Assembly (NCBI GenBank): GCA_948472605.1
Contig: CAOKUH010000002.1
Coordinates: forward strand, 1-33,174
Length of the DNA stretch: 33,174 nucleotides
Direction of reading: 5' to 3'
DNA from: an uncultured Mycoplasmatota bacterium
GTDB taxonomy: Bacteria; Bacillota_I; Bacilli_A; RF39; UBA660
Part shown: positions 1 through 33,174 of the stretch, one piece after another
Position numbering within the stretch: position 1 is the first letter of the stretch
How the letters are laid out: each line of letters opens with the position of its first letter
Notes under the pieces: model-generated
Told to the model about the DNA's origin: nothing
The model's input: only the letters and a program-made list of their open reading frames with translations
The model's database searches: none
Position numbers and translations under genes: made by a program

Positions 1-24
1 TTTTGTCCTTATAGGCCATGTGAA

Positions 25-47
25 AACCACGTCTTTTAGGCGTGGTT
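25..47 (-). terminator. possible Rho-independent terminator downstream of the transglutaminase-like gene
   Basis: Inverted repeat AACCACG (25-31) / CGTGGTT (41-47) with a 9-nt loop. Read on the minus strand, the hairpin runs into TTTTCA. The stem is short and overlaps the stop codon. Confidence 0.3.
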
Positions 48-1008
48 AGTTATTTGTAAGTTCAGGATAAATACGTTTATTAAATATGTGATCTTTAACA
101 ACAACGTCTCCTTCACTATCAGTTTTAGTAAGTTCTTCACTAGTAATTAGAAAATACTTATGTTGTAAATAATCTTTTCCATCTTCACTTACTGGATCAT
201 CCCAAGTAAGATCTAAATGTAACCATTTATTATCAACAAAAACAGCATTCCAAACATGACCTGAGATATCTTCTTGCATAAGTTCTGTTGCCACTTTAAA
301 GTTTTTGATATTCATTTTTTCTAAGAATAGGGCCATAGCATCAGTATAGCCGCTACAAGTGGCATATCCTTCAATTAAAGGACCATATGCTTTATAAGAA
401 TTATATTTAGATTCTTCTTCATTATTATTTCTTTCAACATCATATTTAGTATTATCTATTATATAATCATGAATAGTTTTAATTTTATCATAATCATTCA
501 TATTATTTATTATTAAATTGTTATATATTTCATCAACTTTTTCATTTATTTTAATTATTTCATCTTCGGTATATAAATAATTAATTGTAATATTTACTTC
601 TCCAGATTCGTATATAGTTGTTTGAATATTGGAAAAACTATTAAATGGATGAACAAAATTATTAATATAAGATAATATTTCTTGATTATTACTAATTGTA
701 CTTACATCATCTGTACATTTTTTATATTCACTAGGGCAATAAAAGGTAAAATTTTTAAGACCACTATTAGTTATAGTATAGTAAATATTTAAAATATCGT
801 TATAACTAAGGGGGATGAAATCATTGGTATTTTGGACATAAATGAAATCGAGATTTCTTTTGTATGTATTGCCATTAGGTGCAATAACACTAGGATTTTT
901 TTCAAGAGAACGAGAGATATAATTAGAAATATCATCTACATAATATAAGCATAAACCTAATATGATTATGCAAATAATTAAAAATAAATTCTTCTTTATT
1001 AATTTCAT
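46..1008 (-). CDS. membrane-anchored transglutaminase-like (Cys-His-Asp core) domain protein
   Basis: 320-aa ORF with an N-terminal TM helix (LFLIICIIILGLCLYYV). The C-terminal part has the transglutaminase-core pattern GYATCSGYTDAMALF ... SGHVWNAVFV ... HLDLTWDD. Confidence 0.75.
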   Translation of the reverse strand: MKLIKKNLFLIICIIILGLCLYYVDDISNYISRSLEKNPSVIAPNGNTYKRNLDFIYVQNTNDFIPLSYNDILNIYYTITNSGLKNFTFYCPSEYKKCTDDVSTISNNQEILSYINNFVHPFNSFSNIQTTIYESGEVNITINYLYTEDEIIKINEKVDEIYNNLIINNMNDYDKIKTIHDYIIDNTKYDVERNNNEEESKYNSYKAYGPLIEGYATCSGYTDAMALFLEKMNIKNFKVATELMQEDISGHVWNAVFVDNKWLHLDLTWDDPVSEDGKDYLQHKYFLITSEELTKTDSEGDVVVKDHIFNKRIYPELTNN

Positions 1009-1059
1009 TTAATCACCCCTTTAATTGTATCATTAAAAAATGAAGTTAGCAAAAAATTG

Positions 1060-1323
1060 TTACTTCATTTCTTTAATTTTACTTGATAATCTAGATTTTT
1101 GTCTAGCAGCTGTATTAGATTTAATTAATCCTTTACTTACTGCATGATCAATATTAGTTTGTGTCTCAGTAAATAAAGATTTAGCTTTTTCGATATCGCC
1201 ATCTTTAATAGCAATATCAGTAGATTTAATTAAATTTTTAACTCTTGCTTTAAGTTCATGATTATTATCTGTTTTCTTAGCAATAACTTTTACTGCCTTC
1301 TTTGAACTTTTTATATTAGGCAT
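1060..1323 (-). CDS. rpsT: 30S ribosomal protein S20 (bS20)
   Basis: MPNIKSSKKAVKV...NTAARQKSRLSSKIKE is typical bS20. The ATG at 1323 is preceded on the minus strand by GGAAAGGAG with 6-nt spacing. The ORF-track start at 1362 adds 13 residues with no RBS, so I trimmed it. Confidence 0.95.
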   Translation of the reverse strand: MPNIKSSKKAVKVIAKKTDNNHELKARVKNLIKSTDIAIKDGDIEKAKSLFTETQTNIDHAVSKGLIKSNTAARQKSRLSSKIKEMK

Positions 1324-1452
1324 AAAAATCTCCTTTCCTAAACTCATAACCAATTCTACCAAAAGTATTACATTTTTGCAAGTATATCACTATATCCTAT
1401 GCGAGTAATTTAAAAAAATTCTGCCATACTAAAAAGTAGAGGAGATGACATT

Positions 1453-2190
1453 GTGAAACAAAAGCTATTTTTGGATGTAGGAATTGATAAAATTGATGCT
1501 AAATATAAGTTAGAAGAAAAGAAAACTAAGGCTTTTAAAACAACTCATTATGTAGTTAGTAAAGAAAATAAAAGAGTAATAAAAAAAGCAATAGGAGATT
1601 ATTATACTATTTTATTTTCTTATGAAAATTTACTAACTAAAAAAACATCTTTAACAAAGGAAGTAGAAAGAATTTTAAAATGTTTTTTAAAACAATATCA
1701 AAAAACGAAAAAAGTTTTAATAGTTGGTATTGGCAATAAAGATGTTTTAGGAGATGCTTTAGGGGTTTTAACAACAGATAAAGTTATAGCAACAAATCAG
1801 TATCAAGATTTTTTAACAATACCTAAAGTAGCATTGTTTAACCCATCAGTAACGGATAAAACAGGGATTAATTCATTTAAACTTATTGAGATGGTTGTTA
1901 ATGACTTAAAACCAGATTTAATTATTATGATTGATTCACTAGCTACTAAAAGTGAAGAATATTTAAATAGTGCTATTGAAATAAATGATGTAGGAATAAT
2001 ACCAGGAAGTGCTCTAAATTCAGCAAAAGAAATAACTTACAAAACATTTAATATACCAGTACTTTCTGTAGGGGTACCACTTTGTTTAGATTTAAATAAA
2101 AAATTTTATACAAGTGTTTTTATAAATGAAGTGATTAATTCATCATCAAATATAATTGCAGAAGCTTTAAATAATGTTTTTATTAAATAA
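1453..2190 (+). CDS. gpr: germination protease GPR (spore endopeptidase), compact form
   Basis: GPR-family blocks are LIVGIGNKDVLGDALG, KPDLIIMIDSLA, INDVGIIPGSA and IPVLSVGVP. GTG start with an AGAGGAG RBS. The gene is divergent from rpsT and upstream of spoIIP, as I recall for Bacillus. Confidence 0.85.
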   Translation: MKQKLFLDVGIDKIDAKYKLEEKKTKAFKTTHYVVSKENKRVIKKAIGDYYTILFSYENLLTKKTSLTKEVERILKCFLKQYQKTKKVLIVGIGNKDVLGDALGVLTTDKVIATNQYQDFLTIPKVALFNPSVTDKTGINSFKLIEMVVNDLKPDLIIMIDSLATKSEEYLNSAIEINDVGIIPGSALNSAKEITYKTFNIPVLSVGVPLCLDLNKKFYTSVFINEVINSSSNIIAEALNNVFIK

Positions 2191-2258
2191 AATATTATTT
2201 TTTTTTTGACAATTTTTTTTCTTTAAAGTGTATATACTTAAGAAAAGGAAATGGTATT

Positions 2259-3206
2259 ATGGCAAAGAGATTGAAAACCAAAAGAAGATTAAAGTTTAGA
2301 TATAAAATAATATTTAGTATGTTAATAATTCTTTTGACTTTTGTTTATATATTTAATATTTTGTATAATAAGTTTTTAATAAATATTGATAATAATACGT
2401 TGATCAATCATTTAGTTGATTATAATTTAAATGTTAAAAAAACTCATAATGTTTTTTATGATATTATGAATTTAAGTAGTACTAATTTTTTACTTAAGTA
2501 TACTTTAGGTGTTGATAATATTAGGGATGAGCCAACGGAGTCAATAAATGGTATTGAATATGGTTATATTGATGATCCTTATAAAACAGAAGTAACGGAA
2601 CCAATTCTATATATTTATAATACACATCAATCAGAAGGATATCAAAAAAGTAATAATGCATCTTATAATATTACGCCGAGTGTTTTAATGGCTTCTTATA
2701 TCCTTCGAGAGTCCTTGAATGATTTAGGAATACCTTCTTTAGTTGAGACTAATGATATTGCGGAATTATTACGAATTAATAGTTGGAAATATTCTTACTC
2801 CTATGCAGCATCTAAGATTCTTTTAGAAGATGCAATAAAGAAAAATAATAGTTTAACTTATTTTATTGATTTGCATCGAGATGCGGCCTCTTATGAAGCA
2901 ACTACCACCACGATAGATAATAAAAAATATGCTAAAGTGTTATTTGTGATTGGAAAAGATCATGAAAATTATGAAAAAAATTTGAAAATGGCAGAAACAA
3001 TTAATAATTATCTTAAAGAAAAATATCCTAGTATAACAAGAGGAATATCGATAAAAGGAGGAAGTGGAGTAAATGGTATTTATAACCAAAATGTAAGTCC
3101 TAATGCTATTTTAGTTGAATTAGGAGGCCAGTTTAATAATATAACAGAGGTAAATAATACAATAAGTGTTTTAGCTGATGCTATTTATAGTTATGTGAAA
3201 GGATGA
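2259..3206 (+). CDS. spoIIP: stage II sporulation protein P (SpoIIP amidase/endopeptidase)
   Basis: N-terminal TM helix, then the SpoIIP blocks ILYIYNTHQSEGY, FIDLHRDA, VLFVIGKDHENYEKN and ILVELGGQFN. Synteny with gpr supports the call. Confidence 0.9.
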   Translation: MAKRLKTKRRLKFRYKIIFSMLIILLTFVYIFNILYNKFLINIDNNTLINHLVDYNLNVKKTHNVFYDIMNLSSTNFLLKYTLGVDNIRDEPTESINGIEYGYIDDPYKTEVTEPILYIYNTHQSEGYQKSNNASYNITPSVLMASYILRESLNDLGIPSLVETNDIAELLRINSWKYSYSYAASKILLEDAIKKNNSLTYFIDLHRDAASYEATTTTIDNKKYAKVLFVIGKDHENYEKNLKMAETINNYLKEKYPSITRGISIKGGSGVNGIYNQNVSPNAILVELGGQFNNITEVNNTISVLADAIYSYVKG

Positions 3207-3210
3207 TTAA

Positions 3211-3540
3211 ATGAAGAAAAAAGAGAAGAAAAATCCTTTTTTTAGAATTCTTGGAGCATTATTTTTAATGTTTATGTGTTTATACTTTATTTTAGAATCA
3301 GGCTATTATGAAGCTAAAATTTCTAAAAAAACAGCGATGACAGAAGAAAGTATAAAACAATTTGAAAATGATATAAAAAATGGTCTTCCTATTGATATTA
3401 ATTCCTATACTTTTAAAGAAAATACTGATTATAGTAATAACACGACAGATACAGCTATATTTATTGGGGAAAAAGTAGAATCTTTTATGTCGGGAGGAAT
3501 AACGGAGATATTTAATATCGTAAAATCATTGTTTACTTAA
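3211..3540 (+). CDS. small membrane protein, YqxA-like by position (follows spoIIP)
   Basis: 109-aa ORF with one TM helix (FFRILGALFLMFMCLYFIL), starting 4 nt after the spoIIP stop and followed by a strong terminator. The YqxA assignment rests only on position, size and topology. Confidence 0.45.
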   Translation: MKKKEKKNPFFRILGALFLMFMCLYFILESGYYEAKISKKTAMTEESIKQFENDIKNGLPIDINSYTFKENTDYSNNTTDTAIFIGEKVESFMSGGITEIFNIVKSLFT

Positions 3541-3571
3541 TACTAGAAATTAAAAATTCTAGTATTTTTTT
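3541..3571 (+). terminator. Rho-independent terminator of the gpr-spoIIP-yqxA-like unit
   Basis: Perfect 8-bp stem TACTAGAA (3541-3548) / TTCTAGTA (3557-3564) with an 8-nt loop, followed by TTTTTTT (3565-3571). Confidence 0.8.
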
Positions 3572-3653
3572 GGAAAAAAATAGTAAGAAAAAAGGAAATC
3601 TCTATTTTTCAGGTAATATAAATTATAGATGGTAAAAAAATAAATATTTTACT

Positions 3654-3681
3654 TTAGTTTGTAATATTTGAATGCTATAAT
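3654..3681 (+). promoter_or_regulatory. putative sigma-A promoter for dnaE-polC
   Basis: Extended -10 TGcTATAAT (TG 3673-3674, TATAAT 3676-3681). The -35 is weak (TTAGTT at 3654-3659, 16-nt spacer). Confidence 0.35.
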
Positions 3682-3721
3682 ATTTATAGCAAAAAACCAT
3701 ATGGGGGAGGGAATTTTAAAA

Positions 3722-6625
3722 ATGTATGTTCCACTTAAAATAACTACTGATTATACTTTATTAAAAAGTATGATAAAAATTGATGACTTAATAAAATTCT
3801 CTTTGGAAAATAAAATTGAAGCATTAGGGATATGTGATGAGAACTTATCAGGAGTGATGGAGTTTTATAATAAATGTTTAGAAAATAATATAAAGCCAAT
3901 AATTGGGTTAGAAATAGTAATTGAAGAGTTGTCCATTTATTTATATGCAAAAGATTATATAGGCTATCAAACCTTACTTAAATTAAATACAATTAGTGGA
4001 GAAAGAATAAATTTAGATGATTTAAGAAAATATAGCGATAATGTTTTAGTAATTTTACCATACAAATCTATATCTTTTTATAGTAAATTAAATAATATTT
4101 ATGAAGATATTTATTTAGGCTATCAAACAGAGATAGAAAAAGCATCTTGTTTATTAATCTCTTCTAATATAGTTTTTATAAATAATATTTGTGCATTAAA
4201 AAAGGAAGATACTAGCTATTTGAACTATTTAAATATGATTAGGGAAGATACAAAGATAAATGATTATACTTTTAAAAATTATGATGTAAATAGTTTTATT
4301 CTGGATATTTCTTTAGACGATGAAAAAAAGATAAATGAAGTAGCAAATTTATTAAATGTTGTGATACCAAAGTATAACTTGCATGTTCCTACATATAATG
4401 AAGAAATAGAAGATTCTTTTGCCTATTTATGTAATTTAACGAAAAAGGGACTTAGTAAAAGATTAAATGATAATGTTTTAGAAAGTTATACTAAACGTTT
4501 AGAATATGAATTAGATGTTATAAAAAAAATGGGTTTTGTAGATTACATTTTAATAGTTTATGATTACGTTTTGTTTGCTAAAAAAAATAATGTATTTGTT
4601 GGTCCTGGAAGAGGAAGTGCAGCAGGATCATTAGTTTGTTATACTCTAGGAATAACCGATATTGATCCTTTAAAATATAATTTATTATTTGAAAGATTTT
4701 TAAATTCGGAACGAATAACTATGCCTGATATTGATATAGACTTTGAAAATACAAAAAGGGGAGAAGTAATTCAGTATATAAAATCGCGTTATGGTAAAGA
4801 TAAAGTGGCTTCAATATTAACATTTGCCACTTTAAAAAGTAAATTAGTAATTAGAGAAATAGCGAGAGTTTTAGATTATAATGATAAAGATTTAGAAATT
4901 TTGGTAAAAGAAATATCTTCGACGATGAATTTAGAAGAGAATCTGAAACAAAATAATGTTTTAGCTAAATTGACCAATAAAGATTTAAAAAAAATATATA
5001 AGATTGCTTTGAAATTAGAGGGTTTAAAAAAGAATATTTCAACTCATGCAGCAGGTGTTGTTATATCTAATACTCCTTTAGAAACACTTATTCCTATTAT
5101 TCAGATAAATGATACAACATTAACTGGTATAACAATGGAATATTTAGAAGAATTAGGTCTTCTAAAAATGGATTTATTAGCTATAAAAAATTTAACTATT
5201 ATTGCTAATATTTTAGAATTAATAAAAAAAGATACGGGAAAAAATATTGCATTAAATAAAATTGATTTAAATGACCAACAAGTAATAAATTTATTTACTA
5301 AAGCAGATACTACAGGGATATTTCAATTTGAAAGTAATGGAATGCGTAATTTTTTACAAAAATTAAAGCCTCGTAACTTTAATGACTTAATTGCATCTCT
5401 TGCTCTTTATCGACCAGGTCCTATGGATAATATTGGCACCTTTATTAAAAGAAAAGAAGGTTTGGAAAAAATAGATTATTTAGTTCCATCATTAGAGCCA
5501 ATCTTAAAAGAAACAGAGGGAATTATTGTATATCAAGAACAAGTAATGCAAATATTAGTAACTATTGGAAGTTATAGTTTTGCTGAGGCTGATCTTGTAA
5601 GAAGGGCTATGAGTAAAAAGAAAAAAGATGTGATGGCTTTAGAACGAGATAAATTTATTAAGCGAGCAATAAAAAATGGATATAAAAAAGAGGTGAGTGA
5701 AAAACTATTTAATTATATTTTAAAGTTTGCAGGATATGGCTTTAATAAATCTCATTCAGTATCTTATGCTTTAATTGGTTATCAGATGGCCTTTTTAAAA
5801 GTTAAATTTCCCAAATATTTCATAACAAATTTACTTAATATGAGTATTGCATCCGAGGCTAAAACAAAAGAATATTTAATAGAAGCTAAACGCCATAATT
5901 TAAATATTATTCATCCCGATATAAATATTAGTTATTATGATTATGTAATAAGAGGTAATGATTTAGTCTTACCTTTATCTATCATTAAAGGGATAAATAG
6001 AATAACTATCGAAAATATAATAGATGAAAGAACAAAAAATGGTGAATTTTTAGACTTTGTTTCTTTTATTAAAAGAATGTATAATAAAAATATAAATGAA
6101 AAAATAATAATTATATTAATAAATGCAGGAGTATTTTCTAATTTTGCTAATAAAACAACTTTAAAAGAAAACTTAAGTATAGTTTTAAACTATGCATCAA
6201 TTGCATCAGAAATAGACTCACCATTAATAATGCCTCCTGTATTAAAAGAATATGAAGAAAATGAAATAGAACATGCTTTAGAACTAGAAAGTTTTGGATT
6301 TTATATAACTAATCATCCTACTAGTGTCTATCATGATAATAGTTTGACTAAATTAAATAATATAGAAAATTCTTTTGATAAATATATAAAATGTATAGTT
6401 CTTATCGAAACAATTAAAAGAACTAAAACAAAAAATAATGAAGATATGGCTTTTATTGCAGCAAGTGATGAAACAGGAATTTCTAATTTCGTCGTCTTTA
6501 ATCGCCAGATAAGATTGTTAGATAATTTAAAACCTAAAGATATAGTTATGATTCAGGGAAGAGTAACAAAAAGATTTGATAAATATCAAATAAATGTTAA
6601 TAATATAATAAAAAATAAAAAGTAG
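3722..6625 (+). CDS. dnaE: DNA polymerase III alpha subunit, DnaE type
   Basis: DnaE blocks are GPGRGSAAGSLVCYTLGITDIDPL, MPDIDIDF, HAAGVVIS, GLLKMDLLAIKNL and FNKSHSVSYA, with a C-terminal OB-like segment. The ATG at 3722 is preceded by a GGGGGAGGG RBS. The TTG at 3668 in the ORF track is an upstream extension. Confidence 0.95.
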   Translation: MYVPLKITTDYTLLKSMIKIDDLIKFSLENKIEALGICDENLSGVMEFYNKCLENNIKPIIGLEIVIEELSIYLYAKDYIGYQTLLKLNTISGERINLDDLRKYSDNVLVILPYKSISFYSKLNNIYEDIYLGYQTEIEKASCLLISSNIVFINNICALKKEDTSYLNYLNMIREDTKINDYTFKNYDVNSFILDISLDDEKKINEVANLLNVVIPKYNLHVPTYNEEIEDSFAYLCNLTKKGLSKRLNDNVLESYTKRLEYELDVIKKMGFVDYILIVYDYVLFAKKNNVFVGPGRGSAAGSLVCYTLGITDIDPLKYNLLFERFLNSERITMPDIDIDFENTKRGEVIQYIKSRYGKDKVASILTFATLKSKLVIREIARVLDYNDKDLEILVKEISSTMNLEENLKQNNVLAKLTNKDLKKIYKIALKLEGLKKNISTHAAGVVISNTPLETLIPIIQINDTTLTGITMEYLEELGLLKMDLLAIKNLTIIANILELIKKDTGKNIALNKIDLNDQQVINLFTKADTTGIFQFESNGMRNFLQKLKPRNFNDLIASLALYRPGPMDNIGTFIKRKEGLEKIDYLVPSLEPILKETEGIIVYQEQVMQILVTIGSYSFAEADLVRRAMSKKKKDVMALERDKFIKRAIKNGYKKEVSEKLFNYILKFAGYGFNKSHSVSYALIGYQMAFLKVKFPKYFITNLLNMSIASEAKTKEYLIEAKRHNLNIIHPDINISYYDYVIRGNDLVLPLSIIKGINRITIENIIDERTKNGEFLDFVSFIKRMYNKNINEKIIIILINAGVFSNFANKTTLKENLSIVLNYASIASEIDSPLIMPPVLKEYEENEIEHALELESFGFYITNHPTSVYHDNSLTKLNNIENSFDKYIKCIVLIETIKRTKTKNNEDMAFIAASDETGISNFVVFNRQIRLLDNLKPKDIVMIQGRVTKRFDKYQINVNNIIKNKK

Positions 6626-6640
6626 AAAGAGTTGTTGTTG

Positions 6641-9600
6641 ATGAATGAAGAATTAAAACGTTTTTTTAATAGTATTTTATATACTCCTAAAGAAGATATA
6701 TATACAAATGCAGAAGTAAAAAAAGTTATATATATAAAACAAAAAGACACTTATGAAGTGCATTTAAATATTCTAGATGTTTTACCAATGAATGAAGTAA
6801 TTGAACTTTTTAATCATGCTAAAGAAGGTATAAAAAAAGAAAAGAAATGTATGATACGTCTTAATTATCAAAATGTTACTTCTAAAGATGTTTTAAATTA
6901 TTTAAAAGAATTAATAAATGAATTAATATCTAAAAGACCATCTTTAGTAAATTTAAAAGATGCTAAGTTAAGTATTGATGATGAAATTATTACGATAGAA
7001 GTAGGAACAAAATTAGAAAGTTTAGAAGTAAAAAAAGAAGCTAAATGGTTAACTAATAAATTATTTATATATGGTTTAGGAGAATATGAAATAACAAGTA
7101 TTTTAAATGAAGAGTTGAATAAACAAGTAAAGGAAGATATTGAAAAATCTTATATTAATGAAATACCAATAATTGAAAATAATTCTAATAAAGAGGAAAG
7201 TTCTATTGAAGGGGATGTCACAACTATTAGTAATATAATTGGAGAAATACCAAAAGTTATAATTGAGGCATATATCTTTGGAATAGAAGAAAAAGAGTTT
7301 GAGAAAACTAATTTGATTACTTTAAAAATCAGTGATAAAACTAATAGTTTAATTGCGAAAATGTTTAAAAGAGATAAGAGTGATTTTAAAAATACTTTGA
7401 AGCAGTTAAAAGAAGGAAATTGGTATCGTTTTCAAGGTAAAGTTGAATTTGATACTTTTAGTAAAGATCATGTTTTAAGTATTAGAAAATTCGAAAGTAT
7501 ACCTAGTAAAGAAGAAATAACGAAAGAATTAACTGATAATCCTAGAGTAGAATTACATGCTCATACAATGATGAGTGCTATGGATGGGGTTATTGAAGCT
7601 AAAGCTCTTGTTAAACATGCAATCAAAATGGGTCAGAAATCAATAGCTGTAACAGATCATAATTGTTGTCAAAGTTTTCCTGAATTATATCATGCTGTTT
7701 GTGATAATAATAAAGGTAAAGAAGGTAGTGATCGATTTAAAGTATTATATGGTGTAGAGATAAATGTAGTAAATGATGATGTAGATATAATATTTAATAA
7801 TAAAACTTATAATTTGCTAGAAGATACTTTTGTTGTATTCGATACAGAAACCACTGGTTTTTATGCTGGCTCTGATCAAATGATAGAAATTGGGGCTGTA
7901 AAAATAAAAAATGGAGAGATAATTGAAAGATTTGATGAATTAATTGATCCTCATCGTCCTATTCCTAAAAAAATAACTGAATTAACTTTTATAACAGATG
8001 AAATGTTAAGTGGTTGTGATAATGAAGAAAATGTTACAAAGAGATTTCTAGAATGGGTAGGGGATTTACCTTTAATTGCTCATAATGCTAAATTTGATAT
8101 TTCATTCATGAAAGCTGCTTGTAATAAATATAATTTAAAGGAATTTTCTTATACTGTTTTAGATACGATGAGTATAGCTCGTATGTTGCATCCAGAATGG
8201 CCTAATCATAAATTACAAACTTTAACTAAAAAACTTGATATTCCTTGGGATGAAGATAAACATCATAGAGCAGATTATGATGCTGAGGGTACAGCTTTAG
8301 CTTATTATAAAATGGCCAAATCTTTGTATGACCAAAATATAAGCACAACAGATGAATTATTAGCAAATATTGATATTGAATCATTGATTAAATTTTCTTA
8401 TCCTTTTCATGCAACAGCAATAGCTAAAAATAGAGAAGGCTTAAAGAATTTATTTAAAATAATATCTCTTGCTAATACTAAATATTTATATAAAAATGAA
8501 CAACCAAAAATTCCTCGTAAAGAATTTAATGAGCTTAGAGAAGGATTACTTATAGGCTCTGGATGTATTAATGGCGAAATATTTGACAAAGCTAAAGGCT
8601 TAGAAGATGAAGAATTAGTTAATATGATGAATTTTTATGATTATATTGAAGTTCAACCAGTTAGTGCATTCTCTCATTTAATTGGACCAGAGGCTAGATT
8701 TTTAACTACTAATGAAGCTGAAAATTATTTAAGTAGAATAATTAGAGTAGGTAAAGAAGCTGGTAAGCCAGTTGTTGTAACAGGAGATGTTCATAATTTA
8801 AAAAAGGAAGATAAAATTTATCGTGAAATCATTATTAACCAAAAATTCAATGGTAAATTACATCCTTTAAAACGTAGAGGAATAGAAGTGCCTAATCAGT
8901 ATTTAAAAACTACAGAAGAAATGATGGAAGATTTTTCATTTTTAGATGAAGAGATTAGGAAAGAAATAATTATTGATAATACTAATAAAATTGCTGATAT
9001 GGTAGAAGAAATAGAAGTTATTATTGATACTCCTAATCCTTTTGCTCCTAGAATTCCCAATTCTGTTATGACTATGACAGAGCTTGTTTATAGTAAAGCG
9101 GATGAATTATATGGGAATCCTTTACCCTTAAATATCGAAGAACGTTTGGCCAAAGAGTTATATGGGGAAAGTATTATTAATGCTTGTAAAAGCGAAGAAC
9201 GTGATGAGGTTATGGCATTTAAGTTAGTTCATGACATCATTTTAAAAGGTAAAGAAGCTGTAAAAGATATGGTGAAAAAACATTTAAGTGAAGATGATAT
9301 AGCTGATAAAACTTTAGAGGAAATAGATAAATTAGCTTATAAAAATTTAGGTGGTATTATTGGAGCTAATTATGATGTTATTTATCTTATTGCCCAAAAA
9401 TTAGTTAAGCATTCAAATGATGAAGGGTTTTTAGTAGGATCACGTGGTTCTGTTGGGTCATCTTTTGTTGCTAATATGATGGGGATAACTGAGGTTAATA
9501 GTATGCCTGCTCATTATCGTTGTCCAAAATGTAAAATGAGTATTTTTAATGACGATGAAAACAAAGCTTTAGGTATTACTTATTCTTGTGGGTTCGATTT

Positions 9601-11140
9601 ACCAGATAAGAATTGTCCAAATTGTAATAGTAAAATGACTAAAGATGGTCATGATATACCTTTTGCTACCTTTTTAGGATTTAATGCCGATAAAGTTCCT
9701 GATATAGATCTTAATTTTTCAGATTTAAATCAAGCTAGTGCTCATGAATATACTAAGGTATTATTTGGTGAAGATAATGTTTATAGAGCTGGAACAATAG
9801 GAACAGTTGCTGAAAAAACTGCTATTGGCTATGTTCTTGGTTATTGTGAAGAAAAAAATATTATAATGCGTAAGATAGAGGTAGAGCGTCTTGCTAAAGG
9901 TTGTACAGGGGTAAAAAGAACAACAGGTCAACATCCTGGAGGTATAGTTGTTATTCCTGATTATATGGAAGTATTTGATTTTACCCCATTTCAATATCCT
10001 GCTGAAGATCCAACAAGTGCTTGGCGAACAACACATTTTGATTATCATGCTATCGATGCTGATGTTTTAAAGTTAGATATTTTAGGACATACAGATCCAA
10101 CTCAACTTAGAATGATTCAAGACTTAACAGGAGATGATGTTACAGAAGTACCACTTGATGATAAAGCGACAATGTCTTTATTTACGGGAACTAAATCTTT
10201 AGGAGTTACGAAAGATCAAATTATGTGTGATACAGGAACTCTAGGAGTACCTGAGTTTGGAACACCATTTACTATTCAACTTGTTAAAGATGCTAAACCA
10301 ACTACATTTGCGGAACTTGTTAAAATATCAGGACTTGCTCATGGAACAGATGTTTGGCTGGGTAATGCTCAAGAATTAATTCAAAAAAATATTTGTCCAT
10401 TTAAGGATGTTATAGGATGTCGTGACGATATTATGGTTGAGTTAATGAATAAAGGTGTTCCGCCATTAAAAGCATTTAAGATTATGGAGTTTGTCCGTAA
10501 AGGTAAAGCTGGTAAAGATCCTGAAACTTGGGCAGGATTTGTGGAAACTTTAAAAGAATATAATATTCCAGATTGGTATATTATATCGTGTCAAAAAATA
10601 AAATACATGTTTCCTAAAGCTCATGCAGCAGCTTATGTAACTAGTGCTTTTCGTATAGCTTGGTATAAAGTTCATAAACCTTTAGTGTATTATTGTACTT
10701 ATTTTTCTACAAGATTTAATGACTTTGATCCTGATTGTATGGTTAAAGGATATGATGCTATAAAAGCTAAAATGTTAGAAATTCAAAGTAAAGGCTATGA
10801 TGCTACAAATAAAGACCAATCTTTATTAGAAACTTTAAAACTTGCCTTAGAAGCAACAGCTAGAGGAGTAAAATTTAAAATGATTGATATTAAAAAAAGT
10901 GATGGTTATAATTTTATAATGGATGAAGATGAAAATGCTATCATATTGCCTTTTAGAAGTTTAGATGGTCTAGGAGATGCTGTTGCTACAAAAATAATGG
11001 AAGAACGTAGTGAAAAAGCTTTTTATAGTATTGAAGACTTTAGCAATCGTGGTAAAGTAAATCAATCAACTATTGAAAAAATGCGTATTTTAGGTATATT
11101 TGAAGGTATGCCTGAAACAAGTCAATTAAGTTTATTTTAA
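6641..11140 (+). CDS. polC: DNA polymerase III PolC type (with 3'-5' exonuclease)
   Basis: PHP motif ELHAHTMMSAMDG. DEDDh exonuclease motifs FVVFDTETTGF, AHNAKFDISF and HRADYDAEG. Zn module CPKCKMS...CPNCNSK. Polymerase core VPDIDLNFS and GQHPGGIVV. The ATG at 6641 is preferred over the three TTG codons at 6632-6640. Confidence 0.97.
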   Translation: MNEELKRFFNSILYTPKEDIYTNAEVKKVIYIKQKDTYEVHLNILDVLPMNEVIELFNHAKEGIKKEKKCMIRLNYQNVTSKDVLNYLKELINELISKRPSLVNLKDAKLSIDDEIITIEVGTKLESLEVKKEAKWLTNKLFIYGLGEYEITSILNEELNKQVKEDIEKSYINEIPIIENNSNKEESSIEGDVTTISNIIGEIPKVIIEAYIFGIEEKEFEKTNLITLKISDKTNSLIAKMFKRDKSDFKNTLKQLKEGNWYRFQGKVEFDTFSKDHVLSIRKFESIPSKEEITKELTDNPRVELHAHTMMSAMDGVIEAKALVKHAIKMGQKSIAVTDHNCCQSFPELYHAVCDNNKGKEGSDRFKVLYGVEINVVNDDVDIIFNNKTYNLLEDTFVVFDTETTGFYAGSDQMIEIGAVKIKNGEIIERFDELIDPHRPIPKKITELTFITDEMLSGCDNEENVTKRFLEWVGDLPLIAHNAKFDISFMKAACNKYNLKEFSYTVLDTMSIARMLHPEWPNHKLQTLTKKLDIPWDEDKHHRADYDAEGTALAYYKMAKSLYDQNISTTDELLANIDIESLIKFSYPFHATAIAKNREGLKNLFKIISLANTKYLYKNEQPKIPRKEFNELREGLLIGSGCINGEIFDKAKGLEDEELVNMMNFYDYIEVQPVSAFSHLIGPEARFLTTNEAENYLSRIIRVGKEAGKPVVVTGDVHNLKKEDKIYREIIINQKFNGKLHPLKRRGIEVPNQYLKTTEEMMEDFSFLDEEIRKEIIIDNTNKIADMVEEIEVIIDTPNPFAPRIPNSVMTMTELVYSKADELYGNPLPLNIEERLAKELYGESIINACKSEERDEVMAFKLVHDIILKGKEAVKDMVKKHLSEDDIADKTLEEIDKLAYKNLGGIIGANYDVIYLIAQKLVKHSNDEGFLVGSRGSVGSSFVANMMGITEVNSMPAHYRCPKCKMSIFNDDENKALGITYSCGFDLPDKNCPNCNSKMTKDGHDIPFATFLGFNADKVPDIDLNFSDLNQASAHEYTKVLFGEDNVYRAGTIGTVAEKTAIGYVLGYCEEKNIIMRKIEVERLAKGCTGVKRTTGQHPGGIVVIPDYMEVFDFTPFQYPAEDPTSAWRTTHFDYHAIDADVLKLDILGHTDPTQLRMIQDLTGDDVTEVPLDDKATMSLFTGTKSLGVTKDQIMCDTGTLGVPEFGTPFTIQLVKDAKPTTFAELVKISGLAHGTDVWLGNAQELIQKNICPFKDVIGCRDDIMVELMNKGVPPLKAFKIMEFVRKGKAGKDPETWAGFVETLKEYNIPDWYIISCQKIKYMFPKAHAAAYVTSAFRIAWYKVHKPLVYYCTYFSTRFNDFDPDCMVKGYDAIKAKMLEIQSKGYDATNKDQSLLETLKLALEATARGVKFKMIDIKKSDGYNFIMDEDENAIILPFRSLDGLGDAVATKIMEERSEKAFYSIEDFSNRGKVNQSTIEKMRILGIFEGMPETSQLSLF

Positions 11141-11152
11141 AATATTTATTTG

Positions 11153-11186
11153 TGCTATATTATTAGTTAATATAGCATTTTTTTTT
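11153..11186 (+). terminator. Rho-independent terminator after polC
   Basis: Perfect 10-bp stem TGCTATATTA (11153-11162) / TAATATAGCA (11168-11177) with a 5-nt loop, then a run of 9 T. Confidence 0.85.
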
Positions 11187-11353
11187 GACATTCTTAATGG
11201 GTCTAAATAAAGGATATATCCAAGATATATAAAATAAAGAAAATAGCAATTAGGTTCAAAAAGGTTCTTACAAAAATCTTATTCTAACTAAAATAGCAAT
11301 TATTTTGAAATTGGAACCCTAAAATTTAATAAAAGTGTTGGTGGTGTACTTTT

Positions 11354-11644
11354 AGGCTTAGCAAATTATTTGTTTTACCTGAAGTAAAAGGGGTTACTAA
11401 AAGAAATGTTGAAAGAATGGTACAATTTTATAAAACATATAAAGATGACAAGATTGCGACACCACTGGTGACGCAATTAAGTTGGACAAATAATTTATTA
11501 ATTTTAAGTAGTTCAAAATCAAGTGAAGAAAGGCATTTTTATCTAAAATTATCTATTAAGAAAAATTATTCAAAAAGAAAGTTAGATAGAAAAATTTCCT
11601 CAGAATGTCATCTATGTTTTCTAATATGTCTACAAATTCCTTAA
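11354..11644 (+). pseudogene. remnant of a DUF1016 (YhcG-like PDDEXK nuclease family) gene, N-terminal portion only
   Basis: The frame reads RLSKLFVLPEVKGVTKRNVERMVQFYKTYKDDKIATPLVTQLSWTNNLLILSSSKSSEERHFYLKLSIKKNYSKRKLDRKISSE. This follows the DUF1016 N-terminal pattern (GFS.RNL..M..FY..Y ... QLSW.H...LL....... R.FY ....... WS.R.L.RQI.S). There is no start codon or RBS at the homology start, stops lie upstream, and the nuclease domain is absent. Confidence 0.6.
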
Positions 11645-11750
11645 TTTATGTCAAAGACGAAACAATACAAAATTGGATTTTGACATCAGATAATGCTCGT
11701 CCAACATCTTGGACAACAGAAAATGTAATTATAAAAATATAATATTATAT

Positions 11751-11790
11751 AAAATATCTTGAAAGTTTTTGAGATATTTTTATTTTTTTG
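11751..11790 (+). terminator. AT-rich hairpin plus T tract upstream of the bacteriocin transporter (terminator or attenuator-like)
   Basis: AAAATATCT (11751-11759) / AGATATTTT (11772-11780) with a 12-nt loop, followed by TTATTTTTTT. The stem is AT-only, so stability is low. Confidence 0.25.
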
Positions 11791-11861
11791 AAAAAAGTTT
11801 GCTTATAAAAAAAGGAAATATCAAATTTGCAGTGTATATATATAGTAGGAGGCAAAATAAA

Positions 11862-13916
11862 ATGAAAAAAAATGTAATAGTAAGACAACAAGATTTAAAA
11901 GATTGTGGAGTTTGTTCACTACTTTCAATAATTAAATACTATGGTGGCTTTGTACCTTTAGAAATATTAAGACAAGATACAAATACAACAATAGAAGGCA
12001 CAACTGCTTATCATCTTGTTAAGACAGCTAGAAATTATGGCTTTGATGCCTATGGTATGAAATTAGAAAAAATAGACGAACTAAAAGATGTTATCCTTCC
12101 AATTATTGCTCATGTAGTTATTAATAACTTAAATCATTTTTTAGTAATTTATGAAATTAAAGAAAATAGCATGATTTTAATGGATCCTAGTAAAGGTAAA
12201 GTGAAAATTTCAAAGACTGAATTTATTTCAATTTGGACTGGTAATATTATTATCCTTTATCCTAAACGCAAACTACCCCAAATTATAAATGAAAATCATT
12301 TGGTCCAACTTGTTAAAGAAGTCTTTAAGCAAGAAAAGATTATAATTTTAAGAATTTTACTTTTAACAGCTATTTTAACATTCATTACAATCTTAACAGG
12401 TTTTTACTTTAAAATAGGGATTAATTTCATTAGTATGAATAAAGAAAAAAATGTAATAACTCAACTAATTCTACTATTTATGTGCTTATATTTAGTAAAA
12501 GAACTAATTTATTATTTCCGTAATCATTTTAAAAACTATTTAAATAAAAATCTAGATGGAATTATTTATTATAATTTTTTAAAGCATTTATTTTTGCTTC
12601 CTAATTCTTTTGTTAAAGATAGAACAACTGGAGAAATTATGATTAGAATTAAAGAACTTCAAAATGTTAAAGAAGTATTCACAGAAATTCTAATTACGAT
12701 TTTATTGGATTCTATCTTAGCAATAAGTGTAGGAATTATCCTTTTTAACATTCATCAAAAATTATTTTTTATTCTTTGTTTATTTGTTTTTGTTTATGTT
12801 ATATTTGGAATAATTTCAAGTAAAATTATTTATAAAAAGGCTTTTGCTGTTAATGAATCAGAGGTTAATTTAGAATCAACAATAATTGAAAATATTGATT
12901 CGTTTATAAGTATTAAGAATTTAAATATTGTCAAATTAGTTATGAAAAAAATTGAAATATATTTAACTAAGTATTTAAGTTCTATTTATGATTTAAATAA
13001 TAATTTTTCTAAGACTAACTCTATAGCTAATTTTTTAGAAGAATTTTTAAGCTTTAGCATTATCTCTTTTGGTTTAATTTTAATATTACAAGAAAAATGT
13101 TCATTAATTAATTTGGTTACTTTTGAAAGTTTAGTTGGTTTCTTTTTCACCCCATTTAAATCAATAATAAATTTATTGCCCAACTATAACTATGTCAAAA
13201 TAGAAATTAATAAAATAAATGATTTTTATAATATTTTAGAAGAGAGAGAAAATGAAGGATTAAAAGAATTTTCTTATGGAGATATTGAAATAACTGATTT
13301 AACTTTTTCTTACAATGATTTTTCTGAATTATTTAGTGGCTTAACTTTAACAATAAAGAAAAATTCATGTGTCTTATTTAAAGGGCAAAGTGGTTGTGGG
13401 AAAAGTACATTGTGCCAAATTATAAGTCGTTTGATAGACGTAAAAAATAATAATATTAGAATTGGGAATGTGAGTTTAAACGACTATAGTTTAAGCACTA
13501 TTAGAAAAAATATTACTTATGTTGGTCAAAAAGAAAATTTAATTCAAGATTCAATTAAAAATAATATTATTTTAGAGCGAGATATATTAGAGAAAGAATA
13601 TTTAGAAATATTAAGAATTTGTGAAATAGAAGCGATTGTTGCTAAAAAGCCATTAAGATATGAAACTTTTCTTTCGAAAGATTCAATAAATATATCTGGT
13701 GGTGAAAAACAAAGAATAATATTAGCAAGAGCCCTATTAAATAATTTTCAAATATTAGTTTTGGATGAAGCATTAAGCGAAGTTAATAGTGATTTAGAAA
13801 TTAAAATTATAAAAAATATAAAGGAATACTTTAAAGATAAAATAATTATTTATGTTAGTCATAAGAAACATGATAGATATTTTGATAAAGTTTATGATTT
13901 TGGAGAATTGCTATGA
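11862..13916 (+). CDS. bacteriocin-processing ABC transporter with N-terminal C39 peptidase domain (PCAT / AMS family)
   Basis: C39 catalytic context QQDLKDCGVCSL ... NHFLVIYEI ... MDPS, then six-helix TMD-type hydrophobic stretches. Walker A GQSGCGKST, ABC signature ISGGEKQR, Walker B ILVLDEA. The ATG at 11862 has a GTAGGAGG RBS. The TTG at 11769 in the ORF track is an extension. Confidence 0.93.
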   Translation: MKKNVIVRQQDLKDCGVCSLLSIIKYYGGFVPLEILRQDTNTTIEGTTAYHLVKTARNYGFDAYGMKLEKIDELKDVILPIIAHVVINNLNHFLVIYEIKENSMILMDPSKGKVKISKTEFISIWTGNIIILYPKRKLPQIINENHLVQLVKEVFKQEKIIILRILLLTAILTFITILTGFYFKIGINFISMNKEKNVITQLILLFMCLYLVKELIYYFRNHFKNYLNKNLDGIIYYNFLKHLFLLPNSFVKDRTTGEIMIRIKELQNVKEVFTEILITILLDSILAISVGIILFNIHQKLFFILCLFVFVYVIFGIISSKIIYKKAFAVNESEVNLESTIIENIDSFISIKNLNIVKLVMKKIEIYLTKYLSSIYDLNNNFSKTNSIANFLEEFLSFSIISFGLILILQEKCSLINLVTFESLVGFFFTPFKSIINLLPNYNYVKIEINKINDFYNILEERENEGLKEFSYGDIEITDLTFSYNDFSELFSGLTLTIKKNSCVLFKGQSGCGKSTLCQIISRLIDVKNNNIRIGNVSLNDYSLSTIRKNITYVGQKENLIQDSIKNNIILERDILEKEYLEILRICEIEAIVAKKPLRYETFLSKDSINISGGEKQRIILARALLNNFQILVLDEALSEVNSDLEIKIIKNIKEYFKDKIIIYVSHKKHDRYFDKVYDFGELL

Positions 13917-14341
13917 AAGAGTATTTACGATTTAATCTGAATAGTCATTTATATAAAAATTCTAAAAAATATAGCATTACTTGGTTTATTCCTTTAATAA
14001 TAATTATTTTTATAATAATATTTTCTTTAACTCATAGTGTCTATAATGTCTATGATGTAAGTGCTATATATAAATGTGATCAAAAATGCACTCTAGACTT
14101 TTATATTAGTATTCTGGATGGTTTTACTTATGATTATATTACTATTAATAATAAAACTTATGAAATAGATAATATACTTTATGGTGATATAGAACTAAAT
14201 GAAAATAATGTGGGAATTCAAAAAATAGCACTTGAAGTAAAAGAGTATGAAGGGAAAAATAATGAAGTTGTAAAGTTAAAAATATTTAAAAACAAAGAAA
14301 AAATGTTAAAAAAAATATATGAAATCATTAAAGAAAGGTGA
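13913..14341 (+). CDS. small single-pass membrane protein translationally coupled to the transporter (accessory or immunity candidate)
   Basis: ATGA start/stop overlap with the transporter gene. One TM helix (ITWFIPLIIIIFIIIFSL). 142 aa with no recognisable catalytic motif, and much shorter than HlyD/LcnD-type accessory proteins. Confidence 0.6.
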   Translation: MKEYLRFNLNSHLYKNSKKYSITWFIPLIIIIFIIIFSLTHSVYNVYDVSAIYKCDQKCTLDFYISILDGFTYDYITINNKTYEIDNILYGDIELNENNVGIQKIALEVKEYEGKNNEVVKLKIFKNKEKMLKKIYEIIKER

Positions 14342-14351
14342 GGTATTAAAA

Positions 14352-14489
14352 ATGGTTTTAAAAAAAGAAGAATTAAATGAAGTAATAGGAGGAGGAATTA
14401 GTCTTTCTATACTAGGAATAATTGGAGCTATTGGTGTATTTATAGCTGGTGTAGTTGATGGATTTCTGCGTCCACTACGCTGTAATTAA
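14352..14489 (+). CDS. double-glycine-leader bacteriocin precursor A (45 aa; not in the ORF track)
   Basis: Translation: MVLKKEELNEVIGG|GISLSILGIIGAIGVFIAGVVDGFLRPLRCN. The leader has the canonical GG-leader positions (L-12, E-8, L-7, V-4, G-2, G-1). The RBS AGGTGAGG lies upstream. The mature part is Gly/Ile-rich, hydrophobic and cationic at the C-terminus. The gene lies directly downstream of the C39 transporter. Confidence 0.8.
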   Translation: MVLKKEELNEVIGGGISLSILGIIGAIGVFIAGVVDGFLRPLRCN

Positions 14490-14498
14490 GGAGGATTT

Positions 14499-14654
14499 AT
14501 GAATTTAAATGAAACTGAATTATTTTGCATAAAAGGTGGAGCTATAACCTCAACTTTCCTAAATTCTGTTGCTAGAGTTATAACTACAATTTTAGATTTA
14601 GGAAGAACAGTAGGTTCTTCAATTAGAAGAATTTATAGTAAAAATTATTGTTAA
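14499..14654 (+). CDS. double-glycine-leader bacteriocin precursor B (51 aa; not in the ORF track)
   Basis: Translation: MNLNETELFCIKGG|AITSTFLNSVARVITTILDLGRTVGSSIRRIYSKNYC. The leader has L-12, E-8, L-7, I-4, G-2, G-1. A strong AGGAGG RBS sits 4 nt before the ATG. The gene starts 9 nt after peptide A. Confidence 0.8.
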   Translation: MNLNETELFCIKGGAITSTFLNSVARVITTILDLGRTVGSSIRRIYSKNYC

Positions 14655-14720
14655 CTATATTGCTTAAATAAATTAATTATTATATAATTAATCTAGTTTA
14701 AGAATAGAGGAGGGATATAT

Positions 14721-15470
14721 ATGAAGAATAACAAAGGGTTTATTGCTATTTCTTTAATATATTCCTTTTTCTTAATTTTTATTATAACGCTTTTGATGAT
14801 TGTAAGTAATTATGCTAAAAATCGCGTACTTTTAAATGAAGTGAAAAATAGTACACAAGAATATTTGAATAATTTAGCAGGTTTTAATCCCGTTTATTTA
14901 GTAAATAAAAACTATAGTGTAAATGAAGCTGTTTTATATATAGATGAAAATTGGAAAGTTTTAAAAGATGAAGGAGAGTTTGTAACTTTAATTTTAAATA
15001 GAGCTTTAAATGTGACTGAAATAAATAGAGCTTTAACTAATAATAGTTTAACAGGTGTTAGTAATTCTAATAAAACATTAATGTGTGGTAATGAGCCAAA
15101 TCATTCTATCTGTAATTATAAAAAAACTGGTACAACAATAGAATATGCTTATTATAATTGGAATATTAGTATAGCTTATAAAGTTGTTCAAGATTGGTTT
15201 TATAATAATCCTTCTTTACAAAAAGCATCATCTATAGGAAGTCTTAAAAATATGAGTTTTTCTGATAATATAAAAAATTATTCCGATTTTATAAGAATTC
15301 CTATAGCTCAAGAATTTTCTATAATAAATAATACTAATATTTGGTATTTAACTAGTTCAAGTAGAACAGATGGTATCAGTTACAATAATATTGGGGGCAC
15401 AAATGTAAGTACACATAATAATTATAAAGAAATAAGACCAGTTATATCTGTAAAAAAATTTACTTCGTAA
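14721..15470 (+). CDS. hypothetical exported/membrane-anchored protein with prepilin-like (ComGG-like) N-terminus
   Basis: GGAGGG RBS. The N-terminus MKNNKGFIAISLIYSFFLIFIITLLMIV resembles class III (prepilin) signal/anchor segments of minor pseudopilins such as ComGG (RGFIYPAVLF, as I recall) but lacks Glu at +5. The rest is Asn/Ser-rich with a Cys pair (MCGNEPNHSICNY). Confidence 0.55.
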   Translation: MKNNKGFIAISLIYSFFLIFIITLLMIVSNYAKNRVLLNEVKNSTQEYLNNLAGFNPVYLVNKNYSVNEAVLYIDENWKVLKDEGEFVTLILNRALNVTEINRALTNNSLTGVSNSNKTLMCGNEPNHSICNYKKTGTTIEYAYYNWNISIAYKVVQDWFYNNPSLQKASSIGSLKNMSFSDNIKNYSDFIRIPIAQEFSIINNTNIWYLTSSSRTDGISYNNIGGTNVSTHNNYKEIRPVISVKKFTS

Positions 15471-16263
15471 TTAAATTTAGAAATTGGACAATTATATAAC
15501 TTAAAATTAAGATTATTATATAAATTAAAGATTTACTAATATCTAAAAAGTTAAAAGGAATAATAATTAAGGAGCTCATTAAAACCATTCCTACAATTAA
15601 ACTCATGAAAGGAATACGATGTTTTTTTAAGAAATATAAAGAAAATTTGCTTCCTAAATAAAAACCTAACATATCACCAACCAAGTAAAATATAAGAGGA
15701 AGAATAAATATTAAAGTGCCAAAATTTAGATTTGCAAGAAAAGATTTATATAAAAAATATGGTCCTAATATCATCATAATCATTGATCCAGATATTCCTG
15801 GTAAGATAGTAAAAAAGCCATCTATCATGCCACAAAATGCAAAGTAGATTAAGAAAAGAATTGTGATTTTGGGATAATCTATTATTACATGTGTAGGATT
15901 TATTGATATTGAAGATAACATAAAGATTATTATAGTGCCTATAACAAACCAAAATAAATTTGGCTTAATTTTTTCGCTATGAAAAAGTTCTGGAACAGAA
16001 AATAGAACAAAACCACTAAATAAAAGTAAAGTATAATTTGGGATAAAATAAAATAAGAGTTCAATAATTCTTGCAAATGTAATAGTACCTAAAATAACTC
16101 CTAATATCAGTTTTAAAATAAAAACTTTGTTTCCTTTTTGTTTAATATTACTTATAGCTTTTGCAACCTCATCATATTTTTTCATAATAACTAATATTGT
16201 TCCGCCGCTAATTCCGGGGATAAGACTTACAACACCAATTAAAAAACCTGTAAAAAAAATCAT
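15460..16263 (-). CDS. DUF368 family polytopic membrane protein (family linked to undecaprenyl-phosphate translocation)
   Basis: Duplicated signature LIPGISGGTILVIM ... ILPGISGSMIMMILG, with about 8 hydrophobic helices. The 3' end overlaps the convergent 14721..15470 gene by 11 nt. Confidence 0.85.
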   Translation of the reverse strand: MIFFTGFLIGVVSLIPGISGGTILVIMKKYDEVAKAISNIKQKGNKVFILKLILGVILGTITFARIIELLFYFIPNYTLLLFSGFVLFSVPELFHSEKIKPNLFWFVIGTIIIFMLSSISINPTHVIIDYPKITILFLIYFAFCGMIDGFFTILPGISGSMIMMILGPYFLYKSFLANLNFGTLIFILPLIFYLVGDMLGFYLGSKFSLYFLKKHRIPFMSLIVGMVLMSSLIIIPFNFLDISKSLIYIIILILSYIIVQFLNLITK

Positions 16264-16290
16264 AAATTCACCAATAAATAATATGTTTTA

Positions 16291-16319
16291 TTGTAGTTTA
16301 AAAGAACTTGTGGTAAAAT
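16291..16319 (+). promoter_or_regulatory. putative sigma-A promoter for lemA-DUF2207
   Basis: TTGTAG (16291-16296), 17-nt spacer, TAAAAT (16314-16319) with TGg immediately upstream (extended -10). It lies 26 nt before the lemA start. Confidence 0.45.
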
Positions 16320-16344
16320 GTAAAATATAAGGAGGCATTACAAT

Positions 16345-16893
16345 ATGTGGAAATGGATTATATTAGCAGTAGTAGTTTTAATAGTTTTGTTTGTTATAGC
16401 TACATATAATAAGTTAGTGGTTTTAAGAAATAGAGTAAGAGATCAATGGGCACAAATTGATGTTCAATTAAAAAGAAGATTTGATTTAATACCTAACTTA
16501 GTAGAAACTGTTAAAGGTTATACTAAACATGAAAGTGAAACTTTAGAAAATGTCGTAAAAGCAAGAAATACCTTTTTAAGTGCTACAACACCTGAAGCTG
16601 AAATGGAAGCAGATGGTGAACTTACTAAGGCTATATCTAAACTTTTTGCTTTAACAGAAAGTTATCCTGATTTAAAAGCTAATACTAATTTTATTGATTT
16701 GCAAAATGAATTACAACAAACTGAAGATAAAATCGCAAGTGCTAGACAATTTTATAATGATATCGTCTTAACTTACAATAACAAAATTCAAGTTGTACCA
16801 AGTAATATTATTGCATCAATATTTAATTTTAAAAAAGAAGCATTTTTCGAAGCAAACGCTACGGAAAGAGAGAATGTACAAGTTAAATTTTAA
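16345..16893 (+). CDS. lemA: LemA family membrane protein
   Basis: N-terminal TM helix, then the LemA blocks YNKLVVLRNRVRDQWAQIDVQLKRRFDLIPNLVETVKGY, SYPDLKAN and ARQFYNDIVLTYNNKI. Confidence 0.92.
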   Translation: MWKWIILAVVVLIVLFVIATYNKLVVLRNRVRDQWAQIDVQLKRRFDLIPNLVETVKGYTKHESETLENVVKARNTFLSATTPEAEMEADGELTKAISKLFALTESYPDLKANTNFIDLQNELQQTEDKIASARQFYNDIVLTYNNKIQVVPSNIIASIFNFKKEAFFEANATERENVQVKF

Positions 16894-16934
16894 GCTAAGA
16901 TGCTTAAAATTTTCTTTTTAAAAGGAGATAATAT

Positions 16935-18818
16935 ATGAAAAAAATACTGATTATAGTGATTTCTATTTTTTTATTTATACCTAGTATTAAAAATGCAGAT
17001 TCAGTTAATTACACTATTGAAAATTATTATATAGATGCTGATATTAGAGAAAATGGAGATTTAGAAGTTACAGAGTTAATTGTCTTAAAAGGAAGTTTTA
17101 ATGGTTATATAAGAGATATAGTTTATAAAAATAATAGTTTAGGTAATAGTGGATATGCCAATAATAAAATATATAATGCAAGCGATATAGAATTAATAGA
17201 TATATCTGCTAAGAATGTAAAAAATGTTTCTTTTGAAACAATAAATGATCAAGATTATAAAAGTTTAAAAGTAAATCAAGCATCAAATTTAGGCTATTTA
17301 GAGAATGATATTGTTAATGGTAAAAGTTATAAAATGTATTATAAGTCTAATCATGATAAAGTGGCTTTTAAATTAAAATATATTGTTAAAGATGTTGTTG
17401 TACTTCATAATGATGTTGCAGAGGTTTATTGGATGTTTATAGGAAAAGAATACGATGATAAGATTAATGACTTAAAAATAAAAGTAAATCTTCCTAAATA
17501 TGATGATTCGAAAAGCTTTAGAGTATGGGCTCATGGAGAACTATCAGGAGAAATAAAGATGCATGATAATAGTTATATAATGGCAAGTGTTTCCTTTATA
17601 AATGCCTATGAACCAGTTGATATTAGAACTACTTTTGATAAATCATTAGTAAATGAATTTTTAATCGCTAAAAAAAGTAATGATAATGCTTTAGATAATA
17701 TTATAGAAGTTGAAAACTTAAGAGCAGATGAAGCAAATCAAAAAAGAAAACAAATGAAAGTTATATATAATACTTTTAAATTTGGTTCAATAATTTATTT
17801 TGGAGCTTTGATTGTTGCATGGATATTAGTTTATCTTAAGTATGATAAAGAATATAAAAGTACTTATAAAAATGAATATAATAGAGAATTTATTGATGAG
17901 TATAATGTTGAGGTAGTAGATTACTTAATGAATAAAAATATAACTCCTAATGCTCTTAGTGCATCTATTATGAACTTAATCTATAAAAAAGTAATTAAAG
18001 TAGAAGAAATACCCACAACTAAAAATAAAAAAGATTATAAATTTATTCTTATAGATGAAACAAATGTTAATGAAACAGAAAAGTATTTAATAGATTTTTT
18101 ATTTAATAAAGTAGGAAAAGATAATAGTTTTACTTCAAAAGAACTTCATAATTATGCTAAAAATACTACAACTTGTGAAAAGTTTGGAAAAAGTTATACT
18201 ACTTGGAAAAATAAAGTAATAAATGATGGTATAAAAGAAAACTTTTTTGAAAAAAAGGGAAAAAGTTATGCTATAAGTGGTTTATTTTTTCTCGTAGCAA
18301 TTATTATAGTTATTTTAGCTTTAGTATTTAATGTTGTAATGCCTTTTGTATTTATTAATTTGATTTTTTCTCTTATTTTTCTTTTATATACTTTTGCATT
18401 TTTTAAAAGAACTAAAAAAGGTAATGAAGATTTTGCTAAATGGAAAGCGTTTAAAAAGTTTTTGAATGATTTTGGAAGATTTGATTTAAAAGAATTACCA
18501 GAGGTTATTTTATGGGAACGTTACATGGTATATGCTACTATTTTTGGTTTAGCTTCTAAAGTCTCTAAGTGTATGAATGTTAAAATAAAAGAGTTAGAAG
18601 AAAGTGGCATTTATGTTGGAGGATATTATCCAAGTTTTAATGATTTTTATGTTTTTAATTCACTAAATCATGTATTTACTAATGCTATAAATTCCAATAG
18701 TACAGCAATCACTGAAAAACGTGCTAACTCAATTTCTTCCAGTGGCTCTGGTTTTGGCGGAGGATTTTCGGGAGGTTCAGGCTTCGGTGGCGGTGGTGGA
18801 GGCGGCCGAGGTTTTTAA
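16935..18818 (+). CDS. DUF2207 domain membrane protein with Gly-rich C-terminal tail
   Basis: Signal peptide, a large extracytoplasmic N-domain and central/C-terminal TM helices, with a terminal SSSGSGFGGGFSGGSGFGGGGGGGRGF tail. This is the usual partner architecture found downstream of lemA. Confidence 0.8.
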   Translation: MKKILIIVISIFLFIPSIKNADSVNYTIENYYIDADIRENGDLEVTELIVLKGSFNGYIRDIVYKNNSLGNSGYANNKIYNASDIELIDISAKNVKNVSFETINDQDYKSLKVNQASNLGYLENDIVNGKSYKMYYKSNHDKVAFKLKYIVKDVVVLHNDVAEVYWMFIGKEYDDKINDLKIKVNLPKYDDSKSFRVWAHGELSGEIKMHDNSYIMASVSFINAYEPVDIRTTFDKSLVNEFLIAKKSNDNALDNIIEVENLRADEANQKRKQMKVIYNTFKFGSIIYFGALIVAWILVYLKYDKEYKSTYKNEYNREFIDEYNVEVVDYLMNKNITPNALSASIMNLIYKKVIKVEEIPTTKNKKDYKFILIDETNVNETEKYLIDFLFNKVGKDNSFTSKELHNYAKNTTTCEKFGKSYTTWKNKVINDGIKENFFEKKGKSYAISGLFFLVAIIIVILALVFNVVMPFVFINLIFSLIFLLYTFAFFKRTKKGNEDFAKWKAFKKFLNDFGRFDLKELPEVILWERYMVYATIFGLASKVSKCMNVKIKELEESGIYVGGYYPSFNDFYVFNSLNHVFTNAINSNSTAITEKRANSISSSGSGFGGGFSGGSGFGGGGGGGRGF

Positions 18819-18822
18819 AAAT

Positions 18823-18850
18823 TTGACAATTTTAATTTTTAAAGTATAAT
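18823..18850 (+). promoter_or_regulatory. near-consensus sigma-A promoter
   Basis: TTGACA (18823-18828), 16-nt spacer, TATAAT (18845-18850). It lies 49 nt upstream of the 18900 start. Confidence 0.55.
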
Positions 18851-18899
18851 ACTCCTATCTAAAAAGTTATAATAAGGAAGTTATTTAAGGAGAAAAAAT

Positions 18900-20276
18900 A
18901 TGTATATTGAAATTGGAATAAAAGTATTAAATACTAGTAAAGAAGAGATAAAAGAAATCTTATGTCAGAATTTATTAAAAGAAGGAAAATATTTTGAATT
19001 AATGGAAGTTTCAGAAAAGTCTTTTTATAAGCAATTAAAAAATATCCAAAAAAAGGATATAGAATTCGAAATAGGAAAAAAACGTCGATTTAATATACAT
19101 GCTATAAAAGAAAGTATAAAAAGAAAAATTAAATTGGGTATTTTTATAGCTTTATTTAGCATTTATATAAAAGCAAATTGGATAACTTTCTTAACTAAAC
19201 AAATAAATCAAATAAATATAGAAAATATTTATGATAATGAAGATTTAAGAAAATTAGAACAAATAAAAAAGCAATATCAAGATGATATTTCAAAGTACGC
19301 TGATGAAATAAATGAATTAAACCTTGAAGATTTAGAAATAATTATAAAAGAAATGGCCGATATGTGGAAAAATATATATGGTTATAAGAGTCCAAACTTT
19401 TTATATGATGAAAAAGGAATATTTCAATATAACCTTTATTACACCAATTATGGAGTATGTCGTGAGTTTGCTTCAGATTGTGCTGTTAGATTAAACGAAA
19501 TTAATTCTTCCTATAATGCCCAAGCTGTTGCAGTTAAATTTAAAGATGTTTATCTAAACGATTTACCACGTAATATTTTTGGTGAAACAGAAAAAAGTGC
19601 AGAAAACTCGTTTTTAAGTGAGTTATTATTGAATTTAATAATAAAAGAAATGGGAAATCATATGGTAGTTTTACTAACTATTCCTGATAAAAATTATACA
19701 TTATTAATAGATCCAACGAATCCTTCAATTGGACTAGTAGATAATGGTAATATTTATATATTTGGTTCTAATCAAGTTTACAAAGATTATATGGAATTTG
19801 TTGATGTAAATTATTATAAAAATTGGGATGAATTTTTTAATTATTGCAAATTGAAAATTCAAAGTTATTTTAATGGAGTAACACCTAATGAACTTTTAGA
19901 AGAGTATGGAATAGATAATCAAAATAAAACTTTAAATGAAGTAGCAAATATTGAAACTAAATATCGTACGTTTAGTGGGGATATGCTAACTAGTGTTATT
20001 AAGGATGAAGCTTGTGGATATGAAACATATACCGAAAATGATACAATTGTTATAAAACCAATTGATATTGAATTAATAGAAACTACTACTATTTCTGAAG
20101 CTTTATATCATGTTGTTAATTTACAGGTTAAAAATGATATAAATGTAAAAAAGATTCAAGTTTATAGTTATAATGAAGATATTGATTTAGATAAGATAGA
20201 TTTTAATAGAGAGCAAATATTTTGCAATATATTAGATGGTCTAAATAATTCTTATTCTCACATATTAAAAAAATAG
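18900..20276 (+). CDS. hypothetical membrane-anchored protein, possible transglutaminase/papain-like Cys-His-Asp fold
   Basis: AAGGAG RBS. TM helix LGIFIALFSIYIKANWITFL. Ordered candidate triad YGVCREFASDCAVRL ... GNHMVVLLTI ... LLIDPTN. The fold assignment is an inference from motif order only. Confidence 0.5.
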   Translation: MYIEIGIKVLNTSKEEIKEILCQNLLKEGKYFELMEVSEKSFYKQLKNIQKKDIEFEIGKKRRFNIHAIKESIKRKIKLGIFIALFSIYIKANWITFLTKQINQINIENIYDNEDLRKLEQIKKQYQDDISKYADEINELNLEDLEIIIKEMADMWKNIYGYKSPNFLYDEKGIFQYNLYYTNYGVCREFASDCAVRLNEINSSYNAQAVAVKFKDVYLNDLPRNIFGETEKSAENSFLSELLLNLIIKEMGNHMVVLLTIPDKNYTLLIDPTNPSIGLVDNGNIYIFGSNQVYKDYMEFVDVNYYKNWDEFFNYCKLKIQSYFNGVTPNELLEEYGIDNQNKTLNEVANIETKYRTFSGDMLTSVIKDEACGYETYTENDTIVIKPIDIELIETTTISEALYHVVNLQVKNDINVKKIQVYSYNEDIDLDKIDFNREQIFCNILDGLNNSYSHILKK

Positions 20277-20366
20277 TATAAAAAATCTATATGAAAGAAA
20301 TTGAAGTTAATTAATTTCTTTTTTTTAAATATTTGGTATGGTAAAATTATTTTAAGAGGAGAAATT

Positions 20367-20999
20367 ATGCAAAAGTTAATAGATGGCGAGATAGTAGATG
20401 TAATAATTATTCATAAAAATAATAAAAATATTTATTTACGTTTTAAAGAAGATAAAAAATTATATGCAACATGTAATAAATTTGTTAAAGAAAAAGATAT
20501 TGAAAAATTAATTGATGATAATATAATTAAAATAACTAATATGTATAGGGAAATAAAAAAACTTAGCTATAATAATTTATTTTTTAGTTATTTAGGTAAA
20601 AAATATACTATAGTTTATAATGAAAATGTAAAAGAACCATATTTTGATGAAGATTTCATATTTGCTAGAAATGAAAGAAACTTACAAAAATTTTATCAAA
20701 AAGAAACAATCAGAATATTTAACTTAGAAGTTGAAAGAATAATTCCTTATTTTAAAAACATTCCTAAATTTTCCTTGAAAATACGTAATATGAAAACTAG
20801 ATGGGGTGTTAATAATCGAGGAAATAATACGATTACTTTAAATAGTGAACTTTTGAAAAAAGATATTGATCTTTTAGATTATGTTATAATTCATGAGTTA
20901 TGCCATTTTTATGAAGCTAATCATAGTAGTAAATTTTGGGCACATGTTGAAAAATATTATCCTAAATACAAAGAAGCTAGAAAGAGATTAAGGAGTTAA
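20367..20999 (+). CDS. DUF45 / YgjP-like (M48-related) zinc metallopeptidase family protein
   Basis: C-terminal block RWGVNNRGNNTITLNSELLKKDIDLLDYVIIHELCHFYEANHSSKFW with HExxH. The ATG at 20367 has an AGAGGAG RBS. The TTG at 20301 in the ORF track is an extension. Confidence 0.8.
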   Translation: MQKLIDGEIVDVIIIHKNNKNIYLRFKEDKKLYATCNKFVKEKDIEKLIDDNIIKITNMYREIKKLSYNNLFFSYLGKKYTIVYNENVKEPYFDEDFIFARNERNLQKFYQKETIRIFNLEVERIIPYFKNIPKFSLKIRNMKTRWGVNNRGNNTITLNSELLKKDIDLLDYVIIHELCHFYEANHSSKFWAHVEKYYPKYKEARKRLRS

Positions 21000-21004
21000 G
21001 AAAA

Positions 21005-21724
21005 ATGAAAATAGAATCATTAACTAATACTCATGTTAAAGAGTGGGTTAAATTAAAAAATAAAAAATATCGTGATGAAGTAGGTTTATTTCTTATTGAA
21101 GGAGACCATTTAATTAATGAGGCTAGGAAAAAGAATTTGATTAAAGAAATAATTTCAATAACTAATGAACAGGCGGATTTTTATGTAACTAAAGAAATTA
21201 TGAAGAAAATAAGTAGCCAAGTAAGTATTGCAAATAATATAGCTGTTTGTTATAAAATTAAAGAACAAGAATTAAAGGGAAACATTGTTTTGTTAGATAA
21301 CATTCAAGATCCAGGTAATTTAGGAACAATAATTAGAAGTGCTGTTGCTTTTGGTTTTAAAAATATAATTTTAAGTGATGATACAGTTGATTTATATAAT
21401 GATAAAGTAATTAGAGCCAGTGAGGGAATGATTTTTCATATTAATGTCTTAAGAAAGAATTTAGAACTTTTTTTAGAAGAGTTAAAACAAAATTATCAAA
21501 TACTTATCACAGATGTTATGCAAGGAGAAAACATAAAAAAAATTAAACATACTAAAAATATAGCTTTAATTATAGGAAATGAAGGTAATGGGGTAAAAGA
21601 TAATTTGAAAAAATATGCTAATAATTTTGTTAAAATAAATATGGATGAAACTTGCGAATCGTTAAATGCTTCAATAGCTGCAAGTATCTTAATGTATGAA
21701 ATAATGGAGAGTAAAAATGAATGA
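21005..21724 (+). CDS. TrmH/SpoU family RNA 2'-O-methyltransferase
   Basis: SPOUT motifs LDNIQDPGNLGTIIRSAVAFGF, LIIGNEGNGV and ESLNASIAASILMYE. Confidence 0.9.
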   Translation: MKIESLTNTHVKEWVKLKNKKYRDEVGLFLIEGDHLINEARKKNLIKEIISITNEQADFYVTKEIMKKISSQVSIANNIAVCYKIKEQELKGNIVLLDNIQDPGNLGTIIRSAVAFGFKNIILSDDTVDLYNDKVIRASEGMIFHINVLRKNLELFLEELKQNYQILITDVMQGENIKKIKHTKNIALIIGNEGNGVKDNLKKYANNFVKINMDETCESLNASIAASILMYEIMESKNE

Positions 21725-22211
21725 TTTTATTTTAATAGGAAAAATTGTAAATACACATGGAATTAAAGGAGAAGTTAAAATACTTAGTGATTTTGAATAT
21801 AAGGAAAGAGTATTTAAGCCTAATATAGAAATATATATTGGAAAGGATAAGAATAAAGAAGTAATTAAAACTTATCGTCATCATAAACAATTTGAAATGA
21901 TTACTATGGATGAATATAGTAATATTAATGAGGTATTAAAGTATAAAAGTCAAAATGTTTATGTTAAAAGAAGTATTTTAGAATTAAACTCAAATGAGTA
22001 TTTATATGAAGATTTAATTGATATGGAAATAATAGAAGATAAAAAAGTATTAGGTAAAATTAAAGATATCGTGTATAATAAAAACAATATATTATTATAT
22101 ATTAAAGGAGAAAAATATTTTTATATTCCTCTTAATAATGAATATGTTAAAAATGTTGATCTGGTAAATAAAAAAGTTTTGGTTGATGGGGGGTCTAATT
22201 TAATATTATGA
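21717..22211 (+). CDS. rimM: 16S rRNA processing protein RimM
   Basis: ILIGKIVNTHGIKGEVKI N-terminal barrel motif plus a PRC-like C-terminus. It overlaps the upstream gene by 8 nt and trmD by 4 nt (ATGA). Confidence 0.9.
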   Translation: MNDFILIGKIVNTHGIKGEVKILSDFEYKERVFKPNIEIYIGKDKNKEVIKTYRHHKQFEMITMDEYSNINEVLKYKSQNVYVKRSILELNSNEYLYEDLIDMEIIEDKKVLGKIKDIVYNKNNILLYIKGEKYFYIPLNNEYVKNVDLVNKKVLVDGGSNLIL

Positions 22212-22870
22212 AGATTGATATATTAACCCTTTTTCCAGGAATGTTTGAAGGTTTCTTAAATGAATCTATTATTAAAAGGGCTATAGATAAAAAAGTTGTA
22301 GAGATAAACCTTGTTAATTTTCGCGATTTTTCTAAATTAAATAATAGTCAAGTGGATGATACACCATATGGAGGAGGTTCGGGGATGGTTTTGATGCCTG
22401 GACCAATTGTCGATGCTATAGATGCCTATAGAAAGCCTTTTACAAAAGTAATACTCATGTGTCCTCAAGGTAAGGTATATAATGAACGAAAAGCTCATGA
22501 ATTAAAAGAAGAGAAACATATAATTTTAGTTTGTGGCCATTATGAAGGTTTTGATGAAAGAATTAGAGAATTTGTCGATGAAGAAATAAGTATAGGTGAT
22601 TATATCTTAACTGGGGGAGAAATACCTGCTATGGTTGTAAGTGATAGTATTATAAGATTATTAGATGGTGTTATAAAAAAAGAATCTTATTTAGAAGAGT
22701 CATTTACTAATAATCTGCTTGATTATCCAGTTTATACTAAGCCAAGAAATTTTAGAGGATTTAAAGTTCCTGATATCTTGCTTAGTGGAGATCATAAGAA
22801 AATAGATGAATGGCGTAAAAGCGAACAACTGAAAAAAACCGAACAAAAAAGAATTGATTTATTAAAGTAG
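22208..22870 (+). CDS. trmD: tRNA (guanine37-N1)-methyltransferase TrmD
   Basis: MKIDILTLFPGMF, DDTPYGGGSGMVL, LVCGHYEGFDERI and SIGDYILTGGEIPAMV. Confidence 0.97.
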   Translation: MKIDILTLFPGMFEGFLNESIIKRAIDKKVVEINLVNFRDFSKLNNSQVDDTPYGGGSGMVLMPGPIVDAIDAYRKPFTKVILMCPQGKVYNERKAHELKEEKHIILVCGHYEGFDERIREFVDEEISIGDYILTGGEIPAMVVSDSIIRLLDGVIKKESYLEESFTNNLLDYPVYTKPRNFRGFKVPDILLSGDHKKIDEWRKSEQLKKTEQKRIDLLK

Positions 22871-22880
22871 GGTGAAATTT

Positions 22881-23330
22881 ATGGAAAATTATATAATAAA
22901 AAAACGTAATAAAAATAAAAAGATAAGCAAATTCGATTTTGAAGAAACAGGATATGTTTTTAAACCAAATATTAAAAGTAAAAACTTAATTGAAATAACT
23001 AATTTGTCTATTTTAAATGTTGAATTGACTAATGTTATTTTAAAGAAAAAATTAGATAAATCTTTTCGTAAATTAGCAAGAATTATTTTAAGTGTTTTGA
23101 AAGATGAAGAAAGTAATAGTGGAGACATTCTTATTGCTTTAGATGAATTAGCTAAAGAAAAAAGTATTATTACTAGAAAGTATAAAGAATATCTAAAAAA
23201 AGAAGAAAGAGATAAATATTTAAAAAGATTAAATCTTTTAGAAGCGCAATTAAAAGAAAAGTTATTTTATTTGAATTTGATAGAAGAAAGAAAAAGAGCT
23301 GAAACTATGGAAAAAGGTCATAGTAGGTAA
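22881..23330 (+). CDS. hypothetical Lys/Glu-rich, probably coiled-coil protein
   Basis: ORF immediately after trmD. The ATG at 22881 has a GGGTGA RBS-like sequence 6 nt upstream (the ORF-track GTG at 22872 is the alternative). No recognisable motif. Confidence 0.55.
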   Translation: MENYIIKKRNKNKKISKFDFEETGYVFKPNIKSKNLIEITNLSILNVELTNVILKKKLDKSFRKLARIILSVLKDEESNSGDILIALDELAKEKSIITRKYKEYLKKEERDKYLKRLNLLEAQLKEKLFYLNLIEERKRAETMEKGHSR

Positions 23331-23429
23331 TAATTATAGACATATTTAAAAGTTTATGCTATATTATGAATGCATAAGTATTATGCTATGCAAAATTGCA
23401 TATAATATTAATGCTACTAAGTAGCAATA

Positions 23430-23545
23430 AAAAAAGTGGTGAATCCAGCCATTAAATTGGAACTTAAAAAAGCGGTGAATCCAGCCATTAAATTGGAACT
23501 TAAAAAAGCGGTGAATCCAGCCATTAAATTGGAACTTAAAAAAGT
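23430..23545 (+). ncRNA. toxI: ToxI-like type III antitoxin RNA: 3 full + 1 partial tandem 36-nt repeats
   Basis: Exact 36-nt period: copies at 23430-23465, 23466-23501 and 23502-23537, with an 8-nt partial copy at 23538-23545. The unit is AAAAAAG(T/C)GGTGAATCCAGCCATTAAATTGGAACTT, and only one substitution (T in copy 1, C in copies 2 and 3) was seen. The array is noncoding and sits directly upstream of a terminator and a ToxN-family gene. Confidence 0.85.
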
Positions 23546-23580
23546 AAGATTAGAGACTCAACTCTAATCTTTAGTTATTT
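23546..23580 (+). terminator. hairpin terminator/attenuator between the repeat array and toxN
   Basis: 10-bp stem AAGATTAGAG (23546-23555) / CTCTAATCTT (23562-23571) with a 6-nt loop, followed by the interrupted T tract TAGTTATTT. A weak tail fits a leaky terminator, as described for ToxIN loci. Confidence 0.7.
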
Positions 23581-23605
23581 ATGATGGGAAAAGGGTTGAT
23601 ATAAA

Positions 23606-24115
23606 ATGATATTTAATTTAAAAATCGTTCAAGTAAATTCAGATTATTGTGATTATTTAAGAAAATTTGATAATCGTGTATCTTATAATAAATATGAAAA
23701 AGAATTAAGACCATTTGTGGGAATATTATTTAAAATAGATTGTTATGAATATTTTGCTCCATTATCAAGCCCTAAAAATAAACATAAAAAAATGAAAAAT
23801 ACAATTGATTTTCTTAAAATAAAAAATGGCGAACTTGGAGCTGTTAATTTTAATAATATGATACCAGTTTATGAAAAAAATTATTCTTTGATCAATTTAA
23901 ATAGAGAAAGTTTAACAAAAACAGAGTTTAAATATTGTAAATTATTAAAAGAACAATTATCTTGGTTAAATGAAAACTATGAGCAAGTAAAAAATAAATC
24001 TTCAAAACTATATAAATTATATATTGAAAAAAAATTATCTAATAATATAAAATCAAGATGTTGTAATTTTAAATTATTAGAAGAAAAATGTTTAGAATAT
24101 AATAATTATAAATAA
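23606..24115 (+). CDS. toxN: ToxN/AbiQ family type III toxin endoribonuclease
   Basis: 169 aa. Recalled similarity to Pectobacterium ToxN: YFAPLSSPKNKH vs YLAPLTSPKKWH, CNFKLLEEK vs CNFSLLEEK, and N-terminal ..SDYCDYLRKFDNRV.. vs ..SKYIEYLKEFDDKV.. Size and genetic context (repeats plus terminator upstream) also match. Confidence 0.9.
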   Translation: MIFNLKIVQVNSDYCDYLRKFDNRVSYNKYEKELRPFVGILFKIDCYEYFAPLSSPKNKHKKMKNTIDFLKIKNGELGAVNFNNMIPVYEKNYSLINLNRESLTKTEFKYCKLLKEQLSWLNENYEQVKNKSSKLYKLYIEKKLSNNIKSRCCNFKLLEEKCLEYNNYK

Positions 24116-24120
24116 AAAAT

Positions 24121-24149
24121 TTGCATTATTGTAGTTTTTTTGTTATAAT
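24121..24149 (+). promoter_or_regulatory. sigma-A promoter for rplS-lepB
   Basis: TTGCAT (24121-24126), 17-nt spacer, TATAAT (24144-24149) preceded by TGt (extended -10). Confidence 0.6.
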
Positions 24150-24235
24150 ATTTTTGCTTTTTAAGCATGTAATCCGCTAAAAAGGAGTTTTATGATTACA
24201 GAAGATATAATTTTTTTAAGAAAGGATGTATGATT

Positions 24236-24598
24236 ATGGCTAATTTAGTCGACAAAATTAATAAAAAGCATATGAAACCAAACATTCCTGAATTCCGTGT
24301 TGGAGATATTGTAAGAGTTGATGTTTGGGTAAAAGAAGGAAAAAAAGAAAGAATACAAGCATTTGAAGGTATTGTAATTGCCCGTAAAGGTTCAGGAGTA
24401 TCTGAAACATTTTCTGTACGTAAAAAATCTGGTAGTATTGGGGTAGTTAGAGTATTTCCAATTAATACTCCAACAATTGATAAAATTACAGTTGTTAAAA
24501 AAGGTATGGTACGTCGTGCTAAACTTAACTTTATTAAAAATATGCGTAAAGAATATAAAGTTAAAGAAAGAAATAGCACAGTTAAAGGAGCAGAATAA
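24236..24598 (+). CDS. rplS: 50S ribosomal protein L19 (bL19)
   Basis: PEFRVGDIVRVDVWVKEGKKERIQAFEGIVIARKGSGVSETFSVRK...GVVRVFPINTPTIDKITVVKKGMVRRAKL is typical bL19. The ATG at 24236 has 9-nt spacing from AAAGGA. The alternative ATG at 24230 (ORF track) would add MI. Confidence 0.95.
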   Translation: MANLVDKINKKHMKPNIPEFRVGDIVRVDVWVKEGKKERIQAFEGIVIARKGSGVSETFSVRKKSGSIGVVRVFPINTPTIDKITVVKKGMVRRAKLNFIKNMRKEYKVKERNSTVKGAE

Positions 24599-24665
24599 TC
24601 TGTTTCTTTTTTCTTTTATAAATAATAATAATGTTGTATAATAATAACGAAAGAGGAAATAAAAT

Positions 24666-25166
24666 ATGAAATCAAAAATCATAAAAAACTTAAAAGAGTT
24701 GTTACCTTATATAGTAATACTATTAATAGTTATTTTAATAAGAACCTTTATTGCTACCCCTATAAAAGTGAATGGAAGTTCTATGTATAAAACCTTAGAT
24801 GGCTCAGAATTTATGATTTTAAATAAACTAGCCAAAATTGAGAGATTTGATATCATTGTATTAGATACTAATGATGATGAATTAATAAAAAGAGTATATG
24901 GCTTACCAGGAGAAAAAATAGCTATTGAAAATAATAATATTTATGTAAATGATAAAAAGATAGAAGATATTTATGCAACTGGAGAAACAAGTGATTATGA
25001 ATGCATTACTTTAAAAGACGATGAATACTTTGTCTTAGGAGATAATAGAAAAATATCTTTAGATAGTAGAACGATAGGTCCAATCAAAAAGAATCAAATA
25101 AAGGGAACAACTAATTTTATAATTTATCCTTTTAATCGTTTTGGTATACTGGAAAAAAATAAATAA
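24666..25166 (+). CDS. lepB: signal peptidase I
   Basis: N-terminal TM helix, catalytic Ser box VNGSSMYKTL, Lys box IKRVYGLPGEKI and VLGDNRKISLDSR. Confidence 0.92.
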   Translation: MKSKIIKNLKELLPYIVILLIVILIRTFIATPIKVNGSSMYKTLDGSEFMILNKLAKIERFDIIVLDTNDDELIKRVYGLPGEKIAIENNNIYVNDKKIEDIYATGETSDYECITLKDDEYFVLGDNRKISLDSRTIGPIKKNQIKGTTNFIIYPFNRFGILEKNK

Positions 25167-25351
25167 AAAGTAGTAATTATGAAAATAAATAAAAAGGGTT
25201 TAAATTAAATAGTTTTAAAATTTTATTCTTGTATTTTTACTTATATGTGAAATTGTTCCATTACTCCCTTTTTATATAAATTAAAATTCTTATTAAGACT
25301 TGTAAAAAGTAAATTAATAAAAATAAAAAATATTTAGGAGAGTTAGGGAAA

Positions 25352-25849
25352 ATGAATGAAAATTATGAAAAAAAATTATATGGACTAAATGATATTTTTA
25401 ATTCTAAAGAAAAATATACAATATCATTTCAACAAAATGGTTATATTTGGGACTATGAAGAATTAATTACTTTATTAGAAGAGGTTAAAAATATAAGTAA
25501 AAGTGATAAGGAATATTGTTTAGGAACATTATTTGTTGTTAAAAATAATGATGGCTACGAAGTTATTGAAGGTCATCAAAGATTTATAAATATTTATATA
25601 TTATTAAATTGTTTAGGGATAAATACTAATAGTATTTTAAAATTTACTTATTGTGAAAAGTCTAATTATACTTTAAATAATATAAAAAGTATAATATCTA
25701 GTATGGAATTAAATGATGATACTGATGAAAACATTTTAAGTACGATAAAAATTTTTAATCAAGAGATAGTTAAAAAAGATTTTAATAAAGAAGAATTCAA
25801 GAAAAAATTAGAAAAAACAGTTGTTTGTTTAGTTTTAGTATCTGCTTAG
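25352..25849 (+). CDS. DUF262-like (ParB/GmrSD N-terminal nuclease-related) protein, short and probably truncated/degenerate
   Basis: YTISFQQNGYIWDYEELITLLEEV and YEVIEGHQRFINIYILL follow the DUF262 pattern (Y.IP.YQR.Y.W ... L..D; IIDGQQRLTT), but with QR->QQ and DGQQR->EGHQR substitutions. At 165 aa it lacks any C-terminal (DUF1524/HNH-like) part. Confidence 0.5.
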   Translation: MNENYEKKLYGLNDIFNSKEKYTISFQQNGYIWDYEELITLLEEVKNISKSDKEYCLGTLFVVKNNDGYEVIEGHQRFINIYILLNCLGINTNSILKFTYCEKSNYTLNNIKSIISSMELNDDTDENILSTIKIFNQEIVKKDFNKEEFKKKLEKTVVCLVLVSA

Positions 25850-25901
25850 TTTTTCTTTTCTTTTTCTTGAAAATAAGTATAATATAGGATAGTGATGATT
25901 T

Positions 25902-27698
25902 ATGAAACCAGAAAAAATTCGAAATTTTTCCATTATTGCTCATATTGATCATGGAAAGAGTACCCTTGCTGATCGAATCTTAGAAATAACTGGAGCTGTC
26001 GAAAAAAGAGAAATGGTTAGTCAAGTTTTAGATAATATGGATTTAGAACGTGAAAGAGGTATAACTATTAAGTTAAATGCGGTACACTTAAATTATAAAT
26101 ATAATAATGAAGAATATATTTTAAATTTAATAGATACTCCAGGTCATGTCGATTTTTCTTATGAAGTTTCTAGAAGTCTTGCGGCTTGTGAAGGAGCTAT
26201 TTTAGTTGTTGATGCTGCCCAAGGTATAGAAGCCCAAACTCTTGCTAATTTATACTTAGCTTTAGAACAAGATTTGACTATAATTCCAGTAATTAATAAA
26301 ATTGATTTACCAAATGCTGATGTTACGAGAGTAAAAGAAGAATTAAAAAATGTTTTAGGTTTTAAAGAAGAGGATATACTTTTATGTAGTGGTAAAACTG
26401 GTGTAGGTGTAAAAGAACTAATAGAAGCGATAATAACTCGTATTAAACCACCAGAGAATAATTTAAATAAACCATTACGAGCTTTAATATTTGATTCATA
26501 TTTTGATCCTTATAAAGGGGTTGTTGCTCTTGTAAAAGTTGTAGATGGAAAATTAACCAATAAAGATACGATTTTAATGATGGCAAATAATAGCAGTTTT
26601 GAAATTACGGAGATAGGTGTTCATACTCCGAAAGAAAAAAAGTTAAATTCCTTAGAAAGCGGCGAAGTAGGATATATATGCGCTAGTATAAAAGATATTA
26701 CAAGTGTGGAAGTTGGAGATACTATAACCTTGTTTAATAATAAAGCAACAAAAGAATTAGCAGGATATAAAAAGATGAAACCAATGGTTTATTCTGGGTT
26801 GTTTCCAGTTGAACCTAATCAATATGAAAGTCTAAAAGAAGCAATTGAAAAATTAAAACTAAATGATGCAGCGTTAACTTTTGAACCTGAGACTTCAGAG
26901 GCTTTAGGATTTGGCTTTAGAACAGGTTTTTTAGGTCTTTTACATATGGATATAATAATAACTCGATTAGAAAGAGAATTTAATATACCGGTAATTGCGA
27001 CAAGTCCAAGTGTAGTATATAAGGTAACTAAAACTAGTGGTGAAGTAGAGAATATTGATTCACCAACTAATATGCCAAATTCTACTAATATTAAAATGAT
27101 TGAAGAGCCTTATATATATACTAACATAATAGTTCCAAGTGAATATATTGGACCAATTATGGAATTATGTCAAAATAAACGAGGAATATATAAATCTTTA
27201 GAATATATTGATGAAGAAAGGGTTAATATTCACTATGAAATTCCTTTATCAGAAATCGCTTATGATTTTTTTGATAAATTAAAAAGTACAACTAGAGGGT
27301 ATGCTTCGTTTGATTATGAATTATGTGGATATAAAGCCTCTAATTTAGTTAAAATGGATATTTTATTAAATGGCGAAATTGTTGATGCATTATCAGTCAT
27401 TGTTCATAAAGATTTTGCTTATAATAGAGGACAGGCTATTACTTTAAAATTAAAAAACATTATTCCTCGTCAGATGTTTCAAATACCTATTCAAGCTAGT
27501 ATTGGATCTAAAGTAATTGCCAGAGAAAATATAAGTGCTATGAAGAAAAATGTTTTAGCTAAATGTTATGGTGGAGATGTTTCAAGAAAAAGAAAACTTT
27601 TAGAAAAACAAAAAGAAGGAAAGAAAAAAATGAAAATGCTAGGAAGTGTTGAAGTACCAAAAGAAGCATTCTTAAGTATTTTAAAAGAAGAGGGGTAG
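25902..27698 (+). CDS. lepA: elongation factor 4 (LepA)
   Basis: [28 protein letters not shown] and NKIDL GTPase motifs, plus the LepA-specific C-terminus ...[25 protein letters not shown]. Confidence 0.98.
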
Positions 27699-27704
27699 GC
27701 TTAT

Positions 27705-28751
27705 ATGAAGTTTACTATTGATGACATTGAAAAATTTATATTTTCTGGAGAAAGCAAAAAAGACATTGCTACTAAGCATAATATATCATTATATTGGATT
27801 GAAAAATTAATAAACGATTTAAAAATTATAGATGTTGAACGTTATAATAGCCTAATAGCTAAATTACAAGAAAATGTTAAATTAAGAAGAGCAGAAATTA
27901 TAAAAGAAGAAAATAAGAAATTAAATAGTATCTTTAAAAATAATTCTGTTAATAAATATGCTAAAATGTTAGCAAATGGTGGTATTTCATTTTTAGAAGC
28001 GGCAAGACAATCAAATTATACAATATTATCTTTTATAAAATATTTAAATGAAGTAAAAAATGAAGAATATGCGAATAAATTACAACAAGTTTTAAAAGAC
28101 TTTAATTTAGATTTTAGAAATGAATCAAAACCATTAAAAAGTTTATTAGATTATTCTTTACAAATTCGAGAAGAAATAGTTTTAGTTGCTCTTACTTATA
28201 GAGTATCTTTAAAAACATTAGCTAAATTATTTCATACAACATACAAAGACATTATTAACTTATTTATATCGTTCGATAAACTTGAAGATAGTTTAGGATA
28301 TTTAGTTTTAGAAACTTTAAATGAAGATAGCACTACCGAAAAAGTAGCTTTACATTATGCCACAAAATATTTTCAAGAAAGAAAAGATTTAGTTTTAAAA
28401 AAATTGCCATTAAATGATTTATATGCAAAAATTTATGATTTTAGAGTGTTTGCAACAATTGGTAAACATGCGAGTGAGTTAACAGAGGAAGAAAGAGATT
28501 TAATAGCAAGATATCCTGTAAAATATTATGTTCCTATAGAAGCTTTTGCTATAGACTTAAAAAGAGATCAAGATTTAATTATAAATTGTATGGAAAGTTT
28601 AGCCAAAAGAAATCCTATTTTTGAAGATAAAGTTACGAGTTATAAATTGATAAACCAAAGTATGTCTAATTCCTATATAATTAATACCGAAATACCTTTT
28701 TATAATCGGACAAAACCCGATATTGATATCGCTTCAAGTATAAAAAAATAA
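27705..28751 (+). CDS. paralog 1 of an uncharacterised multi-HTH-like repeat protein family
   Basis: 348 aa, starting 6 nt after the lepA stop with a GAGGGG RBS. It shares four ordered modules with the next two genes. Examples are GGISFLEAARQSN, REEIVLVALTYRVSLKTLAKLF, LVLETLNEDS and EEERDLIARYPVKYYVPIEAF...MESLAKRNPIFEDK. Confidence 0.8.
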   Translation: MKFTIDDIEKFIFSGESKKDIATKHNISLYWIEKLINDLKIIDVERYNSLIAKLQENVKLRRAEIIKEENKKLNSIFKNNSVNKYAKMLANGGISFLEAARQSNYTILSFIKYLNEVKNEEYANKLQQVLKDFNLDFRNESKPLKSLLDYSLQIREEIVLVALTYRVSLKTLAKLFHTTYKDIINLFISFDKLEDSLGYLVLETLNEDSTTEKVALHYATKYFQERKDLVLKKLPLNDLYAKIYDFRVFATIGKHASELTEEERDLIARYPVKYYVPIEAFAIDLKRDQDLIINCMESLAKRNPIFEDKVTSYKLINQSMSNSYIINTEIPFYNRTKPDIDIASSIKK

Positions 28752-28893
28752 AAGATATAAAATTGAATTAGATATTAAATTTATGGAAAATGAAACCCAA
28801 TAAAAACATCTTTTTTTTGCTAATTGGTTTATTTAAATAAGATTACAGATGAATAGGCTAGTATAAACGCCTAGTTAAAAGGAGTAAAAAAAT

Positions 28894-30016
28894 ATGGAAG
28901 AGTTAAGTATAGATTATATTGAAAATTTAGTATTTGAAGGTAAACTTATAAAAGAAATAGTCTCTATTAGTAATAAAACAGAAAGTGTTATTAAAAGAAT
29001 AATTGATGGTTTAATTAATACAGAAAGTGGATATTATGATGTGGCTCGTTATAAAAGACTAAAGAAAAAAATAAATGAAAATAAATATAAATATAGACAA
29101 TTTAAAAAAGTAGTCGCTAATGATAATGCACATATAAAAAATCTTCCAATTAATAAGTTTGTTTTAGAATTTGCTTATGGAGAAATATCTTTTTTAGAAG
29201 CAGCAACAAGTTCTTCTACTGGACCATTATTTTTTGTTAAATATTTAAATAATATATCTGATGAAGAAATAAGAAATAGAGTCTTACCAATTTTAGAAGA
29301 ATTAGGTCTTTTGCCTGATAAAACAAAAGCTAGTTTTTTACTTTCATTGCCTATTAAAGTTCAAAAAGAAATCATTTTGATGGGCTCTAACTTATCGTGT
29401 ATCTTTAAAATCACTTGCTAAAATACTTAACACTATCGTTATAGATGTGTTAGATCTTTTTCTATCTTTTAATGATTTACAATTAGGACTTGATAATTTA
29501 TTTTTAGAAACATTTGATGAAGATGAAATTTCTTCTAAATTAGCCTATTATAAAGCATTATCTTATTGGAAAGAACGTAATAGAATTTTAAGAAGTATTA
29601 ATGAAATGAAAATAGAGCTTAATTCAGATAAAAATATAAGCGATAATAAAGATAAGATAAGCGAAATTGCAGATAATTTAGAAAGTTTAAAATTGGAAAG
29701 AAAGCAATTATATAGTGCAATTGACGATACACCTTTAAAAGCATCTATAGGTAAAAATGTCATTTTTTTAACTCAAGAAGAAAAAGATTTGATAGCTAGA
29801 TATCCTCTTAAATATTATATATCTCTAAATAGATGTTATGATGAACTAAAAAGAGGAAGACCATTAATTATGAGTTGTATAGAGGACTTAGCAAAACGAG
29901 ATGTAATATTTAATGAAAAGATAGAAAAATATTTGGAAAAATATCAAGAATATAGATATAGTGCCATTTTTAAAACAAGTCTAGGAGGAGAGCTTAATGG
30001 ACGAAAAACTCATTGA
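28894..30016 (+). pseudogene. paralog 2 of the same family, interrupted by a 1-nt frameshift (ORFs 28894..29421 and 29447..30016)
   Basis: Frame 1 reads ...VQKEIILMGSNLSCIFKITC*. Shifting by one nt at the GGG run (29382-29384) gives ...IILM-ALTYRVSLKSLAKILNTIVIDVLDLF..., which matches the conserved VALTYRVSLKTLAKLF / VALTYRVSFKSLAKMF blocks of paralogs 1 and 3. The second frame is open from 29384 onwards. Confidence 0.75.
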
Positions 30017-31289
30017 TTATATTGAACAATCTATAATGGATGGGAAACATATAAATTCTATAAGTAATGATTTAGAACTAAATAGATATTATATTTATAA
30101 AGAAATAAAAGCTTTAGATAAGCCAGAAACAATTGATAGATATAATAAAATAAAAGACCAGATTAAAATTAATAGCAGAAAAGGAAGAAATCCAATTATT
30201 GCTCCTGAAGAATATGGAAATTATATTGATGATATTGAACGTTGCATTTTTGAGGGGCATTTATATAAAGAAACTGCAAAATTAATTAATATTTCTCGAA
30301 ATTATGTTAATTTAATAATTGAAGATTTAAATAATTCAAATTCAAGTATATATGATGAAGAGCGTTATAAAGCTATAAAAGAACAACACAATAAGTTAAT
30401 GGCTTTAAAGTTCGCTGAAGGTGGAAAAAGAGGTAAAAATAATTATCTTAAAAAGGCAGTCGTTTTACCTTATGAAAAATATATTGACTTAATAGTTTCA
30501 GGTAAAATGTCTATTCTAGAAGCAGTTAAATTATCCAATGCTAAAACTTTAGACTTAATTATTTATTTAATTAATATCAAAGATTCAGAAATCCAAGAAA
30601 AATTGTATCCTATACTAAATGAATTTGATGTCTTTTTAAATTTTAATAACGGAAAAAATAAACCTTTAAAAAATAAATCACTAAAAGTTCGTCAAGAAAT
30701 TATTTTAGTAGCGTTAACATATCGCGTTTCTTTTAAATCTCTTGCTAAAATGTTTCGGACAAGTGTTTTAGATATTATAGAAAGTTTTAGAAATTGTGGA
30801 TATTATATCTATAGTTTAGATAAACTATTTTTAGAAACTTTACATGAGGATGAAAATTATGAAAAATTGGCTTTTGCTAATGCTGTAAAATATTTTAATG
30901 AAAGAAAGAGGCTTTTAGAACTAATAGAATATTATAAAATACAAAAAGACCAAGAAAAAGTTAAAGAATTAAGAATGGAACTTAAAAATTTACGAGAGTT
31001 AGTTGACGACACTATAGTAGAAAGAACAATTTATAAAAATGTTAATGATTTAAGTAATGTAGAAAAAGATCTTATTGCTAAATATCCACTTAAATATTTT
31101 GTATCTTTAAAAGAAGCAGGAAGAATATTAAAAAGAGATTATTTATTAATAGCCAAATATATTGAAGATTTATCTGAAAGAAATATTATATTTAAGGAAA
31201 AGATGCAAATTCATGATGCAAAATTTCAGGAATTACATGCAAATTATCGTTATCCAACCCATTTTGATAATAATAGTCCCAAAAGATAA
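29997..31289 (+). CDS. paralog 3 of the same family, with duplicated N-terminal module
   Basis: 430 aa. The GGAGGAG RBS lies inside the end of paralog 2 (20-nt overlap). There are two consecutive copies of module 1 (LIDYIEQSIMDGKH...IDRYNKIKDQ and YIDDIERCIFEGHL...DEERYKAIKEQ). The shared blocks follow: MSILEAVKLSN, RQEIILVALTYRVSFKSLAKMF, LFLETLHEDE and EKDLIAKYPLKYFVSLKEA...IEDLSERNIIFKEK. Confidence 0.8.
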   Translation: MDEKLIDYIEQSIMDGKHINSISNDLELNRYYIYKEIKALDKPETIDRYNKIKDQIKINSRKGRNPIIAPEEYGNYIDDIERCIFEGHLYKETAKLINISRNYVNLIIEDLNNSNSSIYDEERYKAIKEQHNKLMALKFAEGGKRGKNNYLKKAVVLPYEKYIDLIVSGKMSILEAVKLSNAKTLDLIIYLINIKDSEIQEKLYPILNEFDVFLNFNNGKNKPLKNKSLKVRQEIILVALTYRVSFKSLAKMFRTSVLDIIESFRNCGYYIYSLDKLFLETLHEDENYEKLAFANAVKYFNERKRLLELIEYYKIQKDQEKVKELRMELKNLRELVDDTIVERTIYKNVNDLSNVEKDLIAKYPLKYFVSLKEAGRILKRDYLLIAKYIEDLSERNIIFKEKMQIHDAKFQELHANYRYPTHFDNNSPKR

Positions 31290-31299
31290 GGAATAAATT

Positions 31300-31515
31300 A
31301 TGAATAAAGAAGAGTTAATTATAATGTTAATAGAAGCTTTAGGAAATGCTAAAACTATTGATGATGTTAAAGCAGTATTTTTTATGATGCTTGAACAAAA
31401 ATTAAGTGCAGATGATATGATTGTGATTTTAAAAGATATGAAACTTCGAGCAGATATTTTAGAAAGAATAAATGAATCTGAGGGGATTGTAAGAAAAAAG
31501 CAGGTGAAAATATAA
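31300..31515 (+). CDS. hypothetical 71-aa helical protein
   Basis: AAGGA RBS. Its stop overlaps the hemW ATG (TAATG). The antisense 95-aa ORF (31233..31520) has Ser/Ile/Phe-rich, antisense-like composition, so the + strand ORF is preferred. Confidence 0.55.
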   Translation: MNKEELIIMLIEALGNAKTIDDVKAVFFMMLEQKLSADDMIVILKDMKLRADILERINESEGIVRKKQVKI

Positions 31516-32606
31516 TGCAAGATAGTAAAGGTTTATATATTCATATTCCATTTTGTAAAACAATTTGTTCTTATTGTGATTTTTGTAAAGTTTTTTATAA
31601 TGATGATTGGGCATTTAATTATTTAAATGCTTTAACAAAAGAGATTTTAGATAATTATCGTAATGAAGAAATTGAAACAATTTATATTGGTGGTGGAACT
31701 CCTTCAAGTTTATCTTCTAAACATTTAATTAGATTATTTAAAATGTTAAAGTATTTTAATATTAAAAATTTAAAAGAATTTACTTTTGAATGTAACTTAA
31801 ATGATATTAATTCTGAGCTTTTAGAAATATTAAAAAGTGCGGGAGTAACAAGATTAAGTATAGGAATAGAATCTTTTAATTTAGATAAATTGAAACTAAT
31901 GAATAGAAATCACACTTTTATAGATGCTAAGGTAAGAATGAAATTATGTCGTGATTATGGATTTAACAATATAAATATAGATTTCATATATGGCTTTTCT
32001 ATAGATACTATAAAATCTGTTAAAGAAGATCTAAAAAAGATAATTAGTTTGAATCCTGAGCATATTAGTACTTATAGTTTGTTATTAGAAAAAAATACAT
32101 TACTATATTTAGAAAACCAAACCAGATTAAATGAAGATGAAGATGCAAAATTATACGAAATGATTTGCAAAATACTTAAGAAAAATAATTATATCCATTA
32201 TGAAGTAAGTAATTTTGCCAAAAAAGGGTATGAATCTAAACATAATTTACTTTACTGGTGTAATAGAGAATATTATGGGTTTGGTCTTTCTGCTTCTGGC
32301 TATATTGATAAAATAAGATATACTAATACTTTATCTTTAACTAATTATTTAAAAGGTATTTATTCTTTGGAAAAAGATTTATTAACGACTAAAGATATAA
32401 TGGATAATCATTTAATGTTAGGATTTAGATTAACTAATGGTTTTAATATAGAAGAATTTGAGAAAATCTACAATGTTAAGTTAGAAGATGAGTATCCTAT
32501 TAAACCCTTATTAAAAAATGGAGATTTAATACAAAAAAAAGGCAATATTTTTATAAATCCGGATAAACTATATATTATGAATGAGATTTTACTTAAAATG
32601 ATATAG
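31515..32606 (+). CDS. hemW: radical SAM heme chaperone HemW (HemN-like, oxygen-independent coproporphyrinogen oxidase family)
   Basis: GLYIHIPFCKTICSYCDF (CxxxCxxC), IYIGGGTPS, RLSIGIESF and a HemN C-terminal-like region. Its position after lepA supports the call. Confidence 0.92.
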   Translation: MQDSKGLYIHIPFCKTICSYCDFCKVFYNDDWAFNYLNALTKEILDNYRNEEIETIYIGGGTPSSLSSKHLIRLFKMLKYFNIKNLKEFTFECNLNDINSELLEILKSAGVTRLSIGIESFNLDKLKLMNRNHTFIDAKVRMKLCRDYGFNNINIDFIYGFSIDTIKSVKEDLKKIISLNPEHISTYSLLLEKNTLLYLENQTRLNEDEDAKLYEMICKILKKNNYIHYEVSNFAKKGYESKHNLLYWCNREYYGFGLSASGYIDKIRYTNTLSLTNYLKGIYSLEKDLLTTKDIMDNHLMLGFRLTNGFNIEEFEKIYNVKLEDEYPIKPLLKNGDLIQKKGNIFINPDKLYIMNEILLKMI

Positions 32607-32617
32607 AGGTGAAAGAT

Positions 32618-33094
32618 TTGAAAAAAATTTGTCTTTTCTTTTTGGTATTATTTTTAATTCCTACTTATGTAAATGCTAAAGATTTGGTTTTAAGCGAACT
32701 AAATATTTTAAATGGAGAGATATCTCCTAAGTTCGAACCATTAAATAATTCTTATACAATTATTTTAGATAAAGATGTGTATAATGTTGAATTTGACTAT
32801 AAAAAAGATGATGATATTGAAATAGAAATAGTTAATAATTTTGATTTAGAAAATAATTCATCAGTTGAAATAGTTTTAAGGTATGAGAAAAACGTAGTTA
32901 AATATCATTTTCAAATTTTAAAGGAAGTGGAAGAAAATATAAATCTAACATTCTTAGAAACAAATGATATTGTTGAGAATAATTTTATGTTTGAATATAA
33001 AAATTATATTATACCTAGTACTTGTATAATTTTGATTGTTATTGTTAATAGAGTTTTATTTCATAAGAAAAAACAAAGACGTAAAAAACATTAG
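32618..33094 (+). CDS. exported, C-terminally anchored protein with cadherin-like beta-sandwich-type domain
   Basis: Signal peptide MKKICLFFLVLFLIPTYVNA if the TTG at 32618 is used (8 nt after GAGG); the ORF-track GTG at 32609 is the alternative. LSELNILNGEISPKFEPLNNSYTIILDKDVYNVEF fits the L..L.v..G.L.P.F.p....Y.v.v pattern. C-terminal TM helix plus KKKQRRKKH. Confidence 0.55.
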   Translation: MKKICLFFLVLFLIPTYVNAKDLVLSELNILNGEISPKFEPLNNSYTIILDKDVYNVEFDYKKDDDIEIEIVNNFDLENNSSVEIVLRYEKNVVKYHFQILKEVEENINLTFLETNDIVENNFMFEYKNYIIPSTCIILIVIVNRVLFHKKKQRRKKH

Positions 33095-33174
33095 GTTAAG
33101 ATAAAAAATTTACGCTTTAATTTTGCATTAGTCAAGTAAAAGTAGACAATATATTAAAAAAACATGGGGGATTT

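Follow-up and report, generated by a model that had tools for sequence, protein, structure and literature searches.

Paired double-glycine-leader peptide genes beside a C39-peptidase ABC exporter in uncultured gut Bacilli: a putative two-peptide, class IIb-like bacteriocin

The window analysed here is the whole of a 33,174-nucleotide stretch of contig CAOKUH010000002.1 (GenBank assembly GCA_948472605.1), read on the forward strand, from an uncultured Mycoplasmatota bacterium (RF39; UBA660 in the GTDB lineage). It contains a compact module in which two small precursor genes, here called pepA and pepB, follow the gene of a peptidase-containing ABC exporter. The features of the module and its immediate flank are as follows.

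11812 to 11839, plus strand: two-box promoter-like element (AAGGAAAT, 11-12 nt, ..TGTATAT), about 20-50 nt before the exporter ATG.
11862 to 13916, plus strand: C39-peptidase ABC exporter (PCAT) of 684 aa, assigned from its Pfam domains and catalytic residues.
13913 to 14341, plus strand: p142, a 142-aa single-pass membrane protein, whose start overlaps the exporter stop (ATGA).
14335 to 14343, plus strand: Shine-Dalgarno sequence of pepA, AAGGTGAGG, read from the sequence and overlapping the p142 stop codon.
14352 to 14489, plus strand: pepA precursor gene, 45 aa; leader 14352 to 14393, mature peptide 14394 to 14486 (GISLSILGIIGAIGVFIAGVVDGFLRPLRCN).
14488 to 14494, plus strand: Shine-Dalgarno sequence of pepB, AAGGAGG, read from the sequence.
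14499 to 14654, plus strand: pepB precursor gene, 51 aa; leader 14499 to 14540, mature peptide 14541 to 14651 (AITSTFLNSVARVITTILDLGRTVGSSIRRIYSKNYC).
14721 to 15470, plus strand: p249, a 249-aa membrane-anchored protein, immediately downstream of pepB.

A sequence-only reading of this DNA had picked out two small ORFs of 45 and 51 codons, assigned each a Shine-Dalgarno sequence and a canonical double-glycine leader, and placed them directly downstream of the C39 exporter. Coordinates and translations are as it gave them, both ribosome-binding sites were found and are conserved in relatives, and the leader assignment holds. What has to be amended is the adjacency: the peptide genes do lie close to the exporter, but here p142 comes between. 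The two genes share a reading frame and are spaced by 9 nt. Their leaders, MVLKKEELNEVIGG for pepA and MNLNETELFCIKGG for pepB, comprise 14 residues each and carry Leu at -12, Glu at -8, Leu at -7, Val or Ile at -4 and Gly-Gly at -2/-1, positions that are nearly invariant among 27 distinct pepA leaders and 29 distinct pepB leaders. The pattern [LIM]xxx[ED][LM]xx[IVL]xGG matches the six-frame translation of the window exactly twice, in pepA and pepB; 200 dinucleotide-preserving shuffles of the window gave a mean of 0.005 matches and none with two or more. For pepA, the ATG at 14352 is supported as the start in preference to an upstream ATG at 14319, since it yields a 14-residue leader and is served by a Shine-Dalgarno sequence, while the extension from 14319 falls within the upstream gene. 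Leaders of pepA homologues are likewise 14 residues long in nearly all cases, with extremes of 12-16.

Frames as short as these might arise by chance in AT-rich intergenic DNA, and in a genome of 24.6% GC stop-free stretches of 45 and 51 codons are not rare. This explanation is effectively refuted by the leader motif, which occurs 400-fold above chance, by a family of 139 sequence clusters (described below), by conserved Shine-Dalgarno sequences and by the way the two genes evolve. A Shine-Dalgarno-like motif precedes pepA in 29/29 distinct loci and pepB in 24/29; at the five others the stop and start codons overlap instead. Both genes are under purifying selection. Median dN/dS (Nei-Gojobori) is 0.29 for pepA and 0.26 for pepB over 29 and 31 distinct DNA sequences, respectively, in a comparison in which synonymous sites approach saturation; the third codon position is variable in 44 of the 45 columns of pepA and in all 51 of pepB. 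The mature regions are constrained at least as much as the leaders. Loss of coding conservation in related loci had been named in advance as evidence against the sequence-only reading, and the reverse is found: selection, ribosome-binding sites and pairing are all maintained, which confirms pepA and pepB as real genes.

The pairing is strict. When one genome per GTDB species was scanned with a sequence pattern, pepB turned up in 28 species, all represented by metagenome-assembled genomes from mice, rabbits, ruminants and Hadza people, of gut bacteria classed as uncultured 'Bacilli', 'Tenericutes' or 'Erysipelotrichaceae'. At 35/35 loci a pepA homologue lies upstream of pepB, with a gap of 8-17 nt or a 1-nt overlap, and a C39 ABC exporter lies immediately upstream of the peptide module. 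Nine further, more distant loci from other lineages show the same pairing, so that the pair is present behind a C39 exporter, in the fixed order pepA-pepB and with genes 8-17 nt apart or overlapping, at 44/44 informative loci. The exporter of the window and that of locus L035 are only 32% identical, and the pairing must therefore be old.

The module looks to be inherited mainly vertically. Divergence of the mature peptides correlates with that of the exporter (Mantel r 0.62, p 0.0015) and with that of a flanking PopT-like gene (Mantel r 0.57, p 0.005), and the two peptides diverge together (r 0.69). Mean p-distance rises from the mature peptides (0.24) through the exporter (0.32) to PopT (0.35). 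In all clades sampled the module is chromosomal and sits amid housekeeping and sporulation genes, and sporulation genes are present in all sampled hosts. An origin in a mobile element was considered and rejected, as searches of plasmid, phage and IMG/VR viral collections returned no matches.

The exporter has the domain architecture and catalytic residues of a PCAT, in which capacity it would both process and transport its substrates. Pfam scores are 131 bits for Peptidase_C39, 83 for ABC_membrane and 84.5 for ABC_tran, and the motifs of catalytic Q40, C46, H123 and D139 are conserved in 29 homologues (these positions are numbered on a 715-aa ORF starting at a TTG; 31 is to be subtracted for the protein starting at ATG 11862). 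That ATG is almost certainly the true start: homologues begin MKKN(V/I)IVRQQD, in line with it, and the TTG listed at 11769 is probably spurious, given that the conserved non-coding element at 11812 to 11839 falls inside the extension it would add. Over its full length the protein scores 377.5 bits against NCBIfam TIGR01193 (bacteriocin_ABC; cut-off 523.85) and 314.9 bits against NF045998 (Mbov_0121 family; cut-off 500). Falling below both cut-offs, it is a divergent PCAT outside both curated families; the C39 ABC transporters of the Mbov_0121 family, from Mollicutes, match it over the full length, yet the bacteriocin_ABC model scores higher. We regard it as close to certain that pepA and pepB specify an exported pair of double-glycine-leader peptides.

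The element upstream of the exporter is presumably the promoter of the operon. Its layout is an A-tract, AAGGAAAT, 11-12 nt, TGTATATAT, about 10 nt, TAGGAGG and the ATG, and when the stretches ahead of the exporter are aligned for 24 distinct loci with different neighbouring genes, the AGGAAA box is invariant and the TGTATATAT box conserved. The pattern occurs once in the window, where 0.08 occurrences are expected, and once per main-clade locus at a constant position. The -35-like box is similar to the -35 consensus of sigma-H, RAGGAWWW, but the -10-like box (GTAT) differs from the GAAT of that factor, and the element was left without a sigma-factor assignment. No intrinsic terminator was predicted between 11100 and 15600.

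p142 is translationally coupled to the exporter, and its end lies 10 nt before pepA. Its 24 distinct homologues occupy the equivalent place in main-clade loci and in L029-31, and it is missing from the minimal loci, in which exporter and pepA overlap. It has no match in Pfam or NCBIfam. An AF2 model built from just three sequences (pLDDT 71) places a transmembrane helix at residues 25-40, followed by a beta domain of six strands and a helix at the C-terminus, and a Foldseek search of this model against the PDB returned nothing at E<0.05. We rejected the idea of a reduced HlyD-type accessory protein, as the match to the MacA beta-barrel was too weak (rank 44, E 0.7). A 147-aa protein occupies the corresponding position in L035 and has no significant similarity to p142 (E 0.27). 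p142 is placed as a candidate accessory or immunity protein.

Other candidates for immunity are each restricted to some clades. p249 is found downstream of pepB in the main clade only; it matches no family (its pilin-like N-terminus scores 15.8 bits to the ComGE N-terminal model, cut-off 49), is unrelated both to the large proteins that follow pepB in L038 and to the compared part of the homologue in L012, and was set aside as a component of the system on its distribution and this lack of kinship. Its link to the peptides is uncertain. In L035-37 a 59-aa ORF with two predicted transmembrane segments overlaps the pepB stop, and in the L001 clade a 137-aa multi-transmembrane protein lies upstream; each is confined to those loci, and neither has a Pfam or NCBIfam match. 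No immunity gene was recognised at these loci by Pfam, NCBIfam or fold match.

The two mature peptides differ in character. Mature pepA of the window (31 aa, net charge +1, GRAVY 1.45, predicted monoisotopic mass 3139.79 Da) is a hydrophobic glycine-zipper helix ending in a tail of the form DG..RPL(K/R)CN, and its C-terminal half, A.G.FI.G..DG..RPL.CN, is invariant across homologues. Mature pepB (37 aa, net charge +4, hydrophobic moment 0.69, predicted monoisotopic mass 4088.22 Da) is cationic and amphipathic. Among homologues, GRAVY is 1.27 for pepA against 0.28 for pepB, hydrophobic moment 0.48 against 0.69, and net charge 0 to +4 against +3 to +6, properties that are physico-chemically complementary. 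pepB is predicted to be helical: an AF2 model from a 30-sequence alignment has a leader helix at residues 5-13, a break at the Gly-Gly and a continuous helix at residues 18-47, with pLDDT of 93-95 over residues 21-40 and the GRTVG motif within the helix.

A GxxxG motif is invariant in both peptides, as G33-V-V-D-G37 in pepA and as G35-R-T-V/I-G39 in pepB. The sequence-only reading had cited GVVDG and GIIGAIG from pepA as motifs of this type; the first is borne out, and the second is GxxGxxG and not GxxxG. Two further conserved features had not been reported in it, namely G35-R-T-V-G39 of pepB and a single conserved Cys near the C-terminus of each peptide.

The sequence-only reading had recognised neither mature sequence as a named bacteriocin, and neither matches a named bacteriocin family: the Pfam, NCBIfam and PDB searches all stayed below threshold. 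The strongest score was that of the pepA precursor against NF038034 (lactococcin G-beta/enterocin 1071B), 28.0 bits with a cut-off of 37; half of it is leader-driven, and mature pepA alone reached 14.4 bits (E 0.034). pepB did not match this model. Against Pfam PF10439 (Bacteriocin_IIc; threshold 27.1) the precursors of pepA and pepB scored 17.7 and 12.4 bits and the mature regions gave no match, and against TIGR03949 (lactobin A/cerein 7B; cut-off 21.5) pepA scored 15.3 bits. The families behind these two models consist, like pepA, of Gly-rich hydrophobic peptides with a double-glycine leader, and the weak matches are largely leader-driven. Mature pepB had no Pfam or NCBIfam match at E<=10, and profile searches of the PDB with the mature peptides found none above threshold.

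A weak match of pepA to Pfam ComC (16.8 bits, cut-off 20.4) raises the question of whether one or both peptides could be double-glycine pheromones of the ComC/BlpC type, acting in quorum sensing. Leader and exporter types are indeed alike, and it is established that exporters for double-glycine leaders process pheromones too. The match, however, is limited to leader residues 3-20, and neither scans of the window nor gene tables with Pfam annotation from eight related loci showed a histidine kinase or response regulator near the module. Whereas pheromones are short peptides that diverge into pherotypes, the mature peptides of this family are longer (31-41 aa), have a membrane-like or amphipathic character and are strongly conserved across species. 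We therefore consider a pheromone role very improbable.

The closest architectural parallel is with the class IIb bacteriocins, of which lactococcin G, enterocin 1071 and plantaricins EF, JK and S are examples (Nissen-Meyer et al., 2010; PMC2850506). In that class the two peptides are encoded by adjacent genes of one operon, as are pepA and pepB, and both have double-glycine leaders, usually of 15-30 residues; the 14 residues found here fall just short of this range. A dedicated ABC exporter removes the leader and is accompanied by a small 'accessory' protein, for which the C39 exporter and p142 would be the counterparts. Each class IIb peptide has a GxxxG motif (or AxxxA/SxxxS), which pepA and pepB also have, and the helical, cationic and hydrophobic traits of the class recur in the pair. 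The likeness is not complete. A class IIb operon always includes an immunity gene (PMC2850506), and none is recognisable here; pepA and pepB also depart from class IIb members in their unrelated mature sequences, their near-invariant C-terminal Cys, their chromosomal location, their mainly vertical inheritance and their unusual conservation. In addition, the class IIb examples come from lactic acid bacteria, and the present genes from uncultured spore-forming gut Bacilli. In architecture the pair belongs with class IIb, as a new sequence family that would work in a similar way.

It is on this feature-by-feature match to the class IIb definition that we propose a membrane-permeabilising mechanism. 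The exporter gene, p142, pepA and pepB would form one operon, transcribed from the conserved promoter before the exporter. Each precursor would be made with its double-glycine leader of 14 residues and be cut after the Gly-Gly by the C39 peptidase domain of the exporter, which would also carry the mature peptides out of the cell. In the membrane of a target, pepA, very hydrophobic but for its short cationic RPL(K/R)CN tail, would associate with pepB through their GxxxG faces, GVVDG in pepA and GRTVG in pepB, and the pair would permeabilise the membrane of competing gut Bacillota in the manner of a class IIb-like two-peptide bacteriocin. We infer leader cleavage, export, heteromeric interaction and antimicrobial effect from the genes and their products. 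The sequence-only reading had called the locus a probable two-peptide bacteriocin, and the parts of this that can be judged in silico (genes, leaders, exporter, pairing, GxxxG) bear it out; the antimicrobial role itself is putative, and we favour it with moderate confidence.

pepA and pepB could instead be separate one-peptide bacteriocins (class IId-like), neither needing the other and with only the exporter in common. It is established that several double-glycine-leader peptides often use one exporter, and the number of cysteines does not co-vary between the partners: variants of pepB with a CxC tail are still paired with a single-Cys pepA. Co-occurrence at every informative locus in fixed order, across exporters as divergent as those compared above, argues the other way, as do the coupled or overlapping stop and start codons at some loci and the correlated divergence of the two peptides. 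Moreover, mature pepA is nearly uncharged and has the hydrophobicity of a transmembrane segment, which would be unusual for a peptide acting alone from solution. Independent action thus seems improbable to us, and a two-peptide system remains our preferred interpretation.

A further question is posed by how little the mature peptides change. The absence of an immunity gene, strong vertical conservation and slow evolution of the mature peptides are together atypical for class IIb, and the slow divergence looks more like that of a conserved physiological function than that of a typical accessory bacteriocin. The peptides could accordingly have a role directed at the producer itself, as a stationary-phase or sporulation-linked factor (of a cannibalism type or acting on the cell envelope) or as a heteromeric membrane effector of the producer's own. 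Such a role would agree with vertical inheritance and with mature peptides more conserved than both the exporter and a housekeeping neighbour. It would also agree with the lack of a conserved immunity gene, with a chromosomal site amid housekeeping and sporulation genes in all sampled clades of hosts that all carry sporulation genes, and with a lineage-wide promoter element of which one box is sigma-H-like. The other box speaks against sigma-H, however, and the sporulation-gene neighbours may reflect no more than ordinary chromosome organisation in Bacillota. The anatomy of the module, besides, agrees with each of the features by which class IIb is defined. Weighing the missing immunity gene, chromosomal site, vertical descent and slow divergence relative to exporter and PopT, we give such a role a low but appreciable probability, and retain the class IIb-like bacteriocin as the favoured reading.

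The cysteines are another departure from the class. In 28 distinct pairs exactly one Cys lies near the C-terminus of each mature peptide, in the contexts ...RPL(K/R)CN in pepA and ...NYC in pepB, the sole exception being a contig-end artefact. In the wider family, a Cys lies among the last eight residues of 131 of the 134 small representatives; in two of the remaining three it sits at the homologous position, ahead of a likely spurious extension, and the one representative lacking Cys is from a 550-bp contig with 1.4x coverage. With one near-invariant Cys on either partner, a disulfide between the peptides suggests itself. The CxC-tailed pepB variants paired with single-Cys pepA show that there is no 1:1 covariation of cysteines, a result that counts neither for nor against such a bond. 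No class IIb bacteriocin known to us has its peptides joined by a disulfide, and in the class review disulfides appear in the reference list only (PMC2850506). That the heteromer is joined by a disulfide or redox-gated through its C-terminal cysteines, as a lineage-wide, vertically inherited trait of a system without a dedicated immunity gene, is a speculative and improbable proposal; if true, the pair would not be a conventional class IIb bacteriocin but a two-peptide toxin with covalently linked chains, or one switched by redox state, as would suit the anaerobic gut.

By analogy, a requirement for a free thiol would be an alternative role for the lone Cys. Lactococcin B, an unmodified one-peptide class II bacteriocin with a double-glycine leader, is thiol-dependent, and its single Cys matters for activity; a conserved lone Cys thus need not mean a disulfide. 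The present peptides have no sequence similarity to lactococcin B, and differ from it in that a Cys occurs in both partners, near the C-terminus.

The family extends well beyond the loci compared above. A word-indexed search of 5.8 billion proteins returned 7 clusters of pepA relatives and 30 clusters of pepB relatives, just one of which carried a name from its source, 'hypothetical protein'. A HMMER profile was built from mature pepB only, which keeps the generic leader from driving the matches, and was run against 1.84 billion cluster representatives; it found 139 clusters at 50% identity (E<=1e-3). In 134 of these the peptides are 80 aa or shorter and have a Gly-Gly-type site (GG, GA or GS) before the match, and they have in common the motif LN..(R/K)...(D/E)(L/I)G(R/K/Q)..G(S/T).(I/L)RR....C. 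None of the sources of 10 sampled clusters gave a descriptive name. The context of distant members repeats the arrangement of the window: an exporter, sometimes a membrane protein of about 147 aa, a pepA-like peptide ending in ...G(V/I)(I/F/L)DG(F/Y).(R/N)P(L/I/Q/T)(K/R)CN, and then a pepB-like peptide. One distant member occurs in 260 data blocks; those of its contigs that were read come from human-gut metagenomes.

Putative class II bacteriocins turn up routinely in genome mining. What distinguishes the pepA/pepB family is its size, the absence of any name, its hosts and the ease with which it could be tested as synthetic peptides, for the peptides are short and unmodified and hence accessible by chemical synthesis. 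Within the literature searched, no paper prints the signature motifs, and they are absent from the main text of the large IIBacFinder survey of class II bacteriocins of the gut (PMC12648112); the family may already sit unnamed in a mining catalogue.

In concrete, testable ways the family departs from the class IIb paradigm, having no obvious immunity gene and an invariant lone Cys in each peptide, and the unusually conserved mature sequences suggest that a target receptor, too, may be conserved. If active, the pair would represent a large and wholly unnamed family of two-peptide bacteriocins, of at least 139 clusters at 50% identity, whose producers are uncultured, small-genome, spore-forming gut Bacilli, organisms in which interbacterial antagonism is almost unstudied.

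The pepB-like peptides vary in their cysteine content, and two cysteines are found in the mature region of 16 of the 127 representatives of the wide family matched by the mature-only pepB profile. A sub-family of these peptides has a C-terminal CxC motif, as at three homologous loci:

L040, 1173..1343: pepB-like peptide ending MCRCK
L041, 739..909: pepB-like peptide ending MCGCR
L042, 1591..1812: pepB-like peptide ending LCACK

The partner pepA peptides in this sub-family still carry one Cys. A lineage prevalent in the human gut (L035-L037) carries an additional small gene that is missing from the window:

L035, 6153..6332 (also in L036 and L037): ORF of 59 aa, predicted to have two TM segments, overlapping the stop of the pepB-like gene

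This ORF is the best-placed candidate for immunity within the family.

In p142, the membrane protein encoded between the exporter and pepA (13913..14341), a CxxxC or CxxxxC pair (C55 and C59) directly follows the TM helix and is kept in the main clade and in L031. A thiol-oxidoreductase role for p142 seems unlikely, because the homologues in L029 and L030 are without the pair, yet the peptides there retain their Cys. In one MAG (L026, 3363..5418) the exporter gene is broken into two overlapping ORFs, reflecting either a frameshift or pseudogene or else an assembly error; the peptides are intact despite the split. In p249 (14721..15470, 249 aa), the protein encoded downstream of pepB, the N-terminus KGFIAISLIYSFFL does not vary among 16 homologues, and the C-terminus has a conserved IRPVI.VKK; one homologue, in L012, is enlarged to 525 aa. 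In sequence the N-terminus resembles a type IV pilin-like signal, but without the Glu at +5, and the match of p249 to ComGE is weak (15.8 bits, with a cut-off of 49).

The region leading up to the exporter contains the following features:

3668..11140: neighbouring DnaE and PolC genes
11417..11644: 75-aa ORF scoring 62.6 bits against the N-terminal domain of DUF1016 (positions 72-135 of the 137 in the profile)
11812..11839: conserved two-box element, AAGGAAAT-N11-12-..TGTATATAT

The two-box element occurs at the same position upstream of the exporter in L004-L025; its first box is similar to the sigma-H -35 consensus, but the second does not fit the sigma-H -10. The 75-aa ORF, which sits in the 630-bp gap from PolC to the exporter, covers only the C-terminal half of its domain profile and is apparently the remnant of a YhcG/PDDEXK-type gene.

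Elsewhere in the window we found toxin-antitoxin, possible defence and sporulation genes:

1453..3206: germination protease (Gpr) and SpoIIP
23430..23544: tandem repeat 5' of the ToxN ORF, unit 36 nt, 3.2 copies, 98% matches
23606..24115: ToxN toxin ORF (Pfam PF13958, 169 bits)
25352..25849: GmrSD-type restriction endonuclease, N-terminal domain only (165-aa ORF, 48.6 bits)

The interval 23430..24115 holds a complete ToxIN-like toxin-antitoxin module of type III, in which the repeat array has the form expected for a ToxI antitoxin RNA. The nearby GmrSD-type ORF may be a truncated defence gene. Finally, since Gpr and SpoIIP are both present, the host (24.6% GC) is an endospore former, although related MAGs are labelled 'Tenericutes'.

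What the first reader, a model, noticed from the sequence alone, without database searches (positions are those of the whole stretch)
23331..24115. Type III toxin-antitoxin (ToxIN/AbiQ-like) module wedged between trmD and rplS
Seen: the order is three exact-period 36-nt direct repeats plus an 8-nt partial copy (23430-23545), then a 10-bp hairpin with a weak T tail (23546-23580), then 25 nt later a 169-aa ORF. The ORF carries stretches I recognise from ToxN/AbiQ (YFAPLSSPKNKH, CNFKLLEEK, N-terminal ..YLRKFDNRV..). Established: ToxIN of Pectobacterium atrosepticum has this same order. Its tandem 36-nt ToxI repeats are processed by ToxN into units that inhibit it, a terminator sets the RNA:toxin ratio, and toxN follows. 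The family provides abortive-infection phage defence (AbiQ in Lactococcus). The unit length here is also 36 nt. Each unit starts with an A6 run and contains UAAAUU, so A-rich ToxN-type cleavage sites are available. Inference: this is an intact type III TA / Abi system. Its position is unusual because it sits inside the highly conserved rimM-trmD-rplS ribosomal cluster, and rplS has its own near-consensus promoter immediately after toxN (24121-24149). The standard ORF track shows only the toxin, and the antitoxin is invisible to protein-based annotation.
Basis: partly seen in the sequence, partly recalled or inferred. Interest (0 to 1): 0.75.

Follow-up and report, generated by a model that had tools for sequence, protein, structure and literature searches.

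The report
ToxIN RNA-antitoxin module beside rplS
This is an intact toxin-antitoxin cassette of the well-known ToxIN/AbiQ type, in which a small repeated RNA holds an RNA-cutting toxin in check; it was dropped as a 789-bp unit in front of a ribosomal-protein gene in an uncultured gut bacterium, and it is real and cleanly built but ordinary in kind.

Summary
Window 23331-24119 is a self-contained 789-bp type III toxin-antitoxin cassette of the toxIN family. It consists of a promoter, a ~55-nt leader, three 36-nt repeats plus an 8-nt partial copy, a 10-bp terminator hairpin, and a 169-aa ToxN/AbiQ endoribonuclease gene.

The toxin matches Pfam ToxN_toxin over its full length (E 1e-49). Its model superposes on all four solved ToxN/AbiQ structures (TM 0.75-0.81). 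It keeps the Ser-Ser-Pro-Lys active-site motif and is under purifying selection (dN/dS 0.15-0.40).

The repeats are non-coding. In about 30 related loci the period is 34-40 nt, and two crossing helices (an H-type pseudoknot, as in ToxI) co-vary. The terminator hairpin co-varies too.

Related species show the native order trmD-orf149-rplS, with the orf149-rplS junction empty or holding other small genes. The cassette is therefore a lineage-specific insertion just upstream of the conserved rplS promoter.

Toxicity, RNA processing and phage defence are inferred, not shown. It is a new member of a known kind, and interest is modest.

The parts
23337..23365 (+). Cassette promoter P1: -35 TAGACA (23337-23342), 17-nt spacer, extended -10 TGcTATATT (-10 hexamer 23360-23365)
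   Evidence: Consensus scan gives 10 of 12 matches with a TG. The counterpart TTGAYW-17-TGnTATATT sits at the same distance from the array in clade relatives, including ones with only 52-57% ToxN identity. No transcript data.
23372..23430 (+). Leader with three small hairpins: h1 23372-23386, h2 23387-23402, h3 23408-23430. It contains TTGCATATAAT (23396-23406), a possible second, proximal -10.
   Evidence: Folds at -15.6 kcal/mol, z = -2.2. The sequence is conserved in L029, L033, L034 and L023, but only 2 of 18 pairs show compensatory change, so the structure is not proven. The same TTGCATATAAT motif forms the -10 region of the Bacillus plasmid toxIN promoter.
23430..23465 (+). toxI repeat unit 1 (36 nt, one mismatch)
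23466..23501 (+). toxI repeat unit 2 (36 nt). Predicted pseudoknot: helix A 23474-23476 with 23484-23486; helix B 23480-23483 with 23494-23497. A-run 23466-23471 is the predicted ToxN processing site.
   Evidence: Covariation. Layout matches the ToxI pattern described in PMC3401426.
23502..23537 (+). toxI repeat unit 3 (36 nt)
23538..23545 (+). Partial unit AAAAAAGT. It supplies the A-run that bounds the 3' end of unit 3.
   Evidence: A partial unit ending in AAAAAAG precedes the hairpin in nearly all related loci.
23546..23581 (+). Terminator-like hairpin (10-bp stem, 6-nt loop, 23546-23571) with a weak T-rich tail
   Evidence: Conserved in 15 loci, with compensatory changes in 7 of 10 pairs.
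23590..23595 (+). Shine-Dalgarno-like AAAGGG, 10 nt before the toxN ATG. The 34-nt spacer leaves no room for a separate toxN promoter.
   Evidence: Read from the sequence. Relatives with long spacers carry a TATAAT plus AAGGAGG here.
23606..24115 (+). toxN: 169-aa ToxN/AbiQ-family endoribonuclease toxin
   Evidence: Pfam 9.7e-50. PADLOC AbiQ 1.4e-38. PDB by sequence: 4ATO 1.9e-26, 2XD0 3.9e-19, 7D8O 2.7e-17, 4GLK 6.6e-13. AF2 pLDDT 89.8. Foldseek TM 0.75-0.81 to those four only. dN/dS 0.15-0.40.
22872..23330 (+). Left flank, not part of the cassette: resident lineage-specific ORF (149 aa from the second ATG) found between trmD and rplS in all relatives
24120..24229 (+). Right flank, not part of the cassette: native rplS promoter TTTGCA-18-TGTTATAAT (24120-24149) and conserved rplS leader
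   Evidence: Present in relatives with an empty site; in L059 it lies 5 nt after the orf149 stop.

Best explanation
Window 23331-24119 is an intact, self-contained type III toxin-antitoxin cassette of the toxIN (ToxN/AbiQ) family. It was inserted between a resident ORF and the native rplS promoter.

Shown here: the toxin's family, fold and conservation; the repeat array; its conserved pseudoknot potential; the conserved terminator; and the insertion boundaries.

Inferred by homology with ToxIN of Pectobacterium, E. coli and B. thuringiensis, and with AbiQ:
- Promoter P1 drives one transcript. Most of it stops at the hairpin and a fraction reads through into toxN.
- ToxN cuts the precursor in the A-runs that flank every unit (four A-runs, three units). 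This releases 36-nt pseudoknotted RNAs.
- Each RNA bridges two ToxN monomers and blocks their active sites in a closed complex.
- When transcription is shut off, for example by phage infection, the labile RNA decays. Free ToxN then cleaves A-rich RNA and arrests the cell.

Because no terminator follows toxN, read-through transcripts should continue into rplS.
For: - Toxin family: Pfam ToxN_toxin E 9.7e-50, full length; PADLOC AbiQ.
- Solved relatives: 4ATO, 2XD0, 7D8O and 4GLK by sequence and by fold, TM 0.75-0.81, with the next hit at 0.40. Identity to ToxN_Bt is 37%.
- Active site: the equivalents of ToxN_Pa Thr52, Ser53 and Lys55 are Ser54, Ser55 and Lys57. Lys33 is Arg35, a substitution also seen in E. 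coli clusters.
- Selection: dN/dS 0.15-0.40 against 12 relatives.
- Array: three exact-period units, 0 expected by chance.
- Conservation: arrays of 2.1-4.7 units with periods of 34-40 nt (one distant relative, L040, has a 56-nt period) precede toxN in about 30 related loci.
- Pseudoknot: 86.5% of cells paired against 33-62% in slid controls. Covariation score 0.317 against 0.152 in shuffles (0 of 500 reach it). 5 of 8 pairs carry double changes. A register-matched permutation gives 4 of 20000.
- Terminator: hairpin co-varies in 7 of 10 pairs.
- Homologous antitoxins: a Lactococcus plasmid toxIN unit shares its first 16 nt with the window's unit. Bacillus, C. botulinum and Fusobacterium units have the same layout.
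- TA asymmetry: orphan arrays with toxN deleted exist (L048-L050), but none of the ~30 full-length toxN loci lacks a tandem array (most distant relative, L040, only a divergent 56-nt, 2.0-copy repeat).
- Insertion boundaries come from empty sites in relatives.
Against: - No transcript, processing, toxicity or phage data exist for this locus or its clade.
- The T-tail of the terminator is weak (TAGTTATTTA).
- The -35 of P1 is imperfect (TAGACA).
- The Tyr29 equivalent is ambiguous in the alignment: Glu31 aligns and Tyr30 is adjacent.
- The register of the helix B 3' strand in the covariation alignment was chosen to maximise pairing, although the same optimisation was applied to the permutation control.
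- Rfam gives no hit on the repeats and NCBIfam gives none on the toxin.
- ToxIN_Bt, the closest solved relative, showed no anti-phage activity in its native host (PMC5086642), so the defence role in particular is uncertain.
Confidence: 0.9

Rival explanations
1. The same molecular machine, but its biological role is self-preservation (an addiction or stabilisation module, or a selfish element) rather than abortive-infection phage defence.
For: ToxIN_Bt gave plasmid retention but no anti-phage activity in its native host. ToxIN_Pa and CptIN_Er stabilise plasmids (PMC5086642; PMC4615649). The cassette is only 789 bp, has no neighbouring defence genes that belong to it, and is present in every contig of the species seen so far. 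No phage-borne mimic of the repeat or the toxin was found in IMG/VR.
Against: ToxIN_Pa, AbiQ and TenpIN do abort phage infection, including from chromosomal loci. A stabilising role is harder to justify for a chromosomal site between essential genes. A truncated GmrSD-type gene lies 1.2 kb downstream, and relatives sit in variable regions.
Confidence: 0.3
2. The cassette is an inactive, decaying remnant: a dead toxin or a non-functional array.
For: Decay does happen in this family. Frameshifted or fragmented toxN occurs in L036, L044 and L045, and toxN is deleted in L048-L050. The window's terminator tail and -35 are weak.
Against: The ORF is full length against the Pfam profile. The active-site motif is intact. 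dN/dS is 0.15-0.40. Identical protein is found in at least 8 metagenome assemblies. Units 2 and 3 are identical and unit 1 differs at one base.
Confidence: 0.05
3. The repeats are something other than an antitoxin: either the coding sequence of the 43-aa repeat peptide ORF at 23436-23567, or a regulatory leader of rplS.
For: An ORF with a GTG start spans the array. The array lies upstream of rplS.
Against: Homologous arrays have periods of 34, 35, 37, 38 and 40 nt, which are not multiples of 3. Substitutions preserve base pairing rather than codons. The arrays always travel with toxN at unrelated genomic sites. rplS keeps its own conserved promoter and leader in genomes without the array.
Confidence: 0.01

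Closest known systems
ToxIN_Bt of Bacillus thuringiensis plasmid pAW63 (PDB 4ATO) and its Bacillus mycoides plasmid homologues
   Same: Closest solved toxin: E 1.9e-26, 37% identity, TM 0.77. Same order of promoter, array, terminator and toxN. About 3 units that each begin with an A-run. Same pseudoknot layout, GGTG..TACC with GCCT..AGGC. Arg at the Lys33 position. Reported cleavage within a run of five A, which fits the window's A6 runs.
   Different: 34-nt rather than 36-nt unit, with a different stem-2 sequence. Plasmid-borne rather than chromosomal. Bt has PLTSRN where the window has PLSSPK.
AbiQ/antiQ of Lactococcus lactis (PDB 4GLK) and the Lactococcus plasmid ToxN/AbiQ loci (e.g. NZ_PP589698.1)
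   Same: PADLOC files the ORF under AbiQ. The Lactococcus plasmid locus has a 36-nt unit, 3.1 copies, whose first 16 nt (AAAAAAGCGGTGAATC) are identical to the window's. Toxin identity is 41%. Ser occupies the catalytic Thr/Ser position, as in AbiQ Ser51.
   Different: Stem 2 is TCTC/GAGA rather than TCCA/TGGA. AbiQ proper is more distant (E 6.6e-13). It is carried on conjugative plasmids of a cultured host with demonstrated Abi activity.
ToxIN_Pa of Pectobacterium atrosepticum pECA1039 (PDB 2XD0/2XDD) and ToxIN_Ec (7D8O)
   Same: Paradigm of the family, also with a 36-nt unit. Same locus grammar, the same fold (TM 0.75-0.78) and the same TSPK-type active site.
   Different: 28% identity. 5.5 repeats. 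Cleavage at AA/AU or GAA/AU rather than inside an A-run. Gram-negative plasmids.
CptIN and TenpIN, the other two type III TA families
   Same: Same overall principle: a tandem RNA repeat antitoxin, a terminator, and an endoribonuclease toxin.
   Different: Different toxin families. CptN 4RMO matches the model only at TM 0.40. Their repeats are longer. This locus is not a member.

Membership tests
Type III TA, toxIN family (criteria of Blower et al. 2012, PMC3401426) | Toxin protein homologous to ToxN/AbiQ | tested here: met
   Pfam PF13958 at 169 bits against a cut-off of 25, profile positions 1-159 of 159. PADLOC AbiQ. PDB sequence hits. Fold TM 0.75-0.81 to 4ATO, 7D8O, 2XD0 and 4GLK.
Type III TA, toxIN family | Tandem array of direct nucleotide repeats upstream of the toxin gene on the same strand | tested here: met
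   36 nt x 3.2 at 23430-23544; 0 expected by chance. Unit length falls within the 31-46 nt range of aligned ToxI sequences.
Type III TA, toxIN family | Short palindromic repeat (terminator) between the array and the toxin gene | tested here: met
   10-bp hairpin at 23546-23571, -11 kcal/mol, z = -2.8. Conserved, with 7 of 10 pairs compensated. The T-tail is weak in this copy.
Type III TA, toxIN family | -35/-10 promoter positioned at the start of toxI (a preferred, not mandatory, criterion) | tested here: met
   TAGACA-17-TGcTATATT at 23337-23365, conserved in position among relatives. This is sequence-level evidence only; the start site is unmapped and a second -10-like motif exists at 23401-23406.
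Type III TA, toxIN family | Repeat unit folds as an H-type pseudoknot: two crossing 3-4 bp stems, loop 1a-2a of 3-4 nt, loop 2a-1b of 1-2 nt, and a longer loop 1b-2b | tested here: met
   Stem 1 GGU/GCC. A 3-nt loop. Stem 2 UCC(A)/(U)GGA. A loop of 0-1 nt, then a loop of 7-8 nt. Covariation. Caveat: the alignment was registered by hand.
Type III TA, toxIN family | Active-site residues of ToxN (Pa numbering: Tyr29, Lys33, Thr52, Ser53, Lys55) | tested here: met
   Ser54, Ser55 and Lys57 align with Thr52, Ser53 and Lys55. Arg35 aligns with Lys33, a substitution known in E. coli clusters 4 and 5. The Tyr29 position is ambiguous (Tyr30/Glu31). R35, S55, P56 and K57 are at least 90% conserved in 37 sequences.
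Type III TA, toxIN family | ToxN processes the precursor into single units and is inhibited by them; the toxin is growth-inhibitory | not testable with these tools
   Indirect support only. Every unit is flanked by A-runs. Toxin-deleted orphan arrays exist, but none of the ~30 full-length toxN loci lacks a tandem array (most distant relative, L040, only a divergent 56-nt, 2.0-copy repeat).
Abortive-infection system (AbiQ/ToxIN_Pa sense) | Protects a population against phage by killing infected cells | not testable with these tools
   No data. The closest solved relative, ToxIN_Bt, showed no Abi in its native host.
Rfam RNA families | The array matches a curated RNA covariance model | tested here: not met
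   No hit on the array at E <= 10 over 22800-24300, and no hit at gathering score over the whole window. No curated Rfam model recognises this antitoxin.

The most novel reading that the evidence does not exclude
The orf149-rplS junction of this gut lineage is an integrase-free hotspot where small cassettes are exchanged: empty, a 111/116-aa gene family, a 156-aa membrane protein, or toxIN. Placing toxIN there, co-oriented and with no terminator on either side, would wire it into the rimM-trmD and rplS transcription units. Read-through from the upstream translation-gene operon would add to ToxI supply, and toxN transcripts would run into rplS. The toxin:antitoxin balance would then track transcription of the translation machinery.
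Probability: 0.2. Interest if true: 0.45.

Novelty: new member of a known kind. Interest (0 to 1): 0.3.

Why it matters
The finding adds a cleanly delimited chromosomal toxIN cassette from an uncultured, very AT-rich gut bacterium. It also shows that a large clade of such cassettes exists in gut metagenomes: 2,695 homologues at E <= 1e-5, with the closest annotated relative at only 45% identity.

That clade provides natural covariation data for the ToxI pseudoknot and terminator, copy-number polymorphism (2.2 versus 3.2 units with an identical toxin), and toxin-deleted orphan arrays.

In practical terms, protein-based annotation reports only a lone toxin here. The antitoxin, the promoter and the terminator are invisible to it, and Rfam does not recognise the RNA.

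None of this changes what is known about how type III systems work.

Tried and rejected
- **Rfam.** No hit on the array, either at E <= 10 over 22800-24300 or at gathering score over the whole window.
- **NCBIfam.** No model matches the toxin.
- **MAFFT alignment of units (A1).** The variable linker threw the 3' stem out of register, so it was unusable for helix B. It was replaced by a fixed-column, N-padded alignment (A2).
- **Longest-complement test.** This alignment-free measure was too noisy in AT-rich sequence. It was replaced by a position-specific test with register-matched controls.
- **Composition.** A composition profile cannot delimit the insert, because the whole region is 17-33% GC.
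- **IMG/VR viral contigs.** No ToxN relative and no copy of the repeat unit, so no phage-borne mimic or phage origin was found.
- **Alternative occupants of the site.** No Pfam, PADLOC or PDB match.
- **Leader hairpins.** The sequence is conserved, but there is too little covariation to call an RNA structure.
- **Structure job.** It was rerun with a trimmed alignment.
- **11-nt direct repeat flanking the cassette.** 0.6% of random window pairs match as well, and the right copy lies inside conserved toxN codons, so it is not treated as a target-site duplication.
- **Peptide-coding reading of the repeats.** Rejected on period and covariation.
Full report
**1. Observation**

- Tandem Repeats Finder reports one strong array at 23430-23544: period 36, 3.2 copies, 98% matches, score 223. 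This is by far the best of 61 rows in the window.
- A search for the 36-mer with up to three mismatches finds exactly three adjacent copies, at 23430-23465 (one mismatch), 23466-23501 and 23502-23537. None are found elsewhere and none are expected by chance.
- An 8-nt partial copy, AAAAAAGT, follows at 23538-23545.
- A perfect 10-bp inverted repeat with a 6-nt loop occupies 23546-23571 and is followed by TAGTTATTTA. It folds at -11.0 kcal/mol, z = -2.8 against shuffles.
- The ORF at 23606-24115 encodes 169 aa.
- A promoter-like site TTTGCA-18-TATAAT, with a TG before the second hexamer, lies at 24120-24149.

**2. The toxin**

- The ORF matches Pfam ToxN_toxin (PF13958) at E 9.7e-50 over the whole profile, and the PADLOC AbiQ model at 1.4e-38.
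- By sequence it hits only the four solved ToxN/AbiQ proteins: 4ATO of B. thuringiensis (1.9e-26), 2XD0 of Pectobacterium (3.9e-19), 7D8O of E. coli (2.7e-17) and 4GLK, AbiQ (6.6e-13). Identity to ToxN_Bt is 37%.
- An AlphaFold2 model built from 30 family members has mean pLDDT 89.8. It superposes on those same four structures at TM 0.75-0.81. The next hits are CptN at 0.40 and MazF at about 0.28.
- The ToxN_Pa active-site residues are Tyr29, Lys33, Thr52, Ser53 and Lys55 (PMC5086642). In the alignment the window has Ser54, Ser55 and Lys57 at the last three positions and Arg35 for Lys33.
- The Lys-to-Arg change also occurs in E. coli ToxN clusters 4 and 5 (PMC8860590). Ser at the Thr52 position is what AbiQ has. 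The Tyr29 position falls in a gapped stretch, where Tyr30 and Glu31 are the candidates.
- R35, S55, P56 and K57 are at least 90% conserved in 37 family members.
- dN/dS between the window gene and 12 relatives is 0.15-0.40.
- The identical protein occurs on contigs from at least eight metagenome assemblies.

**3. The RNA**

A genome-collection scan returned 44 loci from uncultured gut Clostridia, Bacilli and "Tenericutes" MAGs, with ToxN at 40-77% identity. About 30 of them have a tandem array of 2.1-4.7 units ending 60-110 nt before toxN. The periods are 34-40 nt; one distant relative, L040, has a 56-nt period.

Most of these periods are not multiples of three. That excludes the 43-aa ORF that overlaps the window's array.

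The units share one grammar:
- an A-run;
- GGYG;
- a 5-6-nt loop containing YCC-type bases;
- the complement of GGY;
- an A/U-rich linker;
- the complement of the loop core.

This is an H-type pseudoknot with the stem and loop spacing described for ToxI (PMC3401426). In the window's unit, helix A is G9-C21, G10-C20 and U11-G19. Helix B is U15-A32, C16-G31, C17-G30 and A18-U29.

The loop core and its partner change together across loci: UUCC/GGAA, GCCC/GGGC, CCUC/GAGG, CUUC/GAAG, UCCC/GGGA and GCCA/UGGC.

| Test | Result | Control |
|---|---|---|
| Permutation of 3' segments among nine loop-core classes, register re-optimised each time | Observed sum 32 | Mean 25.9, sd 1.4; reached in 4 of 20000 |
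| Cells paired, fixed-column alignment of 52 distinct units | 86.5% | 33-62% with the 3' partner slid 1-3 columns |
| Covariation score | 0.317 | 0.152 in shuffles; 0 of 500 reach it |
| Pairs with changes on both sides | 5 of 8 | — |

The caveat is that I set the register of the helix B 3' strand to maximise pairing.

Annotated plasmid loci show the same design:

| Source | Unit length | Feature |
|---|---|---|
| Bacillus plasmid | 34 nt | Stem 2 GCCU/AGGC |
| Lactococcus plasmid | 36 nt | First 16 nt identical to the window's unit; stem 2 UCUC/GAGA |
| C. botulinum plasmid | 38 nt | Stem 2 CCUC/GAGG |
| Fusobacterium plasmid | 37 nt | Same layout |

Rfam has no model that detects any of this.

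**4. Terminator, promoter and leader**

- The hairpin after the array is conserved in 15 loci, with compensatory changes in 7 of 10 pairs.
- In the window only 34 nt separate it from the toxN ATG, so toxN can only be expressed by read-through. Several relatives with spacers of 90-120 nt carry an extra TATAAT plus AAGGAGG there.
- Upstream, TAGACA-17-TGcTATATT at 23337-23365 has a counterpart TTGAYW-17-TGnTATATT at the same distance from the array in relatives.
- Between that promoter and the first A-run lies a leader that folds into three small hairpins: -15.6 kcal/mol, z = -2.2. The sequence is conserved even in loci with 52-57% ToxN identity. Only 2 of 18 pairs show compensatory change, so the structure is unproven.
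- The leader contains TTGCATATAAT (23396-23406), the same motif that forms the -10 region of the Bacillus plasmid toxIN promoter. It may be a second, proximal promoter, but it has no recognisable -35 in the window.

**5. Context and insertion boundaries**

- The 152-aa ORF at 22872-23330 has no Pfam, PADLOC or NCBIfam match. It belongs to a family of about 50 proteins.
- In every relative examined it lies between trmD and rplS, in the order DUF2207, YgjP, SpoU, rimM, trmD, orf149, rplS, lepB. It is therefore resident and not part of the insertion.
- The junction between it and rplS varies:

| Loci | Content of the orf149-rplS junction |
|---|---|
| L053, L059, L067-L069 | Empty |
| L055, L056, L070 | A 111/116-aa gene (58% identical to each other) |
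| L057, L058 | A 156-aa gene |
| Window, L001, L002, L005, L064 | toxIN |

- The rplS promoter and leader are conserved in all of them. In L059 the orf149 stop codon is 5 nt from the -35. The cassette is therefore 23331-24119, 789 bp.
- None of the 44 genomic toxN relatives has trmD or rplS within 4 kb, so the position is specific to this species.
- No terminator-like site lies between the orf152 stop and P1, or between the toxN stop and the rplS promoter. Read-through in and out of the cassette is therefore possible but untested.
- Within the species the array has 3.2 units (window, L001) or 2.2 units (L002, L005; and L064, inferred from its 239-nt orf149-toxN gap). The toxin is identical wherever it is complete on the contig.

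**6. Comparative genetics**

Three loci (L048, L049, L050) retain promoter, leader, 2.2 units and terminator but have lost toxN down to its last ~19 codons. Others carry frameshifted toxN. None of the ~30 full-length toxN loci lacks a tandem array (most distant relative, L040, only a divergent 56-nt, 2.0-copy repeat). This asymmetry is what is expected if the protein is toxic and the array protects against it.

**7. Mechanism**

Shown here: the family, the fold, the conservation, the array, the pseudoknot covariation, the terminator and the insertion boundaries.

Inferred from the characterised ToxIN and AbiQ systems:
- A single transcript is made, with partial termination at the hairpin.
- ToxN cleaves within the A-runs that bound each unit. 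There are four A-runs for three units. ToxN_Bt and AbiQ are reported to cut within runs of A.
- The processed pseudoknots assemble with ToxN into a closed, inactive complex.
- ToxN is released when the RNA is no longer replenished.

AAAAA occurs 17 times per kb on the window's + strand and 39 times per kb in toxN itself, so free toxin would have abundant targets. Whether the biological role is phage defence or self-maintenance cannot be decided here. ToxIN_Bt, the closest solved relative, showed no Abi in its native host.

**8. Comparison and novelty**

The locus meets every sequence-level criterion of Blower et al. (2012) for a toxIN-family locus. The closest annotated toxins are on C. botulinum plasmid p1 and phage D-1873 (45.5%), a Fusobacterium plasmid (44.8%), Lactococcus plasmids (41%) and Bacillus plasmids (39%). 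The gut clade is large, with 2,695 homologues at E <= 1e-5.

This is a new member of a known kind. The position next to rplS is explained by a variable junction and does not imply a new function.

**9. Verdict**

Interest is modest at 0.3. The most novel reading still open is transcriptional coupling of the cassette to the flanking translation genes at an integrase-free hotspot. I put that at about 0.2 probability.

Noticed in passing
L048:3700-4120, L049 (array 3835-3913), L050:3700-4120: Orphan toxI arrays. Promoter, leader, 2.2 repeat units and terminator are intact, but toxN is deleted down to its last ~19 codons (..RCCNFKLLEEKCLEYN). L048 and L049 carry a unit identical to the window's. 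The deletion junctions look microhomology-mediated by eye. None of the ~30 full-length toxN loci lacks a tandem array (most distant relative, L040, only a divergent 56-nt, 2.0-copy repeat).
   Followed up: partly
window 25352-25849: A 165-aa ORF between lepB and lepA that matches only the N-terminal domain of GmrSD (DUF262), Pfam 1.4e-12. Its PADLOC hits to HEC-06/Orf5 models of ~550-600 positions cover only their first ~90-135 positions. It is probably a truncated defence gene or a stand-alone domain.
   Followed up: no
window 23331-24119 versus L053:4450-4572, L059:4450-4531, L055:4450-4800, L057:4523-4993, L070:1713-2048: The orf149-rplS junction is a variable spot in this lineage. It is empty, or holds a 111/116-aa gene family (58% identical to each other, no Pfam, PADLOC or PDB match), a 156-aa gene with a hydrophobic, transmembrane-like N-terminal stretch (by eye), or toxIN. 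No integrase or transposase is nearby.
   Followed up: partly
window 22872-23330: A lysine-rich 149/152-aa ORF of unknown function lies between trmD and rplS in every relative examined. Its family has about 50 proteins and no Pfam, PADLOC or NCBIfam match.
   Followed up: partly
window 24150-24229: The rplS 5' leader is conserved in all relatives, with stems GCUU/AAGC and UGUAAUC/GAUUACA around a variable loop. No Rfam family matches it at E <= 10. It may be a lineage-specific L19 autoregulatory leader.
   Followed up: no
window 23430-23545 versus L002:3114-3192, L005:1130-1208, L064 (gap 1765-2005): Copy-number polymorphism of the antitoxin array within one species: 3.2 units in the window and L001, and 2.2 units in L002 and L005 (and in L064, inferred from its 239-nt gap). 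The toxin is identical wherever it is complete on the contig.
   Followed up: yes
L031:4492-4580, L033:1472-1560, L034:4501-4590: A second toxI promoter or array starts immediately after the toxN stop codon in some relatives, so these are tandem toxIN cassettes.
   Followed up: no
window 23372-23430: A ~55-nt leader with three small hairpins lies between the cassette promoter and the first repeat. Its sequence is conserved in distant relatives. It contains TTGCATATAAT, which is the -10 region of the Bacillus plasmid toxIN promoter. I found no description of such a leader in the ToxIN papers I read.
   Followed up: partly
window 23328-23338 and 24100-24110: An 11-nt direct repeat, TAATAATTATA, brackets the cassette. 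The left copy includes the orf152 stop codon and the right copy lies inside the last toxN codons. 31 of 5000 random window pairs match as well.
   Followed up: partly
L061-L063, about 7000-8900: In another lineage the toxIN cassette sits next to a diversity-generating-retroelement-like module (RVT_1 reverse transcriptase plus a bAvd-like gene).
   Followed up: no
window 23546-23571, minus strand: Because the hairpin is preceded by the A-run of the partial repeat, it reads as a better intrinsic terminator on the minus strand (tail ACTTTTTTAA) than on the plus strand (tail TAGTTATTTA). No minus-strand gene converges on it.
   Followed up: no

Follow-up and report, generated by a model that had tools for sequence, protein, structure and literature searches.

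SpoIIID is a mother-cell transcription factor of sporulation in Bacillus and Clostridia. It binds DNA through a helix-turn-helix (HTH) unit together with a C-terminal basic region (PMC3789822). Domains of the same type are found in three tandem genes, here called A, B and C, that lie between lepA and hemW in the stretch of 33,174 nucleotides analysed here (the window), from an uncultured Mycoplasmatota bacterium. In Bacillales, lepA and hemN are adjacent, without any intervening gene of this kind, in agreement with what an earlier, sequence-only reading of this DNA had stated for Bacillus. We put at about one in two the probability that the products of A, B and C are DNA-binding regulators particular to one clade and that their genes are transcribed together with lepA and hemW.

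The open reading frames (ORFs) of the earlier reading were reproduced (Table 1), and their coordinates bear out its view of a same-strand array tightly embedded in the lepA-hemW operon. Only 6 nt separate lepA from A, the Shine-Dalgarno sequence of which (GAGGGG) lies within the 3' end of lepA. B, now split into two reading frames (28894-29421 and 29447-30016), is overlapped by C over 20 nt, and the stop codon of a 71-aa ORF overlaps the start of hemW (TAATG). No terminator-like site was found between 25000 and 33174, the A-B spacer included. A sigma-A-like -10 box, AGTATAAT, is present about 20 nt upstream of lepA and is kept in relatives. Beyond this promoter no candidate operator, conserved repeat or palindrome stood out, and no sporulation-type promoter was identified for A, B and C, which lie behind the lepA promoter. 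Because near-zero spacing after lepA goes together with Shine-Dalgarno sequences of their own and with the lack of a terminator, the three genes most likely share a transcript with lepA and hemW that starts at this conserved promoter. The 71-aa ORF, in which inspection of the sequence revealed no signal-peptide-like N-terminus, also follows the last paralog at loci L002, L003, L004, L007 and L012; it is absent at L005, L006, L008, L015 and L019, and missing from half of the loci.

Table 1. Features of the lepA-hemW region, in window coordinates
Feature	Position	Strand	Remarks
lepA (EF4)	25902..27698	+	598 aa; first gene of the operon; orthologues match Pfam GTP_EFTU/LepA_C
Paralog A	27705..28751	+	348 aa, intact; four three-helix units, long helices between
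A, module 1 (aa 1-43)	27705..27833	+	SpoIIID-type HTH
A, module 2 (aa 92-133)	27978..28103	+	another SpoIIID-type HTH, more degenerate
A, core domain (aa ~148-330)	28146..28694	+	holds modules 3 and 4
A-B intergenic spacer	28752..28893		142 nt; only sizeable gap of the array
Paralog B	28894..30016	+	disrupted by +1 frameshift; 373 aa once repaired
B, frameshift site	29382..29384	+	GGG run
Paralog C	29997..31289	+	430 aa, intact; strong AGGAGG Shine-Dalgarno sequence
C, module-1 copies	30003-30173 and 30198-30395	+	found with module-1 HMM
71-aa ORF	31300..31515	+	conserved, mildly acidic
hemW (radical SAM, HemN_C)	31515..32606	+	363 aa

That the three genes are paralogous, as had been proposed, is confirmed at both the protein and the DNA level. 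A and C align by BLASTP across 347 aa (38% identity, E=2e-50), the three-way protein alignment is colinear through all four modules, and two DNA segments, of 109 nt and 74 nt, each recur in three in-register copies spaced by about 1.29 kb. Submitted to alignment, the homology of A, B and C thus stands. The decayed copy that had been noted is B: where it has its GGG run, a 97% identical contig (L001) has GG and an intact ORF of 365 aa, so that B was probably inactivated by insertion of a single G. The internal duplication also proved real, and lies in C, where a module-1 HMM shows the N-terminal module to be present twice (aa 3-59, iE 1e-7; aa 68-133, iE 3e-24), while A and B have a single match each.

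Searched exhaustively with HMMER, 1.84 billion representative proteins yield no more than 88 relatives. Their hosts are uncultured 'Tenericutes/Bacilli' genomes carrying sporulation genes, in a clade of Bacilli with a very low GC content (24-30%) whose source names point to animal guts. There, gpr, spoIIP and ylbD adjoin the locus. The order lepA, family, hemW is observed at 13 of 14 distinct loci, which implies that the slot is ancestral to the clade, not the site of a recent insertion; it is occupied even where the lepA genes of relatives are 75-77% identical. With one to three copies, the family is a regular occupant of this position, and the lineage-specific expansion previously suggested therefore holds for the triplication, not for the family, which is old. 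No Pfam or NCBIfam model matches A, B or C at E<=1, the SpoIIID profiles (PF12116, TIGR02844) included, and among PHROGs no match to the window proteins falls below E~0.01, in keeping with the initial impression that they belong to no characterised family. As far as sequence comparison tells, this is a previously undescribed protein family, vertically inherited in the lepA-hemW operon.

The nature of the N-terminal modules can be read from the relatives. Matches to PF12116 there have E-values between 2.5e-14 and 3e-16, cover two stretches and exceed the gathering cutoff: a 177-aa protein (L008) reaches 59.7 bits for a cutoff of 27, and two further members (P0053 and P0060) 52-54 bits. The N-terminal half at L008 (module 2) matches the structure of SpoIIID (PDB 2L0K, E=2e-4). 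A module-1 HMM built from 40 members that all lack a Pfam SpoIIID match finds B. subtilis SpoIIID (2L0K residues 8-65) at E=2e-5, and the N-terminal halves of the two subgroups are colinear by hhalign (E=7.5e-5). The modules, in which the HTH leads into a fourth helix and then a basic stretch, are homologous to B. subtilis SpoIIID, and number about one to four per protein across the family. The proteins of the window associate two or three such modules with a core of ~190 aa, and at 348-430 aa they depart from the single-domain size of SpoIIID (~85-95 aa). A, B and C contain SpoIIID-type domains; they are not SpoIIID orthologues. The modules had been likened to sigma-70 region 4 or to LuxR: their HTH-like character is upheld, the type is not, modules 1 and 2 being SpoIIID-type.

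In the AlphaFold2 model, full-length A is all-helical (pLDDT 91.9, pTM 0.76). Three-helix units at aa 5-42, 96-132, 152-188 and 261-302 coincide with modules 1-4, in accord with the four ordered HTH-like modules, devoid of any enzymatic domain, described at the outset. The N-terminal helices span residues 5-13, 18-24, 29-42 and 44-90, the last being the counterpart of SpoIIID helix 4 and its basic stretch. The third and the fourth module belong to one compact, all-helical core (pLDDT 97.4, pTM 0.91), which in other genomes is also a stand-alone protein of ~200 aa. This core comprises, in order, an HTH-like three-helix unit, an LETxxEDE motif, long helices, an IDD motif, a second HTH-like unit that holds a (R)YxLKY motif, and a C-terminal helix, with a short basic tail at its end. 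Foldseek comparison of the A and core models with the PDB gave no significant neighbour (best for the core, E=1.6). If the proteins are regulators as proposed here, the association of SpoIIID-type HTH repeats with this new, confidently folded core without structural neighbour is an undescribed domain architecture.

The family evolves far faster than the genes that surround it. Across species its proteins are 27-37% identical, where lepA reaches 84-87%, and a comparison of two strains gives a dN/dS of ~0.5-0.6. Lineages differ in copy number (1-3), in pseudogenes, in internal deletions and in the fission of genes; duplication occurred independently and repeatedly, as did decay, splitting and loss of internal segments, and HTH and core genes are fused or split, in either gene order. 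The rapid turnover surmised from the window alone is thus borne out. Such dN/dS values, together with frequent pseudogenes, could mean that the genes are partly dispensable.

We infer for the proteins a role as transcription regulators that recognise specific DNA sequences. Their pI is 8.6-9.0, with conserved basic positions. The SpoIIID-type modules would touch DNA at neighbouring sub-sites, with the core as an oligomerisation or partner-binding module, and in the lineage of the window three diverged copies might allow new specificities or heteromers. Against DNA binding it counts that A, B and C fall below every Pfam HTH threshold, and that modules 1-3 have few basic residues in the helices predicted to serve for recognition. 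The recognition helix of module 3 even has a conserved acidic position, which makes contact with DNA through this helix unlikely. The acidic helix, with the invariant acidic LETxxEDE patch, would suit an adaptor that does not bind DNA, linked in function to the neighbouring genes, its degenerate HTH-like bundles making contacts with other proteins or with RNA; LepA with ribosome maturation, HemW with haem delivery, or RNA polymerase are candidate partners. The family is strictly and anciently linked to lepA, close to translational coupling, short RGG/KR tails end many members, and no DNA-binding protein is a structural neighbour of the core. We see here a minor possibility, as the N-terminal modules share their ancestry with SpoIIID, which does bind DNA, as neither neighbour can require the family when lepA and hemW are adjacent without it in Bacillales, and as a protein that works with LepA, itself highly conserved, would not usually evolve so fast. 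Sporulation might provide another context, that of an organiser of the chromosome or nucleoid which, by analogy with RacA, would tether or bridge DNA with little specificity. The sporulation-related neighbourhood of the locus (gpr, spoIIP, ylbD), the role in sporulation of SpoIIID, to which the HTH module has its only characterised kinship, the varying number of HTH modules, the 47-residue helix of the model and the variable K/E-rich helical inserts between modules all go in this direction. Such a role is unlikely nevertheless: transcription appears to depend on the sigma-A-like lepA promoter, with no sporulation-type promoter identified, and repeated pseudogenisation and cross-species identity as low as 27-37% are unexpected for a structural protein of the chromosome.

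Rapid turnover had also hinted at conflict. The core, as a genuinely new domain, might form with the SpoIIID-type HTH modules a two-part system with a function tied to the LepA/HemW operon. This could be a system of rapidly diversifying specificity, in which the paralogs and the 71-aa protein would bind or antagonise one another, or a hidden conflict module whose expression the housekeeping operon would guarantee, and in both cases more than an ordinary transcription factor; we consider this decidedly unlikely. A defence module or a domesticated DNA-binding protein of a mobile element, such as the HTH array of a transposase or of a phage regulator, could have settled in the operon. Turnover is rapid, with changes of copy number, pseudogenes and a dN/dS of about 0.5-0.6, module 4 resembles, below threshold, the IS30-type HTH_38, matches to HTH_23 and HTH_28 are scattered through the family, weak Foldseek matches are phage multi-HTH proteins (E=1.8e-3, TM 0.17), and 2-4 kb upstream the window contains ToxIN and what is left of a GmrSD system. 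Both are absent at that position in more distant relatives, however, the locus has neither catalytic domain, integrase nor flanking repeats, and the identical chromosomal slot at 13 distinct loci speaks for vertical inheritance. A, C, the 71-aa ORF and a core-only protein (P0040) match no family of PADLOC-DB 2.0 at E<=0.1; no relative was found by tblastn in phages (INPHARED) or plasmids (PLSDB), or by a pattern scan, of limited sensitivity, in IMG/VR. The hint is thus not supported, and an origin of this kind is very improbable. Transposases of the IS30/IS630 type have an HTH_38/HTH_23/HTH_28 N-terminus, a DDE catalytic domain and terminal inverted repeats. An HTH array derived from them was rejected, as HTH_38 and HTH_23 remain sub-threshold and the proteins lack a DDE domain; nor were inverted repeats found to flank the locus. 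Finally, the pattern of module 4 (LTxEEKxxIxxYxLKYxxS...TI...LA) recalls region 4 of sigma factors, and Sigma70_r4 or Sigma70_r4_2 appear below threshold in 3-5 of 66 members (Sigma70_r4_2 in five), as if these were divergent sigma-like or anti-sigma-like proteins. Yet the sole Sigma70_r4 match examined for position (P0030) falls on module 1, not module 4, Sigma70_r2 is absent from the 25 of 32 families listed for the 66 members, and the core model finds no sigma factor in the sigma-rich PDB. Membership of the sigma-70 family is largely refuted by these observations, and a sigma-like function is extremely unlikely.

If A, B and C are indeed DNA-binding regulators, one of the otherwise most conserved neighbourhoods of Firmicutes, gpr-spoIIP-lepA-hemW, would have gained a lineage-specific regulator, in a family restricted to uncultured low-GC Bacilli of a little-known clade, apparently gut-associated and endowed with sporulation genes. 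The likely function is ordinary, and the family alone opens no long-standing question. It would show clearly, in nature, how a regulator at a fixed locus is time and again duplicated in tandem, decays, and is fused or split, and it would merit a new Pfam/DUF entry.

Three known systems invite comparison. The RNPP/Rgg regulators of quorum sensing (PlcR-PapR, Rgg-SHP) are, like the present family, all-helical, fast-diverging and often tandem paralogs, with a small ORF directly downstream as is the 71-aa ORF here. They differ by their Xre-type HTH and TPR fold, neither of which is found in the family: HTH_3 is matched by one of 66 members, no RNPP structure is among the Foldseek matches, and membership was rejected on these grounds and on the N-terminus of the 71-aa ORF, which is not signal-peptide-like. 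Comparable too are the tandem HTH of an archaeal CRISPR-repeat-binding protein (PDB 2LVS), paired domains and the N-terminal HTH arrays of transposases, which all place several small HTH units on one chain, as does the family. Modules 1 and 2 are colinear with both units of 2LVS (E=0.002-0.016), which suggests binding to adjacent DNA sub-sites; the similarity in sequence is marginal, and 2LVS, ranking 43rd in Foldseek (E=5.3), is no structural match. Tandem-HTH binders of this sort lack the core domain of the family and occur in unrelated genomic contexts. SpoIIID, for its part, is a single domain of about 93 aa, while family proteins, of 348-540 aa, have 2-4 modules of this type and an unrelated core of ~190 aa; PF12116 does not match the copies of the window, and spoIIID has another genomic position, the family residing between lepA and hemW in an apparent sigma-A-type operon. 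What the N-terminal modules have in common with SpoIIID is the HTH with its fourth helix and basic stretch, and the organisms that host the family likewise have sporulation genes.

Between lepA and hemW, the ORF map and the sequence reproduce the gene layout proposed by the sequence-only reading (table): three tandem genes, A, B and C, together termed the array, followed by a 71-aa ORF. Their paralogy, claimed in the same reading, is borne out at both levels. The three proteins are colinear across all four of their ordered helical modules, A and C match with a BLASTP E value of 2e-50, and DNA segments of 109 nt and 74 nt each have three copies in the same register, at intervals of about 1.29 kb. 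The suspected internal duplication was found in C, which has two copies of module 1. B, taken for a decayed copy, is indeed broken by a +1 frameshift at 29382-29384, where the window reads GGG; L001, a contig 97% identical to it, reads GG, and its 365-aa ORF is intact. A programmed frameshift was rejected because a slippery site is absent and the difference from the relative is just one additional G. Compared with one another by hhalign, the four modules display generic HTH-level similarity only (probabilities of 5-66%), which does not demonstrate a derivation of modules 3 and 4 from modules 1 and 2.

Genes of the lepA-hemW region in the window, and state of the gene family at related loci (L numbers)
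Feature or locus	Position	Length	Remarks
lepA	25902-27698		ORF map
A	27705-28751	348 aa	starts 6 nt past lepA; GAGGGG Shine-Dalgarno within lepA 3' end
B	28894-29421, 29447-30016		two ORFs
C	29997-31289	430 aa	
71-aa ORF	31300-31515	71 aa	own Shine-Dalgarno sequence
hemW	31515-32606		Pfam Radical_SAM (1e-23) and HemN_C
Window, L004			three copies each, one of them broken
L012			two copies
L019	2605-4230		two copies: full-length, then core-only
L002, L005, L014, L015			one copy
L003			98-aa remnant and one copy
L006			two fragments and one copy
L007		279 aa	form without modules 2-3
L008	98-1264		split: SpoIIID-like 177-aa gene, then 205-aa core gene
L017	1617-2703		split: core gene ahead of SpoIIID-type HTH gene

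The G+C content, about 24%, is even over the array and its flanks alike. Within 25000-33174 there are no terminator-like sites and promoter-like counts do not exceed those of shuffled sequence, and no Rfam RNA family matched anywhere in the window. A search for operators, using repeats and palindromes over 25100-31600 and aligned lepA upstream regions, retrieved as conserved elements only a promoter and a Shine-Dalgarno sequence. The promoter is a sigma-A-like AGTATAAT box upstream of lepA, kept in all relatives. It is the -10 part of a longer motif, AGTATAAT...GTGATGA(n3-4)ATG, located at 25880-25901 in the window and at equivalent positions in L002, L004, L006, L007, L012 and L015, where an unusual GTGATG Shine-Dalgarno-like element replaces GGAGG. 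At the other end of the array, the product of the 71-aa ORF is mildly acidic (pI 5.4) and matches nothing in Pfam, PHROGs, NCBIfam or PADLOC. About half of the loci keep this ORF 3' of their last paralog, with 18-36% identity to the window copy, and the predicted product of the ORF could be a partner of the A/B/C family.

The proteins had been said to belong to no characterised family, and this view holds: with Pfam, PHROGs, NCBIfam and PADLOC profiles, neither the small ORF nor A, C or the repaired B gave anything above noise. When 66 members were submitted to Pfam, scattered HTH models appeared, mostly sub-threshold, and no DUF. A word-indexed search of 5.8e9 proteins returned three matches from A alone and eight from the family profile; HMMER, run exhaustively over 1.84e9 cluster representatives, retrieved 88 of them at E<1e-3, and for 77 of these E was below 1e-10. 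Among these relatives are proteins of about 200 aa made solely of modules 3 and 4, a domain of about 190 aa that we call the core; none of the relatives found carries a source-given name. Five loci came from a scan of GTDB representatives, their titles being those of uncultured Tenericutes or Bacilli MAGs, plus one Muribaculaceae label. The latter MAG seems mis-binned, given that the gene neighbourhood of its locus is likewise of the Bacilli type. Two pattern scans of JGI metagenome contigs found no relatives.

Each fetched locus was scored with HMMs for the core and module 1, and for lepA and hemW. Thirteen distinct loci share the order lepA, one to three units each comprising one to three modules 1 and a core, then hemW; the order is also found in L017 and L019, where lepA identity to the window falls to 75-77%. 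The sole exception is a distant member, P0084 (E=3e-5), at L013 1005-1583, between an amidohydrolase gene and a 155-aa ORF, a XerD-like recombinase gene and tgt; the core may have a second genomic niche here. The literature on SpoIIID-like multi-domain proteins and on lepA-hemN inserts offered nothing relevant except the documented adjacency of lepA and hemN in Bacillales, an adjacency that the earlier reading gives for Bacillus and many clostridia. Copy number varies from one to three, with fragments and splits according to locus. In a distance tree the window's A, B and C cluster together, as do the L006 copies, and an older pair is common to L004 and L012, so that duplication has recurred independently. 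In L002 and L012 the order gpr-spoIIP-108 aa-about 249 aa-lepA is contiguous, and L015 differs in lacking the gene of about 249 aa. In the window (3668-23330), about 22 kb separates the 109-aa ORF after spoIIP from lepA, and in this interval lie dnaE, polC, a C39-peptidase ABC exporter, LemA/DUF2207, a SpoU-family methylase gene, rimM, trmD, rplS and lepB; the lineage of the window was therefore rearranged, with lepA-array-hemW kept intact.

Rapid turnover, also proposed from the sequence, shows in the variable copy number and integrity, and fast evolution in the identity to relatives, which is 84-87% for lepA, 63-71% for hemW and only 27-37% for the family proteins. Between the window and its conspecific L001, the flanking DNA is 99.4-100% identical and the array 97.2-97.8%, with dN/dS values, from small counts, of 0.63 for A, 0.53 for B and 0.49 for C. 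The broken lepA and hemW of L001 were discounted as assembly artefacts because this contig contains 72 N, with small gaps where blocks join. At L001 7690-7700 (about 28094-28178 in the window), copy A is short of 90 nt, exactly between two AGTTTTA direct repeats; the 30 aa lost comprise the linker and the first of the module 3 helices, and either genuine slippage or faulty assembly could account for the gap.

The AlphaFold2 model of A, built on a 66-sequence alignment (pLDDT 91.9, pTM 0.76), is all-helical and agrees with the helical modules first noticed, with three-helix units at aa 5-42, 96-132, 152-188 and 261-302, long helices at aa 44-90, 209-231 and 304-329, and a disordered tail. That of P0040, a core-only protein, is more confident still (pLDDT 97.4, pTM 0.91). 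Foldseek found no significant neighbour of either model in the PDB (best E values 1.1 and 1.6); a BFVD match at E=1.8e-3 was discarded as meaningless because its TM was 0.17 and its rmsd 24 Å. No PDB match to the core came from profile search, all matches falling within the N-terminal HTH.

Defence-related genes lie upstream. The ORF at 23606-24115 matches ToxN/AbiQ (Pfam ToxN_toxin 1e-49; PADLOC AbiQ 1e-38) and is directly preceded, at 23430-23544, by a 36-nt tandem repeat (x3.2, 98% match) that has no Rfam family match. Judged by these matches, 23430-24115 appears to form a complete type III toxin-antitoxin system, wedged between a 152-aa ORF after trmD and rplS. In L001 the slot is occupied by 82- and 98-aa ORFs and the offset seen on aligning the repeat region suggests a different number of repeats. 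Just upstream of lepA, a 165-aa ORF (25352-25849), found in L001 too, matches GmrSD_N/DUF262 (Pfam 1.4e-12) over the N-terminal 90-125 or so positions only, and the same positions of the PADLOC HEC-06/Orf5 profiles, whose length is about 560 positions; this ORF is apparently what is left of a truncated defence nuclease.

What, then, might the family do? We give roughly even odds (about 0.5) to clade-specific DNA-binding regulators, which would be made as part of lepA-hemW operon expression, their SpoIIID-type modules contacting DNA and the new core serving oligomerisation or partner binding. Because HTH and core genes occur fused or split in either order, we argue that the two parts act jointly. 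An adaptor that would not bind DNA, tied to LepA, HemW or RNAP, is an unlikely alternative. The presence nearby of gpr, spoIIP, rpsT and ylbD means that the host genomes carry sporulation genes, and a sporulation-linked chromosome-organising protein might be imagined; we find this rather improbable. Still more doubtful, despite the rapid turnover, is a conflict module or one derived from mobile elements; a mobile-element origin was set aside, no relatives having been found in IMG/VR, the INPHARED phages or the PLSDB plasmids. A sigma-like factor deserves hardly any credence. The first reading had likened the modules to sigma-70 region 4 or LuxR units; their HTH-like character stands, and for modules 1 and 2 the matches made across the family are instead to Pfam SpoIIID, PDB 2L0K and B. 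subtilis SpoIIID.

To return to DNA-binding regulators, modules 1 and 2 are, by profile comparison, HTH units of the SpoIIID type. In the subgroup of L005, L008, P0053 and P0060, Pfam SpoIIID reaches 2.5e-14 to 3e-16 over two stretches, and the L008 protein matches 2L0K at E=2e-4. The N-terminal halves of the two subgroups are colinear (hhalign E=7.5e-5), and a module-1 HMM made from 40 members without a Pfam SpoIIID match retrieves B. subtilis SpoIIID at E=2e-5. Module 4 has sub-threshold matches to HTH_38. The proteins are mildly basic (pI 8.6-9.0), with conserved basic positions (the R of ALTYRxS, RYRLKY, terminal K/R) and conserved acidic features (a LETxxEDE patch and a position in the third helix of module 3). 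As a family it is real and tidy, yet its function is probably an ordinary one and its clade obscure. The core, the whole architecture and the family as such are, as far as profiles tell, undescribed in Pfam, PHROG, NCBIfam and PADLOC, and the HTH module is of a known type. SpoIIID contacts DNA via its HTH and a C-terminal basic region (PMC3789822), and it is this HTH type that modules 1 and 2 of the A/B/C family would share.
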